Shown: in pieces, positions 1 through 64,000 of the stretch
How the letters are laid out: every line of letters begins with the position of its first letter
Position numbering within the stretch: the first letter of the stretch is position 1
Source of the DNA: Candidatus Binatia bacterium
GTDB taxonomy: Bacteria; Chloroflexota; Dormibacteria; Aeolococcales; Aeolococcaceae
Reading direction: 5' to 3'
Assembly: GCA_035624785.1 (NCBI GenBank)
Contig: DASPQV010000042.1
Coordinates: forward strand, 999 to 64,998
DNA length: 64,000 nucleotides
The notes under the pieces: model-generated
Database searches by the model: none
What the model was told of the DNA's origin: nothing
What the model saw: the letters and a program-made list of their open reading frames with translations, nothing else
Position numbers and translations under genes: made by a program

Positions 1-170
1 TGGTCCCGGATGAAGGTCTCGGCCTCCCGGTCGAGGTCGATGCAGCGCAGCCCCGGCCGGGTGATGGAGGCGAGGTGGGCCAGGCAGGCGCCCAGGATCC
101 GGCCTGCCTCGCGCATCTTCTCGACCTCGTCCGGCCGCTTGCGACGGAAGCTGTCGACCGCCCGGTTCAC
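1..170 (-). CDS. map: methionine aminopeptidase, N-terminal fragment (gene runs off window start)
   Basis: Minus-strand translation from a GTG at 168-170 gives VNRAVDSFRRKRPDEVEKMREAGRILGACLAHLASITRPGLRCIDLDREAETFIRD, the classic MetAP N-terminus. GTG overlaps the adk stop as GTGA. Partial ORF, not in ORF track. Confidence 0.7.
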   Translation of the reverse strand, partial: MNRAVDSFRRKRPDEVEKMREAGRILGACLAHLASITRPGLRCIDLDREAETFIRD

Positions 171-775
171 GACCCCTGGCCCGCCCGGCCGGTCCTGACG
201 CCGGCGACGGATCCGGCCAGGATCTCCTGGATGTGCGCGGTCACCTCGTCGATGGGGGGCGACCCGTCGACCCGCTGGATCGCGACCCCGATTGCCCGGT
301 AGTGGTCGACGACCGGCGCCGTCTCGCGCTCGTAGACGCGCATCCGCTCGGTGAAGGCGTCGGCGGTGTCGTCGCCGCGCCCCTCCATGGCGGCCCGGCG
401 CAGGATCCGCTCCCGGACCACCTCGACGGGGACATCGAGGTAGAGGACCATGGCCACCTCCCGGGCGTTGCGCTGCAGCATCGAGTCGAGGGCCTCAGCC
501 TGCGGGACCGTCCGGGGGAAGCCGTCGAGCACCACACCGCGCTCGGCGTCGGGCTCGGCCAACCGCTTCTCGATGATGCGGACCATCAGGTCGTCGGGGA
601 CCAGGGCACCGCTCTCCATGATCGGCTTGGCCTCCCTGCCCAGGTCGGATCCCCGGCCCACCTCGTCGCGGAGGATGGCCCCGGTCGAGACGTGGGGCGT
701 GGCGGTCATCTCGGCGATCCTGACCGCCTGGGTCCCCTTGCCGCTCCCCGGCGGCCCGAACAGCACCAGGATCAC
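167..775 (-). CDS. adk: adenylate kinase
   Basis: P-loop GPPGSGKGTQ and LID/AMP-binding motifs. Sits in the conserved secY-adk-map context. Confidence 0.95.
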   Translation of the reverse strand: MILVLFGPPGSGKGTQAVRIAEMTATPHVSTGAILRDEVGRGSDLGREAKPIMESGALVPDDLMVRIIEKRLAEPDAERGVVLDGFPRTVPQAEALDSMLQRNAREVAMVLYLDVPVEVVRERILRRAAMEGRGDDTADAFTERMRVYERETAPVVDHYRAIGVAIQRVDGSPPIDEVTAHIQEILAGSVAGVRTGRAGQGS

Positions 776-2106
776 CGGATGAAACCTCGGTACTGGCGCA
801 TCAGCAGCTGGGTCTCGATCTGCTTCATGGTGTCGAGGGCGACGCCGACCACGATCAGGATGGCGGTGCCGCCGAGCAGGAACTGGGTGGTCGAAACCCC
901 GGTGAGGAGGCTGGTGCCGAGCGGCAGCACCACCGTGACGACGGAGAGGAACAGCGCCCCCGCCAGGGTTATTCGGCTCATCACCCGGCCCAGGTACTCG
1001 GCGGTCTGCCGTCCCGGCCGGATCCCGGGAATGAAGGTCGACGACTTCTTGAGGTTGTCGGCGACATCGTTGGGATCGAAGACCACGGCCGTGTAGAAGT
1101 ACGTGAATCCGAGAATGAGCATGAAGTAGATGCCGTTGTAGATGACCTCGATCAGCGGGGAGCCACCGTTGGGGCTCCAGTAGGTGCGCACCCAGGTGGC
1201 CGCGCTCCCCACCCAGCCGCTGGCGCTGCCGAAGAGGTTGGCGAAGATCAGGGGGAAGGACATGATCGAGATGCCGAAGATGATCGGGATGACCCCGGCG
1301 GTGTTGACCCGGAGTGGCAGGAAGTTCCTTCGGCCCCCCATCTGGGCCATCCCGGTTCGGGGGTTGAGGACGCGCTGCGCCGACTGCATGGGCACGTTGC
1401 GCTGAGCCTGCTGGACCTCGATGATGCCCATGGTGGCGAGCAGGGCGATGATCGCCATCTCCCCGATATGGACGGCGTTGGTGCCTCCCGTCCCACCGTA
1501 GGTCACGATCGAGGGCAGGGCCCGGGCGATGATCCCGGTGAAGATGATCAGCGAGACCCCGTTGCCGACCCCGTACTCGGTGATCAGCTCACCGAGCCAC
1601 ATCGCGATGATGGTGCCAGCCGCGAGGATGATGATGTCGGCGATCTCCTGGGTGGCGGTGGGGTTGAGGATGATCGCGCCCTGGCTGGTGGCGTTGGGAT
1701 TGGTGAAGAGGGCCATGTAGCCGAACGCCTGGAGGGCGGCCAGGGGGACGGTCAGCCAGCGGGTGTACCGGGTGATCCGCTTGCGGCCCAGCTCCCCCTC
1801 CTTGGACATCTCCTTGAGCCGGACCGAGACCACGGTCAGCAGCTGCATGATGATGGTGGCGTTGATGTAGGGGTTGAGCCCCAGGCCGACGATCGTGAAG
1901 CTGGCTCCCCCGTTGCCGCTGAAGAGGTTGAGCAGGCCGAGCAGCGAGTTCTGATTCATCAGGTTCTGCAGCGCGGCGCTGTTGATGTTGGGCACCGGGA
2001 CCGTCGCCAGGAGCCGGAAGGCGAGCAGCAGCAGCAGCGTGAAGAGGAGCTTGCGGCGCAGCTCGGGGATCTGCATCGCCTTGGCGAGCGCCTGGAGCAG
2101 GCTCAC
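772..2106 (-). CDS. secY: preprotein translocase subunit SecY
   Basis: 444 aa, ~10 TM, with conserved SecY segments. Follows rplO with a 4-nt overlap. Confidence 0.97.
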   Translation of the reverse strand: MSLLQALAKAMQIPELRRKLLFTLLLLLAFRLLATVPVPNINSAALQNLMNQNSLLGLLNLFSGNGGASFTIVGLGLNPYINATIIMQLLTVVSVRLKEMSKEGELGRKRITRYTRWLTVPLAALQAFGYMALFTNPNATSQGAIILNPTATQEIADIIILAAGTIIAMWLGELITEYGVGNGVSLIIFTGIIARALPSIVTYGGTGGTNAVHIGEMAIIALLATMGIIEVQQAQRNVPMQSAQRVLNPRTGMAQMGGRRNFLPLRVNTAGVIPIIFGISIMSFPLIFANLFGSASGWVGSAATWVRTYWSPNGGSPLIEVIYNGIYFMLILGFTYFYTAVVFDPNDVADNLKKSSTFIPGIRPGRQTAEYLGRVMSRITLAGALFLSVVTVVLPLGTSLLTGVSTTQFLLGGTAILIVVGVALDTMKQIETQLLMRQYRGFIR

Positions 2107-2600
2107 GTCTCCCGGCTCTCCTCCGCGGGCGTCTGGGTGGGTGCTGCCGGAGCCGCCTCGAGCAGCTCCAGCTTGCCGCCGGCCGCCTCCACGGCGCGCT
2201 GCGCGGCCGCCGAGGCCCGGTGCACCCGGACGGTGACGGCCACCTTCAGCCGGCCGGCGGCGAGCAGTTTGACCCGGTCCCCAGCGTGGCCCACCAGGCC
2301 CCGATCAGCGAGCGCGGCCCCGTCGACGATCGACCCGCTCGGGAACCGGTTGAGCTTGCCGACGTTGACAGCCGCATAGTCGGCGCCCCAGCGGTTGTGA
2401 AACCCACGGAGCTTGGGCAGCCGCATGGTCAGCTTCATCTGGCCGCCCTCGAAACCGCGCGGGACCTTGGCCCCCTGGCGCGCCCCGGCGCCCTTCTGAC
2501 CGCGACCGGAGGTCTTGCCCTGGCCGGCGCCGATGCCCCGGCCGATCCGTTTGCGCGAGCGGCGGCTGCCAGCCGCTCCGCGCAGCTCATCAAGCCTCAT
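2103..2600 (-). CDS. rplO: 50S ribosomal protein L15
   Basis: N-terminal [24 protein letters not shown], typical of L15. Position is between L30 and secY. Confidence 0.95.
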
Positions 2601-3045
2601 GGGGTTCCTCAGTGTCGCTCGGGGCGGGCCGAGAGCGCCTCCGGCCGATCGCCTTCGGCTCGCCGGTCGCCGCCTCGGCGACGGGTTCCGACCCCGACGG
2701 GGCGGGCGCCGCCACCGGCGCCACTGGGGGCGCCTCAGGCGGGGCGGCGGGAGCGGGGAGAGACGCCGCTGCCGCGAATGTGACAGTCAGCCGGGCGGTC
2801 ACCGCCGGGCTGTCCGCGGGAAGGCCGTCGACCGAGACCAGGTGGCGCACCTTGCGGATCATGCCCCGCAGCGCCGGGCTGTCGGGATGGTCGACGGTCT
2901 GGTGGAGGCGATGAAGGCCGAGGGCCGCGACGGTGGCCCGCTGGTCACGGGCGTAGCCGATGGCGCTCTTGCGGTAGGTGACCCGGAGCACCGGACCGGT
3001 GGCGGCCGCGGCCGGTGGCGCCGCGGCGGTGATGGGCCCGGTCAC
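2590..3045 (-). CDS. rpmD: 50S ribosomal protein L30 with ~78-aa Ala/Pro-rich C-terminal extension
   Basis: Core [28 protein letters not shown]...[12 protein letters not shown] matches L30. The ORF continues in frame to overlap the rplO start by 11 nt. Exact start is uncertain (N-terminal [11 protein letters not shown]... may be extension). Confidence 0.8.
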
Positions 3046-3632
3046 GCCGGGGCCCCCGCCGGCGCTGCCGCGGCCGGCTCACCCAGGATCCGGGCGGCCC
3101 GTTTGCGACCCACGATGTCCGCGGGCTGGCGGCCCCGCAGCGCCGCCACCTCGGCCAGGGTCCGCATGCTGGCCAGCGCCGCCAGCGTCGCCCGCACCAC
3201 GTTGACCGGGTTGTTGCTGCCCAGCGACTTGGTCAGGATGTCGTGGATGCCCGCCGCCTCGACCACGGCCCGCATCGCGCCACCGGAGATCACGCCGGTG
3301 CCGGGGACGGCCGGACGGAGCAGCACGCGGGCGGCGCCCAGCTTGTAGCGGACGTCGTGGGGGATGGTCCGCCCCACCAGGGGCACGGCGATCATGTGCT
3401 TCTTGGCGTCCTCGACCCCCTTGCGGATGGCGTCGGGGACCTCGCCGGCCTTGCCCAGGCCGGTGCCCACCCGGCCCTGCCCGTCGCCGACCACGACCAG
3501 GGCGCTGAAGGAGAAGCGACGACCGCCCTTGACCACCTTGGCCACCCGGTTCAGCGAGACGATCTTCTCGATGAGCTCCGAGCCGCGCTCGCCGCCCCGG
3601 TCGTCGCGCCGATCCATCCGCACTGCCATCAC
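3042..3632 (-). CDS. rpsE: 30S ribosomal protein S5
   Basis: [43 protein letters not shown] is the S5 dsRBD-like N-domain, followed by the S5 C-domain. Confidence 0.95.
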
Positions 3633-3640
3633 TCAGGCTC

Positions 3641-4012
3641 CTAGAACTCCAGACCGGCTTTTCGGGCCGCCTCGGCGAGGGCGGCGACCCGGCCGTGGTA
3701 GAGGTACCCGCCACGGTCGAAGACGACCCTCGACATCCCCTTCTCGATGAGGCGCGAGGCGACCGTCTCGCCCACCACCGCGGCGGCCTGGGCGGTGGCC
3801 CGGCTGCCCGAGATCCTCTCGGCGACCGCCGGCTCCAGGGTCGATGCCGCCGCCACGGTGCGGCCGCTGCCGTCGTCGATCACCTGCACGCTGATGTGCC
3901 GGAGGCTGCGGTGAACGCAGAGCCGGGGACGGGTGGCGGTGCCCTCGAGGTGCTGGCGGACCCGGCGGTGGCGGCGGACCCGGGCGGCCTCGCGATCATG
4001 CCTGCTGTACAT
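3641..4012 (-). CDS. rplR: 50S ribosomal protein L18
   Basis: [18 protein letters not shown]...[27 protein letters not shown], the L18 signature. Confidence 0.93.
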
Positions 4013-4021
4013 CTCAAGTCC

Positions 4022-4573
4022 CTACTTGGTCTTGCCGGCCTTGCCGGACTTGCCGGCCTTGCGGCGGACCCGCTCGCCCCGGTACATGATGCCCTTGCCC
4101 TTGTACGGCTCCGGCTTGCGAAAGGAGCGGATCTTGGCGGCCACCTGGCCGACCATCTCCTTGTCGGCACCGCTGATCACGATCTGGGTCGGGGCGGGCA
4201 CCTCGATGGTCACCCCCTCGGGGGCCGTGTAGCGGACCGGGTGGGAGAAGCCCAGGGTCAGCACCAGATCCTGGCCCTGCTTGGCGGCGCGGAAGCCCAC
4301 GCCGACCAGCTCGAGGTTGCGGGTGAAGCCGGTGCTTACACCCTCGACCATGTTGGCGATCAGGGTCCGGGTCAGGCCGTGGAGGGAGCGGTGGACCGAG
4401 CTGTCGCTGGGCCGGCGCACCTCGACGACCCCGTCGCCGACCTGCACCGTCATGGCGGGGGGGACGCTGCGCTCCAGCGTGCCGCGTGCGCCCCGCACCG
4501 CAACGTGGGCTCCCGTCGCGGTCACCTGGACGCCAGCGGGCACCGGGATGATGCGTCGACCGATCCTGCTCAT
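4022..4573 (-). CDS. rplF: 50S ribosomal protein L6
   Basis: SRIGRRIIPVPAGVQV...KGKGI, with both L6 alpha/beta repeats. Confidence 0.95.
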   Translation of the reverse strand: MSRIGRRIIPVPAGVQVTATGAHVAVRGARGTLERSVPPAMTVQVGDGVVEVRRPSDSSVHRSLHGLTRTLIANMVEGVSTGFTRNLELVGVGFRAAKQGQDLVLTLGFSHPVRYTAPEGVTIEVPAPTQIVISGADKEMVGQVAAKIRSFRKPEPYKGKGIMYRGERVRRKAGKSGKAGKTK

Positions 4574-4577
4574 GCGC

Positions 4578-4973
4578 TCACCATACGAAGGCGACGACCT
4601 CGCCGCCGAGACCGAGCCGCTGAGCCCGGTGTCCGGTCATCAGCCCCTGGCTGGTGGAGATCACGGCTATCCCCAGGCCTCCCAGGACCCGGGGGATCTC
4701 CGACTTGCGAGCGTAGACCCTGAGCCCCGGGCGGCTGATCCGGCGCAGGCCGCTCAGCGCCCGGCCGCGAGGGCTGCGGGGCTTGAAGGTGATCGTGATC
4801 AGCTGGTGGGGCGCCTCGCCGGTCAGCTCGCACTCGGCGATGAAGCCCTCCTCCCTGAGCACCTTGGCGATCTCGAGCTTCACGCGGCTGGCCGGGACGC
4901 TCACCGATCGGTGGTTGGCCAGGTTGGCATTGCGGATCCGGGTCAGCATGTCGGCGATGGTGTCGCTGGTCAT
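4578..4973 (-). CDS. rpsH: 30S ribosomal protein S8
   Basis: [46 protein letters not shown] trimmed the start to the internal ATG at 4971-4973, because the upstream 40 codons of the listed ORF are not S8-like. Confidence 0.93.
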
Positions 4974-4977
4974 GGCC

Positions 4978-5163
4978 TCACCAGGAGCTCTTCTTGACCC
5001 CGGGGACCTGGCCCGAGCTGGCCAGCCCGCGGAAGCAGATGCGGCACATCCCGAACTTGCGCATGTACGCTCGAGGCCGGCCGCAGACGGCACAGCGGTT
5101 GTGCTTCTGAGTGGAGAAGCGCGCGGGGCGGAGTGCCTTGGCGATCAGAGATTTCTTGGCCAC
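4978..5163 (-). CDS. rpsZ: 30S ribosomal protein S14 type Z (zinc-binding short form)
   Basis: 61 aa, VAKKSLIAK...CAVCGRP...CRICFR...VPGVKKSSW with a CxxC...CxxC motif. GTG start with an upstream GAGGG. Confidence 0.9.
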
Positions 5164-5236
5164 GATGACCCTCGTGCCGGCGCCGTATCGGCGGTTGCCG
5201 ACGCACACCGGTGGTTGAAGTGGGGAGGCGGCCCGC

Positions 5237-5797
5237 TCATGGCCGGAACGGCATCCCAAGCCGGGTGAGCAAGGCGCGACCCTCGTCGTCGCTCTCCGCG
5301 CTGGAGACGATGCACACCTCCAAGCCGCGGAGCTTGTCGATCTTGTCGTAGTCGATCTCCGGGAAGACCAGCTGCTCCCGCATGCCCAGGGTGTAGTTGC
5401 CGTGGCCGTCGAAGGCCTTTCCGTCAACCCCCCGGAAATCCCGGATGCGAGGCAGGGCGACGTTGATCAGCTTGTCCAGGAAGTACCACATCCGATCGCG
5501 GCGGAGGGTGACCTTGACCCCGATGGGCATGCCCGCCCGGAGCTTGAACGCGGCCACCGACTTGCGGGCCCGGATGACGATCGGCGCCTGCCCGGTGATG
5601 CTCCTGACGTCAGCCACGGCGGCGTCGATGGCGCGGTTGTTCTGGATGGCCTCCCCGAGACCGATGTTGACCACCACCTTGACCAGCCGGGGAACCTGCA
5701 TGGCGTTGGTGTAGCGGAACTCTCGGACCAGCTCGGGAACCACCCGCTCCTGGTAGTGGCGGCGGAGCCGAGGCAGCTCGGCGATTGCGACAGCCAT
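5237..5797 (-). CDS. rplE: 50S ribosomal protein L5
   Basis: [27 protein letters not shown]...[11 protein letters not shown]. The start ATG overlaps the L24 stop as TGATG at 5795-5799. Confidence 0.93.
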
Positions 5798-6225
5798 CAG
5801 GCGGTGGCCCTCTCGTAGCGCTCGCCGCACTTGCGGCAGATCATCACCCGGCGTCCGTCTTCGGCGATCTCGTGGCGGATCCGGGTGGCCTTGTCACAGC
5901 GGTTGCAGACGAGCTGCACGTTGCTGTACGGGATCGGGCCGTTGAAGTCGACGATGCCACCCTGCACGTTGTTGGCCACCCGCGCCTTGGTGTGCCGCTT
6001 CATCAGGTTGACGCCCTGGACCACGATCCTCTGCCGCTCCAGGATGACCCGTTCCACGGTGCCCCGCTTGCCGCGATCCTTGCCCGCGATGACCTCGACG
6101 GTGTCACCGGCGCGGATGTCCAGGGGGTGGGCGCGGCCACCCGCCCAGCCCACGTGGCGGAGCGCCATGGTGCGGGCGCGGGAGATCTCGGCGCGCCGCT
6201 TGGCGGCGGTCCCCTGGAAGCTCAT
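5797..6225 (-). CDS. rplX: 50S ribosomal protein L24 (KOW) with Cys4 C-terminal ribbon
   Basis: [17 protein letters not shown] is the KOW motif. C-terminus reads [30 protein letters not shown]-terminal ~20 aa may be extension; start is uncertain. Confidence 0.9.
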
Positions 6226-6594
6226 CTAGAGCACCTCCGGGGCGAGGGAGACGATCTTCATGAAGTTGCGCTCCCTCAGCTCGCGGGCCACCGGGCCGAA
6301 GATCCGGGTGCCCCGCGGATTGTTCTGGGGGTTGATGAGCACCGCGGCGTTCTCGTCGAAGCGGATCTGGCTGCCGTCGGCGCGGTGGAAGGGCTGGACG
6401 GTGCGGACGATGACGGCCCGGACCACGTCGCCCTTCTTCACCTGGGCATTGGGTTGGGCGACCTTGACGGTGCCGACGATGATGTCGCCGACCGACCCGT
6501 ACTTGCGATAGCCGCCACCCAGCACGCGGATGCAGAGCAGCTCTCGGGCGCCGCTGTTGTCCGCCACCTTGAGGACGGTCTCCTGCTGGATCAC
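6226..6594 (-). CDS. rplN: 50S ribosomal protein L14
   Basis: [27 protein letters not shown]...[11 protein letters not shown]. Confidence 0.96.
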
Positions 6595-6595
6595 G

Positions 6596-6877
6596 TCACT
6601 TCGCCTTCTCGATGATGTCGGCCACCCGCCACCGCTTCTCCCGGGAGATCGGACGGGTCTCGGTGATCCGAACCCGGTCGCCCACCGCGCAGCGCCCCTC
6701 CTCGTCGTGGACCTTGAACCGCCGGTTGTGGGTGACCACCTTCTTGTAGAGGGGGTGGGGCTTCTTCTCCTGGACGAGCACCACCACCGTCTTCTCCATC
6801 TTGTCGCTGACCACGACCCCCTCCCGCTCCTTGCGGCGGCCCCGCGGCAGGGCGGTGGGCGCCATCTGCTCGGTCAT
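6596..6877 (-). CDS. rpsQ: 30S ribosomal protein S17
   Basis: [29 protein letters not shown]...[18 protein letters not shown]. Confidence 0.93.
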
Positions 6878-7395
6878 CGGTCACTCTCCTCGCCCGGCTC
6901 CGGCTCGGCCTCGTCGACGTCCAGCTCAGCCGGGGGTGCGCTCTCGACCTCGCCGACGTCCTCCGCCTCCTCGGCCAGCTCGTCGACCTCGGCGGGAAGG
7001 TCACCGGCCTCCGACGCGGCGGCGTCCTGGGGAGCGGCCTCCACATCGCCCGCCATCTCGAGCCCTTCGGGCTCGTTCTCCTCCACCGGCTCCGCGGCTA
7101 CGAGCTCGCCCGGTTCCGCGCTCTCCGAGGCGGCGGCACGCCGGAAGGAAAGCCGGCGGCGACGAGCCTCGGCGGGCCTCTCCTCGGTCCGCTCCACGGC
7201 CTCCAGCTCGGCGTCGCTGACCAGGTGGTGACCGCGCACCAGCTCGATCTGAACGGTCATGGTGCGGGCGATCTCCCGCCTGATCTCGCGGATCTGACGG
7301 TGGTTCTCCACCTGCCCCGCGGTCTGCTGGAAGCGAACCTCGAAGAGGCGGCGCCGCTGCTCGCTGAGATGCTGGTCCAGCTCCTCGGCGTTCAT
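6874..7395 (-). CDS. rpmC: 50S ribosomal protein L29 with ~105-aa acidic C-terminal extension
   Basis: [46 protein letters not shown] is the L29 core. The same frame continues (E/A/P-rich) to a 4-nt overlap with rpsQ. Start chosen at the internal ATG 7393-7395; upstream GTG/ATG alternatives exist. Confidence 0.8.
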
Positions 7396-7430
7396 CACGC
7401 GCAGCGCGTGGATGGCCTCGACCTGCTTGC

Positions 7431-7889
7431 TCACGCGCTCGCCTCCGCTCCGGCACCCGCCACTTCGACCTCGGCTCCGGGCTCGTGCCGGGAGACGAAG
7501 CGCGTCGAGATCGGCAGCTTGTGGCCGGCGAGGCGCATCGCCTCCCGGGCCACCTCCTCGGTGACGCCGGCCATCTCGAACAGCACCAGGCCGGGCCGGA
7601 CCACCGCGGCCCACCCCTCCGGCTGACCCTTGCCCGATCCCATCCGGGTCTCGGCCGGCTTCTTGGTGTAGGCGTGGTCGGGGAAGACGCGGATCCAGAT
7701 CTGGCCGCCGCGGCGGACATGCCTGGTCATGGCGCGCCGGGCCGCCTCGATCTGCCGGTTGGTCATCCAGCAGGGCTCGAGCGCCTGCAGGCCATAGTTG
7801 CCGAAGCTGAGCACGTTGCCCCGTTGGGCGGCGCCGGTGCGGCGTCCTCGGTGCAGCTTGCGGTACTTGGTCCGCTTCGGCATCAGCAC
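7431..7889 (-). CDS. rplP: 50S ribosomal protein L16
   Basis: [41 protein letters not shown]. Confidence 0.95.
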
Positions 7890-7891
7890 CG

Positions 7892-8977
7892 TCAGTCCTC
7901 CTCAGCCTCGGGGCTGGGCCGATCGCTCCCGCTCGAAGGGGGCTTCTTCGCGGCCGGGGCGCGCCGGCGGGCGGCTGGCTTCTTGGCCGGCAGCTTCTCG
8001 ACTCGCTCGCCCTCGAGACCAGGTCCGGCGATCTCGCTCATCTCGTCCTCAGGCTCGGCCGCCTCGAGCTCGGAGGGCTCGGCCCCAACCGCCTCGGCTT
8101 CGCCGGCCTCGACCTCGGCAACACCCGCCACCTCCTCGACCTCGGGCTCGGCCACGGCGGCCTCCACCTCACGTGGCTCTGCCGGTTGGGGAGCCGGACG
8201 CACCGGACGAGCTGGAAGCGCCACCTCCGGGTGACCATGGGCCGGCGTTGCGGCCGCACGAGCCGGTCTCTCGGCCGCCCCGCCCCGAGCCATCTCGCCA
8301 GGCTCGGCGATCTCACGGCCCGGTCCACCGATCATCACCGGCTCGCCGGTGGCGGTGACGTAGTCGCCCTTGTAGATCCAGCAGGTGACACCGATGCGGC
8401 CGAAGGTGGTGCGTGCCTCCGCCTGCCCGTAGTCGATGTTGGCCCGGAGAGTGTGGAGCGGCACGCGGCCGTCCCGATCCCACTCGCGGCGGGACATCTC
8501 GGCCCCACCGAGGCGCCCGCTCACCTCCAGCTTCACCCCCTTGGCGCCCGCCCGCATGGTGCGCATCACGGTCTGCTTGAGGGCGCGCCGGAAGGCGATC
8601 CGCTTCTCCAGCTGCGAGGCGACGTTCTCGGCGACCAGCTTGGCGTCGAGCTCCGGCGTCTTGATCTCGTGGATGGTCACCCGGACCTTCTTGCCGCTGA
8701 TCCGCTCCAGCTCGTCGCGCAGCGCGTCCACCGACGCTCCCTGCTTGCCGATGACGATCCCCGGCTTGGCGGTCTGGATGATGACGGTCAACTGGTTGGC
8801 GCTGCGCTCGGTCTCGATGCGCGCCACCCCGGCGTTGCGAAGGCGGCTGCCGATCAGCTTGCGCATCGCCAGGTCTTCATGGAGCAGCTTGGTGTAGTCG
8901 CGATCCGCGTACCACCGCGAGTCCCATTGGCGGTAGACACCGAGACGGAAACCGATCGGGTTGACCTTCTGTCCCAT
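7892..8977 (-). CDS. rpsC: 30S ribosomal protein S3 with ~145-aa low-complexity C-terminal extension
   Basis: [24 protein letters not shown] plus KH and S3-C domains. The tail is rich in E/A/P/V. Confidence 0.93.
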
Positions 8978-9717
8978 CAGTCCTGGTCCTCGTCCTCTAT
9001 CTCGCCGTCGTCACCGTACTCATCGTCCTCGTCATCGCCGAGCTCGCCCGCCTCGCCGTCCTCGGCGTCGGCCAGGTCGCCGAGCTCGTCCTCCTCCCCC
9101 TCGCCAGCCTCGTCCTCAGCCTCCTCCTCGGTCTGCCCCGCGAAGCCAGCCTCGGCACCCGTCCCGGCACCCTCGCCCCAGGCGCTCTCCACCTCGGCCG
9201 CGGGCAGGGCCGCCTCCGCCTCCGCGGCGGGCGCGGCCTCCGCCTGGGCGGCCGCGGCGGCGGCCTCCTGGGCGCGCCGAACCTGGGCCGGGCGACGCCG
9301 CCGGGTCGCCGCCGGACGGGTGGAGGGCCGCGCCGGGCGTCCCGGCATGGCGATCAGCGAACGGCGTCGCCGGTTGGGCTCTGGCTCCTCGTCGGTGACG
9401 TAGCAGCGCAGATGGCTCATCCGCTTGAAGACGCTGCCGGCCATCCCCCGGGGTTTGGCGATGTAGCGCTTGATGATCCCGGCGGGCTCCACCTCGAGGC
9501 GGTCGACGCGGAGCGACGAGGTCTCCAGGTTGTAGTTGTGCTCGGCGTTGGCGACCGCCGACTTGATCACCTTGGCCACCTCGCGGGCGCCGTGCCGCGG
9601 CGTGAAGTTGAGCAGGGTGAGGGCCTCGGCGACGGGCAGGCCGACGACGCTCTCGGCCACCACGCGCGCCTTGCGCGAGGTGATCCTCACGTCCCTGGCG
9701 GTGGCTACCACTCTCAC
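8977..9717 (-). CDS. rplV: 50S ribosomal protein L22 with ~130-aa basic-then-acidic C-terminal extension
   Basis: [55 protein letters not shown]. The tail ends ...[19 protein letters not shown], and the stop overlaps the rpsC start as TGATG. Confidence 0.9.
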
Positions 9718-9998
9718 TTCAGCGCGGTGCTCCGCTCGGTGTGATGGCCATGGCCGCGGTAGCGACGGGTGGCCGCGAACTCACCCAGCTTGTGCCCGAC
9801 CATCGCCTCGGTGATGAACACCGGGTTGTGCTTGCGGCCGTCGTGCACGGCGATGGTGTGGCCGACCATCTCCGGGAAGATGTCGCTGCGCCGCGACCAG
9901 GTCCGGATGACCCGCTTCTCACGGCTCTGGTTCAGCCTCTGGACCTTGGCGAGCAGGTGCTCGTCGCAGAACGGTCCCTTCTTCAGAGAACGGCTCAT
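9714..9998 (-). CDS. rpsS: 30S ribosomal protein S19
   Basis: [19 protein letters not shown]...[38 protein letters not shown]. Confidence 0.96.
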
Positions 9999-10002
9999 GG
10001 CC

Positions 10003-10827
10003 TCACTTCTTGCGCCGGCGCACGATCATGGCGTCGGTCTTCTTGTTGTGGCGGGTGCGGTAGCCGAGGGCGGGCTTGCCCCATGGGGTCTGCGGATTCC
10101 CGCCCGCCCCGCTGCGGCCCTCGCCGCCACCGTGGGGATGATCAAAGGGGTTCATGGTCATGCCCCTGACCGTGGGGCGCCAGCCCCGCCAGCGGGACTT
10201 GCCCGCCTTGCCGATGTTTTCGTTCTCGTGGTCGACGTTGCCCACCTGCCCCACGGTGGCGAAGCAGCGGACGTCGATACGGCGCACCTCCCCGGAGGGC
10301 ATGCGCACCGTCGCCATGGTGCCCTCGCGGGCGAGCAGCTGGGCCGCGCCCCCGGCGCTGCGAACCAGCTGCCCACCCCGCCCCGGCTGGACCTCCAGGT
10401 TGTGGACGGTGGTGCCCAGCGGGATGGCGGAGAGGGGTAGCGCGTTGCCCGGCTTGATCTCGGCGCCGACGCCGGCACTCACCGTGGCCCCCACGCCGAG
10501 CCCGAGCGGAGCCAGGATGTACCGCTTCTCCCCATCCGCATAGTGGATCAGGGCGATCCGGGCGCTGCGGTTGGGGTCGTACTCGATGGCGGCCACCCGC
10601 CCCAGCACGTCGCGCTTGCTCCGCCGGAAGTCGATGACCCGGTAGAGCTTGGGGTGGCCGCCGCCCCGGTGGCGGACCGTGATCCGGCCGCCGCTGTTGC
10701 GGCCGCTCGCCTTCTTGAGGTGGACGGTGAGGCTGCGCTCGGGGGTGGTCTTGGTGACCTCCTCGAACGAGCTCACCGCCATGAAGCGGCGTCCCGGGCT
10801 GGTCGGCTTGTACTTGTTGACCGGCAT
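10003..10827 (-). CDS. rplB: 50S ribosomal protein L2
   Basis: 274 aa, with [22 protein letters not shown] and [16 protein letters not shown]. Confidence 0.97.
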
Positions 10828-10830
10828 CGG

Positions 10831-11169
10831 CTAGACCCCCTCGAACAGGCCGGGGATCTTCTGCCCCGGCGCCAGGGTGATCACCGCCTTCTTCCAGCTC
10901 GGACTCCGGCCGCTGAGACGGTTGCCCCGCCCCCGGCGGTACTGCCGGTTGCGGACCTTGCCGTGGATCGTGACCACGTTGACGGCGGTCACGATCAGCT
11001 CCTGCTCCGGGAAGGCCTCCTCGATGGCCCGGCGGATCTCGATCTTGGTGACCCGGGGGGCGCAGGCGAACGTGTACTTGTTCAGCCGGCCCATCGCGCT
11101 GTAGGACTTCTCACTCGAGATCGGCCGCAGGATCACCTGATGGAAGGCTCGTCCCTGGCTCATCCCCAC
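10831..11169 (-). CDS. rplW: 50S ribosomal protein L23
   Basis: VILRPISSEKSYSAMGRLNKYTFACAPRVTKIEIRRAIEEAF. Confidence 0.93.
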   Translation of the reverse strand: MGMSQGRAFHQVILRPISSEKSYSAMGRLNKYTFACAPRVTKIEIRRAIEEAFPEQELIVTAVNVVTIHGKVRNRQYRRGRGNRLSGRSPSWKKAVITLAPGQKIPGLFEGV

Positions 11170-11783
11170 GCCTCCCCGACATGCTCGACCGCGTCCCGGG
11201 TCATGACCACGGTCCGGGCGGTGAGCAGGTCACGCACCGAGAGGTTGCCGGCCATCACGAGGCGCACCTCGGGCAGGTTGCGGGCACTCTTCTCCAGGGC
11301 CTCGTGGTGGCTGCCCAGCACCAGGAGAACCCGGCGGCGAGCCGGGAGCGCCTCGAGGAGGTCGACGACGACCCGGGTCCGGGGCTCCTCCAGGTCAAAC
11401 TCGTCGAGAACCGTGATCTGACCCTCCTGCGCCTTGACGCTCAGGGCGCTGCGCAGCGCCAGGCGGCGCTGCTTGCGCGGCATATCCTGGCGGTGAGAGC
11501 GCGGGGTGGGTCCGAAGACGATGCCTCCGCCCGCGTAGTGAGGCGCCCGGATCGACCCCTGGCGGGCGCGCCCGGTGCCTTTCTGGCGGTACGGTTTGCG
11601 GCCGCCGCCGCTGACCTCGGTGCGGGTCTTGGTGTCATGGGTGCCCTGGCGCTGGTTGGCGAGCTGGCGCAGCAGAGCCTGGTGCATGGCGGCCCGATGA
11701 GGCACGCCACCGAAGGCCCCCTCGGGCAGCTCCAGCTCGCCCCGGCTCTCGCCGGTCAAGCTCACCACGGGTGCGGTGGTCAT
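11160..11783 (-). CDS. rplD: 50S ribosomal protein L4
   Basis: [54 protein letters not shown]. Confidence 0.95.
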
Positions 11784-12412
11784 CCCAGCGCCCCCGTGCG
11801 CGCGCTGTCCCTCACCAGCACCACCGCGTCACGGTGCCCCGGCACCGCGCCCCGGACCAGGAGCAGGTTGCGTTCGCTGTCGACCCGCACCACCTCGAGG
11901 TTCCGGACCGTCGCCCGGGCGGCCCCGAGGTGGCCCGCCATGCGCAGTCCCCGGAAGACCCGGGCCGCGTCCGTGGAGCCGATCGAGCCGGGCTGCTTGA
12001 TGTTGTGAGAGCCATGGGTCACCGGGCCCCGGCCGAAGTGGTGGCGCTTGTGCTGACCGGCGAAGCCCTTGCCCTGGCTGGTCCCGGTGACGTCGACCCG
12101 CTCCCCGGGGCTGAAGACGTCGACCGAGACCCGCTGCCCTGGGGTCGGGCTGCCGGCATCGCGGACCTCGGCGAGCCGGCCCAGCGACGGAGTCCCAGCT
12201 CGCTTGAAATGGCCGGCCTGGGCCTTGGTGGTCCGGCGACTGGTGCGGAGCCCCAAGCCCAGCTGGACCGCCTCGTAGCCGTCCACGGCGACGCTCTTGA
12301 CCTGCACCACGTGGCAGGAGTCGGCCTCCAGGACGGTGACCGGCACCACGGTGCCGCGCTCCGTGAAGAGCTGGGTCATGCCCACCTTGCGGGCGAGGAT
12401 CCCCTTCGCCAT
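11780..12412 (-). CDS. rplC: 50S ribosomal protein L3
   Basis: MAKGILARKVGMTQLFTERGTVVPVTVLEA...GKGFAGQHKRHHFGRGPVTHGSHNIKQPGSIG. Confidence 0.96.
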   Translation of the reverse strand: MAKGILARKVGMTQLFTERGTVVPVTVLEADSCHVVQVKSVAVDGYEAVQLGLGLRTSRRTTKAQAGHFKRAGTPSLGRLAEVRDAGSPTPGQRVSVDVFSPGERVDVTGTSQGKGFAGQHKRHHFGRGPVTHGSHNIKQPGSIGSTDAARVFRGLRMAGHLGAARATVRNLEVVRVDSERNLLLVRGAVPGHRDAVVLVRDSARTGALG

Positions 12413-12416
12413 CGCC

Positions 12417-12734
12417 TTACCGTTGATCTCCTAGCTTGATCTCGATGTCGACGCCGCTCGGCAGGTTGAGCCGCATCAGAGCGTCGACCACCTTGGGGTT
12501 GGGATCGAGGATGTCGAGGATCCGCTTGTGGGTGCGCATCTCGAACTGCTCCCGCGAGTCCTTGTCGATGAAGGGGGAGCGGACCACGGTCCACTTGCTG
12601 ATCCGGGTGGGCAGCGGTACCGGCCCGGCCACGTGAGCCCCGGTCCGGACCACGGTCTCCACGATCCTCGAGGCCGCCTGGTCGAGGACCCGGTGGTCGT
12701 AGGCCTTGAGCCGGATGCGGATCTTCTGTGCCAT
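12417..12734 (-). CDS. rpsJ: 30S ribosomal protein S10
   Basis: [73 protein letters not shown]. Confidence 0.96.
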
Positions 12735-12764
12735 GACGTTGTCCGGTGACTGTCCCCTGGCCCG

Positions 12765-13955
<1,191 letters not shown>

Positions 13956-14013
13956 TGCCTTCTCGGTTCCTCTGCGGGGCGGTGGTCCTTCTTCTTCTCT
14001 GCTTCCGGGTCGA

Positions 14014-16128
14014 TCAGGTCCTGGCCTTGGCGACGATCTCGTCGGCCAGGCTGGAGGGGAGCTGCTGGTAGTGGTCGAACTCCATGGAGTGGGATGCCCG
14101 CCCCTGGGTCATGGAGCGGAGCTCCGTGGCGTAGCCGAACATGGAGGCGAGCGGCACCAGAGCATGCACGATCTGGGTGGTGCCTCGCCCCTCCATGCCC
14201 AGGATGTGGCCCCGCCGCCCGGTCAGGTCGCCCATGACGTCACCCATGAACTCCTCGGGCATGGAGACGTCCACCTTCATGATCGGCTCCAGCAGGGCCG
14301 GCTTGGCCTTGCGCATGCCGTCCTTGAAGCCGATCGAGCCGGCGATCTGGAAGGCCTGCTCGCTGGAATCCACCTCGTGGTAGGAGCCGTCGACCAGGGC
14401 GACCCGGACGTCCACCACCGGATAGCCGGCCAGGACACCGTTGGCCATGGCGTCGGCCACCCCCTTCTCCACCGGCTTCCAGTACTCGCGGGGGACGGTC
14501 CCTCCCACCACCTTGGAGGTGAACTCGAAGCCCTTGCCCGAGGTGTTGGGCTCCAGCTGCAGCTCGACGTGGCCGTACTGGCCGCGGCCTCCGGTCTGGC
14601 GGACGAACCGGCCGGTGCCGTGAGCGGGCGCGGTGATGGTCTCGCGGTAGGCGACCTGGGGCCGGCCGACGTTGGCGTCGACCCGGAACTCTCGGAGCAT
14701 CCGGTCGACGATGATCTCGAGGTGGAGCTCGCCCATCCCCGAGATCACGGTCTGGCCGCTGTCCTCGTCGGTCCGGACCCGGAAGGTGGGGTCCTCGGCG
14801 GCCAGCCGCTGCAGCGCCAGGGCCATCTTGTCCTGGTCGGCCTTGGTCTTGGGCTCGACCGCGACCGAGATCACCGGCTCCGGGAAGACCATCGACTCGA
14901 GGACGATCGGCGCCCGCTCGGCACACAGGGTGTCGCCGGTGGTGGTGCCCTTGAGCCCGATGGCCGCGGCGATGTCGCCGGTCCGCACCTCCTCGATCTC
15001 CTCGCGGTGGTTGGCGTGCATCTGGAGGATCCGGCCGATCCGCTCGCGCTGGCCCCGGGTGGCGTTGAGGACGTAGGAGCCGCTCCGGAGCGTCCCGCTG
15101 TAGACCCGGAAGAAGGTGAGGTTGCCGACGAAGGGATCGTTGGCGATCTTGAACGCCAGGGCCGCGAAGGGCTCCCGGTCGCTGGGCAGCCGCTGCCCCG
15201 GCCGGTCCGAATCGGGCACGTGGCCCTGGATCGCGGGAACGTCCAGGGGTGAGGGCAGGAAATCGACGACGGCGTCGAGCATGGGCTGGACGCCCTTGTT
15301 CTTCAGGGCCGCGCCGCAGAGGACCGGGACCAGCTGGGTCTTGATGGTGCCGATCCTGAGCCCGCGCCGGATGTCGTCGGCGCTGAGCTGCTCACCCTCG
15401 AGGTACCGGGCGAGCAGCTGATCGTCGGTTTCGGCCACCGCCTCCAGGAGCACGTGCCGCCACCTCTCGACCTCCTCTCGCATCGAGGGGGGGATGGCGC
15501 CCCGCTCGCTGGTCGTGCCCAGGTCGTCGAGGTAGGTGATGGTGGTCAGGTTGATGAGATCGACCATGCCCCGGAAGCCGTCCTCGCTGCCGATGGGCAG
15601 CTGGACCGGCACCGGCCGGGCGCCGAGACGCTGCCGGATCGACTCCATCGAGGCGAAGAAGTCTGCCCCCACCCGGTCCATCTTGTTGATCAAGCAGATC
15701 CGGGGGACCCCGTAGCGATCGGCCTGCCTCCAGACGGTCTCGGACTGGGGCTCGACCCCCGCGACAGCGTCGAAGACAGCAACCGCGCCATCCAGGACCC
15801 GCAGGCTTCGCTCGACCTCGACTGTGAAGTCCACGTGCCCGGGCGTATCGATGATGTTGATCCGGTGGCCGCGCCACTCCGCGGCCGTGGCCGCCGAGGT
15901 GATGGTGATGCCGCGCTCCTGCTCCTGGACCATCCAGTCCATGGTGGCAGCCCCCTCGTGGACCTCCCCCATCTTGTGGATGCGCCCGGTGTAGAAGAGG
16001 ATGCGCTCGGTCGTCGTGGTCTTGCCCGCGTCGATGTGGGCCATGATCCCGATGTTCCGGTAGCGCTCCAGGGCGACGGCGCGGCCGGAGACGGCGGTGC
16101 TCATCTTCTGCTCGACAGCTACCGGCAC
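14014..16128 (-). CDS. fusA: elongation factor G
   Basis: 704 aa, [20 protein letters not shown] and five EF-G domains. The GTG start abuts the rpsG stop; an alternative ATG lies 8 codons downstream. Confidence 0.97.
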
Positions 16129-16129
16129 G

Positions 16130-16600
16130 TCAGTACCGGAAATGCGAGAAGGCCTTGTTGGACTCGGCCATCTTGTGGGTGTCTTCCTTCCTCTTGACCG
16201 AGGCCCCCACCCCGTTGGCCGCGTCCATCAGCTCGGCAGCCAGCTTGTCGGCCATGCTCCGGCCGCCCCGAGCCCGGGCGTAGCGGATGATCCAGCGCCT
16301 GGCCAGGGCCTGGCGCCGGTCGTGGCGGATCTCGACCGGCACCTGGTAAGTGGCCCCGCCGACCCGCTTGGGCTTGACCTCGATGACCGGCGTCACGTTG
16401 CGCATCGCCTGGTCGAAGATGTCGAGCGGCTCGCGCCGTCCCGACCGCCTGACCTTCTCGAAGGCGTCGTAGACGATCCGCTGGGCCGTCGACTTCTTGC
16501 CCTCGAGCATCACGCAGTTGATGAACTTGGCGAGCGCGGGGCTGCCGTAGATCGGGTCGGGGAGGATGGTGCGTCGCTGGACGCGAGCTCGCCGGGGCAT
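16130..16600 (-). CDS. rpsG: 30S ribosomal protein S7
   Basis: [47 protein letters not shown]. Confidence 0.97.
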
Positions 16601-16606
16601 CTCTGA

Positions 16607-16990
16607 CTACCTGGTCGCGGCCTTCTCGCGCTTGGCGCCGTACTTGCTGCGCCCCTGCTTGCGGTTCTTGGTCCCGGCCGTGTCCAGGGTTCCCCGGATG
16701 ATGTGGTAGCGCACGCCGGGCAGGTCCTTGACCCGGCCGCCCCGGATCAGCACCACCGAGTGCTCCTGGAGGTTGTGGCCGATACCGGGGATGTAGGCGG
16801 TGACCTCAGCCTTGCTGGTCAGGCGGACGCGGGCAACCTTGCGCAGCGCCGAGTTCGGCTTCTTGGGAGTGGTCGTATAGACGCGGACGCATACGCCGCG
16901 CCGTTGCGGCGACCCCCGAAGGGCCGGGGCCTTGGTCTTCCGGGTGACCCGGACGCGGCCCCCGCGGACCAGCTGCTGGATGGTGGGCAC
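16607..16990 (-). CDS. rpsL: 30S ribosomal protein S12
   Basis: [12 protein letters not shown]...[18 protein letters not shown] placed the start at the GTG 16988-16990; the upstream 17 codons of the listed ORF are not S12-like. Confidence 0.95.
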
Positions 16991-17068
16991 AGAACTCCGT
17001 CGATACTTGAACAGCGCCCCCGGCGGGGCGCGCGAACACAACGCGGCCGAAAGGACGCGCGACCGAGC

Positions 17069-17098
17069 ATCCTACCAGCGTCCGGGGGCGGGCGTCAA
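17069..17098 (-). promoter_or_regulatory. candidate sigma70-type promoter of the rpsL...map super-operon
   Basis: On the minus strand TTGACG (17093-17098), an 18-nt spacer, then TAGGAT (17069-17074), about 80 nt upstream of the rpsL GTG. It is the only AT-containing hexamer pair in the 150-bp upstream gap. Confidence 0.4.
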
Positions 17099-17100
17099 TT

Positions 17101-17133
17101 CAAAAGGGCTGCGGGCCCGGTTTCGGCCGCCCG
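17101..17133 (-). terminator. candidate intrinsic terminator downstream of rtcB
   Basis: Minus strand reads GCGGGCGGCCGAAACCGGGCCCGCAGCCCTTTTGAA: a GC-rich stem-loop followed by a T-run, 67 nt after the rtcB stop. Confidence 0.4.
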
Positions 17134-17199
17134 CCGCGCCGACGGCCGCTACGTCTCATGGGGCGGCCGACCGCCTCCCGCTCCGGCGGCCCCGCCCCC

Positions 17200-18630
17200 T
17201 CAGCGCCGCCTCGCCCCTCGGGCGTCGGACGCCTTGAGCGAGGCCAGGGGCCGGAGCCGGTGCTCCACCACCGCCAGGCCGGCGGCGACCACGGCGTCGA
17301 CCACCTCCTGGGAGGACTTGTAGGCGGGGCCCGCCTCGTCGATGGGCACCCTGCCGTCGGCGTTGACCAGGATCCCGGCTCGGCGGTAGCGGTCGTCGAT
17401 CTCGCGCTGGCTGAGCTGGCGGACCGCCGCTGAACGGGAGAGCCGCCTGCCCGCCCCGTGGTTGACCGAGTAGCCGCTGGCGGCGGCGCCGGGCAGGGGC
17501 CGGAGGATGAAGGAGAGGTCGAAATTCGACCCCGGGATCAGCACCGGGTGCCCGCTCCCGGCCCACGGGGTCCCGAGCAGCGCCGGATGCCCCGCCGGGA
17601 AGGCCCGGGTGGCCCCCTTGCGGTGGACCTGGACCTCGCCGAGCTCAGGGTGGGTCTCCCGCTGGACCAGGTTGTGGCTGATCTCGTAGACCAGCTCGAG
17701 GGGCGCGCCGAAGGTCTCCCGGAAGGCGGCGGCGACCTCCTCCACGATCACCATCCGGTTGACGATCGCGAAGTTGGCGGCGGCCGCCACCGCGTTCAGA
17801 TAGCCCCGGTAGTGCGGCGACTCCGGGGTGAAGAAGCCGAGATCGAGATCCCGGATCTCCGGCCGCTCCGCCCGGGCGAGGGCGAAGTAGTTGGTGGCCA
17901 GGCCGTGGCCAAAGCCCCGGCTGCCGGTGTGCACCTGGACGAAGAGGGTGCCGGCATCCAGGCTCTCCTGGAGCTCGATGAAGTGGTTGCCGCCCCCCAG
18001 GGAACCCAGCTGGGGAATGCCCCGCTCCGGCCGGCCCGGGCCGCCCCAGGGGATCTGCCAGCCGTCGTCGACAGGGAGGCGGTGGCGTTCGGCCCGATAT
18101 CGGTCGAATCCGCTCCCATACCTCTCGCTGTAGTGCGCAGCCCCGCCCCGGCAGATCGCCTCGAACTCCCGCTCGCCCAGCCGGCGCAGCCGGGTGAGGC
18201 TGGCCTCCCCGGGCCCCATGGCGACCCGGCGGAGCACGGCGCGGTTGAAGGAGAGCCGCCTTTCCGGGGTGGCGGCGGCCGCAGGGACCTCCGACCTGGC
18301 GGAGACCATCCCGCAGCTGATGTCGAAGCCGACTGGCCCCATCGCGACGGCCCCGGTCTCGGCGTCGGTCAGGATCACCGAGCCCACCGGCACCCCATAC
18401 CCGGTGTGGACGTCCGGGGTGATGGCGACCAGCCGGACCCCGGGGAACCGGGTGGCGTTGACGACCTGCGAGTAGACCTCGTCCTCGGCCTCGGCGAGCA
18501 GGGCCGGGGTGAGGAACAGGCGGACCGGCACCGCCCCGGTGTCCTCGGTGGCGAGGTCGTACCAGCCGCCCGGGTTGCGCCGGGCAAGGTCCCGCCAGCG
18601 CTGGGCGTCGGCGAGGCGGGCCGCGGTCAC
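17200..18630 (-). CDS. rtcB: RtcB-family RNA 3'-phosphate ligase
   Basis: 476 aa, with GGGNHFIEL, HRKGATRA and SVNHGAGRR motifs characteristic of RtcB. Confidence 0.85.
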   Translation of the reverse strand: MTAARLADAQRWRDLARRNPGGWYDLATEDTGAVPVRLFLTPALLAEAEDEVYSQVVNATRFPGVRLVAITPDVHTGYGVPVGSVILTDAETGAVAMGPVGFDISCGMVSARSEVPAAAATPERRLSFNRAVLRRVAMGPGEASLTRLRRLGEREFEAICRGGAAHYSERYGSGFDRYRAERHRLPVDDGWQIPWGGPGRPERGIPQLGSLGGGNHFIELQESLDAGTLFVQVHTGSRGFGHGLATNYFALARAERPEIRDLDLGFFTPESPHYRGYLNAVAAAANFAIVNRMVIVEEVAAAFRETFGAPLELVYEISHNLVQRETHPELGEVQVHRKGATRAFPAGHPALLGTPWAGSGHPVLIPGSNFDLSFILRPLPGAAASGYSVNHGAGRRLSRSAAVRQLSQREIDDRYRRAGILVNADGRVPIDEAGPAYKSSQEVVDAVVAAGLAVVEHRLRPLASLKASDARGARRR

Positions 18631-18727
18631 GCCGTCATGATCGGACGAAATCCCAGCTTGGGCTACAAGGGGGCCCGCTCCGTCGGCGGCCTCCGGGCCG
18701 GCCTCCAGGGCGGTCGCGGCGCGGGCC

Positions 18728-19498
18728 TCAGATGAACTTGGGGTAGGTGCTCAACCCGCCGTCCACCACCAGGGTGGTCCCGGTGACGTAGCCGGCCTGG
18801 TCGCTGGCCGCCCAGGCGACGGCGGCGGCGATCTCCTCGGGCTGGCCGAAGCGGCCCAGCGGGATCTCCGCCTCGACCTGGCGCCGGGCCTCAGCATCAT
18901 CGAGCACGGATTCGTTGATCGGGGTGGCGATGGCCCCGGGAGCGACCGCCAGGACGCGGACACCCAGGGGAGCGAGCTCCCGGGCCACCGTCTGGGTCAG
19001 CAGCTTCATGCCGCCCTTGGAGGCGCAGTAGTGGGCGAATCCCGGCCAGGGGATGAACTCGTGGACGGAGCTCATGTTGACGATCACCCCCCGCCGCTGC
19101 GCGGCCATCAGCTTGCCGGCCTCGCGGAGGCAGAGGAACGCGCCGGTCAGGTTGGTGCGGAGCACCGCGTCCCACACCGCGAGGGGCATCTCCAGGGTCG
19201 GCACGCGCTTCTCGATGCCGGCGTTGTTGACCAGGATGTCGAGCCCGCCGAACCGCTCCCCGCACCCGGCGACCATCCGGACCACGTCGGCCTCGCTGCC
19301 GACGTCCGCCTGGACCGAGCAGGCGTCCCTGCCCCCCCGGTGGATCTCGGCGACCACGGCTTCGGCGTCGCCGCGCTCGCGGTCGGAGTAGTAGTTGACG
19401 GCCACGCTCGCGCCCTCGGCGCCGAGGCGAAGAGCCGTCGCCCTGCCGATGCCGCTGGACGCCCCGGTGACCAGCGCTCGCCGTCCTTCAAGGAGCAT
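18728..19498 (-). CDS. short-chain dehydrogenase/reductase (glucose 1-dehydrogenase / FabG-like)
   Basis: ALVTGASSGIGRA Rossmann motif, NNAG, S...YCASK catalytic triad, 256 aa. Confidence 0.85.
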   Translation of the reverse strand: MLLEGRRALVTGASSGIGRATALRLGAEGASVAVNYYSDRERGDAEAVVAEIHRGGRDACSVQADVGSEADVVRMVAGCGERFGGLDILVNNAGIEKRVPTLEMPLAVWDAVLRTNLTGAFLCLREAGKLMAAQRRGVIVNMSSVHEFIPWPGFAHYCASKGGMKLLTQTVARELAPLGVRVLAVAPGAIATPINESVLDDAEARRQVEAEIPLGRFGQPEEIAAAVAWAASDQAGYVTGTTLVVDGGLSTYPKFI

Positions 19499-19826
19499 CT
19501 CGGATCCCCCAGGTGCGGACCACAGCCGGCCGAGCGACCACGAGGGCGCCGGCCGGGCTCACCCCCCATGGTGAGCCGGGGGACGCTGATAGTGAGCCGG
19601 GGACGGGGCAGGGAATCCCCAGCCACCCGGCGCCCTGGTATCCTCACCGGGCTCAAGGACCCATCACGGCCCGCAGCATCTCGCCCGAGACCGCAGGCGG
19701 GGAGACCCTCCCCTCAATCTCCTGCGCAGGTGGGATCGGCCGCCACGGTCCGGCGTCCTCCGGCGCCGGCCGCCCGCCGCTCCTCTCGGGAGGGAGCCGC
19801 GGCGCCCGCAGCACGGGAGGACCAGC

Positions 19827-20411
19827 ATGCCCCAGGCAGCGAGCCCTGCGGAGTCGGCGGAGCGGGCCGGCCCCCGCAAGCGCTCGACCGTCGAGACCCT
19901 GGCCGGGAAGCTCAGCCGGGCCACCACGACGATCGTCACCGACTACCGCGGCCTGACCGTCAAGCAGCTCGAGGAGCTGCGCGGCCAGCTCCGAGCCCAG
20001 GGCATCGAGTACGTGGTGGTCAAGAACACCCTGGCCCGGCGCGCCGCTGGCGACGCCGGGGTGGCCGAGCTGGGCACCGTCCTCAAGGGCCCGGTGGGCC
20101 TGGCCCTGGGCTTCGGTGACCTCTCGCTCCCCGCCCGGCTGCTCGGCGACTACTACCGGCTCAACCGCCGGCTGCCGGTGGTCGCCGGTTTCGTCGAGGG
20201 CCGGGTCCTCGACGCTGGCGGGGTCCAGACCCTCGCCGAGCTCCCCTCCCGTGATGTGCTGCTGGGCCAGCTGGCCGGCACCCTGCAGTCACCCCTGACC
20301 CAGCTTGCCGCGGCCCTCTCCTCGATCCCCTCCACCCTGGCGGCCACCCTGGACGCGTACCGGGAGAAGCTGGAGCAAGGTGGCGGGCCGTCGAGCCCCG
20401 TCGCCGCCTGA
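19827..20411 (+). CDS. rplJ: 50S ribosomal protein L10
   Basis: IVTDYRGLTVKQLEELRGQLRAQGIEYVVVKNTLARRA. N-terminal ~15 aa may be extension. Confidence 0.9.
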   Translation: MPQAASPAESAERAGPRKRSTVETLAGKLSRATTTIVTDYRGLTVKQLEELRGQLRAQGIEYVVVKNTLARRAAGDAGVAELGTVLKGPVGLALGFGDLSLPARLLGDYYRLNRRLPVVAGFVEGRVLDAGGVQTLAELPSRDVLLGQLAGTLQSPLTQLAAALSSIPSTLAATLDAYREKLEQGGGPSSPVAA

Positions 20412-20444
20412 CAGATTGAATCGAGATTAGGAGACACGAGACCA

Positions 20445-20837
20445 ATGGCCATCAAGAGCATCACCCCCGAGGAGTTCGTGGAGGCGCTGCCCAACTGGAC
20501 CGTCCTCGACGTCATCAACGCGGTCAAGCTCATGGAGGAGCGGCTCGGGATCAAGGCCGCCGCACCCGTGGCGGTGGCCGCAGCCCCGGCCGCCGCTCCG
20601 GTAGAGGCCGCCCCGGTCGAGGAGCAGACCGAGTTCACGGTGGTCCTGACCGCCGTCGGCGACGCCAAGATCAACGTCATCAAGGCGGTCCGCGAGATCA
20701 CCGGCCTGGGGCTGAAGGAAGCCAAGGACCTGGTCGACGCCGCCCCCAAAGCAGTTCGCGAGGCCATCCCCCGGGAAGAGGCGGACCAGGTGAAGGCGAA
20801 GCTCGAGGGCGCCGGCGCCAGCGCCGAGATCAGGTAG
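20445..20837 (+). CDS. rplL: 50S ribosomal protein L7/L12
   Basis: [36 protein letters not shown], an Ala/Pro hinge, then [24 protein letters not shown]. Confidence 0.95.
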
Positions 20838-21121
20838 CCGCCCCGCCCCGCCTCAGCCCCACCCAGCCGCTGCCCCGGCGGGCGGCCCCGGTTTGGGCAG
20901 CGCCCGACCGGGGTACGATGGTTGACCTGGCAACCATGGTCGGCGACCGGGCGGACATCCGTTCGGCGCAGCACAAGCCTGTCTCTTGGGCGCGGGAAAA
21001 CGCTCCCTCGTGGAGCGCGCATGACCACATGCGCGGGAAGCGCCGGCTTTGGTATGCTGTCAGATTGTGCCCGTCGCCGCCGGTGCCCGCGCGTAGCCGC
21101 TTGTCAGGGGAACTCTAGCAC

Positions 21122-24646
<3,525 letters not shown>

Positions 24647-24896
24647 GCCATATGCCGAGCCGCGGAGGTGGTGCTTCGCTGCGGCCCGGACGTCGGAACG
24701 GCTTGACCGCCGTTCCGCGTCCTCTGCTCGGCGCGGTTGCAACCCGCGCCTGCGCAGCGCCTTCGCTCAGCACGCACCTTCGCGTCTCCCCTCCAGCGCG
24801 CACCAGGTCGCCGGTGCCTGGTTACGCTGGTCTCAGCTCGAATGCTCCGGCCGGCGGCAGCGCCGGCATGACGTGCCCACCAGCATGTGAAGGTCA

Positions 24897-29255
<4,359 letters not shown>

Positions 29256-29257
29256 CC

Positions 29258-29284
29258 CATGCGGGGGGCGCTGCCCCCCGCATG
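29258..29284 (+). terminator. perfect 11-bp-stem hairpin immediately after rpoC stop (terminator-like / REP-like)
   Basis: CATGCGGGGGG-CGCTG-CCCCCCGCATG, 3 nt after the TGA. There is no U-tract, so it may be a REP-like element rather than a classic terminator. Confidence 0.4.
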
Positions 29285-29360
29285 ACCCTCCATGCGGGGC
29301 TGCGCCCTCAGCAAAGCACGGCGAGGGCCGCGAACCTCCCTCGGCTGGCCGCGGGGTGGG

Positions 29361-29633
29361 TTACGCCGTCCCGGGGCGGATCACGGTTCGGCGCAGGCTG
29401 GCCTTCCAGTGGACCTGGATCGCCCTCTGCACCTGCAGGTTCGACCACCAGAGCGGGACCTCGGCGAACTGGTCGCGCCGGACGATGAGGCCAGCCCTCA
29501 CCAGACGCCGCCGGACCGGAATCCCGAAGTCGGGACGGTAGAAGAGCTTGTAGGCCAGGTACAGGATCACACAGCCGAGGAGGGGAGCGAGGCCGAGCGC
29601 GCCGTTCATCACCGAGTCACGATAGATCCACAA
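29361..29633 (-). CDS. hypothetical small membrane protein (90 aa)
   Basis: ORF with one clear hydrophobic helix, GALGLAPLLGCVILYLAYKLF, followed by a basic stretch. Convergent with rpoC, downstream of the HAD gene. Confidence 0.35.
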   Translation of the reverse strand: MWIYRDSVMNGALGLAPLLGCVILYLAYKLFYRPDFGIPVRRRLVRAGLIVRRDQFAEVPLWWSNLQVQRAIQVHWKASLRRTVIRPGTA

Positions 29634-29836
29634 TCGTCACGCGGTTCGCACAATCCGGTGATGACCACGGACATGAAAAGGCCGCTAGCGACCGGAGCCG
29701 CCAGCGGCCCTTGGGAAGGGAGGGCTGGGAGGACTGCCATGCGACGCCGCGGCGCCGCACCTCAGGCATCATCCGACGTGAGCCTTGACGGCCCCATCCC
29801 CCACCGGTGACGGGACGGCGACGCGACTGAGCGGAT

Positions 29837-30574
29837 TCAGCTAAGGGCGGGGCGGATCTGGGGGGCTCCGGACGGCAGCTTCCGGGCCGCCCCGGTGAGC
29901 ACGCCGGCCAGGTCGTCGCCGACCAGGTGGGCCGCCAGCTCGCTGACCGCGGCTCCATCGGGCAGTCCTATGACCAGGTCGGCCACCGCCCGCAGGGCGG
30001 CCGGGGGGTCCCCCACCGCGATCCCGCAGCCCATGCAGTCGAGCAGCGCGGCGTCATTCTCGGCATCACCGACGGCGACGCAGCCGGCCGCGCTCTCGCC
30101 CATCAGATGGAGCGCCGCGCGGGCTCCCGAGGCCTTGCTGACCCCGGCCGGGAGGATCATGAGCTGGTCGCGGTTGAGGATGAGTCCGAGCGGGAGCCCC
30201 ACCTCGCGGACGGCGCCGAGCACCGCCGCCTGGTTGCCGGCATGGGTGGCGCAGATGGCTCGGCCCGCGACCAGCGGGTGGACGCCACGACGCCGCAGCG
30301 CGGCCAGCAGCCGCTCGGAGACGGGGGCGCAGAGCAGACGCTCCTCGCCACCTCGGAGGTCGACGAGGAGAGCCCCGTTCTCCAGGACCAGCACGTCGAA
30401 GAGGCCGAGGCAGGCCGGCAGCGGATCGAGCTGCGCACGGGTGCGGCCGGTGACCAGGATGAGGCGACGGCCGCTGGCCGCGACCCGCCTCAGGGCGGCG
30501 ACCGCGGCTGGCCCGACCACCCCCTCGGTGGCGATGGTCCCATCGAAGTCGCAGGCGAGGACACGGAAGCGCAT
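29837..30574 (-). CDS. HAD-superfamily hydrolase (Cof/HAD-IIB-like phosphatase)
   Basis: MRFRVLACDFDGTIA is HAD motif I (DxDGT). VGDAENDAALL is motif IV. Confidence 0.8.
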   Translation of the reverse strand: MRFRVLACDFDGTIATEGVVGPAAVAALRRVAASGRRLILVTGRTRAQLDPLPACLGLFDVLVLENGALLVDLRGGEERLLCAPVSERLLAALRRRGVHPLVAGRAICATHAGNQAAVLGAVREVGLPLGLILNRDQLMILPAGVSKASGARAALHLMGESAAGCVAVGDAENDAALLDCMGCGIAVGDPPAALRAVADLVIGLPDGAAVSELAAHLVGDDLAGVLTGAARKLPSGAPQIRPALS

Positions 30575-30668
30575 GTGGCTATTGTCGCAACCGTCCGCCC
30601 CGACCCAGCCTGGCGGCCCGCGCAGCAGCTCAGCCCCGGGGGTCTGCGGGGGCAGAGCCCCCGCATGT

Positions 30669-31736
30669 TCAGTATTCGAAGCCGACCCGGATCTCGGTGC
30701 CCTTGCCGATCTGGGAGCGGATCTCCAGGCGGCCCTTCTCCAGCTCCGCCCGCTCCCGCATCGAGATCATGCCGAGGTGCTTGCCGGCGTCGGCACGGGC
30801 CTCGGCGGCGGCCACGTCGAAGCCGACGCCATCGTCGCGGACGATCGCCGACACCGCGTGGGGCTGGAAGGCCACGACCACTTCGACATTCTTGGCTCGG
30901 GCGTGCTTCTTGGCGTTGTTCATGGCCTCCTGGATGATCCGGAAGAGGGTCGGCTCCAGAGCCCCGGGCAACCGCACCTCCTCGCCCATCACCCGCAGGC
31001 TGGTCACCAGCCCGCCCCGGTCGTAGTCGTTGGTGAGCTTGCGAAGCGTGGGAACCAGGCCGAGGTCGTCCAGGGTCATCGGCCTGAGATCGAAGATGAG
31101 CCGCCGGGTCTCGTCGAGAACGCCACGCACACCGTCCTTGAAGTCGGCGAGCTCGTTGACGACCAGCTGGGGATCGCGGCTGATCAGGCGCTCCAGGATC
31201 TCCGCCTGGAGGACCAGGTTGGCCATCGACTGGGCGGGCCCGTCGTGCATGTCACGGGCAATCCGCATCCGCTCCTCTTCAATGATCTGGAACACCTGGC
31301 GGGAGGTGCTCCGGAGGCGGGCGGCGCCGCCACCGGCGGCCGGCGGCCCCGCCGTGGCCGCCAGGTCGTCAAGGCTGCGGTGGACCTGGCGGAGAACCTC
31401 CTGCTCGTGCCGCATGTCGGTGAGCCGGCCGGCTGCGTCTCGGGCCCGCTCCTCCAGCGCCGCCAGGTCGGCCCGCGTCGATGAGACGAGGCGGAACTGG
31501 GTGTCCACGTCCTCGGCTGCGAATCTCTCGAAGTTCTTGAGGACATGGCTCCAGGCGACCTCGGCTTCCTCGAGCCGGTCGCGCAGCTGGTCGCGGCGCT
31601 CGGCGGCATCGGCCTGGCGCGCCTCGAGACGCGCCGCAGCCGAATCCAGGTCCTCGATCCGCTTGGTGATCAGGAACCGGACACCCAGGATGGCCGACGG
31701 GTTCACCGGGCGGCTGGTCTCCGCGGCCACCGTCAT
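30669..31736 (-). CDS. cytoplasmic sensor histidine kinase, DegS/NarL-type (HisKA_3 + HATPase_c)
   Basis: Coiled-coil N-terminus, H-box RIARDMHDGPAQSMANL, and an ATPase domain with NNAKKHA, RDDGVGFD and GLGMISMRERAE. Confidence 0.85.
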   Translation of the reverse strand: MTVAAETSRPVNPSAILGVRFLITKRIEDLDSAAARLEARQADAAERRDQLRDRLEEAEVAWSHVLKNFERFAAEDVDTQFRLVSSTRADLAALEERARDAAGRLTDMRHEQEVLRQVHRSLDDLAATAGPPAAGGGAARLRSTSRQVFQIIEEERMRIARDMHDGPAQSMANLVLQAEILERLISRDPQLVVNELADFKDGVRGVLDETRRLIFDLRPMTLDDLGLVPTLRKLTNDYDRGGLVTSLRVMGEEVRLPGALEPTLFRIIQEAMNNAKKHARAKNVEVVVAFQPHAVSAIVRDDGVGFDVAAAEARADAGKHLGMISMRERAELEKGRLEIRSQIGKGTEIRVGFEY

Positions 31737-32077
31737 GCGCGGGCGCGCTCACTGCTCATGCGCGGCCATGATACCGGTGGGTCCGCGGTACGTTTGACGC
31801 ATCACCGTGACAAAGGCGCGCCCGTACCGTGACCGGCGGACCCAAGCGAGTGGCCCCCTGTCGGGATCTGACGCCAGGCGGCCACTCCCCGGGGTGCCCG
31901 CCTGGCGCATGCCGGCGGGGAGCTCATGTGGGGTGACGGCCCGGTGGCAAGCCAGGCCCTCCTGGGAGCCCCCTAAATCAGCTCTGTGACAAGCCGGTTG
32001 CGCTGTCACCCGTCGTTAACACCCCCCGCTATAACCGCCTCACGGCCACCGCCGTTCAACTCACCGAGGCCTGGTCG

Positions 32078-32578
32078 GTGTCGAGACGGCCGGACCGACA
32101 GAGGACGAGTTTGATGAGCGAGACGAGGGGCCCGACGCGCATCCTCGTTGCCGAGGACGATCCCGCGCTGCGCCGTCTCATCGACATGCTCCTCTCCAAC
32201 CAGGGCTTCGAGGTGCGAACCGTCGTCGACGGCGCCGACGCCCTTGCCCTGATCGAGGACTGGGCCCCTGACGCCTGCGTGATCGACGTCATGATGCCCC
32301 GCATCTCGGGCCTCACCGTATGCCGCGAGATGCGGGCCACGCCGCGCTACACGGCCACCCCGATCATCCTGCTGACGGCCCGGGTGTTCGACGAGGACAT
32401 CCAGGAGGTTGTCGACCTGGGCGGAATCGAGTACATGAGCAAGCCTTTCAACCCCCGCCGGCTGATCGCGGTTCTCGACCTCCTGGTGCCGGACTGCTCC
32501 CGCGAGGCGCGCCCAACGCCCGTCGGCGCCGGCCGCGGCGGCTGGGCGCTGGACGGGGATGACCCGCCCCGGATCTGA
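32078..32578 (+). CDS. single-domain response regulator (CheY-like receiver)
   Basis: ILVAEDD...DACVIDVMMP...LLTAR...KPF receiver motifs with no output domain. The start may be the ATG at 32114 (MSETRGP...). Confidence 0.8.
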   Translation: MSRRPDRQRTSLMSETRGPTRILVAEDDPALRRLIDMLLSNQGFEVRTVVDGADALALIEDWAPDACVIDVMMPRISGLTVCREMRATPRYTATPIILLTARVFDEDIQEVVDLGGIEYMSKPFNPRRLIAVLDLLVPDCSREARPTPVGAGRGGWALDGDDPPRI

Positions 32579-32685
32579 GGCTGGCCACCCGGCGTCGCAC
32601 CGGAGCCGGGGGGGACAGGGTCCGCAGCACCCGAGCCGCGTCTCCGCAGCCGCCGTGCGGCGGCCGGTGGCCTGATCCCGCCGTC

Positions 32686-34416
32686 ATGGCCGCGGTCGAG
32701 GTCAGCCGGAGGGCCCGCCCGCAGACCGGGCAGCGGAGCCCGTGGCGGGAACGCCTGGACGGGCTCGCCTCACCCAGCGGCATGCTCCTCATCGCCGCCC
32801 TGGTGGTGGCGGCCTTCGCGGTCACCACGACCGAGCGGGATCCCGACTTCTGGTGGCACCTCCGCACCGGCCAGCTGCTCCTCGCCAACCATCTCCAGCT
32901 GCTCGGCACCGACCCCTACACCTACTCGGTGCCCGGGCATGCCTGGACCATGCACGAGTGGCTGTTCGAGGTCTGTATCGCCGAGCTCTACAGCGTGGGA
33001 GGCATCGGTGCCATCGTCCTGGTCCTGAGCGCGCTGACCTGGCTCGGCATCCTGGCCATGGTCGGTCGCACCCGGCTGCTCACCCGGAGCCGCGTCGCCA
33101 TCGGCCTGGGCATCCTGGTCGCGGTCATCGCCGCCGATCCGATCTGGGGACCACGCGACCAGATGATCGACTTCACCTTCGCCTGCGTCGTCCTCCTGCT
33201 GGTGGAGCGCTACCTGACCGGGGGAGGCCGGTGGCTCTGGATCCTCCCTCCCCTCTTCCTGCTCTGGAGCAACCTGCATGGCGGCTTCGTGATCGGCCTG
33301 GTCTTCATCGCGGCCATAGCCGCCGCAGAGGCGCTCGGGGCTCGTCTCGGGCTGCCCGAACCGGCCCCCCTCCGCCGATCCGGCTGGCTGGCTCTGACCA
33401 CCCTCGGCTGCGGTCTGATGTCCATGGTCAACCCGAACGGGCCCGGGATCCTGATCTACGCCTGGGCAACAGTGGCCTCGCCGGCCCAGCAGGCCCTGAT
33501 CCTGGAGTGGCAGTCACCCAACTTCCAGATGGAGGAGGTCCGGGCCTTCGCCGTGATGCTGGTCAGCCTGGCCGGCTTCATCGTGGTCAACCGCCGGCTG
33601 CGCGCCCGCGACCTGGTGCTGGTCGCCGGGACCGCGGCTCTGGCCCTGGAGTCGGTGCGCAACATCGCGCTCTTCGTGGCTGCGGCGACGCCGGTGTGGA
33701 GCGAGCAGCTGGCGATCCTGACGAGCCGGCTCCGCGAGCAGCGAGACGGCCGGCGTCACCGCGCCCTGGCAGCGGCGACCGGTGAGCCGGCCGATGATCC
33801 GGAGGCGACCTCTCGGGCGGCGCCCCCGCCAGCGCCGCCACCCCCGCTCCGGCGAGGCGCCCCTCCCTTCAGCTTCCGGGTGGCGGTGCTCGGGATCGTG
33901 ACCGTGGCGCTGCTCGGCGGCTACATCGGCCTCCGGCTGGCGCCCTCCCTGGCCGCGGCCCCCGGCGATCTCAGCTATGCGCGCACCTATCCGGTCTGCG
34001 CCAGCCAGTGGCTGCGCTCCGGACCTCACGGGCTGCGCATCTTCAACCAGTACGGGGAGGGCGGCTACCTGGCCTGGAGCCTGGCCGGCACGGGTGACCG
34101 GATCTTCGTTTTCGGCGACGCCGCCCTGATGGGCGACAGCCTCCTCTACACCTACGCTCAGGTGATCGGCGCCGAGCCCGGCTGGCAGGGGGAGCTCGAG
34201 CGATACGGGACCCAGGTGGTCCTCTTCGACACCGGCACCCCGTTCGACCAGGTCCTGCGTTCGAGCCCACGCTGGGTTCGCGTCTACCACGACCCGCTGA
34301 GCGACGCCTTTGTGCTCAGAGACCAGGAGGCGGCTCTGCGGCTTCCTCCCCAACCGCGGCCCACCGGCACCTGCTCGCTGCTGGCGGCCCAGGGCTTGGG
34401 GACGGCCTCGTCGTGA
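32686..34416 (+). CDS. polytopic integral membrane protein, paralog 1 (GT-C-like fold suspected; family unassigned)
   Basis: 576 aa with ~11-13 predicted TM helices. Has a DPDFWWHLRTGQ loop motif and a soluble C-terminal domain. Start may be an internal ATG near 32779. Confidence 0.7.
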   Translation: MAAVEVSRRARPQTGQRSPWRERLDGLASPSGMLLIAALVVAAFAVTTTERDPDFWWHLRTGQLLLANHLQLLGTDPYTYSVPGHAWTMHEWLFEVCIAELYSVGGIGAIVLVLSALTWLGILAMVGRTRLLTRSRVAIGLGILVAVIAADPIWGPRDQMIDFTFACVVLLLVERYLTGGGRWLWILPPLFLLWSNLHGGFVIGLVFIAAIAAAEALGARLGLPEPAPLRRSGWLALTTLGCGLMSMVNPNGPGILIYAWATVASPAQQALILEWQSPNFQMEEVRAFAVMLVSLAGFIVVNRRLRARDLVLVAGTAALALESVRNIALFVAAATPVWSEQLAILTSRLREQRDGRRHRALAAATGEPADDPEATSRAAPPPAPPPPLRRGAPPFSFRVAVLGIVTVALLGGYIGLRLAPSLAAAPGDLSYARTYPVCASQWLRSGPHGLRIFNQYGEGGYLAWSLAGTGDRIFVFGDAALMGDSLLYTYAQVIGAEPGWQGELERYGTQVVLFDTGTPFDQVLRSSPRWVRVYHDPLSDAFVLRDQEAALRLPPQPRPTGTCSLLAAQGLGTASS

Positions 34417-36110
34417 CCCAGGCTCTGCCGATCGCCGCCCCCTCCCGGAGTGAGCAGCTCGGGTCCCCACCGCGCGGCTCGCCAGTCACCGCCGCGGCCT
34501 GGCTGGGGACCGCCTTCTGCGTCTCACTGCTCGTCACCGTCCAGTCCCTTCACCACGGTGACGAGTGGTGGCACCTGGCCCTCGGACAGCTGATCCTGAA
34601 CGGCGGCATCCCGGCGTCCGAACCCTTCAGCTTCGTCGCCACCCAGCATCCCTGGGTGGACCCGCAGTGGCTCCTCGAGGGGCTGCTGGCGCTGCTGGTC
34701 AAGGCGGGAGGCGACGGCCTCGCCTCTCTGGTCCTGGGTCTTGCCGGCAGCCTGGCCCTGCTCCTGGCTGCCCTCGCCGTGCCCAAGGCTGCCCGGGTGC
34801 CGCCCGGCTGGCGCGCTGCGGCCATGCTGCTGGGGGGCGTGACCGGTGGCGTGGCCATGGGCGTGGGCGGCCAGACGATCACCGCCTTGGGCGTGGCGGC
34901 GACCCTGCTCATCCTCCGCAGATGGCGTGACGGGAGCCGCCGGGCAGTCTGGCTGCTGCCCCCGCTCTACCTTCTGTGGGCGAACCTGGACCCCGCGTTC
35001 GTCGCCGGACTGCTGATCCTCGCCTGCACCCTGCTGATCCACCGGGCGACCGGGGGCCGCAGGGGAGCGCCGGCATGGTCACCGGCCACCTCGCTCGCGG
35101 TGATCGGGGTGGGCGCCGCCGCCGCGACCGTGCTCGGCAGCCTGGGGCTCGGGGTCGCCGCGCTCGTCCTGCTGTGGGCAGCGTTCCGCCCCGTGCCTGT
35201 GGAGCCGGGCAGCCGCCGCCGGTCACTGCTGCTGGCGTCAGCCCTCGCCGCCCTGGTCACCCTGGCGAATCCGGCCGGACCGGGCCTCTACGGCTATGTC
35301 GCCGAGACCCTCGGCAACCCGATGCTCTCCCAGCTGCTCGCCGGCTGGCAGTCGCCCAACTTCCACGACATGGTGACCCGGCTCATCGAGATCGTCGCCG
35401 GGCTGCTTCCCCTCTGCTGGCTGCTGGCCCGGCGGGTCCGGGTCCCCGACGCGCTGCTCGCCACCGCCCTCTTCCTGGTCACGCTCCAGGCGGTCGGCGC
35501 CGTCAGCCTCTTTGCCCTGGCCGCCATCCCTCAGCTGGCTGAGTACGGCTGGGCTGCCTGGCACCAGCGGGCTCCGGGGGGCCTGCAGCGACGCCTCGGG
35601 GTCAGGGTGGCACCGCCGGTCGCCGTCGCGGTCGCGGTCGCGCTGAGCGGGGTTTCGCTCGCCGTGGTCGTGCCCCGGACCAGCTCGGCAGCGGCGGTCC
35701 GGTTCGAGAGCGCCAACGAGCCGCGGGCCGCCGCCGCCTACGTGGCCCTCCACTTCCCCGGTCAGCGACTGCTCAGCTCGGACAGTGACGCCAGCTACCT
35801 CGCCTACCGCTTCCCCAGCCAGCGCGTCGTCTTCGTCTACGACGAGATCGGGATCTTCGGCACCGGCCCGCTCACCGACTATCACAACCTCGCCAACCTC
35901 TCCGGAGACTGGAAGGGCCTCCTGGTCACCTATCACCTGAACCACGCGGTGCTCAGCGCCACCAGCGTCGACGCGGCGGCGCTCCTTGAGCTGGGCTGGA
36001 CCGTCGACTGCTACGACGCGGCCAGCGACCGGGTGGTGATGTCGGCCGGCGGAGGACCGCCGACAGCCTCGCCCCCGGCCCCCAGAGAAGCCGCATCCTG
36101 CAGCTCCTGA
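34413..36110 (+). CDS. polytopic integral membrane protein, paralog 2
   Basis: 565 aa with the same architecture and the corresponding motif GDEWWHLALGQ. GTG start in a GTGA overlap with paralog 1. Confidence 0.7.
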   Translation: MTQALPIAAPSRSEQLGSPPRGSPVTAAAWLGTAFCVSLLVTVQSLHHGDEWWHLALGQLILNGGIPASEPFSFVATQHPWVDPQWLLEGLLALLVKAGGDGLASLVLGLAGSLALLLAALAVPKAARVPPGWRAAAMLLGGVTGGVAMGVGGQTITALGVAATLLILRRWRDGSRRAVWLLPPLYLLWANLDPAFVAGLLILACTLLIHRATGGRRGAPAWSPATSLAVIGVGAAAATVLGSLGLGVAALVLLWAAFRPVPVEPGSRRRSLLLASALAALVTLANPAGPGLYGYVAETLGNPMLSQLLAGWQSPNFHDMVTRLIEIVAGLLPLCWLLARRVRVPDALLATALFLVTLQAVGAVSLFALAAIPQLAEYGWAAWHQRAPGGLQRRLGVRVAPPVAVAVAVALSGVSLAVVVPRTSSAAAVRFESANEPRAAAAYVALHFPGQRLLSSDSDASYLAYRFPSQRVVFVYDEIGIFGTGPLTDYHNLANLSGDWKGLLVTYHLNHAVLSATSVDAAALLELGWTVDCYDAASDRVVMSAGGGPPTASPPAPREAASCSS

Positions 36111-36236
36111 GGTGACAAAAGCTGATAACGGCTCAGTTGTACTCCGGGCCGCTGCCGGGAGCCTCCGCCCGCCCCTGACGGGTCCGGGCCGCCCTGGCCG
36201 TCAACCAGATCCGCCAGTGAGGATGCCGCCTCCGAG

Positions 36237-37760
36237 ATGATCCAGGACAGGGAGGCGGCCGCCGTGGAGCAACCGACCGAATCGCTGGTCCGGCTCTTCG
36301 ACGCGGTCGTCGAGCTGCGCGGCGATCCCCGCCGGCTGGAGAGGGCCGCCGAGGCCGTGGTGGCCGAGGCGAGAAGGCGCCTGCCCGGGTGCGAGACCGA
36401 GATCTCCATGGTTCCGCCGCCGGATCCCCATGAGCCCGACAGCGAGTTCCAGATGATCGCCGGCGCCGGTCCATGGGCCGAGGCCCTGGTGGGCGGACGC
36501 TGGCCGCTCAGGGGCACCGTCCACGGCCTGGCCCTGGCCGGCACGGATCCCATCGAGGTGGTGGACCCCGCCGAGCCGTCCCGCTTCCCGGAGATCCTGC
36601 GCCGTGGCGGCGTCCGCAGCGGGCGCCTGGTCCCGCTGGTCGCGGGAGAACCGCTGCCCGGCGGGCGGATGGCGCTCCGGGTGCTCGCCTTCTGGTCGCC
36701 GCGTGCCGAGCCCTTCAGCGAGGCCGAGAGGGTGGTGACCGACGACCTGGGACGGATCGCCACCTTGGTGCTGGCCCAGGTGGAGGCCTGGCACGCGGCG
36801 GAGCGCAGCGAGGGCCGCCTGCGCCTGCGAAAGGCGATCGCCGAGGACGTCCAGACCAGCCTCGACATCCCCGAGGTCGTCGAGCGCGCTGTGGGCCACC
36901 AGCTGGAGATCGCGGCCGCCGACCGGGTGACCCTGAGCACGGTGGAAGGGGACGAGCTGCGGATCCTCTTCACCAAGGACCGCGGTGAGGTCGAGCCGAG
37001 CTGGCAGGGCATCCGCATCCCGCTGGAACGGGCCATGCGCAACCCGGCGGTCGCCGGGGCCTTCGCGGAGCGCAGGTCCTACCGGGGCGGCCCCTTCAGA
37101 GCACCCGTGGACAGCCAGTTGGAGCCGGAGTTGAGCCGGGCCAGGCACACCGCGATGATCCCCCTGGTCATTCGCAGCGAGGTCACCGGCCTCATCGTCC
37201 TGACCCGCCGAACCGGTGACCACTTCTCCGACGACGAGATCGCGGAGCTGGAGATCTCCGCCAGCGTCGCCGCCCTGGCGTTTCGCAACGCCCGTCTCTA
37301 CCAGCAGGCGCAGGCGGCGGCGGCGGCCCGCAGCGCCTTTCTGAACCTCGCTGCCCACGAGCTCCGCACGCCGTTCGCGGTCATCTCCGGCTACCTGAGC
37401 CTGCTGACCGAGGGCACCTTCGGCCCGGCTCCGGCCGACTGGACCCGCCCCCTGACCGTGGTCCGCCAGAAGACGGCGGAGCTGGGCCGGCTGATCGACC
37501 AGATCCTGGCCGCCTCGCGGGCGGAGAGCGGTCAGACCGCGCTCAAGCTGGAGGCGGCGAGCTTGGCTGCGCTCGTCAGGGCCGCGGTGGAGCGGGTGCA
37601 GCCGCGGGTCGAGCTCCATGGCGGCAGCGTCTCGCTGGTCGTGGAGGAGGACCCGGTGGTCCGGGTCGACACCGCCGCCATGGCGATCGTCCTGCGGCTC
37701 CCGGTCGATGCCGAGCCGCCTCCTACCGGACGGGCGGTGGGACCTCCGGCGAGCCGCTGA
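36237..37760 (+). CDS. GAF-domain protein with HisKA (DHp) domain but truncated before the ATPase domain
   Basis: GAF-like region (IPLVIRSEVTGLIVLTRRTGDHFSDDEIAELE), then a canonical H-box FLNLAAHELRTPFAVISGYLSLL. The ORF ends at ...VRVDTAAMAIVLRLPVDAEP, just where the N-box should start. Confidence 0.7.
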   Translation: MIQDREAAAVEQPTESLVRLFDAVVELRGDPRRLERAAEAVVAEARRRLPGCETEISMVPPPDPHEPDSEFQMIAGAGPWAEALVGGRWPLRGTVHGLALAGTDPIEVVDPAEPSRFPEILRRGGVRSGRLVPLVAGEPLPGGRMALRVLAFWSPRAEPFSEAERVVTDDLGRIATLVLAQVEAWHAAERSEGRLRLRKAIAEDVQTSLDIPEVVERAVGHQLEIAAADRVTLSTVEGDELRILFTKDRGEVEPSWQGIRIPLERAMRNPAVAGAFAERRSYRGGPFRAPVDSQLEPELSRARHTAMIPLVIRSEVTGLIVLTRRTGDHFSDDEIAELEISASVAALAFRNARLYQQAQAAAAARSAFLNLAAHELRTPFAVISGYLSLLTEGTFGPAPADWTRPLTVVRQKTAELGRLIDQILAASRAESGQTALKLEAASLAALVRAAVERVQPRVELHGGSVSLVVEEDPVVRVDTAAMAIVLRLPVDAEPPPTGRAVGPPASR

Positions 37761-37775
37761 TCGCCGGGCGGCTCC

Positions 37776-38846
37776 TCACCGATCCGGGTCGGCGAGCAGG
37801 GAGGCCGCCAGCCGGAAGGCCTCGGCACTGAGGGAGGCGGCGCCGGCTCGACGGGCCTCGTCGCCGACCGCTCTGAGCACGCCAGCGGAGACCCGGCGGT
37901 CCTCGGGAGCAGACGATGAAGCGGCCGCCTCTCTGGCATAGGCGAGCGCCACAACCAGCCGGCCGCCCTCGAGAGCCACCCGGGCCAGCGCGCGCAGCGC
38001 CGCGGCCCGGAGGGAATCGTCCGCCAGCTCCTCGGCGCTGCGCCGGCAATCCTCGAGGCATCGGGTGGCGGCATGAAGCTGGCCGCGGCGCCAATGAGCG
38101 ATCCCCAGGTCGTGGAGGACCTCGGCGGCTCCTCGCGCGTCGCGATCGGCCTGGCGGAGGGGTAGGGCCTGGCGGAGCCGGGCGCCCACGTCTTCCCAGC
38201 GCCGGTCCTCGGCTGCCTGGGCCGCCAGGGCGACCAGGCCGTCGGCGACCACCCGGAGGTGCGGTCCCTCGCCGACCTCAAGGGCCTCGTCGAACAGCCC
38301 CAGCGCCACGATCTCTTCCCCCCGGGCTGCGGCCAGGCGACCGAGGTTGGCAGCGGCCGCGGCCCGGGAGGGAGCATCACCTTCCGCCCTGCCCCGCTCC
38401 CAGAGCGCGGTCGCGGCGCGGGCGTCGCCGCGCTCGGCGGCCGCCGCCCCGAGCTCGACCAGCACACCCCCGAGCCCCGCCGCGCCAGGTCCTGCGGAGA
38501 GCCGCCGGGCGGCGCTCAGAAGGGCCGCGGCCGGACCGGAGTCCGAACCGTCCGCGAGGGCCCGACCAAGGGCGGCCAGCGCGACGGCGCAGCTCCCCGG
38601 GTCGGCGGCTGCCCAGCTCTCGATGGCAGCGCGGACGCTCGCCGCGGCCGCCTCCGGTGCGGCGCGAAGCTCCTGGCACAGACCCTGGCCCAGGAGGGCC
38701 ACGGCGCGCCAGGTCGGTGAGGGCTCGGCGGCGATCACCATCTCGAAGCCGCGCTCGGCCCGCCCCGGGTCGTCCCCGGCCATCAGCTGGATCGCCGCCA
38801 GGATCGGGGCGGGGGCGGACCCCGGCTCGGGGTCGAGGCCTGTCAC
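37776..38846 (-). CDS. Ala-rich TPR-like repeat protein (hypothetical)
   Basis: 356 aa of repeating helical hairpins (e.g. HDLGIAHWRRGQLHAATRCLEDC). Codon usage fits the genome, and the opposite-strand ORF is R/P-rich junk. Confidence 0.5.
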   Translation of the reverse strand: MTGLDPEPGSAPAPILAAIQLMAGDDPGRAERGFEMVIAAEPSPTWRAVALLGQGLCQELRAAPEAAAASVRAAIESWAAADPGSCAVALAALGRALADGSDSGPAAALLSAARRLSAGPGAAGLGGVLVELGAAAAERGDARAATALWERGRAEGDAPSRAAAAANLGRLAAARGEEIVALGLFDEALEVGEGPHLRVVADGLVALAAQAAEDRRWEDVGARLRQALPLRQADRDARGAAEVLHDLGIAHWRRGQLHAATRCLEDCRRSAEELADDSLRAAALRALARVALEGGRLVVALAYAREAAASSSAPEDRRVSAGVLRAVGDEARRAGAASLSAEAFRLAASLLADPDR

Positions 38847-38950
38847 AGGGGTGCCACCAGGTGATGCGGCATCGTTACCGGAAGCGCGGGTGTCCCGGTG
38901 GAGGGCGCGCCTAGGCTCATCGACGTGAGCCGGGCAATTGGTGCGCCACC

Positions 38951-40312
38951 ATGAGCGTGACCCCAGGCGTCGCCGTCGACGCCCACCCCGCGGGTGCGGC
39001 GCCAGCCTCCACGTCGCCCAACGGCGCCCACACCATCCCGGACCTGCCCACGGTCCTGGACCGTGACCGGCGAGCCGGCGTCGAGCGGGTCATCGAGCTG
39101 GCCCGCTGGATCGTGCTGGTATTCGCGGCTGTCACCGTCAACTTCCCGGGCAACATCTACAGGAACAGCGACGGAGTGGACCTGTTGCTCGGCATCTGGG
39201 CAATCTTCACCCTGGCCACCACGGTCGCGCTCCTAATCAACCGGATCCCCACCCGACGGGTACAGTACGCCATGCTGGCGCTGGACATCGCGGTCGCCAG
39301 CGGCCTGGTCGACCTCACCGGCGGCTTCCAGTCCGAGCTGGGAATCGTCTTCTATCTGGTCATCATCGCGAGCAGCCTCCGGTTCGGTCTGGCCGGGAGC
39401 CTGATCTGCGCGTCCAGCATCACCCTGCTCTATCTCGGCATTGGCCTTCTCGACCACGGCCAGCTGAACGGACCCACCATCAACCTCTTCGCCCAGCGGC
39501 TGTTCCTCTTCATGGTGATCGCCCTCATCAGCGGGCTGCTCTCGCGAGAGATGATCCAGAGCCGGGCCCGCCAGCTCACCCACACATATGAGCTCGAAGC
39601 CGTCGCGTTCAACGAGCTTCGCGAGGTGGACCGGATCAAGAGCGACTTCATGATGCTCGCGTCACACGAGCTGCGTACGCCGCTCACCAAGATCAAGGCG
39701 TGGGTCAGCCTCATGCAGGACGCCGGGGACCGCCTGCCCCAGAGCGCCCGGGACGAGGGCATCCGCGAGTTGAGGGTCGAGTCCGAGCACCTAGCCAGGC
39801 TCACCGACAACCTGCTCGCCATCGCCCAGCTGGAGTCCGGCGAGATCCGGCTCAAGACCACGGCGTGCGACCTGGCGAACGTGATCGGAGAGACGATCTC
39901 CCGCTTCATCGAGTCAGCGGACCGGAGCCGGTTCCTGGTCACCATCACCCCCGACGCTGCCCGAGTGATGGCGGACGCCGAGCGCCTGGCGCTGACCCTG
40001 GCTTGCCTCGTCGACAACGCTCTCAAATTCTCACCGGAGTCGGAGCCGGTCACCATCACCAGCCACCGTGACGGCGCTTACGCCCTGATCGGGGTCCACG
40101 ACAACGGCCGGAGGATCCCAGACTCCGAGGCGGACCGGGTCTTCGCCTCCTTCTACCAGGTGGAGTCCCCGCTGCTCCGCCAGCGCGGCGGCTTCGGCGT
40201 CGGCCTCTACCTGGCCCGCCAGCTCGTCGAACGGATGGGCGGCCGCATCTGGATCGACAACAGCCGGGTGCGGGGCAACACTTTCGTGATAGCCCTACCG
40301 GGACACATCTGA
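38951..40312 (+). CDS. membrane-anchored sensor histidine kinase (HisKA + HATPase_c)
   Basis: N-terminal multi-TM sensor, H-box MMLASHELRTPLTKIKAW, N-box LVDNALKFSP, G-boxes HDNGRRIP and GGFGVGLYLARQLVE. Confidence 0.85.
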   Translation: MSVTPGVAVDAHPAGAAPASTSPNGAHTIPDLPTVLDRDRRAGVERVIELARWIVLVFAAVTVNFPGNIYRNSDGVDLLLGIWAIFTLATTVALLINRIPTRRVQYAMLALDIAVASGLVDLTGGFQSELGIVFYLVIIASSLRFGLAGSLICASSITLLYLGIGLLDHGQLNGPTINLFAQRLFLFMVIALISGLLSREMIQSRARQLTHTYELEAVAFNELREVDRIKSDFMMLASHELRTPLTKIKAWVSLMQDAGDRLPQSARDEGIRELRVESEHLARLTDNLLAIAQLESGEIRLKTTACDLANVIGETISRFIESADRSRFLVTITPDAARVMADAERLALTLACLVDNALKFSPESEPVTITSHRDGAYALIGVHDNGRRIPDSEADRVFASFYQVESPLLRQRGGFGVGLYLARQLVERMGGRIWIDNSRVRGNTFVIALPGHI

Positions 40313-40323
40313 CATGCGGGGGG

Positions 40324-40407
40324 CGTGGCCCCCCGCAAACCCCCCGGGCTTCACCGCATCGGGGCCGTGGCCCCCCGCAAACCCCCCGGGCTTCACCGCA
40401 TCGGCGC
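40324..40407. repeat. 42-bp tandem direct repeat (2 copies, 1 mismatch) of GC-rich hairpin-forming sequence
   Basis: CGTGGCCCCCCGCAAACCCCCCGGGCTTCACCGCATCGGGGC occurs at 40324-40365 and again at 40366-40407 with a single G-to-C change. It is preceded by a CATGCGGGGGGCGTGGCCCCCCGC hairpin right after the kinase stop. Confidence 0.75.
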
Positions 40408-40686
40408 CGCCTCAGATTCGCGGGCGTCGCCCCCGCAAGCCGCCCGTCGCCCCCGCTGCTCACATGCGGGGCCCGTGCTCCGAATCCCCCATCGAGGATG
40501 GCGCGCCAGGGTGACCGAGCCGGCCTGCTGACCCCCCGGGGGGCGGCCTCGGCGAGCCCATATCGGCTCGGTAAAGGTTCGCAACACTCGGGTAACCGAG
40601 TCGGAGAGTTCGCCATCCCCGTGGTAGGTTCGTCGCCAGGACCGAGGCGCCCAAGCGTGGACGCCACTCCAGGGGAACAACCGGCA

Positions 40687-41514
40687 ATGAGCCCCTTCAC
40701 GGATTACAGCATCCTCAACCCGGCGGCTTCAGCGGCCAGCCGCGCCGGCGTGACCGAGGCGACAGTGCTGGTGATCGATGACGATCCATCGATGCATGAC
40801 ATCCTCACCGTCCTCGGCCAGCAGCACGGCTTCAGCATCCAGTTCGCCGAAGACGGCCTGGACGGCGTCCGGCTCGCGGAGTCCACCGACATCGACCTGA
40901 TCCTGCTCGACCTCAGCCTGCCTGGGCTGACCGGCTTCGACGTCTGCCGGCGGCTCCGTTCGGCCGGAGTCGACGTGCCGATCATCATGGTGTCAGCGAG
41001 CTCCGACCCGGTCGATGTGGTGGTGGGGCTGGAGATCGGCGCCGACGACTACATCATCAAGCCCTTCGAGGTTCGGGAGCTCGCGGCCCGCATCAACGCG
41101 AAGCTGCGGCGCCAGCGCACCTCGCAATCGCAGGTGCGCCCTGGTCGGCTCAAGTTCCCGGGCCTGATCGTGGACGTCGGCCGCCACGAGGTGCTCCGTG
41201 ACGGCAGGCCGGTGACCCTCACCCCCACCGAGTTCGACCTGCTCGCCCTGCTGTCGGCGTCGCCGGGGCGGGTGATCTCCCGCTCCGAGATGATCCAGAA
41301 GGTGTGGGGCCAGGGCGCCGACCTCGATCTCCGCTCCGTGGACGCGCACGTTTACCGGCTTCGCCGCAAGATCGAGCCGGAGGGACCGCGGCCCACCTAC
41401 ATCCACGCGGTCCCGGGGATCGGCTACCGGTTCGAAAGACGCGGCCTCAACGAGAGGCTGGCCAAGGCCCAGGAGATCAGTCCCGAGCCCAACGGGACGC
41501 AGCTGGTCGGCTAG
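40687..41514 (+). CDS. OmpR/PhoB-family response regulator
   Basis: Receiver domain (VLVIDDD...LILLDLSLP...KPF) plus a winged-helix (LTPTEFDLLALL...RSVDAHVYRLRRKI). I moved the start to the internal ATG (MSPFTDYS...); the listed ORF begins 63 codons earlier inside the repeat region. Confidence 0.85.
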   Translation: MSPFTDYSILNPAASAASRAGVTEATVLVIDDDPSMHDILTVLGQQHGFSIQFAEDGLDGVRLAESTDIDLILLDLSLPGLTGFDVCRRLRSAGVDVPIIMVSASSDPVDVVVGLEIGADDYIIKPFEVRELAARINAKLRRQRTSQSQVRPGRLKFPGLIVDVGRHEVLRDGRPVTLTPTEFDLLALLSASPGRVISRSEMIQKVWGQGADLDLRSVDAHVYRLRRKIEPEGPRPTYIHAVPGIGYRFERRGLNERLAKAQEISPEPNGTQLVG

Positions 41515-41594
41515 GGCAGCGCGTCGGAGGCGGCCACACCGGGCTCGGGCGCACCGGAGCCGGGTGCCGGGAAGGGATCGGCGCCAGGATCAGG

Positions 41595-42035
41595 TCAGAC
41601 CGGCGCAGGCTGCTGACGCCGGGCGGCCCGGCGGCGCCGTCCATCCGGCTGGCGGAGCACCCACTGGCCCCGCTCGTTCATCTCGGCCAGCCGCGCGTCC
41701 ACCAGCTGCCCGCTCAGCAGCGACAGGGTGCGGCCCTGGGGCAGCGAGAAGTCGAGGCAGGGCACGACGTCACCACCCCAGACCCGGCGCTCGGTCTGGC
41801 CGGAATAGACGGCCACGCTCCGGGTCACCCGACGCTGATGCGGCCCCCCAACCGAGTACGAGATCCGGTACATCGACCCGGGCCGGAGCCCGAAGTGCTC
41901 CACCGGATTCGGCTGGATCTCCCGAGTGCTGTCACGCACCAGCCGCTGGCGGTGGGGCAGGTCGGAGCTACTGAATAGAGAGGCTTGAACGGACATCTTG
42001 GTGCGATTATCCAGGCTCCCCGAGTACACGCCCAC
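41595..42035 (-). CDS. hypothetical protein, possibly PilZ-like
   Basis: 146 aa. RRVTR...(22 aa)...DFSLPQG loosely resembles the PilZ RxxxR...DxSxxG c-di-GMP motif. This is tentative. Confidence 0.4.
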
Positions 42036-42226
42036 GACGCCGGGTTACGCGTGGGTCACGGCCCCGTCGCCATTCACCGCTCGGGAGCGATGCCGAGAGG
42101 GGGGACGCCACGGCCACACCGCTGTCGCAGGCAAGATACGACGGGGCGACTCAGAGTCCCCTGGGGGCTGAGTTCGGCCAAGGTAAGTGTGATGACATCG
42201 ACGCTTTCCTGGGCGCGTTCCCAGAG

Positions 42227-43000
42227 GTGAGCATGAGCATCGGTCTCGCCTGCGTCTCCGGGAAGGGCGGGGTCGGCAAGACCACGACCGCCATCAACCT
42301 GGCCGCAGCCCTGGCCGAGCTCGACCGGAAGGTGCTGACCGTGGATTGTGACCCTCAGTCCAACCTGACCAGCGGGCTCGGCCTCAATCCCTACGAGCTC
42401 GAGACGAGCCTGGGGGACGTGCTGACCGGCCGCGCCAGCGCCCAGCAGGCCATCGTTGCGACCGAGTGGAGCAACCTCCACCTCCTTCCAGCCACGCCAG
42501 ACCTCACCGCCATCGAGGCTGAGCTGCCATCCGGGCTGGGCAGAGAGACCCTGCTGCGCGAGGCGATGACCCGGGATGGCGTTCGCTCGGCATTCGACTT
42601 CATCGTCTACGACACGCCGCCGAGCTTCGGCCTGCACACCGTCAACGCCCTCGCTGCCACCGACTACGTGCTGGTCCCGCTCCAGATGTCCGGCTTCGCG
42701 GTGCGGGGGCTGAAGGAGGTGCTGCGCACCGTGGTCCTGGCCCGAAGCCGGCTCAACCCGGAGCTGCGGGTCCTCGGCATCGTCCCGACCTTCGTCAACC
42801 TCCACACCAACTTCAGCCGCCAGCTCCTGAGCGGCCTCGCCGATCTCGCCGGGCTGCGGGTCTTCGAGACCGTGATCCCGCCCACGGTCAAGATCCAAGA
42901 GACATCCCTGGCGGGCATCCCGGTCACCGCCTACGCCCCAGGCTCCAAGGCCGCCGCCGCCTACAGGCAGCTGGCCGAAGAGGTGCTGCGGAGTGTCTGA
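42227..43000 (+). CDS. parA: ParA/Soj-family P-loop ATPase
   Basis: Deviant Walker [25 protein letters not shown], then DCDPQSN and DTPPS motifs. Confidence 0.85.
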
Positions 43001-43640
43001 CGCCGTCCACGACCCCGACCCGAACGACGCGGCAGCCCGCGCCTTGCTGCGGACGACCCCGCTGGCGCGGTGGCTCGCCCCAACCTCCGAATCCCGCCTG
43101 GAGCGCATTGCCTGCCGGGACATCGAGCCCAGACCATGGCCCGCGCCCGCGGGGCTCGACGACGAGCTGGTGGCCCTGGTCCTGAGCGTCCGCCAGCGCG
43201 GCGTCGTCGAACCCGTGCTCCTCCGCCCCCTCGAGGGGAGCCGCTTCCAGGTGGTGCTCGGCGCCCGCCGCATGGAGGCGGCGCGTCGCTGCGGTCTGAC
43301 CGAGGTCCCGGCTATCGTCCGTGACCTGGACGAGGCTGAGGCCACCCTTCTGGCGGCATGGAGCGTGATGCCCAGGATGCGTGCTGGTGAGATCCTCGAG
43401 GTCGCGTCGCGGCTCACCGCCGCCGGGGTGAGCGACGCCGAGATCGCCGTGCTTCTCGGCGCGGACCCGCGGGCACACCCGGCATCTCCGGATCCCGGTT
43501 GCTCTCTGATCGGTGGCGGGGCACCGCTGCGCTTCGCCGGTGCGGCGACCCCGGTCCAGCTGCTCCTGTCGGCCCTGGGCGAGCGCGGAGGGACGACGCT
43601 CGCCTGCCTCGGCGGCGTCGAGCCCGAGCTGCTGGGCTGA
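42993..43640 (+). CDS. ParB N-terminal-domain (ParB/Srx-like) protein
   Basis: [43 protein letters not shown] matches the ParB box II / GERR region. The start overlaps the parA end by 8 nt. Confidence 0.7.
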
Positions 43641-43668
43641 CGCAAGGCTATCGGGGGAGGCTAGACGC

Positions 43669-44262
43669 ATGACCGCCCGGCAGCCGGCCGGCGGAGGTCC
43701 GGAGGAGGACGAGCTGCTCAAGCAGTGGGCCTTCCTGGACCGGTTGGTGGAGCGCCAGGCCGCCCAGCTTCGCGCCGGGATCCAGGACGCCGAGGAGGCC
43801 GACGAGGGCCTCACCGAGCTCCAGGGATTGCACCGCGAGCTCGAGGCTGCCCGCGGTGAGCTCAGCCAGGCCCAGGCGGCCCATCGTGCCGCGGTCGCCG
43901 AGGCTCGCCGGGCGCGGGCGCAGCTGAGCGCGCTGGCCGCCGCCCACCAGCAGGTCCTCGACGATCGGGATGCGCTGCGCCAGCGGCTGGACGGCCTCGA
44001 CGGGGAGATGGCCCGATGGCGGACGCGAGGCGATGGGCTGGAGGCCGAGCTGCAGCGGCTGGAGCTGAGAAGCCGCGGCCAGCTCCAGGAGGTGATGGCC
44101 CGGCTCAGCGAGGCGGAGGCGCAGCGGCAGAGCTCGGAACGTGGCCGCCTCGAGGTCCTGGAGAGTCTCCGGGCCGCCCATCTCGAGGTGGAGCAGCTCA
44201 GGGCCCGGATCGCCGCCTCGCGCCGCGGCCTCTGGCACTTCCGGCGCCGCCCCGGCGGCTGA
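43669..44262 (+). CDS. coiled-coil protein (hypothetical)
   Basis: 197 aa of heptad-rich E/A/R/L/Q sequence. Good SD, GGGGGAGG, 9 nt upstream of the ATG. I trimmed the start from the longer listed ORF. Confidence 0.55.
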   Translation: MTARQPAGGGPEEDELLKQWAFLDRLVERQAAQLRAGIQDAEEADEGLTELQGLHRELEAARGELSQAQAAHRAAVAEARRARAQLSALAAAHQQVLDDRDALRQRLDGLDGEMARWRTRGDGLEAELQRLELRSRGQLQEVMARLSEAEAQRQSSERGRLEVLESLRAAHLEVEQLRARIAASRRGLWHFRRRPGG

Positions 44263-44282
44263 GGCGCAGGGGCGCGCCGAGG

Positions 44283-45059
44283 TCAGGCGGGAACCGGCGC
44301 CGCCGGCCGGCGGCCCTGGGCGAGGGCGATGAACGAGCGCAGCGCCTCGGCGGGGACCGGACGGACGGCCAGCTCCTGGAGCAGCGACTGAGCCTCCTCG
44401 AGCAGCACCGGGTCGGGCATGTCACCCTTGCCCGAGGTGGCCATCACCCAGCCGGAGGAGAACCAGAGCACGGTCTCGAAGGCCAGACCGTTGGCGGTGA
44501 GCCCGTAGAGCAGCGACTCGGTGAGACGCGAGAGCGGGCGCTTCGCGTTACAGACAACTATGCCACGAATTCGATCGAGGACACCCAGCTCCTGAGCCAG
44601 ACCGACACTGAGCGCAGCGGCGCGCAGGGAGAGCAGATCGAGAGCTGTGGGAACCACGATCCGATGGGCGACCTTCATGGGCCCGAGCAGAGAGGGTTCG
44701 TGGGGATGGGTGTCGAGCAGCACCACGTCGCAATCCTCGAGCACCGGCTCCAGGACGCTGCGGAGCTGCTGCTCGTGAAGCGGTTCGTGGTTGAGGCTTC
44801 GATGTCCAGGGACGGTCCGGATGCCGAGGGGATGGTCGACCAGCGCCTGAGCCAGGGTGACGCGACCGCGCAGCACGTCGGCGATGGTGATGGCCCGCTT
44901 GGCCTTCTCCAGGGCATTGCTGAGCCCGCCGGTGGGGTCGAGGTCGATGGTCACCACCCGGAGCCCGCTGCTGGCCGCGGCGGCCGCCAGGGCGTAGGTG
45001 GTGGTCGTCTTGCCAACGCCACCCTTCAGTGACGCGATCGTGATTATTTCCGCAGGCAC
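44283..45059 (-). CDS. second ParA/MinD-like ATPase
   Basis: [27 protein letters not shown] Walker A. I set the start at the GTG giving Walker A at residues 11-18; the listed TTG start lies 15 codons upstream. Confidence 0.8.
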   Translation of the reverse strand: MPAEIITIASLKGGVGKTTTTYALAAAAASSGLRVVTIDLDPTGGLSNALEKAKRAITIADVLRGRVTLAQALVDHPLGIRTVPGHRSLNHEPLHEQQLRSVLEPVLEDCDVVLLDTHPHEPSLLGPMKVAHRIVVPTALDLLSLRAAALSVGLAQELGVLDRIRGIVVCNAKRPLSRLTESLLYGLTANGLAFETVLWFSSGWVMATSGKGDMPDPVLLEEAQSLLQELAVRPVPAEALRSFIALAQGRRPAAPVPA

Positions 45060-45078
45060 GTCCGTAGAATATCCCGGG

Positions 45079-46677
45079 ATGGCAACAACCGCGCCATTTG
45101 TCAAGCTCCTGCGACAACTCTCCGGGGCCCGGGACGATTACCGGACTGGCGCCCTGGACATCTCGTGGGAGGGCGGCAAGGCCACCATCTTCCTGGTGTT
45201 CGGCCAGCCCAATCACGCGGTGCTCGACCTCTCGGATGGCCATCACCTGGAAGGCCAGGCCGCACTAGGCGCACTGGTCAATCAGCTACCCGCACGCTTC
45301 CAGGTCTCGCCATGGCGCAAGGAGGTCGGGCGCTCCGAGACCCTGAAGTGCAGCCTCGAAGAGCTGATGGAGCCGTTTGCCCAGCTGGCCGGCACGGTCT
45401 CTGCGGAGGCCGGGGTGAGACGCGGCCAGGAGGGCGGTGAGCCCGCTTCGGCCGGCGCCCGGATCGAGTTCGGCCTTGGTGACTTCCCGCTGCTGCCGCT
45501 CGGGACCACGCTCTGGGCGGACGCGTCGGCCAGCGTGGTCCATCTCGACGTGCTCATCCCCAATCTTCCCGATGCCCTGGTCGTGCTCACCGGCTCCCAG
45601 CTGAGAGCCGCCGGGGTGATCGTCCACCACCGGATCATCGACGCGGTCTGGATCGACGATGAGGACAAGCTCATCGGTGACGCGGCCGCGATGGCTCTGC
45701 TGGGGGCAACCCAGGGCACCGTCTCCGGCTACCAGCTCGGCGACCCCGACGTCGCCGAGGCGCTGACCATGCTCTGGCGCCTTCCCATCGCCTACCGAGC
45801 CCTCCCAGCCGCCTGGGTGGACGGCAGGGCGCTCCTTGCCGACCTGGAGCGGCGGCGCCGGGATTGCGCCATGGTGGTGGCCGGCAGCGAGCTGGGCGTG
45901 GCCCTGATCTCCGCCGGCCGGCTGATGGCCGTCTACACGGAGAGGGACCGCCAGCCGGTCGCTTCGACGGAACGCCTCCTCGCCCTGCTGCGGGCGCCGG
46001 GAGCCCGGCTCACCCTGCGCCAGGGCGTGGAGGAGGGACCGGACGAGCAGCTCCCCGAGGAGAGCTTCCACGCCTACGTCCAGGGGGCCGAGGAGGTCCC
46101 GACCGAGGCCGGTCAACCCGGCTCTCCCGGGGCGCCGCACGAGCCGTCCGAACCCGCATCCAGCGGCTCCCGAGCTGAGACAGCGGCGGTGGAGCCGGGG
46201 GAAGCGGAGGCGGTCGAGGCAGCGCCCGAAGCCGGCAGGCCCGGGCCGGAGGCGGAATCGACGCTTCTCAAGTCGGTGCCGTCGCTGGCCGGCGCGGCGC
46301 CGGACACCTCCCCATGGCTCGCCGCCCTCCGGGAGCAAGTGCTCGGCGCCTCCCCGGGTGAGGCCCCTCCCCCACCACCGGCGCCGCCACCGGTCGCAGC
46401 CGGCGCCGAGGCATGGCTGGAGCCGCCCGCGACGGAGGCTGTCGACTTCACCGGCGTCAAGCGGGACCTGGTCCAGATCGGAACCCTCTGGCTGGGCAGT
46501 GAGGACGCCACCGAGGCCATCGAGATGATCGAGCGGGCCCGACCCACCGTCGAGGACATCATGAGCACCATCGACGCGATCCGGAACCTGACCCCACCGG
46601 GGCACGAGCCGTCGGTGGTCCAGGCGATGGCCCGAGAGATGCGCTTCCACGCTGCGGAGCACCTGAGCGGGCTCTGA
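45079..46677 (+). CDS. DUF4388-like repeat protein with Pro/Ala-rich linker (hypothetical)
   Basis: Three segments resemble the DUF4388 pattern (e.g. FVKLLRQLSGARDDYRTGALDISWEGGKATIFLVFGQPNHA). C-terminal region is P/E/A-rich. ATG at 45079 after GGGAT. Confidence 0.55.
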   Translation: MATTAPFVKLLRQLSGARDDYRTGALDISWEGGKATIFLVFGQPNHAVLDLSDGHHLEGQAALGALVNQLPARFQVSPWRKEVGRSETLKCSLEELMEPFAQLAGTVSAEAGVRRGQEGGEPASAGARIEFGLGDFPLLPLGTTLWADASASVVHLDVLIPNLPDALVVLTGSQLRAAGVIVHHRIIDAVWIDDEDKLIGDAAAMALLGATQGTVSGYQLGDPDVAEALTMLWRLPIAYRALPAAWVDGRALLADLERRRRDCAMVVAGSELGVALISAGRLMAVYTERDRQPVASTERLLALLRAPGARLTLRQGVEEGPDEQLPEESFHAYVQGAEEVPTEAGQPGSPGAPHEPSEPASSGSRAETAAVEPGEAEAVEAAPEAGRPGPEAESTLLKSVPSLAGAAPDTSPWLAALREQVLGASPGEAPPPPPAPPPVAAGAEAWLEPPATEAVDFTGVKRDLVQIGTLWLGSEDATEAIEMIERARPTVEDIMSTIDAIRNLTPPGHEPSVVQAMAREMRFHAAEHLSGL

Positions 46678-46679
46678 CC

Positions 46680-46976
46680 GTGAGCCAGGTGATCGATGCC
46701 CTCACCGGGCACGCCGCCATCGTCCTGGCCGTGGTCGCCATCGCCGAGGGCGTGCTGGCGGCGTGGCTGCTGCGGCGCAACGAGGAGCTGAGGATCCGGC
46801 TCCGCCGCGCCGGCGAGGCTGCTGACGAGGCGGCCCGGGCGGCCGCTCTCGCTGCTCCCGGAGGCATCGATCCCGAGATCGTCATCAACCTGCTCCGGGC
46901 CGGCCAGGCGGTCACCCTGGAGACGGTCCGCGAGCTGATGACCCAGCACGACGGGCTCGAAGCCGTCCCCCGCTGA
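46680..46976 (+). CDS. small hypothetical protein with N-terminal TM helix
   Basis: 98 aa, HAAIVLAVVAIAEGVLAAWLL, then an amphipathic helix. GTG start 2 nt after the preceding stop. Confidence 0.4.
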   Translation: MSQVIDALTGHAAIVLAVVAIAEGVLAAWLLRRNEELRIRLRRAGEAADEAARAAALAAPGGIDPEIVINLLRAGQAVTLETVRELMTQHDGLEAVPR

Positions 46977-47016
46977 GCGCCCGGGTACTCCCGCTGCCCA
47001 CCCTGACCCCGGTCTT

Positions 47017-47559
47017 CTAGCCCTCGATCTCCTGATAGGCAGCGTCAGCCAGCCGCCACGCCAGCTCGGCCGCCTCCTCCCGCAGCTTGAGGAGGGCATC
47101 CTCGGTGACCCGCAGGATCTGCACGCTCTGACGGATCGACCAGCCGGTGCGCTGGGCGCCTTGGGTGGGCATGGCCGTCCCCCGCCAGCCGAACGCTGCC
47201 GAGGCCCGGCCCGCCGACCGCTCCCCATCCCAGAGCACGGAGCTGGGCATGGCGGCCACCTGGAACTCGACGACCCCGGCGGCGGCGGTGTCGCCCAAAC
47301 CCGCCGGCGGCCCTCCTCGGCGCGCCTCCATGGCGCCGGTCCCGGGCCACGATGCCGGCCGCCCGGGGGTAGGTGCCGAGACCAGCGATCGCGCCGACAC
47401 CAGCGGGGCGGCTCGGGAGGCCGCCGGGCGCCCGCTGGCCAGCGCGGTGAGGGCGGCGGCCAGCTGCTCCCCGCTGTCGAAGGCGCTGCCGTCTCCGAAC
47501 CAGTCTTCGCCGAGCAGGTCGTCGTCGACCGAGACCGCCGGCTCGATGGGCACGGTCAT
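47017..47559 (-). CDS. hypothetical protein (acidic N-terminus, helical C-terminus)
   Basis: Start trimmed to ATG 47557-47559, preceded by GGAGGGGGAGG. Divergent from cpaF-1. Composition is protein-like, unlike the plus-strand frame. Confidence 0.45.
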
Positions 47560-47785
47560 GGCCTCCCCCTCCATCCAGAGGCAGCGCGGGGAGGGCTCAT
47601 GCCGGCTCCGATCGGTCCTCACTTCCGGCGAACGGTCGCCGCCCCATGGTAAGGGCAGTCCGCCCAGCCTCCGGGAAAAGATCGTGTCGCGAAAGTGTTG
47701 CCTCCGCGAAGACGGCCACGGCGGGGACCAGAATCGCCATGGCGACGCGGCCCGCGGGCGGCCGCGCACCCACCAGGAGTTCACC

Positions 47786-49060
47786 GTGAGCGTCGCCGCT
47801 TCCCGACTCGACAACCGCTACATGGAGGCCTTGGGCCCCCTCCGGCCGCTCGTCGAGGACGACAGCCTGACCGAGATCATGGTCAACGGTCCGGAGATGG
47901 TCTACGTCGAGCGGAAGGGCAAGATCCTGCTCACCGACATCCGGTTCGACGACGAAGCCCATCTGCTCCGCGTGATCGACACCATCGTCTCCTCGGTGGG
48001 ACGTCGCGTGGACGCCCGCACCCCGCTCTGCGACGCACGGCTGCTCGACGGATCCCGAGTCAACGTGGCCATCCCGCCGGTCGCCCTGGACGGGCCGCTG
48101 CTCACCATCCGCAAGTTCTCCAAGGATCCCTACCAGGTCTCCGACCTGATCGGCTTCGGCACCCTGACCCAGGAGGGAGCCTCCTTCATCCAGGCGTGCG
48201 TCCTGGCCCGGGCCAACATCGTGATCTCGGGCGGGACCGGCGCCGGCAAGACCACCCTGCTCAACGTCTGCTCGGGATTCATCCCCATCGACGAGCGGAT
48301 CATCACCATCGAGGACGCCGCCGAGCTGCAGCTGCACCAGGAGCACGTCTGCCGTCTGGAGTCGCGGCCCTCCGATGTCAACGGTGAGGGCCAGATACGG
48401 ATCCGCGACCTGGTCATCAACTCGCTGCGGATGCGGCCCGACCGGATCGTCGTCGGCGAGTGCCGCGGCGGCGAGGCCCTGGACATGCTCCAGGCGATGA
48501 ACACCGGCCACGACGGCTCGATGACGACCATCCACGCCAACAGCCCCCGCGACGCCCTGGCCCGCCTCGAGACCCTGGTGCTGATGGCCGGCATGGATCT
48601 CCCCCTCAAGGCGATCCGGCAGCAGGTGGCTGCCGCGATCAACCTGGTGATCCAATTGGCTCGCCTCAAGGACGGGTCCCGCAAGATCGTCTCCGTCACC
48701 GAGGTGGTGGGGATGGAGGGCGAGACGATCACCATGCAGGAGATCTTCCGGTTCGAGCCCAGGGGCGCCGACCCGGCCACGGGCAAGATCGTCGGGGAGT
48801 TCGCCCTGACCGGGATCAGGCCCCAGATCATCGACCGCCTCTTCGACATGGGGATCCCGCTGCCGCCGCGCCTGATGCAGCTGTTCCCCGACCGGCGGCA
48901 GCTGCAGCACGCGGCCATGGTCAGCGCCGCCCGCTCCCAGCCCCAGCCGGGCAACGGGATGCCGGGCATGGGAGCCGGGCCGGGCTACGGTCCGCCCCCC
49001 GGCCTGGGGATGATGCCCGGGATGCCGCCGGCGCCGCCCGGTCCCGGACGTCGCGGCTGA
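47786..49060 (+). CDS. cpaF: CpaF/TadA-type secretion ATPase (type II/IV secretion NTPase)
   Basis: [18 protein letters not shown], Walker [13 protein letters not shown], Asp/His boxes [36 protein letters not shown] start with AGGAG 8 nt upstream; the 213 codons before it in the listed ORF are S/P/R junk. C-terminal Gly/Pro/Met-rich tail. Confidence 0.85.
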
Positions 49061-49141
49061 CCTCCAGGCTCGGCCGGTCGGCGGCGGCGTTCGCCGGCGG
49101 CTCGCCGCCGCCGGAGCGGGCGCGGCCGCTCCGAGCCGGCC

Positions 49142-50338
49142 TCAGACCCCGAGGATCTCGAGGATGCGGCGCTCGTCGATGGGCGGGCTGGACGGCCGGG
49201 CGAGCAGGAAGCCCTGGCCGTGGGTCACCCCGATGTTGCGAAGAGCGCGCAGCTCAGCCTCGGTCTCGATGCCCTCGGCGACGATGGTGGTCTGGGTCTC
49301 CCGGGCGAAGGCCACCAGAGCGTAGGAGAGGGCCCGCCGCGGCCGGTCACCGTCGATCCCGCGGGTGAGCGAGATGTCGAGCTTGATGATGTCGGGGGAG
49401 AGCAGGAGGATGTGCCGAAGACTCGCGAACCCGGCCCCGGCGTCGTCGACCGCCACCCGCACTCCAGCGTCGCGAAGCGGACGCAGGACCCGGGCCAGCG
49501 CCTCGTAGTCGGCCACCGGGGCGTGCTCGGTCATCTCCATGACGATCCGGTCCTCGGGCACCGCGCCCAGCATGTCGCCGAGGTCGCGATGCAGCAGGGT
49601 GGTCGGTGACACGTTGAGGGAGAGGTAGGCGCTGGTGGGCAGCTCCGGCAGACCGGCCAGAGCCGCGCTGATCGCGAAGGTCTCGAGGTCCTCGCGCAGG
49701 CCGACGTCCTCCGCCTCCTGGAACCACTGCAGAGGCATGCCGGTATCGAAGCGGGCCAGCGCCTCGACCCCGCTGACCAGGCCTCGGGCCAGGTCGACGA
49801 TGGGCTGGTAGACGGGCCGGACCCCGCCGTGCTCGATGACCGTGCGGATCCGGGTCAGGATCCTCTCCCTGGCGGCCTCGGCGGCCTCCTTGCCGGCCAG
49901 CTCGCCGCTCAGCTCTCGGACCACCGTGCTGGCCACGTCGGCGGAGAAGGCGGACTCGCCGCGAAGCACCCGCTGGATGGTCTTGGTGACCTCGTCGGGC
50001 ATGGAACCCTTGACCAGGTAGGCGCTGGCACCGGCGCGGAGCATCTCCAGGATGCTGGCCCGGTCGCCGTAGGCGGAGAGGGCGACGATGCGGGTCTCCG
50101 GGCTGCCAGCCAGGATGCCCCGGGCAGCCTCGGGGCCGCCACCGCCGGGCATCTTGACGTCCAGGATGGCCACGTCCGGACGCTCCTTGATCGCCTCGGC
50201 GATGGCGGCGTCCGCGTCGGCGGCCACCGCCACCACCTCGAGACCGTCCTCGAGCTCGAGGAGCTCGCGGAGAGCATCGCGGATGTTGGCATCGTCATCC
50301 GCGATCAGCACCCTGACCCTGAGCTGGTCGCCGATCAC
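49142..50338 (-). CDS. response-regulator receiver fused to EAL domain (c-di-GMP phosphodiesterase)
   Basis: REC (VLIADDD...ILDVKMP...ALSA). EAL core has PVYQPIVDL, EALAR, EMTE, DDAGAGFASL, KLD and EGIET motifs. Confidence 0.85.
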   Translation of the reverse strand: MIGDQLRVRVLIADDDANIRDALRELLELEDGLEVVAVAADADAAIAEAIKERPDVAILDVKMPGGGGPEAARGILAGSPETRIVALSAYGDRASILEMLRAGASAYLVKGSMPDEVTKTIQRVLRGESAFSADVASTVVRELSGELAGKEAAEAARERILTRIRTVIEHGGVRPVYQPIVDLARGLVSGVEALARFDTGMPLQWFQEAEDVGLREDLETFAISAALAGLPELPTSAYLSLNVSPTTLLHRDLGDMLGAVPEDRIVMEMTEHAPVADYEALARVLRPLRDAGVRVAVDDAGAGFASLRHILLLSPDIIKLDISLTRGIDGDRPRRALSYALVAFARETQTTIVAEGIETEAELRALRNIGVTHGQGFLLARPSSPPIDERRILEILGV

Positions 50339-50644
50339 GCGGCCGTCCCCTCGAAGGTCCGGGCCGGCGCTCCCGGCATCCAGACCAGCAACCCGGTCCC
50401 CGAAGCGGAGCCCGGCTCGATGCGGAGCCAGCCGCCAGCGCTGGCCAGCACCCGCGGGGGCCGGACCTGGTCAGCACGCCGGGGGAGTCGAAGGCGGGCG
50501 GCGCCTTCCACAGCGGAACCGCTCACTGTCGGGTCGAGTGTAGGAAGCCGGTGGACGGCGCCCCGCCCTCGTGCATCACCGAAACGGCTTGGTCAGCGCC
50601 CCGTCACCATGGCCGCCGCCCCGTCACGTCGCGGCCGCCGAGCG

Positions 50645-52294
50645 CTACCCCTCGGTGGTCGGTTGGAACAGCTCCTCGGCGACCAGCTCGCCCTGGGCGC
50701 GCAGCGTCTCCATCGCCCTGGGAATGATGCCGGTCGGGGTCATCTCGCCGATCACCTGACCGGTGTCAGGATCGATCCCCCGCTGTCGGAAGGTGAAGAT
50801 CTCCTGCTGGCATACCTCTCCGCCTTCGGCGCCCAGCACCTCGGTGATGCTCACCACCTTGCGGGTGCCGTCGCGAAGACGGGACTGGTGAACGATGACG
50901 TTGATGGCCGAGCCGATCTGCTCGCGGATGGCACGGGAGGGCAGCTCCGCGCCGGCCATCAGGACCATGGTCTCCAGACGGCTGATGCAATCCCTGGGGT
51001 TGTTGGCGTGGAGCGTGGTCAGCGACCCGTCGTGACCGGTGTTCATGGCCTGGAGCATGTCCAGGGCCTCCCCGCCGCGGCACTCGCCCACCACGATCCG
51101 GTCCGGGCGCATCCGCAGGGCATTGATGACCAGCTCCCGGATGGTCACCCGGCCGCGCCCCTCCACGTTGGCCGGCCTGGTCTCCAGGGTGACCACGTGC
51201 TCCTGGCGCAGCTGCAGCTCGGCGGCGTCCTCGATGGTGACTATCCGCTCGTCCTCGGGGATGAAGCTCGAGAGGATGTTCAGGGTGGTGGTCTTTCCAG
51301 AGCCAGTGCCGCCCGAGACCACCATGTTCAAGCGGGCCCGGACGCAGGAGCGCAGGAAGGTCACCATGCCCGCGGTCACGGAACCGAACCGGAGCAGGTC
51401 GTCGGAGGTCAGGGCCTCCTTGGCGAACTTCCGGATGGTGACCACCGGGCCGACCAGGGACAGCGGGGGGATGATGACGTTGACCCGGGACCCATCCTTG
51501 AGGCGGGCGTCGACCATCGGCGACGACTCGTCCACCCTCCGGCCGACGGTGCTCACGATCCGGTCGATGACCTGCATCAGCTGTTCCGTGCTCTCGAACA
51601 CCACCGGGCTGCGCACCAGCTTGCCCCGCTCTTCGACGTAGACCTGCTCCGGGCCGTTGACCATGATCTCGGTCAGCTCCGGGTTGGCGAGCAGCTCTTC
51701 CAGGGGACCCAGACCCAAGACGTCGTGGATCAGGATCTCGATGACCCGCTGCCGGTCCTGACGGCTGAGGGTCAGGCTCTGCTCGACGATGACCTCGCTG
51801 ACCAGCTCGGCGATCTTCTGCTCCACCACGTCGGGAGGCGCGGAGTCGGTGTTGCCAGCCAGCTCCTCGACCAGCCGCTGATGAACGCGGGAGCGGAGCT
51901 GGCTGTACGCGCCGCCCTGCTGCCTGGGGTGGACCCGGGAGCCGGCGGTCCGGTTGAGCAGTGACGCGGCCCGGGGACCGTCCGGCGGGCCACCCGGCTC
52001 GGCGCCCCTGCCGAGCAGGTGGGGGGGCACCGGCGGGGCGGGAGCGGACCGGCCGTAGGTGGGAACCGCGGGCTGCCGGGCCGGCGAGGCCGGCGCCGGA
52101 GGGTTGGTGACCAGGGACCGCGCCAGCCAGGCCGGCCTCTCGGACGCCGGCTCGGAGACCGCCGGGGCCTGGCCCGGGCCGGGCGTCTGCCCCGGGGCGG
52201 GCGGCAGCGGCTGAGCCGGAGCCTGCGGGGAAGGCGCCGGTGGGGCGGCGTTGCCTTCCTCGGCCTTGCGCTGGACGCGATCGAGAAGCGACAT
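50645..52294 (-). CDS. cpaF: second CpaF/TadA-type secretion ATPase with ~170-aa Pro-rich N-terminal region
   Basis: [63 protein letters not shown]. Confidence 0.85.
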   Translation of the reverse strand: MSLLDRVQRKAEEGNAAPPAPSPQAPAQPLPPAPGQTPGPGQAPAVSEPASERPAWLARSLVTNPPAPASPARQPAVPTYGRSAPAPPVPPHLLGRGAEPGGPPDGPRAASLLNRTAGSRVHPRQQGGAYSQLRSRVHQRLVEELAGNTDSAPPDVVEQKIAELVSEVIVEQSLTLSRQDRQRVIEILIHDVLGLGPLEELLANPELTEIMVNGPEQVYVEERGKLVRSPVVFESTEQLMQVIDRIVSTVGRRVDESSPMVDARLKDGSRVNVIIPPLSLVGPVVTIRKFAKEALTSDDLLRFGSVTAGMVTFLRSCVRARLNMVVSGGTGSGKTTTLNILSSFIPEDERIVTIEDAAELQLRQEHVVTLETRPANVEGRGRVTIRELVINALRMRPDRIVVGECRGGEALDMLQAMNTGHDGSLTTLHANNPRDCISRLETMVLMAGAELPSRAIREQIGSAINVIVHQSRLRDGTRKVVSITEVLGAEGGEVCQQEIFTFRQRGIDPDTGQVIGEMTPTGIIPRAMETLRAQGELVAEELFQPTTEG

Positions 52295-52385
52295 CCTCGC
52301 TTACGGGCTCCTCGGCGGCTCGGCAGCCGCGGCGGATCCTGACGTTCTTGCCCAGGCTACAACTGGCAGCGATCGCATCGAATCA

Positions 52386-52481
52386 GTGGCCTGCAACGAT
52401 CGTGTCGAAAGCTTTCACCCGGGTACCACGCCGAGGGCATGGTCGCGCCTCCGGGGGCGCGATTCTCGGGTGGCCTGCAAC
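52386..52481. promoter_or_regulatory. 13-bp direct repeat pair in divergent cpaF-2 / CAP-gene intergenic region
   Basis: GTGGCCTGCAACG at 52386-52398 and at 52469-52481, 83 bp apart, between divergent starts. Confidence 0.3.
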
Positions 52482-52532
52482 GGGGTTGTCACGGAGGCAT
52501 GACAGGCCCGCGGGAGCGTCTCCGGCCGCGGT

Positions 52533-53642
52533 GTGATCCAGGCCGTGATCCATGCGGAGGCGGAGCCGGCAGCGATCGCCACGAGCGCGGCGGAGGCGGC
52601 CGAGGACCCGCCCAGCCAGGCCTGGGAGACCCTCTGCCGCACCGCCGACCTGGTCAGGGCGGACGGACCAGCGGCCCCGGCCGGGAGGCACGGTTGGGGC
52701 CGGCGCGCCCTGCTCGCCGCCGGGCTGGTGGCCGCCGGGTTGTCGGTGGCGGCGGTCTGGCACACCCAGCCGGCCAGCGCCGACGGGGGCGCCGACGCCG
52801 ACCTCTTCGCCCTGACCAACCAGGACCGGGCGAGCAACGGCGTCCCCGCCCTGGTCGACAACTCCACCCTCAGCTCGATCGGCGAGAACGCTCCCTACAG
52901 CGGGTGCAGCGGAGCCGGCACCGTCAGCGGCCGAGCTCAGGACATGATCAACCGCGACTACTTCTCCCACCAGATCCCGCCGTGCGGCCAGTACGTGTGG
53001 CCGATGATGACCGCCTACGGCGTCGACTACCGATCGGCCGGCGAGAACATCGGCTGGGTCGGCGGGATCAGCGGCGCTGACAGCGCCGCCCAGTGGATCA
53101 ACAACGCCTTCATGAACAGCCCCGACCACCGCGCCAACATCCTCGACCCCAGCTACACCGACCTGGGGACGGGAAGCGCCCAGACCGCCTCCGGCCAGTC
53201 CTGGACCTGCCCGGCGTCGGAGGGCTGCCAGGGCAGCTACCAGCAGGTATGGATCTTCGCCGAGGAGTTCGCCCAGCTTGCCGCCGCCCCCAAGCCGACG
53301 CCCACGCCCACGGCGCGGCCGACCGCGACGCCCAAGCCAGCGCCAGCCTCCACGCCCACACCGGCTCCCCAGCCCACCTCGACGCCGGCGCCCAGCTCGG
53401 CCCACCCGTCACTCGTCTCCTCCCCCTCCGCGGCCTCCCCCCCGACCGCCGCCACCTCACCGACCCCGGTCACGACGACAGTCCCGACGCCGAGCCCGAA
53501 CCCCGCCCCCACGGCACCGGCGACATCCTCCACGGTCCCGGCGGCAGCCCTGGAGACCGCCCTCCCCGCCCTCGACTTCCGCGGCCTGGGGCTGATCTCC
53601 GACACCATCGAATCGACCCTGGAAGCGTTCCTCTTCGACTAG
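52533..53642 (+). CDS. CAP/SCP (PR-1/YkwD-like) domain protein with Pro/Thr-rich C-terminal region, secreted or membrane-anchored
   Basis: Hydrophobic segment RRALLAAGLVAAGLSVAAVW, then DLFALTNQDRASNGVPALVDNSTL...NRDYFSH...GENIGW...NNAFMNSPDHRANILDPSYTDLGTG, typical of the CAP domain. Followed by ~120 aa of PT repeats. Start is uncertain. Confidence 0.7.
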   Translation: MIQAVIHAEAEPAAIATSAAEAAEDPPSQAWETLCRTADLVRADGPAAPAGRHGWGRRALLAAGLVAAGLSVAAVWHTQPASADGGADADLFALTNQDRASNGVPALVDNSTLSSIGENAPYSGCSGAGTVSGRAQDMINRDYFSHQIPPCGQYVWPMMTAYGVDYRSAGENIGWVGGISGADSAAQWINNAFMNSPDHRANILDPSYTDLGTGSAQTASGQSWTCPASEGCQGSYQQVWIFAEEFAQLAAAPKPTPTPTARPTATPKPAPASTPTPAPQPTSTPAPSSAHPSLVSSPSAASPPTAATSPTPVTTTVPTPSPNPAPTAPATSSTVPAAALETALPALDFRGLGLISDTIESTLEAFLFD

Positions 53643-53712
53643 AGTTGCGGACAATGTCGCCACATACAAGCGGGCGCCGCGTCCACCCCGGTCAACTCCC
53701 GACCCCGCAACG

Positions 53713-54543
53713 ATGGAGCGGATCCTGAGCGAAGACAGCAGCGCCGCCGCGCCCTCCGGCCCGCCCCCGGTGATCCGGGTGGAGGCGCTCTCCAAGAGCT
53801 TCCACATCAGCCGCATGCCGCGGGCAGTGCTGCGCAGCCTGTCCTTCAGCGTCGCGGCCGGTGAGTTCGTGGCCGTGATGGGTCAGAGCGGGGTCGGCAA
53901 GAGCACCCTGCTGCACATCATGGGCGGCCTCGAGCCCCCGGACTCGGGGCGGGTGGTGATCGATGGACGCGACGTGTACGCCATGGGCGACGCGGAACGG
54001 TCGGCCTTCCGGCGGGACCACGTCGGGTTCGTCTTCCAGTTCTTCAACCTGGTGCCCAGCCTCACCGCGGCGGAGAACGTCGCCCTGCCGCTCAGGCTGC
54101 GGACCGCACGGCATGGGGACGGCGCGGCCCGGCTGGACCGGCACACCATCGCCGAGCGGGTGAACGCGCTGATGGACCTGCTCTCCCTCCGCGGCCTCCA
54201 GGGGCACGGTCCCGAGGAGATCTCGGGGGGCGAGCAGCAGCGGGTGGCCATCGCCCGGGCCCTGGCCGCCGCTCCCACGCTGCTGCTCGCCGACGAGCCC
54301 ACCGGCAACCTCGACCGTCCCAGCGGTGACGAGGTCATGGGGCTGCTCAGCCGGCTCTGCCGGGAGCGATCCCAGACCACGGTGCTGGCCACCCACAACG
54401 CGCGGGTCGCCGCCCGCGCCGACCGCGTCCTGGTCCTCCAGGACGGAGCGCTGGTCGACGACATCGTGATCGCGACCGGCACCCATGCGGACGCTGGCGC
54501 CTTCCGGGAGCTGGTCGGCCGGCTCGAGCGCCATGACCTGTAG
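53713..54543 (+). CDS. ABC transporter ATP-binding protein (LolD/MacB-type)
   Basis: Walker A GQSGVGKSTLL, signature ISGGEQQRVAIARAL, Walker B LLLADEPTGNLD. Confidence 0.9.
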   Translation: MERILSEDSSAAAPSGPPPVIRVEALSKSFHISRMPRAVLRSLSFSVAAGEFVAVMGQSGVGKSTLLHIMGGLEPPDSGRVVIDGRDVYAMGDAERSAFRRDHVGFVFQFFNLVPSLTAAENVALPLRLRTARHGDGAARLDRHTIAERVNALMDLLSLRGLQGHGPEEISGGEQQRVAIARALAAAPTLLLADEPTGNLDRPSGDEVMGLLSRLCRERSQTTVLATHNARVAARADRVLVLQDGALVDDIVIATGTHADAGAFRELVGRLERHDL

Positions 54544-54600
54544 CGCCGCGCCGGAGGCCGCGGCCGGCCAGGGTCGGGAGGTCACCTCGACCGAGCCCGC

Positions 54601-57075
54601 GTGATCCGCCCCCTCTTCACCCGCCACCTGACGGCGCGCCCCGGCCGGACCGCCCTGACCGCCCTCGCCGTGTGCCTGGGCGTGGCCGTCATGCTTGGCG
54701 TCCAGGTCGATCTCGCGGGGGTGAGCGCCGAGGCCGAGGCGGCGGCGGGGCTGCGAGCCGGCGCCTCAGGGTTGGACGTTCGGGCGACCGGCGCCAGCGG
54801 TCTCAGCACCGATCAGATCGCCGACCTCGCCGCCCTCCAGGGCGTGACCCAGGTGGTGCCCCTCTATCAGAAGAGGGTGATCGCCGAGGCGGCGCAGCCC
54901 GGAGCTGTCACGGCCACGGTGACTGTGGTCGGGATCCAGGACGGGGGCGCGGCACTGCGGCGGGTGACCCTGACCGCCGGCCGTCTTCCCCGGGCATCGA
55001 GCTCCGACGAGGTCGCCCTGGACAGCGGGCTGGCACAGGCGCTCGCCCCAACCGGACGGCGTCTCGCGATCGGCGGCACCGTCATGCTGACCACCAGCAC
55101 CGGGACCAGCGGCTTCCGGGTGGTCGGGCTGACGTCGGCCAGCGGCGTCAGCGCGAGCTTCACCCAGGACGCGGTCTTCATGCCCGCCGCGGAGCTGCTC
55201 CGCGCCTTCCCGCTCGGCCTCCACGCCTCGCTGGCCGCGCTGCAGCTCGGGCCTCGAGCCAATGCAGCCCAGGTTGCCGCCCGGGCTCGGGGACGGCTCG
55301 GGAGCACGATCACCACCTTCGACCCCGCATCGGACACCGGCGATCCGCTCTCCCAGGTCTCCTCGCTTCTCCTCCTGATCAGCGTGCTCAGCATCGTGGT
55401 CGGCGCCGGGGTCACCGCCAACACGGTGAGCCTGGCGGCCCTGGAGGGACGCCGCGAGATCGGCCTGCTGCGAGCCGCCGGCGCGTCGGCTGGCCAGGTA
55501 TTCCGGCTGCTGACCAGCGAGGCCCTGGTGATCGCGGCGGCCGGCGCGGTCGTGGGCGTCGGTGCCGGCATCGGCCTGGGTGCCGCTCTGCAGGCGGCTT
55601 ACGGAACCGGGCAAGCATCCCCCGTGCCTCTCCGGGTCGACTGGCTGACCGCGCTCCTGGTGGCCCTCGGCGGCATCGTCGCCGCCACCCTCGCTGCCGC
55701 GGTGCCCGCCCTCGCCGCGGCCCGGCAGCCCATCCTCGACGCCCTGAGCCCGGAGACCGCCGGCCGCCGGGAGCCTCTGCGGGGCTGGACCCTGGGAGCC
55801 GCGCTGCCCCTGGTCGCGCTGGCCGCGGTCGCCGACCTCGGTGGGGCGGGGCTGGTGCCAGTCGGGGCGGTCGCGCTCCTCCTCGCCATCCTCCTCTGCC
55901 TACCCCTGGTGGTGCCGCCGCTGACCCGGCTGCTCGCCCGCCTGCTGCGCACCCTGCTGCCCGAGTGCGAGGTCGCCGCGGCCGGGCTGAGCCGCAACCG
56001 CAACCGCACCGCCCTGACCCTCTCCGGCTTGGTCACCGCGGTGGCGGCAGCCAGCGCCTGCAGCATCCTGGTGGCGGGAAGCTCGTCGGCAGCCGACCAG
56101 TGGGTCGACCACCTCTTCATCGGCGACACCCTGGTCCGCAGCCCGGTCACCGAGCACCCGGCCGTCGCTTCGCAGCTCAGCCAGCTGGCCGGCGTCGAGG
56201 TAACCCCGCTGCGATTCTTCCCGGCGGTCGTGGACAGCGACGTGATCGGCGTGGTGGCGCTGGACAGCCGTGCCCAGGAGGCCGGCGGCGCGTTCCAGAT
56301 GGTCGCCGGCGATCGCGGCGACGCCTTCGCCGCCCTGAGAGGCGGAGCCAACCTGCTGGCTCCGTCAGTCCTGGCGGATGCCGACGACTGGCAGGTGGGC
56401 ACCGAGCTGCCCGTATCCACCCCGACAGGAACGGTCATCTTCCGAGTCGCCGGCATCCTCGAGCACTCCTTTCCTGCTGCCGACGGCCGGGAGTCGCTGG
56501 TCATCGACAACCGGGAGGCGGTCCGGGTCTTCGGCAGCGACGCGGACGGATTCGACGACCTGGAGGTGCTCTCCCCGGGGCGGGGGGCCGACGTGGTCAG
56601 GACGGCGAGCCGTTACGGTCTGTCCGCCACGCCGGTGAGCGCCATCAGAGCCGCGGTGGAATCAGCCCTCGGCTCGACGATCGGAATCCTGCCGGCGCTC
56701 TCCTGGATCACCGTGATCATCGCCATGCTCGCCCTGATCACCACCGTCTCGGTCAGCGTCCGCAGCGGCCGGCGCGAGCTGGCCCTGCTCCGGGTGGTCG
56801 GCCTCAGCGCCTCGCAGATCCGCCGCTTCGTGCTCGCCCAGGCTGGGTTCCTGGGCGTCGCCGCCGCCCTGGTGGGCACCGGGGTGGGCTGTCTGCTCGC
56901 CCTGCCGATGCTGCAGGCGGGCGCCAGCCCGGGGTTCGCACCCGCGTTTGCCCTGCCGGCCCTCACCGTGGTGGTGGTCGCGGCCGGAGTGGTGGCCTCA
57001 GCGGTGGCCGCCGCCGTCCTGCCGGCGCGCCGAGCGGCGCAGGCTGACATCGTGAGCGCGGTGCAGCGCGTATGA
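54601..57075 (+). CDS. FtsX-family ABC permease with duplicated FtsX domain (824 aa)
   Basis: Two units of TM + large extracytoplasmic loop + 3 TM. Directly downstream of the ATPase gene. Confidence 0.8.
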   Translation: MIRPLFTRHLTARPGRTALTALAVCLGVAVMLGVQVDLAGVSAEAEAAAGLRAGASGLDVRATGASGLSTDQIADLAALQGVTQVVPLYQKRVIAEAAQPGAVTATVTVVGIQDGGAALRRVTLTAGRLPRASSSDEVALDSGLAQALAPTGRRLAIGGTVMLTTSTGTSGFRVVGLTSASGVSASFTQDAVFMPAAELLRAFPLGLHASLAALQLGPRANAAQVAARARGRLGSTITTFDPASDTGDPLSQVSSLLLLISVLSIVVGAGVTANTVSLAALEGRREIGLLRAAGASAGQVFRLLTSEALVIAAAGAVVGVGAGIGLGAALQAAYGTGQASPVPLRVDWLTALLVALGGIVAATLAAAVPALAAARQPILDALSPETAGRREPLRGWTLGAALPLVALAAVADLGGAGLVPVGAVALLLAILLCLPLVVPPLTRLLARLLRTLLPECEVAAAGLSRNRNRTALTLSGLVTAVAAASACSILVAGSSSAADQWVDHLFIGDTLVRSPVTEHPAVASQLSQLAGVEVTPLRFFPAVVDSDVIGVVALDSRAQEAGGAFQMVAGDRGDAFAALRGGANLLAPSVLADADDWQVGTELPVSTPTGTVIFRVAGILEHSFPAADGRESLVIDNREAVRVFGSDADGFDDLEVLSPGRGADVVRTASRYGLSATPVSAIRAAVESALGSTIGILPALSWITVIIAMLALITTVSVSVRSGRRELALLRVVGLSASQIRRFVLAQAGFLGVAAALVGTGVGCLLALPMLQAGASPGFAPAFALPALTVVVVAAGVVASAVAAAVLPARRAAQADIVSAVQRV

Positions 57076-57689
57076 CGGGCCCCAGGCTGGGTGCCCTAGT
57101 GGCCCTGGCGGTCCTGCTCGGGGGATGCGGGAGCCCCACGTCGCCACTGCTGCTGCGCGGTGATCCGCGCGGCTACCTGCTCAGCCTGGAACAGCTTCCC
57201 TCGCCGGACTTCACCGTGTACAGCGGGGCCGCCGCCACCGATGCGGGCTGGCTGGATACCGGCAGCGCCGCGACGCTGACCCGCGACGGGTTCCAGGCAG
57301 CGGCCACCGTCGAGTACCTCCGCCAGGGCGAGCTGGTGGACTTGGCGACGAGCAACGGCCCGATCACCCTCACCTCCGCGGTGGCCAGGTTCGCGAGCCC
57401 CGGCGGAGCGGCGGCCGCAGTCGGCAGCCTGGCGTCGGCTCTGAATGCACGGGCCGGCGCCGTCCCGCTCTCGACCGGGCCGCTCGGAGACGGCGGCCAC
57501 GCGGTTTCCAACAGCGCCACCCTCGACTCCGTGGCGGTGGTCCGGATCACCGTGGTGTGGCGGGTCGCCAACCTGGTCAACAGCCTGGCCGCTGACGGGC
57601 GCTCCGGAGGCCTCGACCTCGACCAGCTCCTCCCGGTGGCCCGGGCGCAGACGGCGGCCGAGCAGGCCTCGACGGGCGCCTCCGGGTAA
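57072..57689 (+). CDS. putative lipoprotein
   Basis: Signal peptide with lipobox LLGGC. 4-nt overlap with the permease gene. Confidence 0.6.
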   Translation: MTGPRLGALVALAVLLGGCGSPTSPLLLRGDPRGYLLSLEQLPSPDFTVYSGAAATDAGWLDTGSAATLTRDGFQAAATVEYLRQGELVDLATSNGPITLTSAVARFASPGGAAAAVGSLASALNARAGAVPLSTGPLGDGGHAVSNSATLDSVAVVRITVVWRVANLVNSLAADGRSGGLDLDQLLPVARAQTAAEQASTGASG

Positions 57690-57722
57690 GGCCACCGCGC
57701 AGAAGCCACCCCCACCCGGCGG

Positions 57723-59576
57723 TCAGGCGGCGTGGTGGCCCAGGCCCGCGCCCAGGGGGCGGTCCTCGCAGAGCAGACGGTGCACCTCGGCGGGGGGCAC
57801 CGGCCGGGAGAACAGGAAACCCTGGTAGGCGTCGAGGCTGTGGCCCTCGAGCCGCATCAGCTGCTCCTCGGTCTCCACGCCCTCGGCGATCACCCGGAGC
57901 CCGAGGCTGCGTCCCAGGGTCACCAGGGCGCAGAGCAGAGCGCCGGGATCGGGAACCGTCTCCGTCCCGGCCTCGTCGAGAAGGAAGCTGCGGTCGATCT
58001 TGATGGTGCTGACCGCGAGGTGATGGAGCTTGCCCAGGTTCGAGTACCCGGTGCCGAAGTCGTCCAGGGAGATGGTCACCCCCCGGCTGGCCAGGGCCCG
58101 GAGGACCTCGGAGGCTGCATGGGAGTCGACCATGGCCGCCGACTCCGTGATCTCCAGCTCGAGGACGTTGGGCGGCGTGTCCGTCTCGCCGAGGCAGTCC
58201 AGCACGGTGGTGACCAGGCTGCGGTCGAGGAGCTGGCGGGATGAGACGTTGACCGCGACGCGGATGCGGCCCAGCCCTTCACGCCGCCACTCGGCAGCCT
58301 GGGAGAGGGCGGAGCGGAGCACAAAGCGGCCGATGTCGGCGATGACACCCACGTCCTCCGCGATGGGGATGAATCGACCCGGGGGCACCTCGCCGAGCAC
58401 CGGGTGGTGCCAGCGGCAGAGCGCCTCCAGCCCGACGATGCGCCGTGATTGGGCGTCGACCTCGGGCTGGAAGACGACGCTGATCTCGCCCCGGTCGAGA
58501 GCGAGGGGAAGCTGCTGCTCGATGAGCAGACGATCCTCGGCCTCCTCGGAGAGCGCCATCTCGAAGCGGAGCAGCCGCTCTGCGGTGGACCTGGCCCCCC
58601 GCTCCGCCATCGCCGCGTGCCGCATCAGGGTCTCGGCGCTGTCCCCGTCCGAGGGAGCGACGACGATGCCGATGCTGGCGCTGAGGCGCAGGTCGCCGCC
58701 CGTCTCGCTGCAGGGGGACGAGATGGCCGCGATGATCGAGCGGGCCATGTAGACGGCCTCCTCGACGAAGACCAAGTCGGGGAGGAGGACGGCGAACTCG
58801 TGGTCCGACCAGCGGGCGACCATCCAGGCCCGCTGCGCAGCGCTCCGCTTGAGGGCGTCAGCGGTCTCTTCGGCGCTGCCGACCGCGACCTCGACGCAGT
58901 CGGACACCCGCTCGGCCATCTCGGTTATGAGCCTCTCGCCGGCCTCGTGGCCGAGGGTCTCGATCACGGTGCGGAGACGCTCGACGCCGATGAGCAGGAC
59001 ACCGGTCGAGCGACCCGAGGGGCGGGCGGCGGGGAGCTCGGCCCCCAGGCGCCAGCGGAAGGCGGAGCCATTGGGCAGCCCGGTGGCCCGGTCGTGGGAC
59101 GCGTCGAACTCCTTCTCCCGGGCGATGCGGTCGCGCTCCGAGGCCCAGCGGGTGACGTCGATGCCGACCGAGGTGACCGCGGCGGGATGGCCGCTGTCGT
59201 CGAAGCTCGGGCAGGCGGACCAGGCGACGATCCGGGTGCGGCCGTCGCGCGCCCGGAGCGGAAGCTCGATGCAGCCGGCCTCCTCACCGTCCCGGAGAGC
59301 GCGATCGAAGGCGCGCTGGGCGCGCCGACGGTGCTCGGCCGGGACCAGGGCCTCGTGCCACAACCGCCCCGCCAGCTGCCCCCATTCCCATCCGCCCAGG
59401 GAGAGCAGGTCCGCGTTGGCGAACGCAAGCCGCCCCCCCGGGTCGGTGATCATCGCCAGGATCTGATTCGCCCTGCCCGGGCGCTCATCCCCGCTTGCAA
59501 ACTCCGGATGGCACCGCGGCCCTTCGGCAAGCATCGGGTGCGACCTCTCCGTACTCCGCCGTTCTCCCCCCGGCAT
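57723..59576 (-). CDS. PAS - degenerate GGDEF - EAL protein (c-di-GMP phosphodiesterase)
   Basis: PAS-like N-terminus. The GGDEF domain starts RATGLPNGSAF but its signature reads SDHEF instead of GG[DE]EF. EAL domain has EALCRWHHP, ELEITE, DDFGTGYS, KIDRSF, EGVETEEQ. Confidence 0.85.
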   Translation of the reverse strand: MPGGERRSTERSHPMLAEGPRCHPEFASGDERPGRANQILAMITDPGGRLAFANADLLSLGGWEWGQLAGRLWHEALVPAEHRRRAQRAFDRALRDGEEAGCIELPLRARDGRTRIVAWSACPSFDDSGHPAAVTSVGIDVTRWASERDRIAREKEFDASHDRATGLPNGSAFRWRLGAELPAARPSGRSTGVLLIGVERLRTVIETLGHEAGERLITEMAERVSDCVEVAVGSAEETADALKRSAAQRAWMVARWSDHEFAVLLPDLVFVEEAVYMARSIIAAISSPCSETGGDLRLSASIGIVVAPSDGDSAETLMRHAAMAERGARSTAERLLRFEMALSEEAEDRLLIEQQLPLALDRGEISVVFQPEVDAQSRRIVGLEALCRWHHPVLGEVPPGRFIPIAEDVGVIADIGRFVLRSALSQAAEWRREGLGRIRVAVNVSSRQLLDRSLVTTVLDCLGETDTPPNVLELEITESAAMVDSHAASEVLRALASRGVTISLDDFGTGYSNLGKLHHLAVSTIKIDRSFLLDEAGTETVPDPGALLCALVTLGRSLGLRVIAEGVETEEQLMRLEGHSLDAYQGFLFSRPVPPAEVHRLLCEDRPLGAGLGHHAA

Positions 59577-60051
59577 CCGCCGGGCTTGTTGCCCGGATAT
59601 GGTGGCCTGGGACGATGGGCGTGAAAGACGCTCTCAACCAGCCTGGCGCGTCCAGGCGACACCAACGTCATCGTCACCACATCAGATGGCCTCCTGTGAC
59701 GCCACGTTGCTGAGACCTCTCATCTGCGCTCAGCGGGGCGGGAGACGGGGGTGGGCGGGGCCGTCGGCGACGGGGGCCGGCCCGACTCAGGCGGTCAGCC
59801 CGCTTCCCCGGGCGGCGCTCACCGGCGTCCCGGGTGACGGGGCAACCTCAGAGCGTAGCGATCCTCCCGATCTCCCACCATCGCCTCATATGAATCAATC
59901 AAGTTCATCGCCGCCACCCAACCGCGTTACCGGCCTGTAGCCGGATGGGCCGAGACATCGTCAGACGGTCTGCCTCAGCCTACCCGGTGGCGTCTAGTGC
60001 ATTTGAACTAGTTGCCCCATCAGATCAGAACCAGGAAAGGAACCGAAGATC

Positions 60052-60711
60052 ATGGAAAGGCTCAGGAGAAGGCGGTCACTCCGGCTGGCGTTCACCCTCA
60101 GCACCGCCGTCGCCGGCTGCGCACTGGTGGGGTGGGGTGGGTTGTCGGCCTGGCAGGCCTACACCGTCAACGCCGGCAACCAGGTGGCGGCGGGCACCCT
60201 CGCCCACAGCAACGGGGCGAGCTGCGTCTCCCTTCTCGGCACGATCCCGACGAGCTCAGGGACCGGCTGGTGCTCGGCCGCGGTGACCATCTCCGGCGTC
60301 GACCCGGCGAACTGGACCGGAACCACCGGCACCATAGCGATCGCCAACACCGGATCGCTGCAGAGCACCTTCGCCCTCAGCATGGGGACGGGAGCTCAGA
60401 CACCGACCGGCGGCCTCTGCGCCGACGTGACCCTGCAGGTGACTGATCCGAACCACGCCGCGCCGGACTCGACCGGCCAGGTGTGGGCAGCCACAGCTCT
60501 CACCGGGACGTTCACGGCTGCCAACCTTTACAACAACGCTGCGACGCCCAGCCTGACGTGGACCGGCGGCGGCGCGCAGGGTTCGGGCTCGGGCGCGACC
60601 GGTGACACCTTCACCGTGACGGTGGCGCCCGGTGCCGGTTTCAACACCCACTCCACCGACGCGGGGACGAGCTGCAGCTTCGGGCTGCTCTTTACCCAGA
60701 CAGCGGCCTGA
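60052..60711 (+). CDS. TasA/camelysin-like secreted protein, paralog 1
   Basis: N-terminal RRRRSLRLAFTLSTAVAGCALVGWGGLSAWQAYTVNAGN resembles a SipW-cognate-type signal (compare TasA LVGGGTWAAFND). Internal IANTGSLQSTFALSMG resembles the TasA N.GSL motif. Thr/Gly/Ala-rich, 219 aa. Strong SD AGGAAAGGAA. Confidence 0.6.
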   Translation: MERLRRRRSLRLAFTLSTAVAGCALVGWGGLSAWQAYTVNAGNQVAAGTLAHSNGASCVSLLGTIPTSSGTGWCSAAVTISGVDPANWTGTTGTIAIANTGSLQSTFALSMGTGAQTPTGGLCADVTLQVTDPNHAAPDSTGQVWAATALTGTFTAANLYNNAATPSLTWTGGGAQGSGSGATGDTFTVTVAPGAGFNTHSTDAGTSCSFGLLFTQTAA

Positions 60712-60723
60712 GGCAGGACGCCA

Positions 60724-61404
60724 GTGACTACGCATGAGTTCAAGGAGATGAGGACCATGGAGAAGCGCATGGGCAGGCGATCCCTGAAGGTCGCCCTGGT
60801 GGCCTTCACGGCGGTCGCAGGGACCGCGCTGGTCGGCTGGGGCGGGTTGGCGGCCTGGAACGCCTACACAGAGAACGCGGGGAACAGCGTGGCGGCCGGC
60901 ACCCTCACCCACAACAACTACGTGAGCGCCAACTGCGCCTCCAACCTGGGGACGGTCCCGGTTTCGAGCGGCCCTGGCTGGTGCTCCGCCTTCATCACGG
61001 TAACCAATGTCGACCCGGCGGCTGGCCTGCCAGTCACCGGCAACGTCAAAATCGATAACACCGGCTCATTGCAGAGCACATTCGCGATGAGCATGCCGGC
61101 GGCGGCGGTGGGGACCGGGGGAACGATCTGCCAGGACCTGACCTTGTCGATGACCGACAAGAACGGCACCAACGTCTACCCGGCCGCCGCTCTTAGCACC
61201 CAGATGGGCTCGACGAGCCTCAAGAACAACGCGGCGACGCCGTCGACGACCTGGTCGCCCAACGGGGTGGCCGGAACCGGCTCAGGTGCCACCGGCAACA
61301 CCTTCACCTTCACAGTGGCAGCGGGCGGCGGCTTCGCGAACGACTTCGCTGACGCGGGCCAGAGCTGCAGCTTCAACATCCTCTTCACCCAGACTGCGGC
61401 CTGA
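60724..61404 (+). CDS. TasA/camelysin-like secreted protein, paralog 2
   Basis: Same architecture as paralog 1: ...ALVGWGGLAAWNAYTENAGN...IDNTGSLQSTFAMSMP...; about 50% identical by eye. True start is probably an internal ATG (MEKRMGRRSLK...). Confidence 0.6.
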   Translation: MTTHEFKEMRTMEKRMGRRSLKVALVAFTAVAGTALVGWGGLAAWNAYTENAGNSVAAGTLTHNNYVSANCASNLGTVPVSSGPGWCSAFITVTNVDPAAGLPVTGNVKIDNTGSLQSTFAMSMPAAAVGTGGTICQDLTLSMTDKNGTNVYPAAALSTQMGSTSLKNNAATPSTTWSPNGVAGTGSGATGNTFTFTVAAGGGFANDFADAGQSCSFNILFTQTAA

Positions 61405-61423
61405 GATCCCTCCTGGACCGATC

Positions 61424-61463
61424 GAGAGGCCGGGCGGTGCGCCGCCCGGCCTCTCTCTTTGTG
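61424..61463 (+). terminator. rho-independent terminator after the TasA-like pair
   Basis: GAGAGGCCGGGCGG-TGCG-CCGCCCGGCCTCTC: a perfect 14-bp stem and 4-nt loop, followed by TCTTTGTG. Confidence 0.8.
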
Positions 61464-61714
61464 CCGTTGACAGCGGCAGGCGGGTGCTAGCCGGTGGGTG
61501 CGCGGTGGCCCAGTCGCCGTACACCCGGGGCAGCGGAGGCAGGATCTGGATCCCCTCATCGGCGCGGACCAGGTCCCAGCCGGCCTCGTGCACCTTCCAG
61601 TGATGGTGCCGGCGGATCAGGACAACGTTGGTGAGCTCACTCGGTTGCGCTCCCGGCCCCCCGCGCTTATCTGCCGTGGCCCCGAGGCCCGTTTTCACCG
61701 TCGTGCGAGGGAGC

Positions 61715-62038
61715 TCACCCTCCAGCCGGAGCACTCCCCGGAAGAGGATCGCGCCAGTACCAGCGGTGGATCTTCTCAGCGAACTCCCGCGTACCAGCTG
61801 CCGGGTGCCCGAGGCCGAAATGGTGGCTCATCTGCTGATCGAGGAAGGACTCCAGCTGGTCTTGGGACATGCCCCCACGGAGCTGGCCGATTACTCCGAG
61901 AAGGCAGTCATACTCGTCTGGAGGGGCAGGATGTGACGTCCCGTACACCCCGATTGGATCCCACTCGGCAAGGATCGCCCGAAGCTCCGTTTGCTTCTGG
62001 CGCAGCGCGTACTTGTGGCGCGAAATGTCGTCGGGCAC
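61715..62038 (-). CDS. small hypothetical protein (107 aa)
   Basis: ORF in the lower-GC islet. LRAILAEWDPIGVYG...PDEYDCLLG, acidic and cytosolic-looking. Possible family match (a WDPIG-containing DUF), unverified. Confidence 0.45.
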   Translation of the reverse strand: MPDDISRHKYALRQKQTELRAILAEWDPIGVYGTSHPAPPDEYDCLLGVIGQLRGGMSQDQLESFLDQQMSHHFGLGHPAAGTREFAEKIHRWYWRDPLPGSAPAGG

Positions 62039-62211
62039 TATCGACAGACTAGCAGCGTCGCCGACGAGTGCTTAGAGCATCCCTACCTCCTTTTGGTGAA
62101 AGCCTGCAGGCCACCGTTGCACGGACGGCAGAGTCGGTCCTCGAGACGGATAGGGAAGCGTCTAGATTGACCAACTTGATCAGATTGGCCGCCTCATTCC
62201 AGGGTAGGGAA

Positions 62212-62239
62212 GGGGATGTGTTAAGGACGTGCGAGGTTG
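62212..62239 (+). repeat. 28-bp conserved element, copy 1 (SD + ATG-TGT-TAA mini-ORF)
   Basis: GGGGATGTGTTAAGGACGTGCGAGGTTG. The TTG at its 3' end is the start of ORF 62237. Confidence 0.6.
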
Positions 62240-62728
62240 ACCGAGGTCACCCGGCCTCAGCCGGAACCCGGGTCGGTCGCATACTCTCCGCGAGTGCGAG
62301 AACGAGACGAGTACGAGTCCGGTTGGGCCGAGCTGGGGCGCCGGCGACTGGCGGGCGAACTTTCAACGCCCGAAGCCTCTGCCCTCGCGCTGACAAGCAT
62401 TAGGCGCATAGCCCAGCGGATCGTCGCCAGCGACGCGGACCTGTTGCGCGCCGCGGTAGGCATCTACTTCTTCGCTTGGTTCGGAGGAGACTGGGACGAT
62501 GATCAACCAGCCGAGGAGCTGAAGCACTGGGGTGCTGAGTTCATCCAACTCGCCGATGCGTTGGAATGCAACCAGGACGACGAAGCATCGCGCGAGGCCT
62601 GGACTGCGTTCATCCGCAAGGCAGCTACCGCTGGTTTGGCTGGTGAGGAGTTCCCGGCTTGGAGCGATGCCCCCAGTGCTCGTCCGCCTCATCGAGGCTT
62701 CCCGGAGCCGGAGGAGGGGATGTGTTAA
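62237..62728 (+). CDS. hypothetical protein (163 aa, acidic, Trp-rich)
   Basis: TTG start embedded in repeat copy 1. Ends ...EEGMC, whose last two codons plus the stop are the mini-ORF of repeat copy 2. Confidence 0.45.
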   Translation: MTEVTRPQPEPGSVAYSPRVRERDEYESGWAELGRRRLAGELSTPEASALALTSIRRIAQRIVASDADLLRAAVGIYFFAWFGGDWDDDQPAEELKHWGAEFIQLADALECNQDDEASREAWTAFIRKAATAGLAGEEFPAWSDAPSARPPHRGFPEPEEGMC

Positions 62729-62743
62729 GGACTTGTGAGGTTG
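62716..62743 (+). repeat. 28-bp conserved element, copy 2
   Basis: GGGGATGTGTTAAGGACTTGTGAGGTTG (25/28 identical to copy 1). Confidence 0.6.
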
Positions 62744-62753
62744 CTCGCCTAGA

Positions 62754-63266
62754 TCACCCCAGTGCATCCGCGAGGGATCGCGCTGCGTCGAGGAGCGCTG
62801 CCAATCGCCCCTCCCAGTCTGAGCCCTCGACGCCCAGAACCGCCAAGTTCGGTCGCACCAGCCATCGCTCACCGAATGGCGCCATCACCCACTCCACATG
62901 GAGCGGCACACCGATCGCCTCCATCTCACTGAAGTGGGAGCGGGCGCGGTCAACATGGCTGGACAAGGCCTGCATTTGGGCGTGAAAACGTTCGTTCTCA
63001 GCCAGCGTCCAAGCCTCCCCGATTGGAAGGTACTCTTGCCACCGCGGGTGGCGTCGAGCCTGACGCCCAGGGCGACATCCCTTCCATGGTGCGTGCTTCC
63101 TCGCGCCGGGCTGAGGAGCGTGCAGCCCTACCCACTCCCAGTCATCGATACGTTCGCGGAGTTCCCAGTCCTCAAGGTCACCCTGCCTGCGCAGCCAGAA
63201 CCAGAAGTTGAGCACCTCACTGACGTCCTCCTCCCAGAAAAACGTGGAGCCGCCGGGAACGAACAT
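62754..63266 (-). CDS. hypothetical protein (170 aa, Trp/Glu-rich)
   Basis: MFVPGGSTFFWEEDVSEVLNFWFWLRRQGDLEDWELRERIDDWEW... has protein-like composition. The plus-strand alternative is S/R/P-rich. Confidence 0.45.
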   Translation of the reverse strand: MFVPGGSTFFWEEDVSEVLNFWFWLRRQGDLEDWELRERIDDWEWVGLHAPQPGARKHAPWKGCRPGRQARRHPRWQEYLPIGEAWTLAENERFHAQMQALSSHVDRARSHFSEMEAIGVPLHVEWVMAPFGERWLVRPNLAVLGVEGSDWEGRLAALLDAARSLADALG

Positions 63267-63387
63267 GAGAACGACTCTATGCGATCACTGAGGGGCTGAG
63301 CGGGTGGCAGCAGTGCAATCCATTCAGACCGTGGCTAGTCGTGTGTTGCCCAGCCTTCCGGTTCGGCCCCGGCCTCCTCGGGGCTCA

Positions 63388-63415
63388 GGGGATGTCTTGA
63401 GGATTGACGAGGTTG
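63388..63415 (+). repeat. 28-bp conserved element, copy 3 (ATG-TCT-TGA mini-ORF)
   Basis: GGGGATGTCTTGAGGATTGACGAGGTTG (21/28 identical to copy 1, same SD-ATG-codon-stop-...GAGGTTG layout). Confidence 0.5.
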
Positions 63416-63515
63416 GTCAGCCCGGATGTGACAGCGATCGCTACCATGCCTGCCAACGATCCCAGGAGGTCTCGCAGACCTGGCCAGATTCGATCGTGCC
63501 GCGGCAATCTCGGCG

Positions 63516-64000
63516 GTGAGCCGACTTCGGCCCGAGGCTCGGGTTGCGTTCGCCGCGCTCGCAGCTGAGAGGCTGCTTCCGTACTACCGGCAGTTTCACG
63601 CGGAGACCCGCTGGGGAAGTGCGGGGCCTCTCGAGCGAGCTATCGACCTTGCTTGGGAGCACGTGACCATTCACCGCGTCTCCCACGAAGTCCTTCACGA
63701 GGCCTGCGGAGCGTGCGAGTTGGTCGTACCTGACACTGACGACTTCAGTACCCCCCTCGCTTCCCGGGCGCTAGACGCTGCGAGTGCCGCCCTCAGCGCC
63801 CTCCGGGCTTGCGAGAATCCGGCGCCGGAGATCGCCGCCGCGGCGGCCGAGAGCGCATGGGAGGCCGCCTTCGGGGCGGCCCAATTGAGACATGCGGTCA
63901 ACCCAGACGGCGTGCTGATCGCAACGCCCAAACAGCTCACCATCGCGGCGGCGAGCGATCTGGTCCGGCGCGAAGAAGCAGCTCAATCTGGTGCGCTCCG
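63516..64000 (+). CDS. hypothetical protein, 5' portion (runs off window end)
   Basis: Open frame from the stop at 63429-63431 to the window end. GTG at 63516 (CTG alternatives at 63450 and 63480, with AGGAGG at 63464-63469). Translation ...AAERLLPYYRQFHAETRWGSAGPLERAIDLAWEHV... is protein-like. Not in ORF track because it has no stop. Confidence 0.35.
   Translation, partial: MSRLRPEARVAFAALAAERLLPYYRQFHAETRWGSAGPLERAIDLAWEHVTIHRVSHEVLHEACGACELVVPDTDDFSTPLASRALDAASAALSALRACENPAPEIAAAAAESAWEAAFGAAQLRHAVNPDGVLIATPKQLTIAAASDLVRREEAAQSGAL

Follow-up and report, generated by a model that had tools for sequence, protein, structure and literature searches.

A conserved two-ATPase gene cluster of Dormibacterota and its possible role in the control of pilus-type machinery

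A chromosomal gene cluster that is conserved across the phylum Dormibacterota is described here. On the evidence of its sequence and gene context, we tentatively propose that it may control where or when a Tad- or type-IV-filament-like machine is powered by two neighbouring CpaF-type ATPases. The cluster was analysed in a 64-kb stretch of DNA, hereafter the window. It encodes two ParA-family ATPases (ParA1 and ParA2), a protein with a ParB N-terminal domain (ParB-N), a coiled-coil protein and a three-module protein of 532 aa. These five genes form two separable modules, namely a core of ParA2 and the divergently encoded 532-aa protein, and an accessory module of ParA1, ParB-N and the coiled-coil protein. 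What the analysis shows is the layout of the genes, the domains and folds that they encode, and a synteny that is both conserved and modular.

Gene anatomy

All five genes are real at the coordinates given here, as judged from GC3 values of 0.85-0.90 and from independent gene calls on an identical ENA contig. ParA1 (forward strand, 42233 from an ATG or 42227 from a GTG, to 43000; 255-257 aa) is translationally coupled to ParB-N (42993-43640, forward; 215 aa), and the stop of the former overlaps the start of the latter by 8 nt (GTGTCTGA). The gene for the predicted coiled-coil protein (43669-44262, forward; 197 aa) has a strong Shine–Dalgarno sequence, GGGGGAGG, 8-15 nt 5′ of its ATG. ParA2 (44283-45059, reverse; 258 aa) converges on the coiled-coil gene across a gap of 20 bp, and its GTG lies 19 bp from the ATG of the divergent gene for the 532-aa protein (45079-46677, forward). 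The initial annotation had described the same five genes and junctions, and its coordinates, translational coupling, Shine–Dalgarno sequence, convergence and 19-bp divergence were all confirmed.

The 19-bp spacer between the divergent genes (45060-45078, assigned to no strand) is near-invariant among relatives and contains the sole TAGAAT of the window. It is a candidate for back-to-back -10 boxes serving two leaderless transcripts. A consensus scan found no full sigma-70 promoter.

Conservation and modularity

The Dormibacterota are an uncultured soil phylum. For the synteny analysis 67 species-level loci were retrieved. The gene order is common to about 60 of these, including two complete chromosomes. 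In nearly all loci with enough flanking sequence it runs unk146, ParA1, ParB-N, coiled-coil protein, ParA2, then the divergent three-module gene, sm98, unk180, T2SSE1 and T2SSE2. An arrangement that recurs in about 60 of 67 loci is not due to chance. Conservation of context had been suggested as a check with the initial annotation, and the synteny proves to be phylum-wide and located on chromosomes.

The exceptions to this order are informative about its parts. In a basal clade (L024-L027 and L061) ParA2 and the three-module protein are kept, the ParA1, ParB-N and coiled-coil genes are absent at the locus, and unk146 lies immediately 3′ of ParA2 on the same strand. The product of unk146 (41595-42035, reverse; 146 aa) has no match in Pfam or NCBIfam. 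Where the accessory trio is present, its position is between unk146 and ParA2. One locus (L039) is missing ParA1 and retains ParB-N and the coiled-coil protein, and in another (L072), where the T2SSE genes are absent, ParA2 is accompanied by a C-terminal portion of the three-module protein. The cluster had initially been viewed as a single cassette. The basal clade and L039 do not support that view: the modules are separable, and ParA2 is paired with the three-module protein, not with the coiled-coil protein.

The core module and its link to Tad-type genes

ParA2 was correctly recognized from the outset as a ParA/MinD-like ATPase (AAA_31 2e-18, Pfam). It belongs to a separate subfamily with the motifs KGGVGKTT and LLDTHPHEP, reaches no NCBIfam model, and has best PDB matches of around 1e-11. 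The protein is highly conserved (median identity 72% over 66 loci) and ends in a short amphipathic tail (muH 0.55).

The 532-aa protein begins with module 1 (45079-45402, forward; aa 1-108; pLDDT >90), which is a remote PATAN/DUF4388 homolog. Modules 2 and 3 (45460-46044, forward; aa 128-224 and 225-322) repeat a single alpha/beta module in tandem. They are followed by a disordered, Pro/Glu/Ala-rich linker (46045-46434, forward; pLDDT <50), whose length differs greatly between orthologs in the family alignment, and by a conserved C-terminal four-helix domain (46435-46677, forward; WLG ... MAREMxxHAAExLSG) that also ends the outgroup relatives P0343 and P0322.

Three DUF4388-like modules had been claimed for this protein. 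DUF4388 (PF14332) scores below the Pfam cut-off here (E=0.025, 15 bits vs 25), and so the claim required profile work; the domain is likewise sub-threshold in 20 of the 27 family members. In P0343, which shares the architecture, PF14332 is a bona fide match (62 bits), and this domain aligns to module 1. The modules are related to one another in hhalign comparisons (modules 2 and 3, E=1.8e-10; 1 and 2, E=7e-5; 1 and 3, E=1.7e-3), and their order of secondary-structure elements is identical in the AF2 model. PGAP names exactly this protein 'DUF4388 domain-containing'. The claim therefore misses the Pfam threshold, but remote homology is upheld by the P0343 alignment and by hhalign. At the level of profile comparison, the assignment of the modules as remote PATAN/DUF4388 homologs, with modules 2 and 3 distantly related to module 1, holds. 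Relatives that consist of modules 2-3 alone adjoin VirD4-type coupling proteins, not CpaF, which suggests that the partner class may be broader.

Downstream of the 532-aa gene, and starting 2 bp past it, is sm98 (46680-46976, forward), which is found in 57 loci. It encodes a 98-aa single-pass membrane protein with one TM segment, a candidate membrane anchor. After unk180 (47017-47559, reverse; a conserved 180-aa protein defined by gene calls and synteny) come two CpaF/TadA-type secretion ATPases, which follow the cluster in nearly every locus. T2SSE1 (47786-49060, forward; T2SSE 4.5e-61; TIGR03819 310 bits, cut-off 373) is the most conserved gene of the block (median identity 85%). T2SSE2 (50645-52294, reverse; T2SSE 1.3e-65; TIGR03819 330 bits; 54 loci) bears an N-terminal extension of ~190 aa.

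Further Tad-type genes are found in other loci. In L025 the interval from sm98 to T2SSE1 holds two T2SSF (TadB/C) genes, TadB matches also occur in L022 and L024, and L003 has CpaB and TadB downstream. In three outgroup loci (L076, L077 and L078) a divergent ParA2-like gene, whose product is 36% identical to ParA2 and 31% to ParA1, adjoins a gene for a three-module protein. A TadZ/CpaE-like gene is nearby in L076 and L078, and L076 also has a Flp pilin with the G/MVEY motif. Both the basal clade and an unrelated lineage thus have the pair of ParA2 and three-module protein, with Tad-type genes as neighbours in each. The link to two CpaF-type ATPases made in the initial annotation is borne out by the T2SSE1/T2SSE2 synteny, the basal-clade TadB/TadC genes and the outgroup TadZ-like and Flp genes. 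Profile searches of the 64-kb window found no TadB/C, pilin or prepilin peptidase.

The remaining neighbours are signalling genes. A conserved upstream block includes a PilS-like histidine kinase (38951-40312, forward; 6TM_PilS, HisKA and HATPase_c; 53 loci, median identity 64%) and an OmpR-type response regulator (40687-41514, forward; Pfam; 58 loci, median identity 81%), the latter among the most conserved genes of the block. The c-di-GMP enzymes that had been noticed next door are present, namely a predicted REC-EAL c-di-GMP phosphodiesterase (49142-50338, reverse; Pfam) and a PAS-GGDEF-EAL protein, but they are kept solely within the clade to which the window belongs (16 loci for REC-EAL).

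The accessory module and alternative explanations

ParA1 is a Soj-type ATPase with an intact deviant Walker A motif (GKGGVGKTT), and profile searches agree with its original assignment (AAA_31 5e-50, CbiA 8e-24; Pfam). With matches of 1e-50 to the ParA of PDB 8ray and 3e-46 to Thermus Soj, it is as near to chromosomal Soj as true ParAs from other phyla. This likeness argues for a rival explanation, in our view an unlikely one, that ParA1 and ParB-N, perhaps with the coiled-coil protein, are the lineage's non-canonical chromosome segregation system and simply adjoin a pilus-related cluster. DNA binding would then come from the coiled-coil protein or another factor, in the manner of AspA for pNOB8 ParB. 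The translational coupling typical of parAB operons, the conservation of the pair in ~55 species and the lack of a canonical ParB among the relatives listed are consistent with this idea. However, ParA1 has a histidine (at least 90% conserved, 52 orthologs) in place of the conserved DNA-binding arginine of Soj. That arginine is required for non-specific DNA binding in B. subtilis.

The features of ParB-N also bear on segregation. As originally described, it carries a ParB N-terminal box only (PF02195, 1.9e-15 at aa 38-119), with no other domain found in profile searches. Its AF2 model has the ParB/Srx fold, with Foldseek matches to ParB, Noc, PadC and KorB; chromosomal ParB and Noc are nearest, which again would suit a segregation role, and a Spo0J-like N-terminal peptide is conserved. 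Against this, the HTH region is reduced to three helices and the recognition helix is absent, as seen in the alignment to Spo0J (1vz0), the family alignment and the AF2 model. Beyond these helices the protein continues as a disordered linker and closes with a short pair of conserved helices; a C-terminal dimerisation domain is missing. The CTP-pocket motifs are degenerate: in box II the Glu of GERR has become Ala or Ser (G[A/S]RR) in 21/21 family members, and neither the QPR of box I nor the Asn of box III is kept. A search of the 64-kb window for canonical parS that tolerated as many as 3 mismatches found none, and the window has no turn in GC skew. Its context is one of signalling and secretion genes, not gidAB/dnaA, and the trio is absent at the locus in the basal clade, with ParA1 alone lost in L039. 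The claim that the locus is not a canonical parABS system is thus sustained by the reduced ParB-N and the window without canonical parS. The initial label 'non-chromosomal', taken to mean additional to a canonical parAB, goes further than the loci analysed here allow.

The coiled-coil protein is 69% A/E/L/R/Q and Pro-free between residues 12 and 194. Family matches are limited to SMC/Rad50 coil segments. It has a conserved N-terminal motif (EELLxQWAFLDRLVERQA), and its position is the same in most loci.

We are also doubtful that the two ATPase modules are functionally unrelated, with ParA2 and the three-module protein serving a Tad-like machine, and the trio positioning some other cargo or regulating transcription like KorB or VirB. 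The evolutionary separability of the modules, the KorB match of the ParB-N fold and a conserved stretch 5′ of ParA1 that includes a short inverted repeat would fit such a division of labour. That said, the HTH of ParB-N is incomplete, and the trio entered precisely between ParA2 and unk146, once operon partners, and has been retained there in ~55 species.

It is improbable that, instead of placing a pilus machine, the cluster serves to position the site of division or some other process of the envelope in a PomXYZ-, MipZ- or MinD-like manner. The PomXYZ pattern does combine ParA-like ATPases with coiled-coil partners, and the tail of ParA2 is amphipathic like that of MinD, but the block has no division genes, the weak matches to MinD and MipZ models are all far under cut-off (minD_bact 57 vs 213) and the genes constantly found next to it are those for T2SSE, T2SSF and Flp. 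Finally, a second ParA/ParB pair whose ParB is truncated can resemble a decaying par locus of a plasmid, but a degenerate integrated plasmid partition cassette is effectively refuted: the position and order recur in ~60 species, GC and GC3 match the flanks, the genes are all intact and under constraint, and plasmid proteins match ParB-N at best with 34-43% identity, in the N domain only, none covering 80%. This outcome favours the initial annotation, which had named such a cassette as a refutation.

Comparison with known systems

The ParA/MinD ATPases TadZ and CpaE are thought to position Tad machines (PMC11407121). Like them, ParA2 is a deviant-Walker-A ATPase whose gene lies near one for a CpaF/TadA-type ATPase, and it weakly matches the actinobacterial CpaE-like model TIGR03815 (28 bits vs a cut-off of 154). 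In contrast, the 258 aa of ParA2 include no N-terminal atypical receiver domain, and the outgroup loci have a separate TadZ-like gene alongside the ParA2-like gene. The constant partner of ParA2 is the PATAN-like scaffold, a kind of partner that is not known for TadZ.

PATAN domains bind the N-terminal domains of PilB1, the extension ATPase, and of PilC, and the Synechocystis PATAN regulators PixE, PixG and LsiR set the site of pilus production (bioRxiv 10.1101/2021.06.11.447907). The 532-aa protein resembles these PatA-type regulators in that module 1 is a remote homolog and the gene lies beside T2SSE-family ATPases. It differs in lacking a receiver, in its three tandem modules, long disordered linker and novel C-terminal helical domain, and in being paired with a ParA-family ATPase, not a chemosensory system. 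Furthermore, the ATPases here are CpaF-type, not PilB-type, and the Pfam threshold is missed.

For the accessory module the Myxococcus xanthus protein PadC, a ParB/Srx-domain adaptor that recruits ParA to a bactofilin scaffold, is a useful comparison. Both have a ParB-like nucleotide-binding fold without centromere binding, as a partner or adaptor of ParA (ParB-N vs 6ryk, E=2e-6). PadC binds CTP, whereas the pocket motifs of ParB-N are degenerate. ParB-N also has no bactofilin-binding region, we noticed no gene for a bactofilin in the block, and ParB-N keeps the Spo0J-like peptide and three HTH-region helices. The likeness to Soj/Spo0J-parS lies in a Soj-type ATPase coupled to a ParB-fold protein with the conserved N-terminal peptide; the differences are the missing recognition helix and dimerisation domain, G[A/S]RR for GERR, no canonical parS in the window, a non-origin context and a pair that is dispensable at the locus in the basal clade.

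The McdAB and PomXYZ paradigms named initially stand as analogies in general logic alone, that is, a ParA-family ATPase with a non-DNA-binding partner bearing a protein cargo. No sequence relationship was shown: McdA structures match ParA1 at just 2e-15, no carboxysome or division genes are nearby, and one partner in the cluster is ParB-derived and the other PATAN-derived. TadZ/CpaE, the PATAN-PilB regulators and PadC are closer.

Proposed function

We return to the control of a Tad-like machine. In the mechanism that we propose, all contacts between the proteins are inferred from sequence, and so is the choice of cargo. ParA2 would dimerise on ATP and may dock on the membrane via its amphipathic tail, with the 532-aa scaffold as its divergently co-expressed partner. 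By analogy with cyanobacterial PATAN, the scaffold modules may bind the CpaF-like ATPases at their N-terminal domains, the platform proteins of these ATPases, or both. The linker and C-terminal helical domain, with the translationally coupled sm98, could tether the scaffold to the membrane or to ParA2.

The accessory module would be a Soj/Spo0J-derived system that no longer reads a centromere. As ParB-N retains the N-terminal peptide and the ParB/Srx fold, it would stay a partner of ParA1, and as it is probably unable to read parS or close a clamp, it would act as an adaptor, with the coiled-coil protein as the putative link to the cargo. The PilS-like kinase and the OmpR regulator may provide inputs, as may c-di-GMP in the window's clade. 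From its sequence and setting, the most likely role of this cluster in the Dormibacterota would be the positioning or gating of pilus-type machinery, rather than DNA segregation.

Results

The gene cluster and its surroundings

The gene cluster described in the initial annotation is confirmed, and its interpretation as a cargo-positioning module is partly supported. To our minds the likeliest mechanism, at slightly less than an even chance and with all of its contacts inferred, is that the locus positions or gates CpaF-type ATPases. In this window of about 70% G+C, a GC3 of 0.85-0.90 singles out one coding frame per gene. The five genes encode ParA1 (42233/42227-43000, + strand), a 215-aa protein with a ParB N-terminal domain (ParB-N; 42993-43640, +), a 197-aa coiled-coil protein (43669-44262, +), a second ParA-family ATPase, ParA2 (258 aa; 44283-45059, −), and a 532-aa three-module protein that we call the scaffold (45079-46677, +). 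All match the initial annotation, and the gene calls of an identical public contig concur. NCBI (HYA00654-HYA00659, window 42233-46976) names the products ParA family, ParB N-terminal domain-containing, hypothetical, ParA family, DUF4388 domain-containing and hypothetical. The junctions are also as described: an 8-nt overlap between ParA1 and ParB-N, a Shine-Dalgarno sequence GGGGGAGG before the coiled-coil gene, a 20-bp gap between that gene and the convergent ParA2, and divergent starts of ParA2 and the scaffold gene 19 bp apart.

On the 5′ side lie genes for a PilS-like kinase, an OmpR-type regulator and a 146-aa unknown protein (unk146). On the 3′ side are a 98-aa membrane protein (sm98), a 180-aa unknown protein (unk180), two CpaF/TadA-type T2SSE ATPases (T2SSE1 and T2SSE2) and a REC-EAL protein, followed by CAP, ABC/FtsX and PAS-GGDEF-EAL genes. 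The earlier claim that two CpaF ATPases and c-di-GMP enzymes lie nearby is thus upheld. The CpaF-type genes are 2.7 and 5.6 kb from ParA2 and carry PF00437 (T2SSE) domains at 4.5e-61 and 1.3e-65. Both match TadA/VirB11-type models best, TIGR03819 scoring 310 and 330 bits, slightly below its cut-off of 373, which places them in the CpaF/TadA subfamily. None of the 532-, 197-, 146-, 98- and 180-aa proteins had an above-threshold match in Pfam or NCBIfam.

The 19-bp spacer between ParA2 and the scaffold gene (45060-45078) is almost invariant in length and sequence throughout the phylum. It holds the sole TAGAAT in the 64-kb window, 8 nt 5′ of the scaffold ATG, which has no Shine-Dalgarno sequence; the complement of TAGAAT sits 6-7 nt 5′ of the ParA2 GTG. 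The layout would fit a pair of putative −10 boxes, overlapping and back to back, from which leaderless transcripts diverge; a sigma-70 and terminator consensus scan of 41.9-47.2 kb returned nothing, with no full promoter. Upstream of ParA1, a clade-conserved block at 42113-42150, CCACACCGCTGTCGCAGGCAAGATACGACGGGGCGAC, includes the 5-bp inverted repeat GTCGC...GCGAC. It is a candidate promoter or operator, possibly one for the OmpR-type regulator encoded next to it.

Two further features of the window are worth recording. Adjacent paralogous polytopic membrane proteins of 576 and 565 aa (32686-36110), each with about 8-12 predicted transmembrane segments and a soluble C-terminal domain, have no Pfam match and head the conserved block in almost all loci. 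At 12417-29255, judging by ORF lengths and order only, a minus-strand ribosomal-protein gene cluster is divergent from the plus-strand genes rpoB (1174 aa) and rpoC, the latter long at 1452 aa.

Conservation across the phylum

Homologs of the scaffold and ParB-N are found almost exclusively in metagenome-assembled genomes of Candidatus Dormibacterota (AD3). Scanning GTDB with each species represented by one genome gave 67 loci with ±10 kb flanks. We compared the retrieved loci with 23 window proteins using tblastn, and a single gene order was recovered in nearly every locus with sufficient flank, so the genomic context is conserved in relatives. It runs: the two polytopic paralogs, a GAF kinase, a TPR protein, the PilS-like kinase, the OmpR regulator and unk146 (−); then ParA1, ParB-N, the coiled-coil gene, ParA2 (−), the three-module protein and sm98; and finally unk180 (−), T2SSE1, T2SSE2 (−), CAP, ABC and FtsX. 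Median identities to the window are 85% for T2SSE1, 81% for the OmpR regulator, 72% for ParA2, 65.5% for ParA1, 54% for the scaffold, 50% for ParB-N and 47% for the coiled-coil protein.

The window proteins are deposited as 'Candidatus Binatia bacterium'. This label looks wrong for the source genome, because the loci that share its 25-kb synteny are essentially all labelled Dormibacterota. Stray labels on other loci are Chloroflexia, Actinomycetes, Gaiellaceae and Saccharimonadales.

The three-module scaffold

An AlphaFold model built with 27 family sequences has pLDDT >90 at aa 10-106 and 130-320, and contains three alpha/beta modules with identical helix and strand order. A disordered Pro/Glu/Ala linker (aa 322-452) follows, and then a four-helix C-terminal domain; among orthologs the linker varies from about 100 to more than 500 residues. 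A Foldseek search of the full model against the PDB returned only sliding clamps/PCNA (TM 0.09-0.12, rmsd about 20 Å), which we treat as an artefact of the three repeated alpha/beta modules and not as homology.

The modules had been called DUF4388-like. In a profile search this assignment misses the Pfam threshold: PF14332, the only family match, scores 15 bits over aa 20-65 against a gathering threshold of 25, and is sub-threshold in 20 of 27 family members (best 2.2e-5). What stands is remote homology. When the first 322 residues were used in an exhaustive profile search, 251 proteins were collected, among them P0343, which has the same architecture and a bona fide PF14332 domain (62 bits). 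With the family profile, module 1 aligned to the PF14332 region of P0343, aa 16-95 (iE 1.3e-6), so that homology to genuine PF14332 members is demonstrable through this module; P0071 carries a precomputed PF14332 match. The giant repeat proteins P0317 and P0325 from the same search look like low-complexity junk. Module comparisons by hhalign became informative only once outgroup sequences were added: with Dormibacterota sequences alone (Neff about 2, too shallow) module 1 had no significant match to modules 2 and 3, and with the outgroups module 2 matched module 3 at E=1.8e-10 (probability 97%), module 1 matched module 2 at 7e-5 (63%) and module 1 matched module 3 at 1.7e-3 (15%). These values, together with the P0343 alignment, make three DUF4388-like modules probably right as a statement of remote homology, with modules 2 and 3 probably forming a distinct, unannotated double module.

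DUF4388 is the PATAN domain. That of PixE has two binding partners, the N-terminal domains of PilB1 and PilC, and governs where pili are active (bioRxiv 10.1101/2021.06.11.447907).

ParA1 and a reduced ParB

ParA1 matches AAA_31 at 5e-50, 8ray at 1e-50 and Thermus Soj at 3e-46 over its full length, and is a Soj-type ATPase with the deviant Walker A motif KGGxGK[ST]. It has a His in place of the Arg in the ...YDGRT... of Soj, the residue needed for non-specific DNA binding by B. subtilis Soj. The initial annotation had drawn a parallel with McdAB and PomXYZ. McdA chains match ParA1 at just 2e-15, so the locus is not a member by sequence, a statement covering McdA only, as PomXYZ was compared by context.

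ParB-N aligns to residues 15-142 of Thermus Spo0J, ending after the first HTH helices, and its model resembles the folds of ParB, Noc, PadC and KorB. In all 21 members its N-terminal peptide, located where Spo0J has its ParA-stimulating peptide, is invariant, and box II reads G[A/S]RR, not GERR. All 21 likewise lack QPR in box I, which reads RPW-PAP, and the Asn of ENLQR in box III, which reads SVMPR. Their HTH region comprises three helices only, followed by a variable Pro-rich stretch (disordered at aa 157-186 in the AF2 model) and a small conserved helix pair. The 307-aa 'long ParB-N' P0172 is not a canonical ParB: it is a chimera of the ParB-N N-terminal half and unrelated sequence on a 3-kb contig.

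Could the trio of ParA1, ParB-N and the coiled-coil protein be this lineage's odd chromosome partition system? We think it improbable. A Soj-type ParA is common to ParABS and the trio, and the locus lies on complete chromosomes in two of the 67 loci, at 1.11 of 3.23 Mb and 3.03 of 3.34 Mb counted from the record start, which is possibly not the origin. Absent here are the CTP-pocket motifs of ParB and, in a domain search that found PF02195 alone, both an HTH centromere-binding domain and a C-terminal dimerisation domain; the 64 kb also hold no match to canonical parS TGTTNCACGTGAAACA at up to three mismatches, leaving room for a non-canonical site. No GC-skew turn falls in the window. Because its HTH region is cut to three helices, boxes I-III are degenerate and no canonical parS is present, ParB-N should be incapable of acting as a parS-loaded CTP clamp. 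By analogy with PadC, likewise a ParA partner, it could still serve ParA1 in that role.

Two separable modules

The trio is not found everywhere. A basal clade of five Dormibacterota loci (L024-L027, L061), in which the scaffold is 35-37% identical, has none of its three genes. There, unk146 follows ParA2 on the same strand at a distance of about 150 bp, and ParA2 is still 70-75% identical. We thus read the trio as a probable insert separating ParA2 from unk146. Locus L039 (8018-8960) is missing ParA1; what remains there is a degenerate ParB-N of 174 aa, whose box II is GMQR, along with a coiled-coil protein of 129 aa that shares the EEQWAFLD motif, so ParB-N and the coiled-coil protein can apparently persist without ParA1. 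From these two cases we take the core to be the divergent pair of ParA2 and the three-module protein.

Such separability would also fit two modules that are simply unrelated neighbours. Set beside the one gene order that holds across the species sampled, we think this as improbable as a partition role for the trio, and continue to prefer a joint role in positioning or gating CpaF-type ATPases.

ParA2

ParA2 has an intact deviant Walker A motif (residues 11-18), and its motifs are strongly conserved. No NCBIfam model is reached, and Soj, MinD, FleN and an orphan mycobacterial-type ParA each match it at only about 1e-11. Placement of Tad machines falls to TadZ/CpaE, their ParA/MinD ATPase (PMC11407121). 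TadZ combines an N-terminal atypical receiver with a ParA/MinD domain, whereas ParA2 lacks a receiver and is therefore not a TadZ; against TIGR03815 it scores 28 bits with a cut-off of 154.

Positioning of the division site by the cluster is very unlikely. The short C-terminal tail of ParA2, AEALRSFIALAQGRR, is amphipathic (µH 0.55) and gives a hint of MinD-like membrane binding, but ParA2 scores 57 bits against 213 for minD_bact and is not a MinD. Genes for minC and minE are missing from the block, and neither division nor carboxysome genes occur in the window. The idea of a degenerate integrated plasmid cassette, raised in the initial annotation, we reject as scarcely credible, because the base composition of the cluster is that of its flanks and the best plasmid matches to ParB-N (tblastn against PLSDB) are only 34-43% identical, over the N domain alone.

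Links to secretion machinery

The favoured role, in organising CpaF-type ATPases, gains context from the relatives. Three outgroup loci (L076, L077 and L078; GC 53-56%) have a three-module relative with a divergent upstream ParA-like gene, whose product in L076 and L077 is 36% identical to ParA2 against 31% to ParA1. A TadZ/CpaE-like gene is also present in L076 and L078, the L076 copy having a receiver-like N-terminus and a P-loop, and L076 further encodes a Flp pilin with a G/MVEY motif. TadB/C genes occur within the cluster in the basal clade only, for example two T2SSF (TadB/TadC) genes at 12101-14122 of L025. TadB matches are seen in L022 and L024, and in L003 (19914-21674) CpaB, a SAF protein, and TadB follow T2SSE2. 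Tad platform genes (T2SSF, CpaB-like) are absent from the window, where CAP, ABC and FtsX follow T2SSE2.

In L074 (3499-6306) and L075 (2771-6788), which belong to other lineages, scaffold relatives adjoin a convergent 594-aa VirD4/TraG-type coupling protein; one has modules 2-3 and the C-terminal helices only, the other three modules. Given the CpaF-type, Tad and VirD4/TraG neighbours, an adjoining hexameric secretion ATPase is a recurring theme, which points to a wider association between scaffold-type modules and such ATPases.

Discussion

ParA/MinD ATPases place chromosomes, plasmids, carboxysomes, chemoreceptor arrays, flagella, division sites and Tad machines, and their partner proteins determine what is moved. 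The locus is a variation on known kinds, namely ParA/MinD cargo positioning and PATAN control of type-IV-filament motors. It appears to contain two types of ParA-family partner without earlier description as conserved pairs: a triple PATAN-like scaffold, which joins the ParA world to the PATAN-PilB regulatory world, and a ParB minus its DNA-reading parts.

We propose that ParA2 and the PATAN-like scaffold would, as a pair, position or gate the CpaF-type ATPases, the scaffold perhaps being anchored by the 98-aa membrane protein. The Soj-derived trio could then be an added layer that couples the cargo, in whole or in part, to a ParA1 gradient. Control may be exerted via the PilS-like/OmpR system and, in the window's clade, also via c-di-GMP.

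A more specific version, which we consider rather doubtful, is a repurposed ParABS. Here the Soj-type ParA1 would be coupled to a Tad-type pilus motor complex by the dedicated coiled-coil protein and a ParB-N that no longer reads parS or closes as a clamp and probably no longer hydrolyses CTP, with the complex organised by the second ParA/MinD ATPase and the triple-PATAN scaffold. If true, this would add a ParB-derived adaptor for a secretion or pilus machine and a partnership of ParA with PATAN, each the first of its kind. In our searches of the literature, neither a ParA-PATAN pair, nor ParB-like proteins together with pili, nor partition or pili in Dormibacterota was the subject of any paper.

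The case is coherent and conserved across the phylum, and it is entirely computational. The Dormibacterota are abundant in soil and permafrost and have no cultured member. If the proposed contacts are real, the locus shows a DNA-segregation system turned into a protein-cargo system, and would provide a first point of entry to the organisation of cell-surface machinery in this phylum. Since the pairing of a ParA2-like ATPase with a three-module protein also occurs outside the Dormibacterota, the principle may be wider.

Follow-up and report, generated by a model that had tools for sequence, protein, structure and literature searches.

Donor-strand fibres of the TasA type are increasingly recognised as a common scaffold of biofilms in both bacteria and archaea. 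Near one end of the 64-kb stretch of DNA that was analysed as a whole (the window), two tandem genes raise the question of whether they encode subunits of such a fibre and why no SipW-type signal peptidase lies beside them. Our analysis indicates that the two genes, ORF1 and ORF2 (Table 1), are probably the first two members of an array, confined to Dormibacterota, that encodes SipW-processed, fibre-forming, secreted subunits of the TasA/camelysin superfamily.

Table 1. Features of the locus, in window coordinates.
Feature	Position	Strand	Remarks
Second T2SSE gene	47786-49060	+	
RR-EAL gene	49142-50338	-	
T2SSE (CpaF/TadA-like) ATPase	50645..52294	-	Boundary of the conserved locus
Conserved upstream block	52533..57689	+	CAP-domain protein, ABC ATPase, FtsX-type permease (824 aa), 205-aa lipoprotein
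PAS-GGDEF-EAL gene, divergently transcribed	57723..59534	-	EAL, DDFGTGYS and EGVE intact; GGDEF degenerate (SDHEF)
Divergent intergenic region common to ORF1 and the PAS-GGDEF-EAL gene	59535..60051		Conserved blocks at about 59598-59705 and about 59885-60015
Near-invariant element with GTCTAGTGCATTTGAACTA core	59985..60012	+	Lies about 40 nt before ORF1 begins; recognised by conservation
ORF1, TasA-like paralog, 219 aa (P0068 / VEK76_10005)	60052..60711	+	Nearest related-locus type, par2
ORF1 predicted SipW-type signal peptide, residues 1-33	60052..60150	+	Putative cut LSA↓WQAYT, placed by register with the N-terminus of mature TasA and by alignment with TIGR04088-positive proteins
ORF2, TasA-like paralog, 215 aa (identical to P0001 / VEK76_10010)	60757..61404	+	Nearest related-locus type, par1/par3
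ORF2 predicted SipW-type signal peptide, residues 1-33	60757..60855	+	Putative cut LAA↓WNAYT
Intrinsic terminator hairpin	61424..61455	+	Also kept after individual paralogs of related loci
Non-syntenic, cassette-like region of lower GC (0.63)	61465..64000		Stands in for the relatives' par4, par5, SipW-type peptidase, TPR protein, CpaB and TadB/TadC

A preliminary description of this DNA had noted tandem paralogs that share a basic N-terminus, a hydrophobic core and a near-identical motif, and had placed a textbook terminator after them. Both observations were borne out. ORF1 and ORF2 lie in the same orientation and share 57% identity from end to end (E 4e-77), each begins with a basic N-terminus that leads into a hydrophobic core and then the motif WGGL(A/S)AW.AYT.NAGN..AAGTL.H, and the peptides quoted earlier (ALVGWGGLSAWQAYTVNAGNQVAAGTLAH, ALVGWGGLAAWNAYTENAGNSVAAGTLTH and I(A/D)NTGSLQSTFA(L/M)SM) are present in their translations. 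In the terminator, 12 of the 14 bp of the stem are GC pairs, the loop spans 4 nt and a TCTTTGTG tail follows; its fold z-score is -3.77. Chance open reading frames are ruled out by the 218 homologs of the pair, which share 50–79% identity; the family is confined to Dormibacterota. All homologs agree with the deposited gene call in starting ORF2 at the ATG at 60757, which is preceded 8 nt upstream by AAGGAG; they give no support to the GTG at 60724 that a mechanical ORF list had used. An identity as a type IV (Flp/Tad) pilin or TadE/F protein was rejected on the grounds that both ORFs lack the G-x4-EY motif and carry their conserved motif after, not before, the hydrophobic core.

Across the family, conservation is highest in the N-terminal segment that matches the TasA donor strand, where W34, A36, Y37, T38, G42, N43, A47-L50 and H52 are invariant. 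The WGGL-type motif itself is invariant down to the most divergent paralogs, and the only histidine of ORF2, H52, falls within the conserved GTLxH segment. Beyond the signal region each protein has four cysteines, which are invariant or nearly so family-wide (C60, C76, C125 and C204 in ORF2 numbering), while a fifth cysteine of ORF1 lies within its signal peptide.

The proposed relationship to TasA and camelysin failed the direct HMMER check that had been suggested for it, since comparison with Peptidase_M73 and with TIGR04088, TIGR04089 and TIGR04090 gave no matches for either ORF, even at E ≤ 10. At the same limit neither ORF, nor par4 or par5 of a related locus (L004), matched any Pfam family, PF12389 included, and an NCBIfam scan gave both ORFs nothing beyond noise, with the three TIGR models and the TasA equivalog all missed. 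Searching PDB sequences with the family profile returned zero matches, and its comparison with the single B. subtilis TasA sequence was not significant (E 0.18). The relationship did stand, however, by profile-library, profile-profile and fold comparison. In a library of 1.84 billion (1.84e9) proteins, the family profile (A2) matched P0190, P0194, P0195, P0198 and P0202 with library-wide E-values of 8.5e-5 to 4.6e-4, and all five score above the Pfam PF12389 gathering score (P0198 full-length at 68.9 bits). Aligned by hhalign with the profile of these five proteins (A3), A2 gave 99.2% probability and an E-value of 1.4e-19 over 180 columns, from the signal peptide through the C-terminal strand, a result that is partly circular because A3 was picked among the A2 matches. 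A second PF12389 set (A7) aligned with A2 at 96.6% (E 4.9e-10), over only 74 columns from the signal end to the NTGSL strand; it was gathered with P0198, itself an A2 match, as the query and with P0198 then excluded, which eases the circularity only in part. The A3 profile retrieves TasA from the PDB (5OF1, 8AUR) at about 1e-7. A distant match of the family profile, P0188, matches TIGR04089 at 3e-4, and both it and P0189 are about 490 aa long and contain extra domains.

Structure prediction led in the same direction. A first AF2 model, based on a shallow alignment (Neff about 1.9), had a pLDDT of 70 and gave generic jelly-roll matches only in Foldseek; TasA was absent among the top 50 PDB matches of this lower-confidence model. 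The second model, for which the alignment took in five M73 proteins, has a pLDDT of 79 (above 89 in the β-sandwich core) and is predicted to adopt a TasA-type jelly-roll. Its best PDB fold match is the TasA fibre 8AUR (Foldseek E 4e-4, probability 1.00), at a TM-score of just 0.39, followed by CanA, AbpA (7UEG), the Sulfolobus thread (7PNB) and chaperone-usher pilins, all of which are donor-strand fibres. Residues 34–51, the proposed donor segment, are of low confidence and unstructured in the monomer model. By profile and by fold, ORF1 and ORF2 are very divergent members of the TasA/camelysin (Peptidase_M73) superfamily.

The claim of a variant SipW-type signal also held. Although neither ORF matches TIGR04088, their signal regions are in register with those of TIGR04088- and PF12389-positive proteins, with hhalign alignments that span GG-L-A-A-(W/F)...N.GN...GTL. 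Among the matched proteins, P0190 clears the TIGR04088 cognate_SipW model (26.9 vs a cutoff of 19) and P0202 scores 18.5; the family profile matches P0190 mainly via positions 9–57 and P0202 via positions 14–189. The mature N-terminus of TasA sits 14 residues ahead of GTL, and from this register cleavage of ORF1 and ORF2 is most likely after L(A/S)A33.

The peptidase that would make this cut had been noted as missing. Indeed, tblastn over the whole 64 kb found no S26 or SipW-like gene anywhere in the window, which extends only 2.6 kb past the pair, and no counterpart of the Tad genes that follow the array in relatives. The earlier statement is therefore true of the window but not of the system, as about 16 related loci carry such a gene. 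In all relatives with enough sequence, two to six paralogs directly precede the gene for a long SipW/ER-type signal peptidase, after which come a TPR protein, CpaB and TadB/TadC. About 16 distinct Dormibacteria loci share this gene order without change, and it recurs in a distant lineage of 59% GC, 10 points lower, in which the TasA-like genes are only 27–38% identical. The relatives' peptidase, of 424–478 aa, clears TIGR02228 (60.3 vs a cutoff of 51.85) and matches the SipW model NF046067 at 5e-11. Read by eye, it shows the SipW/ER-type peptidase motifs GSMxP, HRI and KGDxN and carries a TM segment at its C-terminus. Its gene and that of the TPR protein have 4 nt in common, and no more than 170 nt further on, in the same orientation, come cpaB-tadB-tadC. 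Canonical M73 relatives likewise directly adjoin a SipW-like gene; orphan single copies of the family are present elsewhere in the same genomes, with no peptidase nearby.

What removes the peptidase from the window is a break in synteny just past the ORF2 terminator. Homology to the relatives continues through the terminator and ends at about 61463, and synteny stops about 10–40 nt beyond the hairpin, with the break at about 61465–61520. Two independent assemblies break at the same point, as a Logan contig ends at 61501 and a JGI contig starts at 61523. There is no tRNA at the break, and an explanation by a tRNA integration site was rejected; a Pfam scan of the cassette ORFs downstream found DUF416 only. 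Either a replacement specific to this strain or a join made in assembly cut the locus here. The lack of an adjacent peptidase is therefore a local feature, and the practical warning is that the "missing" enzyme reflected the position of a contig break, not biology.

Upstream of ORF1, the divergent spacer had been put at 476 bp. A GGDEF gene start at 59576 would make it 475 bp, but the start at 59534 that is given by the public record and supported by the homologs makes it 517 bp. The near-invariant element within it is a candidate promoter or operator of the array, to judge by its conservation and position. A sigma-70 promoter scan found none, RNAalifold gave no covariation support for RNA structure in the conserved 120-nt intergenic block (+0.2), and neither a c-di-GMP riboswitch nor any other Rfam family was found between 59400 and 64000, the sub-threshold matches there overlapping the terminator hairpin. 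The divergent PAS-GGDEF-EAL gene is kept across relatives, with a degenerate GGDEF motif (SDHEF/SDDEF). Because this motif is degenerate while the EAL motifs are intact, a role as a PAS-sensing phosphodiesterase is more likely for the protein than one as a cyclase. The pair may be under c-di-GMP control, as its conserved adjacency to this gene suggests.

Taken together, the data suggest the following pathway. Sec would insert each precursor by way of its basic N-region and its hydrophobic core, which is about 22 residues long, and the dedicated SipW/ER-type (Ser-His) signal peptidase would then cut it at the outer face, exposing the invariant W34-x-A-Y-T-x-N-x-G-N-x-V-A-A-G-T-L-x-H as a new N-terminus. 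By homology with TasA and with archaeal AbpA and CanA, this segment would serve as the donor strand that enters the β-sandwich of the next subunit. The product would be extracellular fibres, probably heteropolymers of several paralogs, which two disulfides formed by the four conserved cysteines may stabilise. Every relative has two further, more divergent paralogs (par4 and par5) in the array, ahead of the peptidase and the genes that follow it.

Two alternatives concern the nature of the proteins themselves. It is very unlikely that the housekeeping type I signal peptidase cleaves ORF1 and ORF2 at an ordinary Sec signal peptide and that their resemblance to SipW substrates is only incidental. 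L-A-A↓W does fit the general -3/-1 rule, a generic peptidase is believed to process archaeal AbpA (PMC9245690), and both this contig and the orphan loci lack a nearby peptidase. However, the register with TIGR04088- and PF12389-positive proteins runs across the signal region, the motif does not vary even in the most divergent paralogs, and every complete locus has the SipW/ER-type peptidase directly after the array. Also improbable, if less so, is that the products have TasA ancestry only and act as non-polymerising secreted or surface β-sandwich proteins, such as adhesins, cell-envelope proteins or camelysin-type proteases. The name Peptidase_M73 stems from a reported protease activity of camelysin, the paper on BsaA counts BsaB among paralogs that form dimers only, single orphan copies exist in the same genomes, and for ORF1 and ORF2 polymerisation is argued from homology. 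Yet neither translation contains, on direct reading, HExxH or another metal-binding motif, for which reason a camelysin-type metalloprotease was rejected. Moreover, the counterpart of the TasA donor strand is the most conserved segment of the family, the best fold matches are all fibre subunits, and multi-paralog arrays are typical of donor-strand heteropolymers. SipW-processed fibre subunits remain the preferred reading.

A further possibility, which we regard as unlikely, is that the TasA-like proteins are functionally tied to the surrounding Tad-like machine (two CpaF/TadA-like ATPases, CpaB, TadB, TadC and the TPR protein), either as cargo of a type-II-secretion-like piston that carries folded subunits or fibres across the envelope or as SipW-processed subunits that replace Flp pilins as its filament. 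In support, array and peptidase always lie between the ATPase gene and cpaB-tadB-tadC, even where subunits are only distantly related; the 4-nt overlap of the peptidase and TPR genes, with cpaB-tadB-tadC at most 170 nt away on that strand, also speaks for the tie. A crude motif scan found no Flp or TadE-type prepilin motif in the window or at two related loci (L004 and L054), and no Flp, TadE or Peptidase_A24 Pfam match occurs among the called genes of these and the other loci checked. There is also a precedent, the T4P-dependent release proposed for BsaC/BsaA in Clostridium perfringens (bioRxiv 10.1101/2024.11.04.621531). Against this tie, a class III signal is absent and the hydrophobic helix is predicted to be removed, leaving nothing for type IV pilin-like extraction from the membrane. 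Canonical TasA-like/SipW cassettes beyond Dormibacterota are without Tad genes, and TasA and AbpA fibres form without such a machine. All loci belong to a single phylum, such that shared ancestry may account for part of the synteny, and pilin or prepilin peptidase genes may sit elsewhere in the genome. The fullest version, which we consider equally doubtful, is a hybrid Dormibacterota filament in which the contiguous Tad-like (type IVc) platform would help to make, export or anchor SipW-processed, TasA-like donor-strand subunits, its TPR protein translationally coupled to the unusually long SipW and its locus without an Flp pilin, and switched by the PAS-sensing c-di-GMP phosphodiesterase. A literature search turned up neither a TasA/SipW/Tad hybrid nor any Dormibacterota fibre. 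Were the hybrid real, two filament systems so far held to be mechanistically separate would become coupled.

ORF1 and ORF2 provide a concrete candidate for a matrix or adhesion fibre in an uncultured, globally abundant soil phylum. Curated models miss the most divergent of the TasA-like branches, and the profile of this family annotates several hundred "hypothetical" proteins. In the strictly conserved neighbourhood, genes for TasA-like subunits and a long SipW-type peptidase stand together with those of a Tad-like platform and of c-di-GMP turnover. Should this arrangement reflect function, it would extend beyond C. perfringens the single experimental hint that type IV filament machines aid TasA-family matrix proteins across the envelope.

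Among known systems, the actinobacterial "alternate-type signal peptide" proteins (TIGR04089, RER_14450 family) and the BsaA family (TIGR04090) are likewise terrabacterial exported proteins with SipW-like signals, although neither ORF matches those models. AbpA of archaeal bundling pili (7UEG) and the Pyrodictium cannulae protein CanA (9HDI, 9H8B), which rank third and second among the fold matches, are also very divergent TasA-like jelly-rolls that only profile-profile or fold comparison detects. The AbpA operon is without a dedicated peptidase (PMC9245690). Unlike the system described here, both proteins are archaeal and have different gene neighbourhoods. The C. perfringens bsa operon (sipW-bsaA-bsaB-bsaC) resembles the present array in its tandem remote TasA homologs with a SipW peptidase; its T4P genes reportedly lie elsewhere in the genome, and BsaC is said to be the best-documented dependent substrate. 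In contrast, the Tad-like platform genes are here contiguous with the array, and no vWA protein was seen. For bsa, a functional link to type IV filament machinery has been reported (bioRxiv 10.1101/2024.11.04.621531).

Compared with B. subtilis TasA (tapA-sipW-tasA; PF12389; 5OF1, 8AUR), the motif here is WGGLAAW.AYTENAGN instead of GGGTWAAFND, and the proteins have four conserved cysteines. The TasA system has one major subunit and TapA, whereas two to six paralogs occur here and nothing resembling TapA was seen. At about 190 aa, SipW is short, whereas the relatives' peptidase owes its greater length to a Pro/Ala-rich N-terminal extension of about 240 aa, and the locus, unlike the TasA operon, is embedded among Tad-like genes. 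Common to both are a secreted subunit about 200 aa long whose SipW-type signal terminates in GG..A↓, a conserved N-terminal strand that closes with xGTL, a strand bearing N.GSL and a C-terminal one bearing ...F..Q, and, in the relatives, a SipW/ER-type peptidase encoded beside the subunits.

ORF1 and ORF2, the two TasA-like genes under study, encode proteins that share 57% identity along their whole length (E = 4e-77), and the peptide motifs quoted for them in the preliminary description are all found in their translations. A mechanical ORF list starts ORF2 at GTG 60724, but ATG 60757 aligns with all homologs, is the start of the deposited ORF2 protein (P0001) and has AAGGAG 8 nt upstream. The 45-nt gap between the genes contains no terminator, so they are probably co-transcribed, and the terminator described after the pair was recovered as a hairpin of 14 bp, 12 of them GC, with a T-rich tail and a fold z-score of -3.77. 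Both are real genes, given their 218 homologs of ~215 aa (50-79% identity), all of which are labelled "hypothetical" and none of which (0/218) carries a Pfam domain.

The pair had been likened to TasA and camelysin, with an HMMER comparison proposed as the check. With E allowed up to 10, neither protein matched PF12389, TIGR04088/89/90 or the TasA equivalog. A search of PDB sequences with the profile of the ORF1/ORF2 family found nothing, and comparing this profile with the single TasA sequence of B. subtilis gave a non-significant E of 0.18, with the best local alignment at the equivalent N.GSL strand. Profile-to-library, profile-profile and fold comparisons nonetheless upheld the reading; taken alone, the HMMER comparison would have led to its wrongful rejection. 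The five weakest significant matches of the family profile (P0190, P0194, P0195, P0198 and P0202; library-wide E 8.5e-5 to 4.6e-4) each independently exceeded the Peptidase_M73 Pfam gathering score, P0198 with 68.9 bits over positions 3-195 of 196, and P0190 also passed TIGR04088, "SipW-dependent-type signal peptide" (26.9, cutoff 19). From the canonical GGTFATF.A.T.N.GN.FASGTL, these sequences grade smoothly into the WGGLAAW.AYTENAGNSVAAGTL of the ORF1/ORF2 family. In hhalign the family aligned with these five M73 proteins, a set chosen from its own matches, at 99.2% (E 1.4e-19, 180 columns). Because of that choice, a second set of five was built with P0198 as query and P0198 itself left out, four members having PF12389 on record and one being named "spore coat-associated protein N"; here the values were 96.6%, E 4.9e-10 and 74 columns. 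The first M73-member profile reached the TasA structures 5OF1 and 8AUR at ~1e-7.

An AF2 model from a shallow alignment (pLDDT 70) gave only generic jelly-rolls in Foldseek. With a more diverse alignment pLDDT was 79 (core >89), and the top match among 350,542 PDB chains was the TasA fibre 8AUR (E 4e-4, probability 1.00, 235 columns), at a TM of only 0.39 and from an alignment that included the five M73 sequences, with no templates. CanA cannulae, AbpA bundling pili (7UEG), the Sulfolobus thread (7PNB) and chaperone-usher pilins followed, and all the listed top matches are donor-strand-complemented fibre subunits. Mature TasA in 8AUR begins 14 residues ahead of its GTL motif. The same register predicts a cut after L-(A/S)-A33 in ORF1 and ORF2, which by this analogy would make the invariant W34 mature residue 1. 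The segment W.AYT.N.GN..AAGTL.H is the best-conserved part of the family and has low confidence in both monomer models, which fits a donor strand but falls short of proof.

The observation that no signal peptidase adjoins the pair holds for the window but not as a property of the system, since a peptidase follows the array in ~16 of ~16 related loci with enough sequence. When the window was compared by tblastn with all proteins of L004, a related Dormibacteria locus, synteny ran from the T2SSE gene through ORF2, with nothing beyond. Nucleotide homology to relatives spans the ORF2 3′ end and the terminator hairpin and ends at ~61463, and GC beyond the break drops to 0.63. On the minus strand, the frame at 61465-61734 has no Pfam match and resembles a gene cut short where synteny breaks. 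Logan has a contig, from a different run, that stops at 61501, and one from JGI starts at 61523, whereas the ENA and NCBI assemblies span the gap; the join is thus an assembly branch point, produced either by genuine variation between strains or by chimeric joining. Whichever its origin, peptidase absence from the window is uninformative about the system, and the apparent anomaly is explained by the contig break. Past the break lie small genes without family assignment and a DUF416 gene. Each copy of a 28-bp repeat, for which zero matches are expected by chance, covers the stop codon that ends one small ORF (...EGMC*) together with the TTG at which the following ORF starts. Exactly after the second copy, assemblies of the same population from ENA and JGI leave the window sequence and enter the region of an FHA-domain protein. 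The repeat-linked small ORFs look like a variable gene-cassette array, possibly of orphan immunity-type genes.

Features of the window and of two related loci (L004 and L054, in their own coordinates)
Feature	Position	Strand	Remarks
T2SSE (CpaF/TadA-like) ATPase genes	within 47786-52294		two, 424 aa and 549 aa; flank receiver-EAL gene
Receiver-EAL gene	49142-50338		second EAL gene, between the ATPase genes
PAS-GGDEF-EAL gene	57723-59534	-	GGDEF degenerate, SDHEF (most relatives SDDEF); EAL, DDFGTGYS, EGVE intact
Conserved non-coding block	~59598-59705		~120 nt, beside PAS-GGDEF-EAL start; near-invariant in 14 Dormibacteria loci
GTCTAGTGCATTTGAACTA core	59985-60012		~40 nt ahead of ORF1; 8 loci aligned, invariant or nearly so
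ORF1	60052-60711	co-oriented with ORF2	219 aa
ORF2	60757-61404	co-oriented with ORF1	215 aa
Terminator hairpin	61424-61455
Reading frame	61465-61734	-	contains …LIRRHHHWKVHEAGWDLVRADEGIQILPPLPRVYGDW…; no stop through terminator hairpin into ORF2 antisense
28-bp repeat GGGGATGTGTTAAGGAC(G/T)TG(C/T)GAGGTTG	62212-62239, 62716-62743		degenerate copy ~63388-63415
DUF416 (PF04222) gene	63432-64000	+	E 3.5e-12; continues past window end; sole recognisable family in cassette region
SipW/ER-type peptidase	L004 12565-13839; L054 10682-12118		424-478 aa
TPR-region protein	L004 13836-15449; L054 12380-13795

Gene order was compared in all related loci with enough sequence (~16 distinct) and was the same in every one: T2SSE ATPase (-); CAP, ABC ATPase, FtsX permease and lipoprotein (+); PAS-GGDEF-EAL (-); two to six TasA-like paralogs, the last two always of the divergent types par4 and par5; the peptidase; a protein of 470-620 aa with a C-terminal TPR region; CpaB/SAF, TadB and TadC; and a 282-aa protein (-), CvpA and a response regulator (-). 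L054 (59% GC) retains this whole order with subunits only 27-38% identical and FtsX 29%. The peptidase passes TIGR02228, archaeal/ER-type signal peptidase I (60.3, cutoff 51.85), and matches SipW at E 5e-11. It has a TM segment, then a C-terminal TM, and contains GSMxP, HRI and KGDxN, which by eye we take to be SipW/ER-type motifs. A Pro/Ala-rich N-terminal extension of ~240 aa, presumably cytoplasmic, precedes the core, and the gene overlaps the next (TPR) gene by 4 nt. The TPR-region protein has a low-complexity, poorly conserved middle part and a weak PilW-like match (E 0.012); its TPR-like C-terminal ~140 aa are 71% identical between distant lineages, a value exceeded in the locus only by the small response regulator.

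The divergent PAS-GGDEF-EAL gene holds the same position in all loci. By established domain rules, its degenerate GGDEF and intact EAL motifs speak for a phosphodiesterase and against a cyclase, likely with a regulatory pseudo-cyclase domain. Two intergenic blocks are almost invariant across loci, and no riboswitch or other Rfam family was found. The larger block, which contains the inverted repeat CGTCACA-N17-TGTGACG, matches no Rfam family and is not supported by covariation; both are thus better read as DNA-level control sites. For the larger, an operator or promoter is likelier than structured RNA, and the GTCTAGTGCATTTGAACTA core is a candidate control element (promoter or operator) for the fibre array. 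Control of the array by c-di-GMP may reasonably be inferred, from gene adjacency only. Farther upstream of the ATPases lie a ParA/CbiA-like gene (44283-45059) and ParA/ParB genes.

It seems to us quite probable that the subunits would be exported by Sec, be cut by a SipW-type peptidase and then join by donor-strand exchange into TasA-like fibres outside the cell. These would probably be heteropolymers in which par4 and par5 are minor, specialised components. The main rival, which we hold to be rather unlikely, is that the contiguous Tad-like platform helps export or assembly of the subunits. The predicted cleavage would take off the hydrophobic helix on which type IV machines act, whereas the strictly conserved gene order, the peptidase-TPR overlap and the bsa operon of C. 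perfringens, with its type IV pilus-dependent secretion (bioRxiv 10.1101/2024.11.04.621531), favour a platform role, for which the evidence comes from a single phylum throughout. Motif scans and Pfam tables found no Flp, TadE or A24 genes in the loci, which also favours it, but the pilin search was crude; among the small ORFs around 47786-52294 no pilin-like genes were seen. Lesser alternatives to Sec-exported, SipW-cut fibre subunits are processing by a housekeeping peptidase and that the subunits are non-polymerising surface proteins or proteases, although they have no catalytic motif.

Named homologs of the pair come from Candidatus Dormibacteria/Dormiibacterota MAGs, and the window matches such MAGs in gene order over 10 kb at 55-75% protein identity, which makes the contig label doubtful; the public-record name "Candidatus Binatia bacterium" is probably wrong. 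Across 185,579 species genomes, 45 loci were recovered, each under a Dormibacterota name or under an automatic label given to a MAG with the same locus, and at E ≤ 1e-3 the family profile found only 83 clusters among the 1.84 billion representative proteins of the library searched. Each genome has one main TasA-like array and two or three orphan single copies. The orphans (L024-L045 and similar) lie away from any peptidase, and one class always has a pair of ABC ATPase genes ~5 kb downstream.

The pair thus belongs, as a divergent form, to the TasA/SipW kind and is found in one phylum only. A SipW-like gene also adjoins canonical M73 relatives outside the phylum, but there it encodes a short protein of 170-251 aa, without the ~240-aa extension, and the Tad genes are absent. 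The locus architecture conserved in the relatives is a new form of TasA/SipW system.

Follow-up and report, generated by a model that had tools for sequence, protein, structure and literature searches.

A probable tandem array of mobile mini-cassettes docked inside a DUF222-HNH endonuclease gene

Introduction

What assembles a row of small, rare genes that share one short sequence at their boundaries? The 64,000-nt stretch of DNA analysed here (the window), from a 'Binatia'-labelled lineage, ends in such an islet, at 61464-64000. A preliminary description made from the letters alone had likened it to orphan immunity-gene or toxin-antitoxin cassette arrays, and had suggested that the 28-bp element repeated between its genes was either a recombination junction or a start-stop leader controlling translation. 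Integron-type gene capture, which also arrays single genes, is known mainly from Proteobacteria and relies on folded attC sites and IntI. Genes of the DUF222-HNH (REP13E12) type, which turn out to flank the islet, are very abundant, and unexplained, in Actinobacteria and their relatives. All data used here are metagenome assemblies.

Results

A low-GC islet of small genes

The islet is the lowest-GC 2.5 kb of the window, with 64.6% GC in 61464-64000 vs 70.8% in 1-59800 and some 300-nt windows at 58.7-61%. Both this drop and the terminator placed in front of it by the preliminary description (a hairpin at 61424-61455, then a T tail) were borne out, as were the four small ORFs on alternating strands (107, 163 and 170 aa and one partial to the window end), whose reading frames are all backed by codon-position GC. 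GC3 is 0.69-0.73 in these cassette genes vs 0.87-0.94 in host genes, a contrast that points to a foreign origin.

Cassette 1 (61642-62211, minus strand; ORF with frame support) carries the 107-aa gene at 61715-62038 (-). Its protein belongs to a family of 451 representatives and is modelled by AlphaFold as a four-helix structure (pLDDT 91), for which the best PDB resemblance, to 1u84, has a non-significant E-value. Cassette 2 (62240-62715, plus strand) carries the 163-aa ORF at 62237-62728 (+), which takes its stop codon from inside the second junction element, as first described. The TTG of the first element had been proposed as the start of this gene; it is indeed the first possible start, but NCBI annotates the same protein (P0145) with 144 aa, which puts the start at the GTG at 62294. 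The preliminary description had asked whether the neighbouring proteins might have conserved housekeeping orthologues. The 163-aa protein has no homologue but itself, and the 170-aa Trp-rich protein of cassette 3 (62744-63387, minus strand; ORF at 62754-63266, -) has only 24 among 5.8 billion proteins, in unrelated contexts; the AlphaFold model of the latter (pLDDT 81) has no PDB match. Cassette 4 (63416-64000, plus strand) is partial at the window end and holds a DUF416-family gene (Pfam, 3.5e-12). The third element does precede this last gene, as had been stated, but the ORF looks frameshifted relative to its intact homologue on contig L011 (12-629). No ATG, GTG or TTG occurs in it before 63516, and the ATG at 63437 lies in another frame than that of DUF416, which is open from 63432, so that the gene is probably a frameshifted pseudogene. 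On a near-identical contig, L001, the array continues with a fourth junction, a 172-aa gene, a fifth junction and a DUF222 N-terminal pseudogene, and gene orientation across the whole array alternates (-,+,-,+,-).

A 28-nt junction element

The element occurs three times in the window, at 62212-62239, 62716-62743 and 63388-63415, as reported before. All copies lie on the plus strand as searched, with 0, 0 and 2 mismatches to the original pattern, and none of 100 dinucleotide-preserving shuffles yielded a match. No further copy was found in the 64 kb, even at up to 8 mismatches; two more stand just past the window end, in L001, making five in the array. The window copies are 79-93% identical to each other. 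Their flanks do not align between copies, and the upstream flanks are not conserved.

Read on the minus strand, the strand of the HNH gene described below, each element begins with CAACCTCGTC, the codons for the HNH residues N-L-V, and continues with 18 nt that contain an in-frame stop (tail consensus AATCCTTAAGACATCCCC), ending the HNH frame two codons on. Element 1 (62212-62239, -) consists of CAACCTCGCA + CGTCCTTAACACATCCCC and gives N-L-A-R-P-stop, element 2 (62716-62743, -) gives N-L-T-S-P-stop, and element 3 (63388-63415, -), with TTGA instead of TTAA, gives N-L-V-N-P-Q-D-I-P-stop. On this strand a cassette starts with the tail and closes with a brief, decaying HNH copy whose last bases are CAACCTCGTC; the junction, core plus tail, is therefore the 28-mer first noticed. 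Across 13 internal junctions of all loci, the core carries 1.47 bits/nt of information and the tail 1.41, against 0.27-0.46 upstream and 0.50 downstream. Conservation is limited to the 28 nt. In all six lineages these 28 nt are conserved while the HNH flank has decayed to near-randomness, a pattern that speaks for selection acting on the site.

We found no dyad symmetry, hairpin or palindrome in the 28-mer and no inverted partner of the element upstream. Folded as single-stranded DNA, eight junctions with 90 nt of upstream flank gave z-scores of -0.72 to +1.77 vs shuffles. Repeats of the REP/BIME or MITE type were considered and set aside: there is no palindrome, the 64 kb hold 0 copies outside the islet, and all copies are on one strand.

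The array within a split HNH gene

A context missed in the preliminary description is that the entire array lies inside a split HNH endonuclease gene. Judged from the coding sequence at its two ends, the islet is an insertion within a DUF222-HNH (REP13E12-type) gene. The C-terminal remnant of this gene (…ELTNVVLIRRHHHWKVHEAGWDLVRADEGIQILPPLP…) lies at 61528-61641 on the minus strand, at the far end of the cassette array. There tblastn with an intact family member, P0025, aligned residues 368-404 to window positions 61641-61528 (47% identity, E 0.003); the HNH motif is readable in the ORF translation, the frame is backed by codon-position GC, and an equivalent is present in L001 and in a second relative, L009. 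The DUF222 N-terminal half lies outside the window, at 8386-8508 of L001, where it ends in …GGSTDLANLV followed by NC-stop. A gene from another lineage (L006, 1675-2925) matches Pfam DUF222 and an HNH profile cut at position 34 of 47.

The insertion position appears to be fixed, immediately 3' of the codons for the HNH motif residues N-L-V. Comparison of an empty site, in the intact gene of L024, with an occupied one, in L006, shows 99.93% identity across the 1446 nt that end at codon V374. Past this codon L024 reads TCTCTGTGCCGG (S-L-C-R) and L006 reads CATCGTTAAGACATCCCC. At the far end of the window array, direct reading finds a 10-nt copy of the core, CAACGTTGTC (N-V-V), without the 18-nt tail at 61622-61631 (-). 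This is the putative attR-like point at which the last cassette re-enters the HNH reading frame; in L001 the 170-aa cassette is fused straight to it, as …GCGAGCAA followed directly by TCTTGTCCTGATCTGC. The DUF222-HNH family is multicopy and very uniform, and one homologue is labelled '13E12 repeat family' in the annotation of a plasmid record.

Gain, loss and reordering among close relatives

We compared the window with four metagenome contigs (L001, L009, L011 and L012); the near-identical ones are ~99.9% identical to it where collinear, and L011 is more diverged. L001 lacks window positions 61626-62737, and with them cassettes 1 and 2, the joint lying within element 2; L009 carries different DNA directly past the same element, which is the breakpoint of both the deletion and the replacement variant. 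In L012 another cassette adjoins DUF222. L011 has the order DUF416', 170', X, 163, with cassette homologues of 72-73% identity, rising to 96% where the 163-aa gene begins; its 73% identical copy of the 170-aa cassette retains both flanking elements in the different order. Cassette 2 has other neighbours in both L009 and L011.

Units are lost, replaced and reordered from strain to strain, with breakpoints at, or a few bases from, the 28-mer. The earlier picture of a compositionally distinct cassette array with a shared junction is upheld by these comparisons, in which relatives gain, lose, replace and reorder genes at the element, and the breakpoints bear out its reading as a place where recombination has occurred. 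At 28 nt, the repeat falls short of the k of the final assembly (the contig names start with k141), which would make assembly chimeras there unlikely. L009 and L001 place the crossover at the GGTTG edge of the element. The mapping is not clean, however: the elements on either side of the 163-aa cassette are sister variants, and in L011 the right half of copy 1 is shared but stands beside another left neighbour. Natural variants that have a given cassette occur in the same samples as others that lack it.

The same junction in other lineages

The element is not unique to the window, contrary to one condition set for refuting the preliminary description: the junction recurs after the same codon in five further lineages, of which two are Dormibacteraeota MAGs and three share their DUF222-HNH family. 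It lies directly after V374 in L006, L025, L026-30 and L031-32. L025 has both gene halves and two internal junctions; L003 has three junctions and only a ~20-codon HNH-like remnant, beside the last of them; L026-32 show one junction only, with no HNH C-terminal part in the contig sequence covered. Among the 120 closest DUF222-HNH proteins, 17 carry the junction (14 end two residues after NLV and 3 read through the element), and for at least five truncated copies the nearest neighbour is intact, at 96-99.7% identity. In these sequences the junction arose at that codon several times independently.

The target-gene segment is duplicated as direct repeats, the core CAACCTCGTC with up to 66 nt of HNH sequence, at internal junctions and both array ends. 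Some internal junctions retain 50-66 nt of HNH sequence, and L025 encodes HHVLHWGHGGDTNLV and HHLLQWGHGGETNLENLV beside its own. Among the loci seen, no array lies away from a DUF222-HNH gene. Gene orientation is mixed in L003, L025 and L031 as well, and units measure 0.5-0.7 kb with one gene each, reaching ~5.7 kb in L025. The sister arrays carry ordinary accessory enzymes and transporters: GNAT proteins, a macrolide-type glycosyltransferase, a kinase, an ABC transporter with TetR, SnoaL and DinB-like proteins and a two-component system, along with a phage-defence candidate.

Search for a recombinase

No recombinase gene was found beside most arrays in partial scans. Pfam found no integrase among the 10 largest ORFs of window positions 41975-59633, and precomputed Pfam labels showed no recombinase in L001 (10 kb past the array) or L026-L031; in L006 the search consisted of NCBIfam on four ORFs. 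Only L025 has one: 1.4 kb upstream of its DUF222 lies a tyrosine recombinase of a generic Xer-like type, which scores 44 bits against the integron integrase profile, whose cut-off is 265 bits. Serine recombinases were absent from the locus annotations, L001, L025 and L026-L031 being among those checked by Pfam labels or annotation.

Discussion

Site-specific exchange of mini-cassettes

We favour, with a probability of roughly 0.6, the reading that the islet is a tandem array of mobile mini-cassettes which move by site-specific recombination at a fixed DUF222-HNH position, following integron-like logic without being an integron. Cassettes would leave and re-enter by conservative site-specific recombination that pairs one 28-nt site either with another or with the intact HNH sequence; the crossover would fall within or beside the AACCT core. 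The enzyme would be encoded away from the array and would most likely be a tyrosine recombinase, less likely a member of the DUF222-HNH protein family. Because gene orientation is mixed, each cassette would have its own expression signals. Several observations count against this reading: no recombinase adjoins the array in partial scans, the lack of symmetry in the 28-mer is unusual for core sites of tyrosine or serine recombinases, the crossover is not cleanly mapped, L026-32 have a single junction and lack the HNH C-terminal part in the sequence covered, and the data are all metagenome assemblies.

More tentatively, and at somewhat short of even odds, we propose that DUF222-HNH genes serve generally as docking platforms for undescribed, promoter-bearing mini-cassettes, whose non-palindromic site of ~28 bp double-stranded DNA mimics the NLV codons. 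Such cassettes would be exchanged in soil populations of Dormibacteraeota and the 'Binatia'-labelled lineage by an unlinked recombinase or by the DUF222-HNH nuclease family.

Other explanations

It is unlikely, in our view, that the junctions are passive scars, left when one ancestral insertion placed an 'HNH fragment + tail' beside foreign DNA and since reshuffled by RecA-type recombination between the short repeats and DUF222-HNH paralogues, the 28-mer itself being functionless. The HNH stretches kept at some internal junctions, as in L025, would suit such a history, as would the many uniform gene copies and, within the partial scans, the lack of a recombinase beside most arrays. RecA normally needs repeats that are longer or more alike than the window lineage offers (just 28 nt, 79-93% identical). 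The decay of the HNH flank beside a 28-mer conserved in all six lineages speaks against passive scars too, as does the repeated striking of an identical nucleotide position in otherwise intact, near-identical genes.

An equally improbable route is insertion driven by the nuclease, in which intact DUF222-HNH enzymes would nick or cleave the AACCTCGTC site within copies of the gene that encodes them, and site-mimicking cassettes would be copied or ligated in, by a homing-like or nick-primed process that involves no classical recombinase. What is hit is the sequence coding for the nuclease's own, most conserved motif, no array among the loci seen lies away from a DUF222-HNH gene, the family acts like a mobile multicopy gene, and a recombinase gene stands beside one array only. 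Since insertion destroys the HNH domain, however, another copy would have to supply the enzyme; homing of the classical kind requires two-sided homology, of which internal junctions have one side; and we know of no precedent for nuclease-driven cassette insertion of this kind.

Somewhat less probable still is the proposal that the cargo neutralises toxins, as an orphan immunity-gene or toxin-antitoxin array comparable to polymorphic-toxin loci and rAID clusters. It was suggested by small, acidic, Trp-rich, rare genes of foreign composition between repeated intergenic sequences, and a homologue of the 170-aa protein does occur in another repeat-bounded array, L015, with DUF4259 and ankyrin genes. 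Pfam, NCBIfam and PADLOC nevertheless returned no immunity, toxin or antitoxin family, the sole match of a window gene being DUF416 on the last ORF, and the AlphaFold models of the 170-aa and 107-aa families have no significant fold match. Nor do toxin-antitoxin modules find support in the gene order, which has no co-oriented pairs, neighbours standing on opposite strands and separated by junctions. Because the HNH frame stops two codons past the joint, no displaced toxin tips are encoded, and there are no toxin remnants; the cargo of the sister arrays, from GNAT to two-component system, also speaks against an immunity array.

A control element, either a Shine-Dalgarno sequence with an ATG-NNN-stop leader or an ECF-type promoter (GGGAT-N18-GTT, which the window copies match on direct reading) for the gene downstream, is very improbable: plus-strand genes follow copies 1 and 3, but downstream of copies 2 and 4 lies the 3' end of a convergent gene and downstream of copy 5 the DUF222 pseudogene (a same-strand downstream gene for 2/5 array copies, a convergent 3' end for 2/5), the ATG follows the G run without a spacer, the upstream flanks vary, promoter-like hexamers are lost in L025, and the breakpoints are left unexplained. 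The start-NNN-stop said to mark every copy holds for the three in the window but for only 15 of 19 distinct copies from all loci, the other 4 having TCG or TGG for a start codon. The plus-strand stop is kept in 19/19 and the HNH-frame stop in 17/19; as TTAA, CTAA and TTAG are stops on both strands, conservation of the stop is not specific to a mini-ORF.

Relation to known systems

The arrangement resembles integron-style gene capture but matches no described system. Integron cassette arrays without an integrase are known as CALINs (Cury et al. 2016, PMC4889954). Integrons and CALINs share with the window array mostly single-gene cassettes, a recombination site at the end of each, sites in one orientation, docking at a fixed site, content and order that differ among close relatives, and accessory, foreign cargo. 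When judged by attC features (imperfect inverted repeats of 57-141 nt, a single-stranded hairpin, R'' (RYYYAAC) and R' (GTTRRRY) boxes), the window site differs: it is linear, 28 nt long, without hairpin or R''/R' boxes, and has only a partial GTTGRYY resemblance. Partial scans found no IntI gene beside the array; intI, with attI, next to the first cassette is required for an integron though not for a CALIN. Integron cassettes are mostly promoterless and co-oriented behind a common promoter, whereas the window genes point both ways, and the docking site here lies inside a protein-coding HNH gene that the cassette site mimics.

The rAID-1 clusters of Bacteroidales consist of a 5' XerD-like recombinase and at least two co-directional, low-GC genes homologous to T6SS immunity genes (Ross et al., bioRxiv 10.1101/471110). 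Low GC and a repeated intergenic sequence recur in the window array, which differs in its lack of an adjoining recombinase in partial scans, its mixed orientation and its phylum; its cargo gave no immunity-family match in Pfam, NCBIfam or PADLOC and no significant fold match. Tycheposon islands are tandem integrative elements of 10-20 kb at tRNA genes, with their own integrase and replication modules (bioRxiv 10.1101/2020.12.28.424599). There, too, partial copies of the target gene separate insertions, gain, loss and duplication occur at repeats, and changes are confined to the island; units of the window type, in contrast, are 0.5-0.7 kb long (to ~5.7 kb in L025) and have no mobility genes, and their target, the middle of an HNH motif, is inactivated rather than restored.

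The phage-like element phiRv1 is said, in work by Bibb and Hatfull from 2002, to integrate into the REP13E12 repeats of Mycobacterium tuberculosis. This prophage-like element of 9 kb encodes a large serine integrase and a directionality factor of its own and is present as a single insertion. The 12-bp core of phiRv1 is GGTTGGCCGTGG (PMC3986857). Both phiRv1 and the window array use the same target gene family, a multicopy selfish gene that offers a safe landing site, and the phiRv1 core shares seven bases, GGTTGGC, with the junction GAGGTTGGCAAG, which may be chance. The junction core otherwise differs, and the locus annotations hold no serine recombinase. The displaced orphan toxin-tip and immunity modules downstream of rhs and cdiA genes each follow a short conserved stretch of the main gene. 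Variable units separated by constant motif-coding sequence are common to both; in the window the frame ends two codons past the motif without a toxin tip, and the genes are unrelated and in both orientations.

Implications

Genes that are plugged in, removed and reordered give these uncultured, high-GC soil lineages the same population-level behaviour as integron-type capture; distinctive here are the short linear site, the lack of an adjoining integrase in partial scans and the docking point inside a selfish nuclease gene. If mobility is confirmed, such arrays would give soil bacteria a new way of circulating accessory genes (here acetyltransferases, a macrolide-type glycosyltransferase, a transporter, a phage-defence candidate), DUF222-HNH/REP13E12 genes would acquire a functional role, or a vulnerability, and the compact 28-bp site could become a recombination tool once its enzyme is found. 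The coexistence of variants with and without cassettes in the same samples makes the question directly testable. L015, finally, combines the same architecture with a 29-nt junction of unrelated sequence, a hint that cassette arrays with short junctions are more widespread.

The islet lies within a split DUF222-HNH gene

The low-GC islet at the right end of the window (61464–64000) contains four small ORFs, as the preliminary description had it, and each has the codon-position GC of a real gene. They encode a 107-aa, a 163-aa and a 170-aa protein and a DUF416 protein whose gene runs off the window end. GC content is 64.6% in the islet, the lowest-GC stretch of the window, against 70.8% in the rest; GC3 is 0.69–0.73 in the islet ORFs and 0.87–0.94 in neighbouring and core genes. 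The window itself is core chromosome and carries rpoB/rpoC-sized genes. VEK76_10025 at NCBI, which belongs to a MAG labelled Candidatus Binatia bacterium, has the same sequence as the 170-aa protein. A BLAST search of plasmids with the islet returned no match, a sigma-70 promoter scan gave 0 sites, and the sole terminator found by scanning is at 61424.

The genomic context of the islet, missed in the preliminary description, is a split gene of the DUF222-HNH (REP13E12-type) endonuclease family. Immediately left of the first cassette, on the minus strand, lies the C-terminal part of an HNH endonuclease (…ELTNVVLIRRHHHWKVHEAGW…); residues 368–404 of an intact family member align by tblastn to 61641–61528. 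The right side is visible in L001, a near-identical metagenome contig that we reached via the 170-aa protein and that extends beyond the window end. Past the DUF416 gene it carries, in order, a fourth copy of the repeated 28-nt junction element, a 172-aa gene (minus strand in window orientation), a fifth element and a DUF222 pseudogene with a frameshift, in which the reading frame terminates as …HHLTHWARGGSTDLANLV-NC-stop precisely inside the fifth element. With the HNH part on the left and the DUF222 pseudogene on the right, the array is thus bracketed by two halves of one DUF222-HNH gene.

The DUF416 gene of the window is probably a frameshifted pseudogene, because its ORF (63432–63520 region) has no ATG, GTG or TTG before 63516, the ATG at 63437, which has a good AGGAGG close by, sits in a different frame, and the homologue in L011, a more diverged related contig, is intact (GTG MPVKRQTWPGFDRAG…). 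The window's DUF416 sequence recurs in L001 and in a second related contig, L010. Left of the islet is a pair of TasA/camelysin-like secreted-protein genes (59921–61404), and an inverted paralogous pair (68–89% nucleotide identity in patches) lies just past the window end (L001 5802–7347), together with an S26 signal peptidase and Tad-like genes of its own. A pilus/fibre cluster is thus present in two inverted copies, one on each side of the split HNH gene with its cassettes.

The conserved junction is a 28-nt element

The 28-mer is present three times, at 62212–62239, 62716–62743 and 63388–63415, always on the plus strand; 100 dinucleotide-preserving shuffles gave 0 matches. No further copy was found in the 64-kb window with up to 8 mismatches allowed, and the flanks of the window copies fail to align with each other. 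Read on the HNH strand (the minus strand of the window), each copy contains CAACCTCGTC, the N-L-V codons that include the Asn of the H-N-H motif, then a tail of ~18 nt (AATCCTTAAGACATCCCC) that stops the frame two codons later. On the HNH-upstream side, the DNA of internal junctions in many cases retains a likeness to the preceding HNH residues (EGGQTGSNNLV and NYEPTDLSNLV in L003, HHVLHWGHGGDTNLV in L025, both loci of other lineages), and it has decayed in the window lineage. In 13 internal junctions taken from four lineages, the core holds 1.47 bits/nt of information and the tail 1.41, against 0.27–0.46 upstream and 0.50 downstream. The conserved unit is the 28-mer, not its flank; the decayed flanks gave DNA-level local alignments with too much noise to set a repeat length.

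Element positions 10–13 (62221–62224, 62725–62728 and 63397–63400 in the window) read TTAA, CTAA or TTAG, a stop on both strands, in nearly all of 19 distinct copies. The plus-strand stop is retained in 19/19 of these and the HNH-frame stop in 17/19. This double-strand stop tetranucleotide may protect cassettes against read-through translation from either side, or may simply be part of a protein-binding site. The earlier suggestion that the element is a start-stop translational leader fails on geometry and on conservation among the same 19 copies.

The two elements that flank the 163-aa cassette (62212–62239 and 62716–62743) are 93% identical, closer to one another than to any other copy, and share the rare form GTGTTAAGGAC.TG.GAGG, which makes them sister variants. 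Such a pair is the expected trace of a circle integrating through its own site, or of gene conversion.

Rfam gave no match on the elements. Several other identities were considered and rejected: an attC-like fold (there is no hairpin), a Xer/dif-type or small serine-recombinase site (dyad symmetry is absent on inspection of the sequence), and a Tn3-family inverted repeat (GGGG…TAAG), which has the wrong length and would be inverted, whereas the copies are direct. The plus-strand frame G-D-V-L-R-x-x-E-V was also rejected as protein-coding, since the ORFs around it are noise in the wrong frame and the HNH-strand reading explains the pattern.

Cassettes are gained, lost and reordered among close relatives

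That the islet is a cassette array, as first proposed, is borne out by related metagenome contigs, which differ by single-gene loss, replacement and reordering at the element. L001 is 99.9% identical to window 62738–64000 and then jumps to 61625; it is without the 107-aa and 163-aa cassettes, and the joint (…GCGAGCAA|TCTTGTCCTGATC…) falls inside element 2. L009 matches window 61523–62743 at 99.8% and continues into unrelated DNA directly after GGTTG, and in L012 a different cassette adjoins the DUF222 half. In L011 the homologues are ordered DUF416′, element, 170′, element, new gene, element, 163, and with respect to the elements every gene faces the same way as in the window. Assembly chimeras are an unlikely source of these variants, since a 28-nt repeat is shorter than the final k-mers of the assemblers.

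The same junction occurs in other lineages

Uniqueness of the element to the window, which the preliminary description took as evidence against its reading, was not found: the element is also present in two Candidatus Dormibacteraeota MAGs. These were the only matches that look real among 7 in a scan of a genome-contig collection, the others being single, chance-like or coding; a viral contig collection gave 0 matches.

In L006, a locus of another lineage, the element follows …GGRTELDNLV of a DUF222-HNH ORF, and the Pfam match to HNH breaks off at position 34 of the 47 in the profile. L024, an intact paralogue or allele, is 99.93% identical to it over 1446 nt up to codon V374, the Val of N-L-V, after which L024 continues SLCRPHH… and L006 continues with the element. 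The two form a clean comparison of an empty with an occupied site. The 120 closest members of the family include 98 intact proteins (…NLVSLCRPHHRAVHEQGW…EPPP), 14 that end two residues past NLV (HR, NR, HP, DR) and 3 that read through the element. For several NLV-truncated copies the nearest neighbour is intact, at 96–99.7% identity, which argues that the site has been hit repeatedly.

L025 is a complete second example: DUF222 (1–374), element, GNAT gene, junction, a block of MST/DinB-like, SnoaL and two-component-system genes, junction, a short unit, and HNH residues 366–404. A LINE-like model of 5′-truncated copies was rejected, as recognisable HNH fragments begin at about the same residue (353–357) and the HNH C-terminal part closes the arrays.

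The host gene itself behaves like a mobile multicopy element in Dormibacteraeota. At two loci with unrelated neighbours (L024 9677–11122 and L006 3129–1684), the 99.93% identity begins 324 nt upstream of the start codon.

Cargo genes are of mixed function

No support was found for the proposal that the cargo encodes immunity or toxin-antitoxin proteins: searches with Pfam, NCBIfam and PADLOC matched none of the window proteins to an immunity, toxin or antitoxin family. For the 107-aa family (451 representatives) the confident model has four helices, and its only resemblance, a non-significant one, is to 1u84, whose function is unknown. The 163-aa protein is an orphan, and the 170-aa family model had no PDB match. 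No arrays were seen around five other 170-aa homologues (L013, L018, L021–23). Cargo elsewhere consists of ordinary accessory metabolism, resistance-like enzymes and defence. ABC transporter and TetR genes lie behind the junction in L026–30, and a macrolide-type glycosyltransferase and a P-loop kinase are present in L003. The cassette beside the truncated DUF222-HNH gene of L006 (371–1885, minus strand) encodes a protein that closely matches the PADLOC phage-defence candidate PDC-S54 (E 2.7e-101), so the cargo of such arrays includes at least one defence-related gene.

Mechanism of cassette movement

Docking is at a fixed nucleotide, every joint has a short conserved site, the sites of an array all point one way, and units are gained, lost and reordered at the sites; these are the facts of a site-specific cassette system. 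Cassettes would then move by conservative site-specific recombination of one 28-mer with another, or with the intact HNH sequence, and the crossover would lie within the invariant AACCT or next to it. We give this reading a probability of about 0.6, held there because the site has neither dyad symmetry nor a hairpin and because the assignment of element halves to cassettes is ambiguous. Scans covering part of the ORFs of the window, L001, L006 and L026–30 found no recombinase. The only one seen near any array is a generic Xer-like tyrosine recombinase in L025 (7451–8638, minus strand), divergent from the truncated DUF222 gene at the head of the L025 array and 1.4 kb upstream of that gene. Next to this recombinase, 55 nt show homology to the upstream edge of the DUF222 unit of L024.

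Insertion might instead be driven by the DUF222-HNH nuclease family itself, which we consider improbable. That the elements are passive scars shuffled by homologous recombination is also doubtful, as the repeats are short and diverged and the conservation pattern disfavours it.

Relation to known systems

Integrons and CALINs, jointly with tandem accretion at an att site as in tycheposon islands, are closest in logic to this array. However, integrons have the attC hairpin, IntI and co-oriented genes, and tycheposons encode their own integrase; the array fails these tests. Repeated intergenic sequences and a skewed GC are common to the array and rAID-1, but rAID-1 has an adjacent XerD-like recombinase, which was not found beside the window array. 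phiRv1 targets the same gene family, its core in M. tuberculosis REP13E12 being GGTTGGCCGTGG (PMC3986857), but it comes with a serine integrase and that core, neither of which was found with the array. In the literature on DUF222, 13E12 or Dormibacterota cassettes we came across no account of cassette arrays inside DUF222-HNH genes, and there is a substantial chance that the array is a new kind of cassette platform.

A second, unrelated array is present in L015 (1027–15092; ENA ERZ25039470 contig_102742), with the same architecture and a different element. Sixteen same-strand copies of a 29-nt element (CAGGCGAGnnTCCGnCAATGTnnCTnGAG) lie between small genes of both orientations; conservation is limited to the 29 nt, and the ends of the array lie outside the sequence available. 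Its genes include DUF4259, HAD, GNAT, ankyrin and MFS members, an IS110-family transposase and a homologue of the 170-aa protein of the window.
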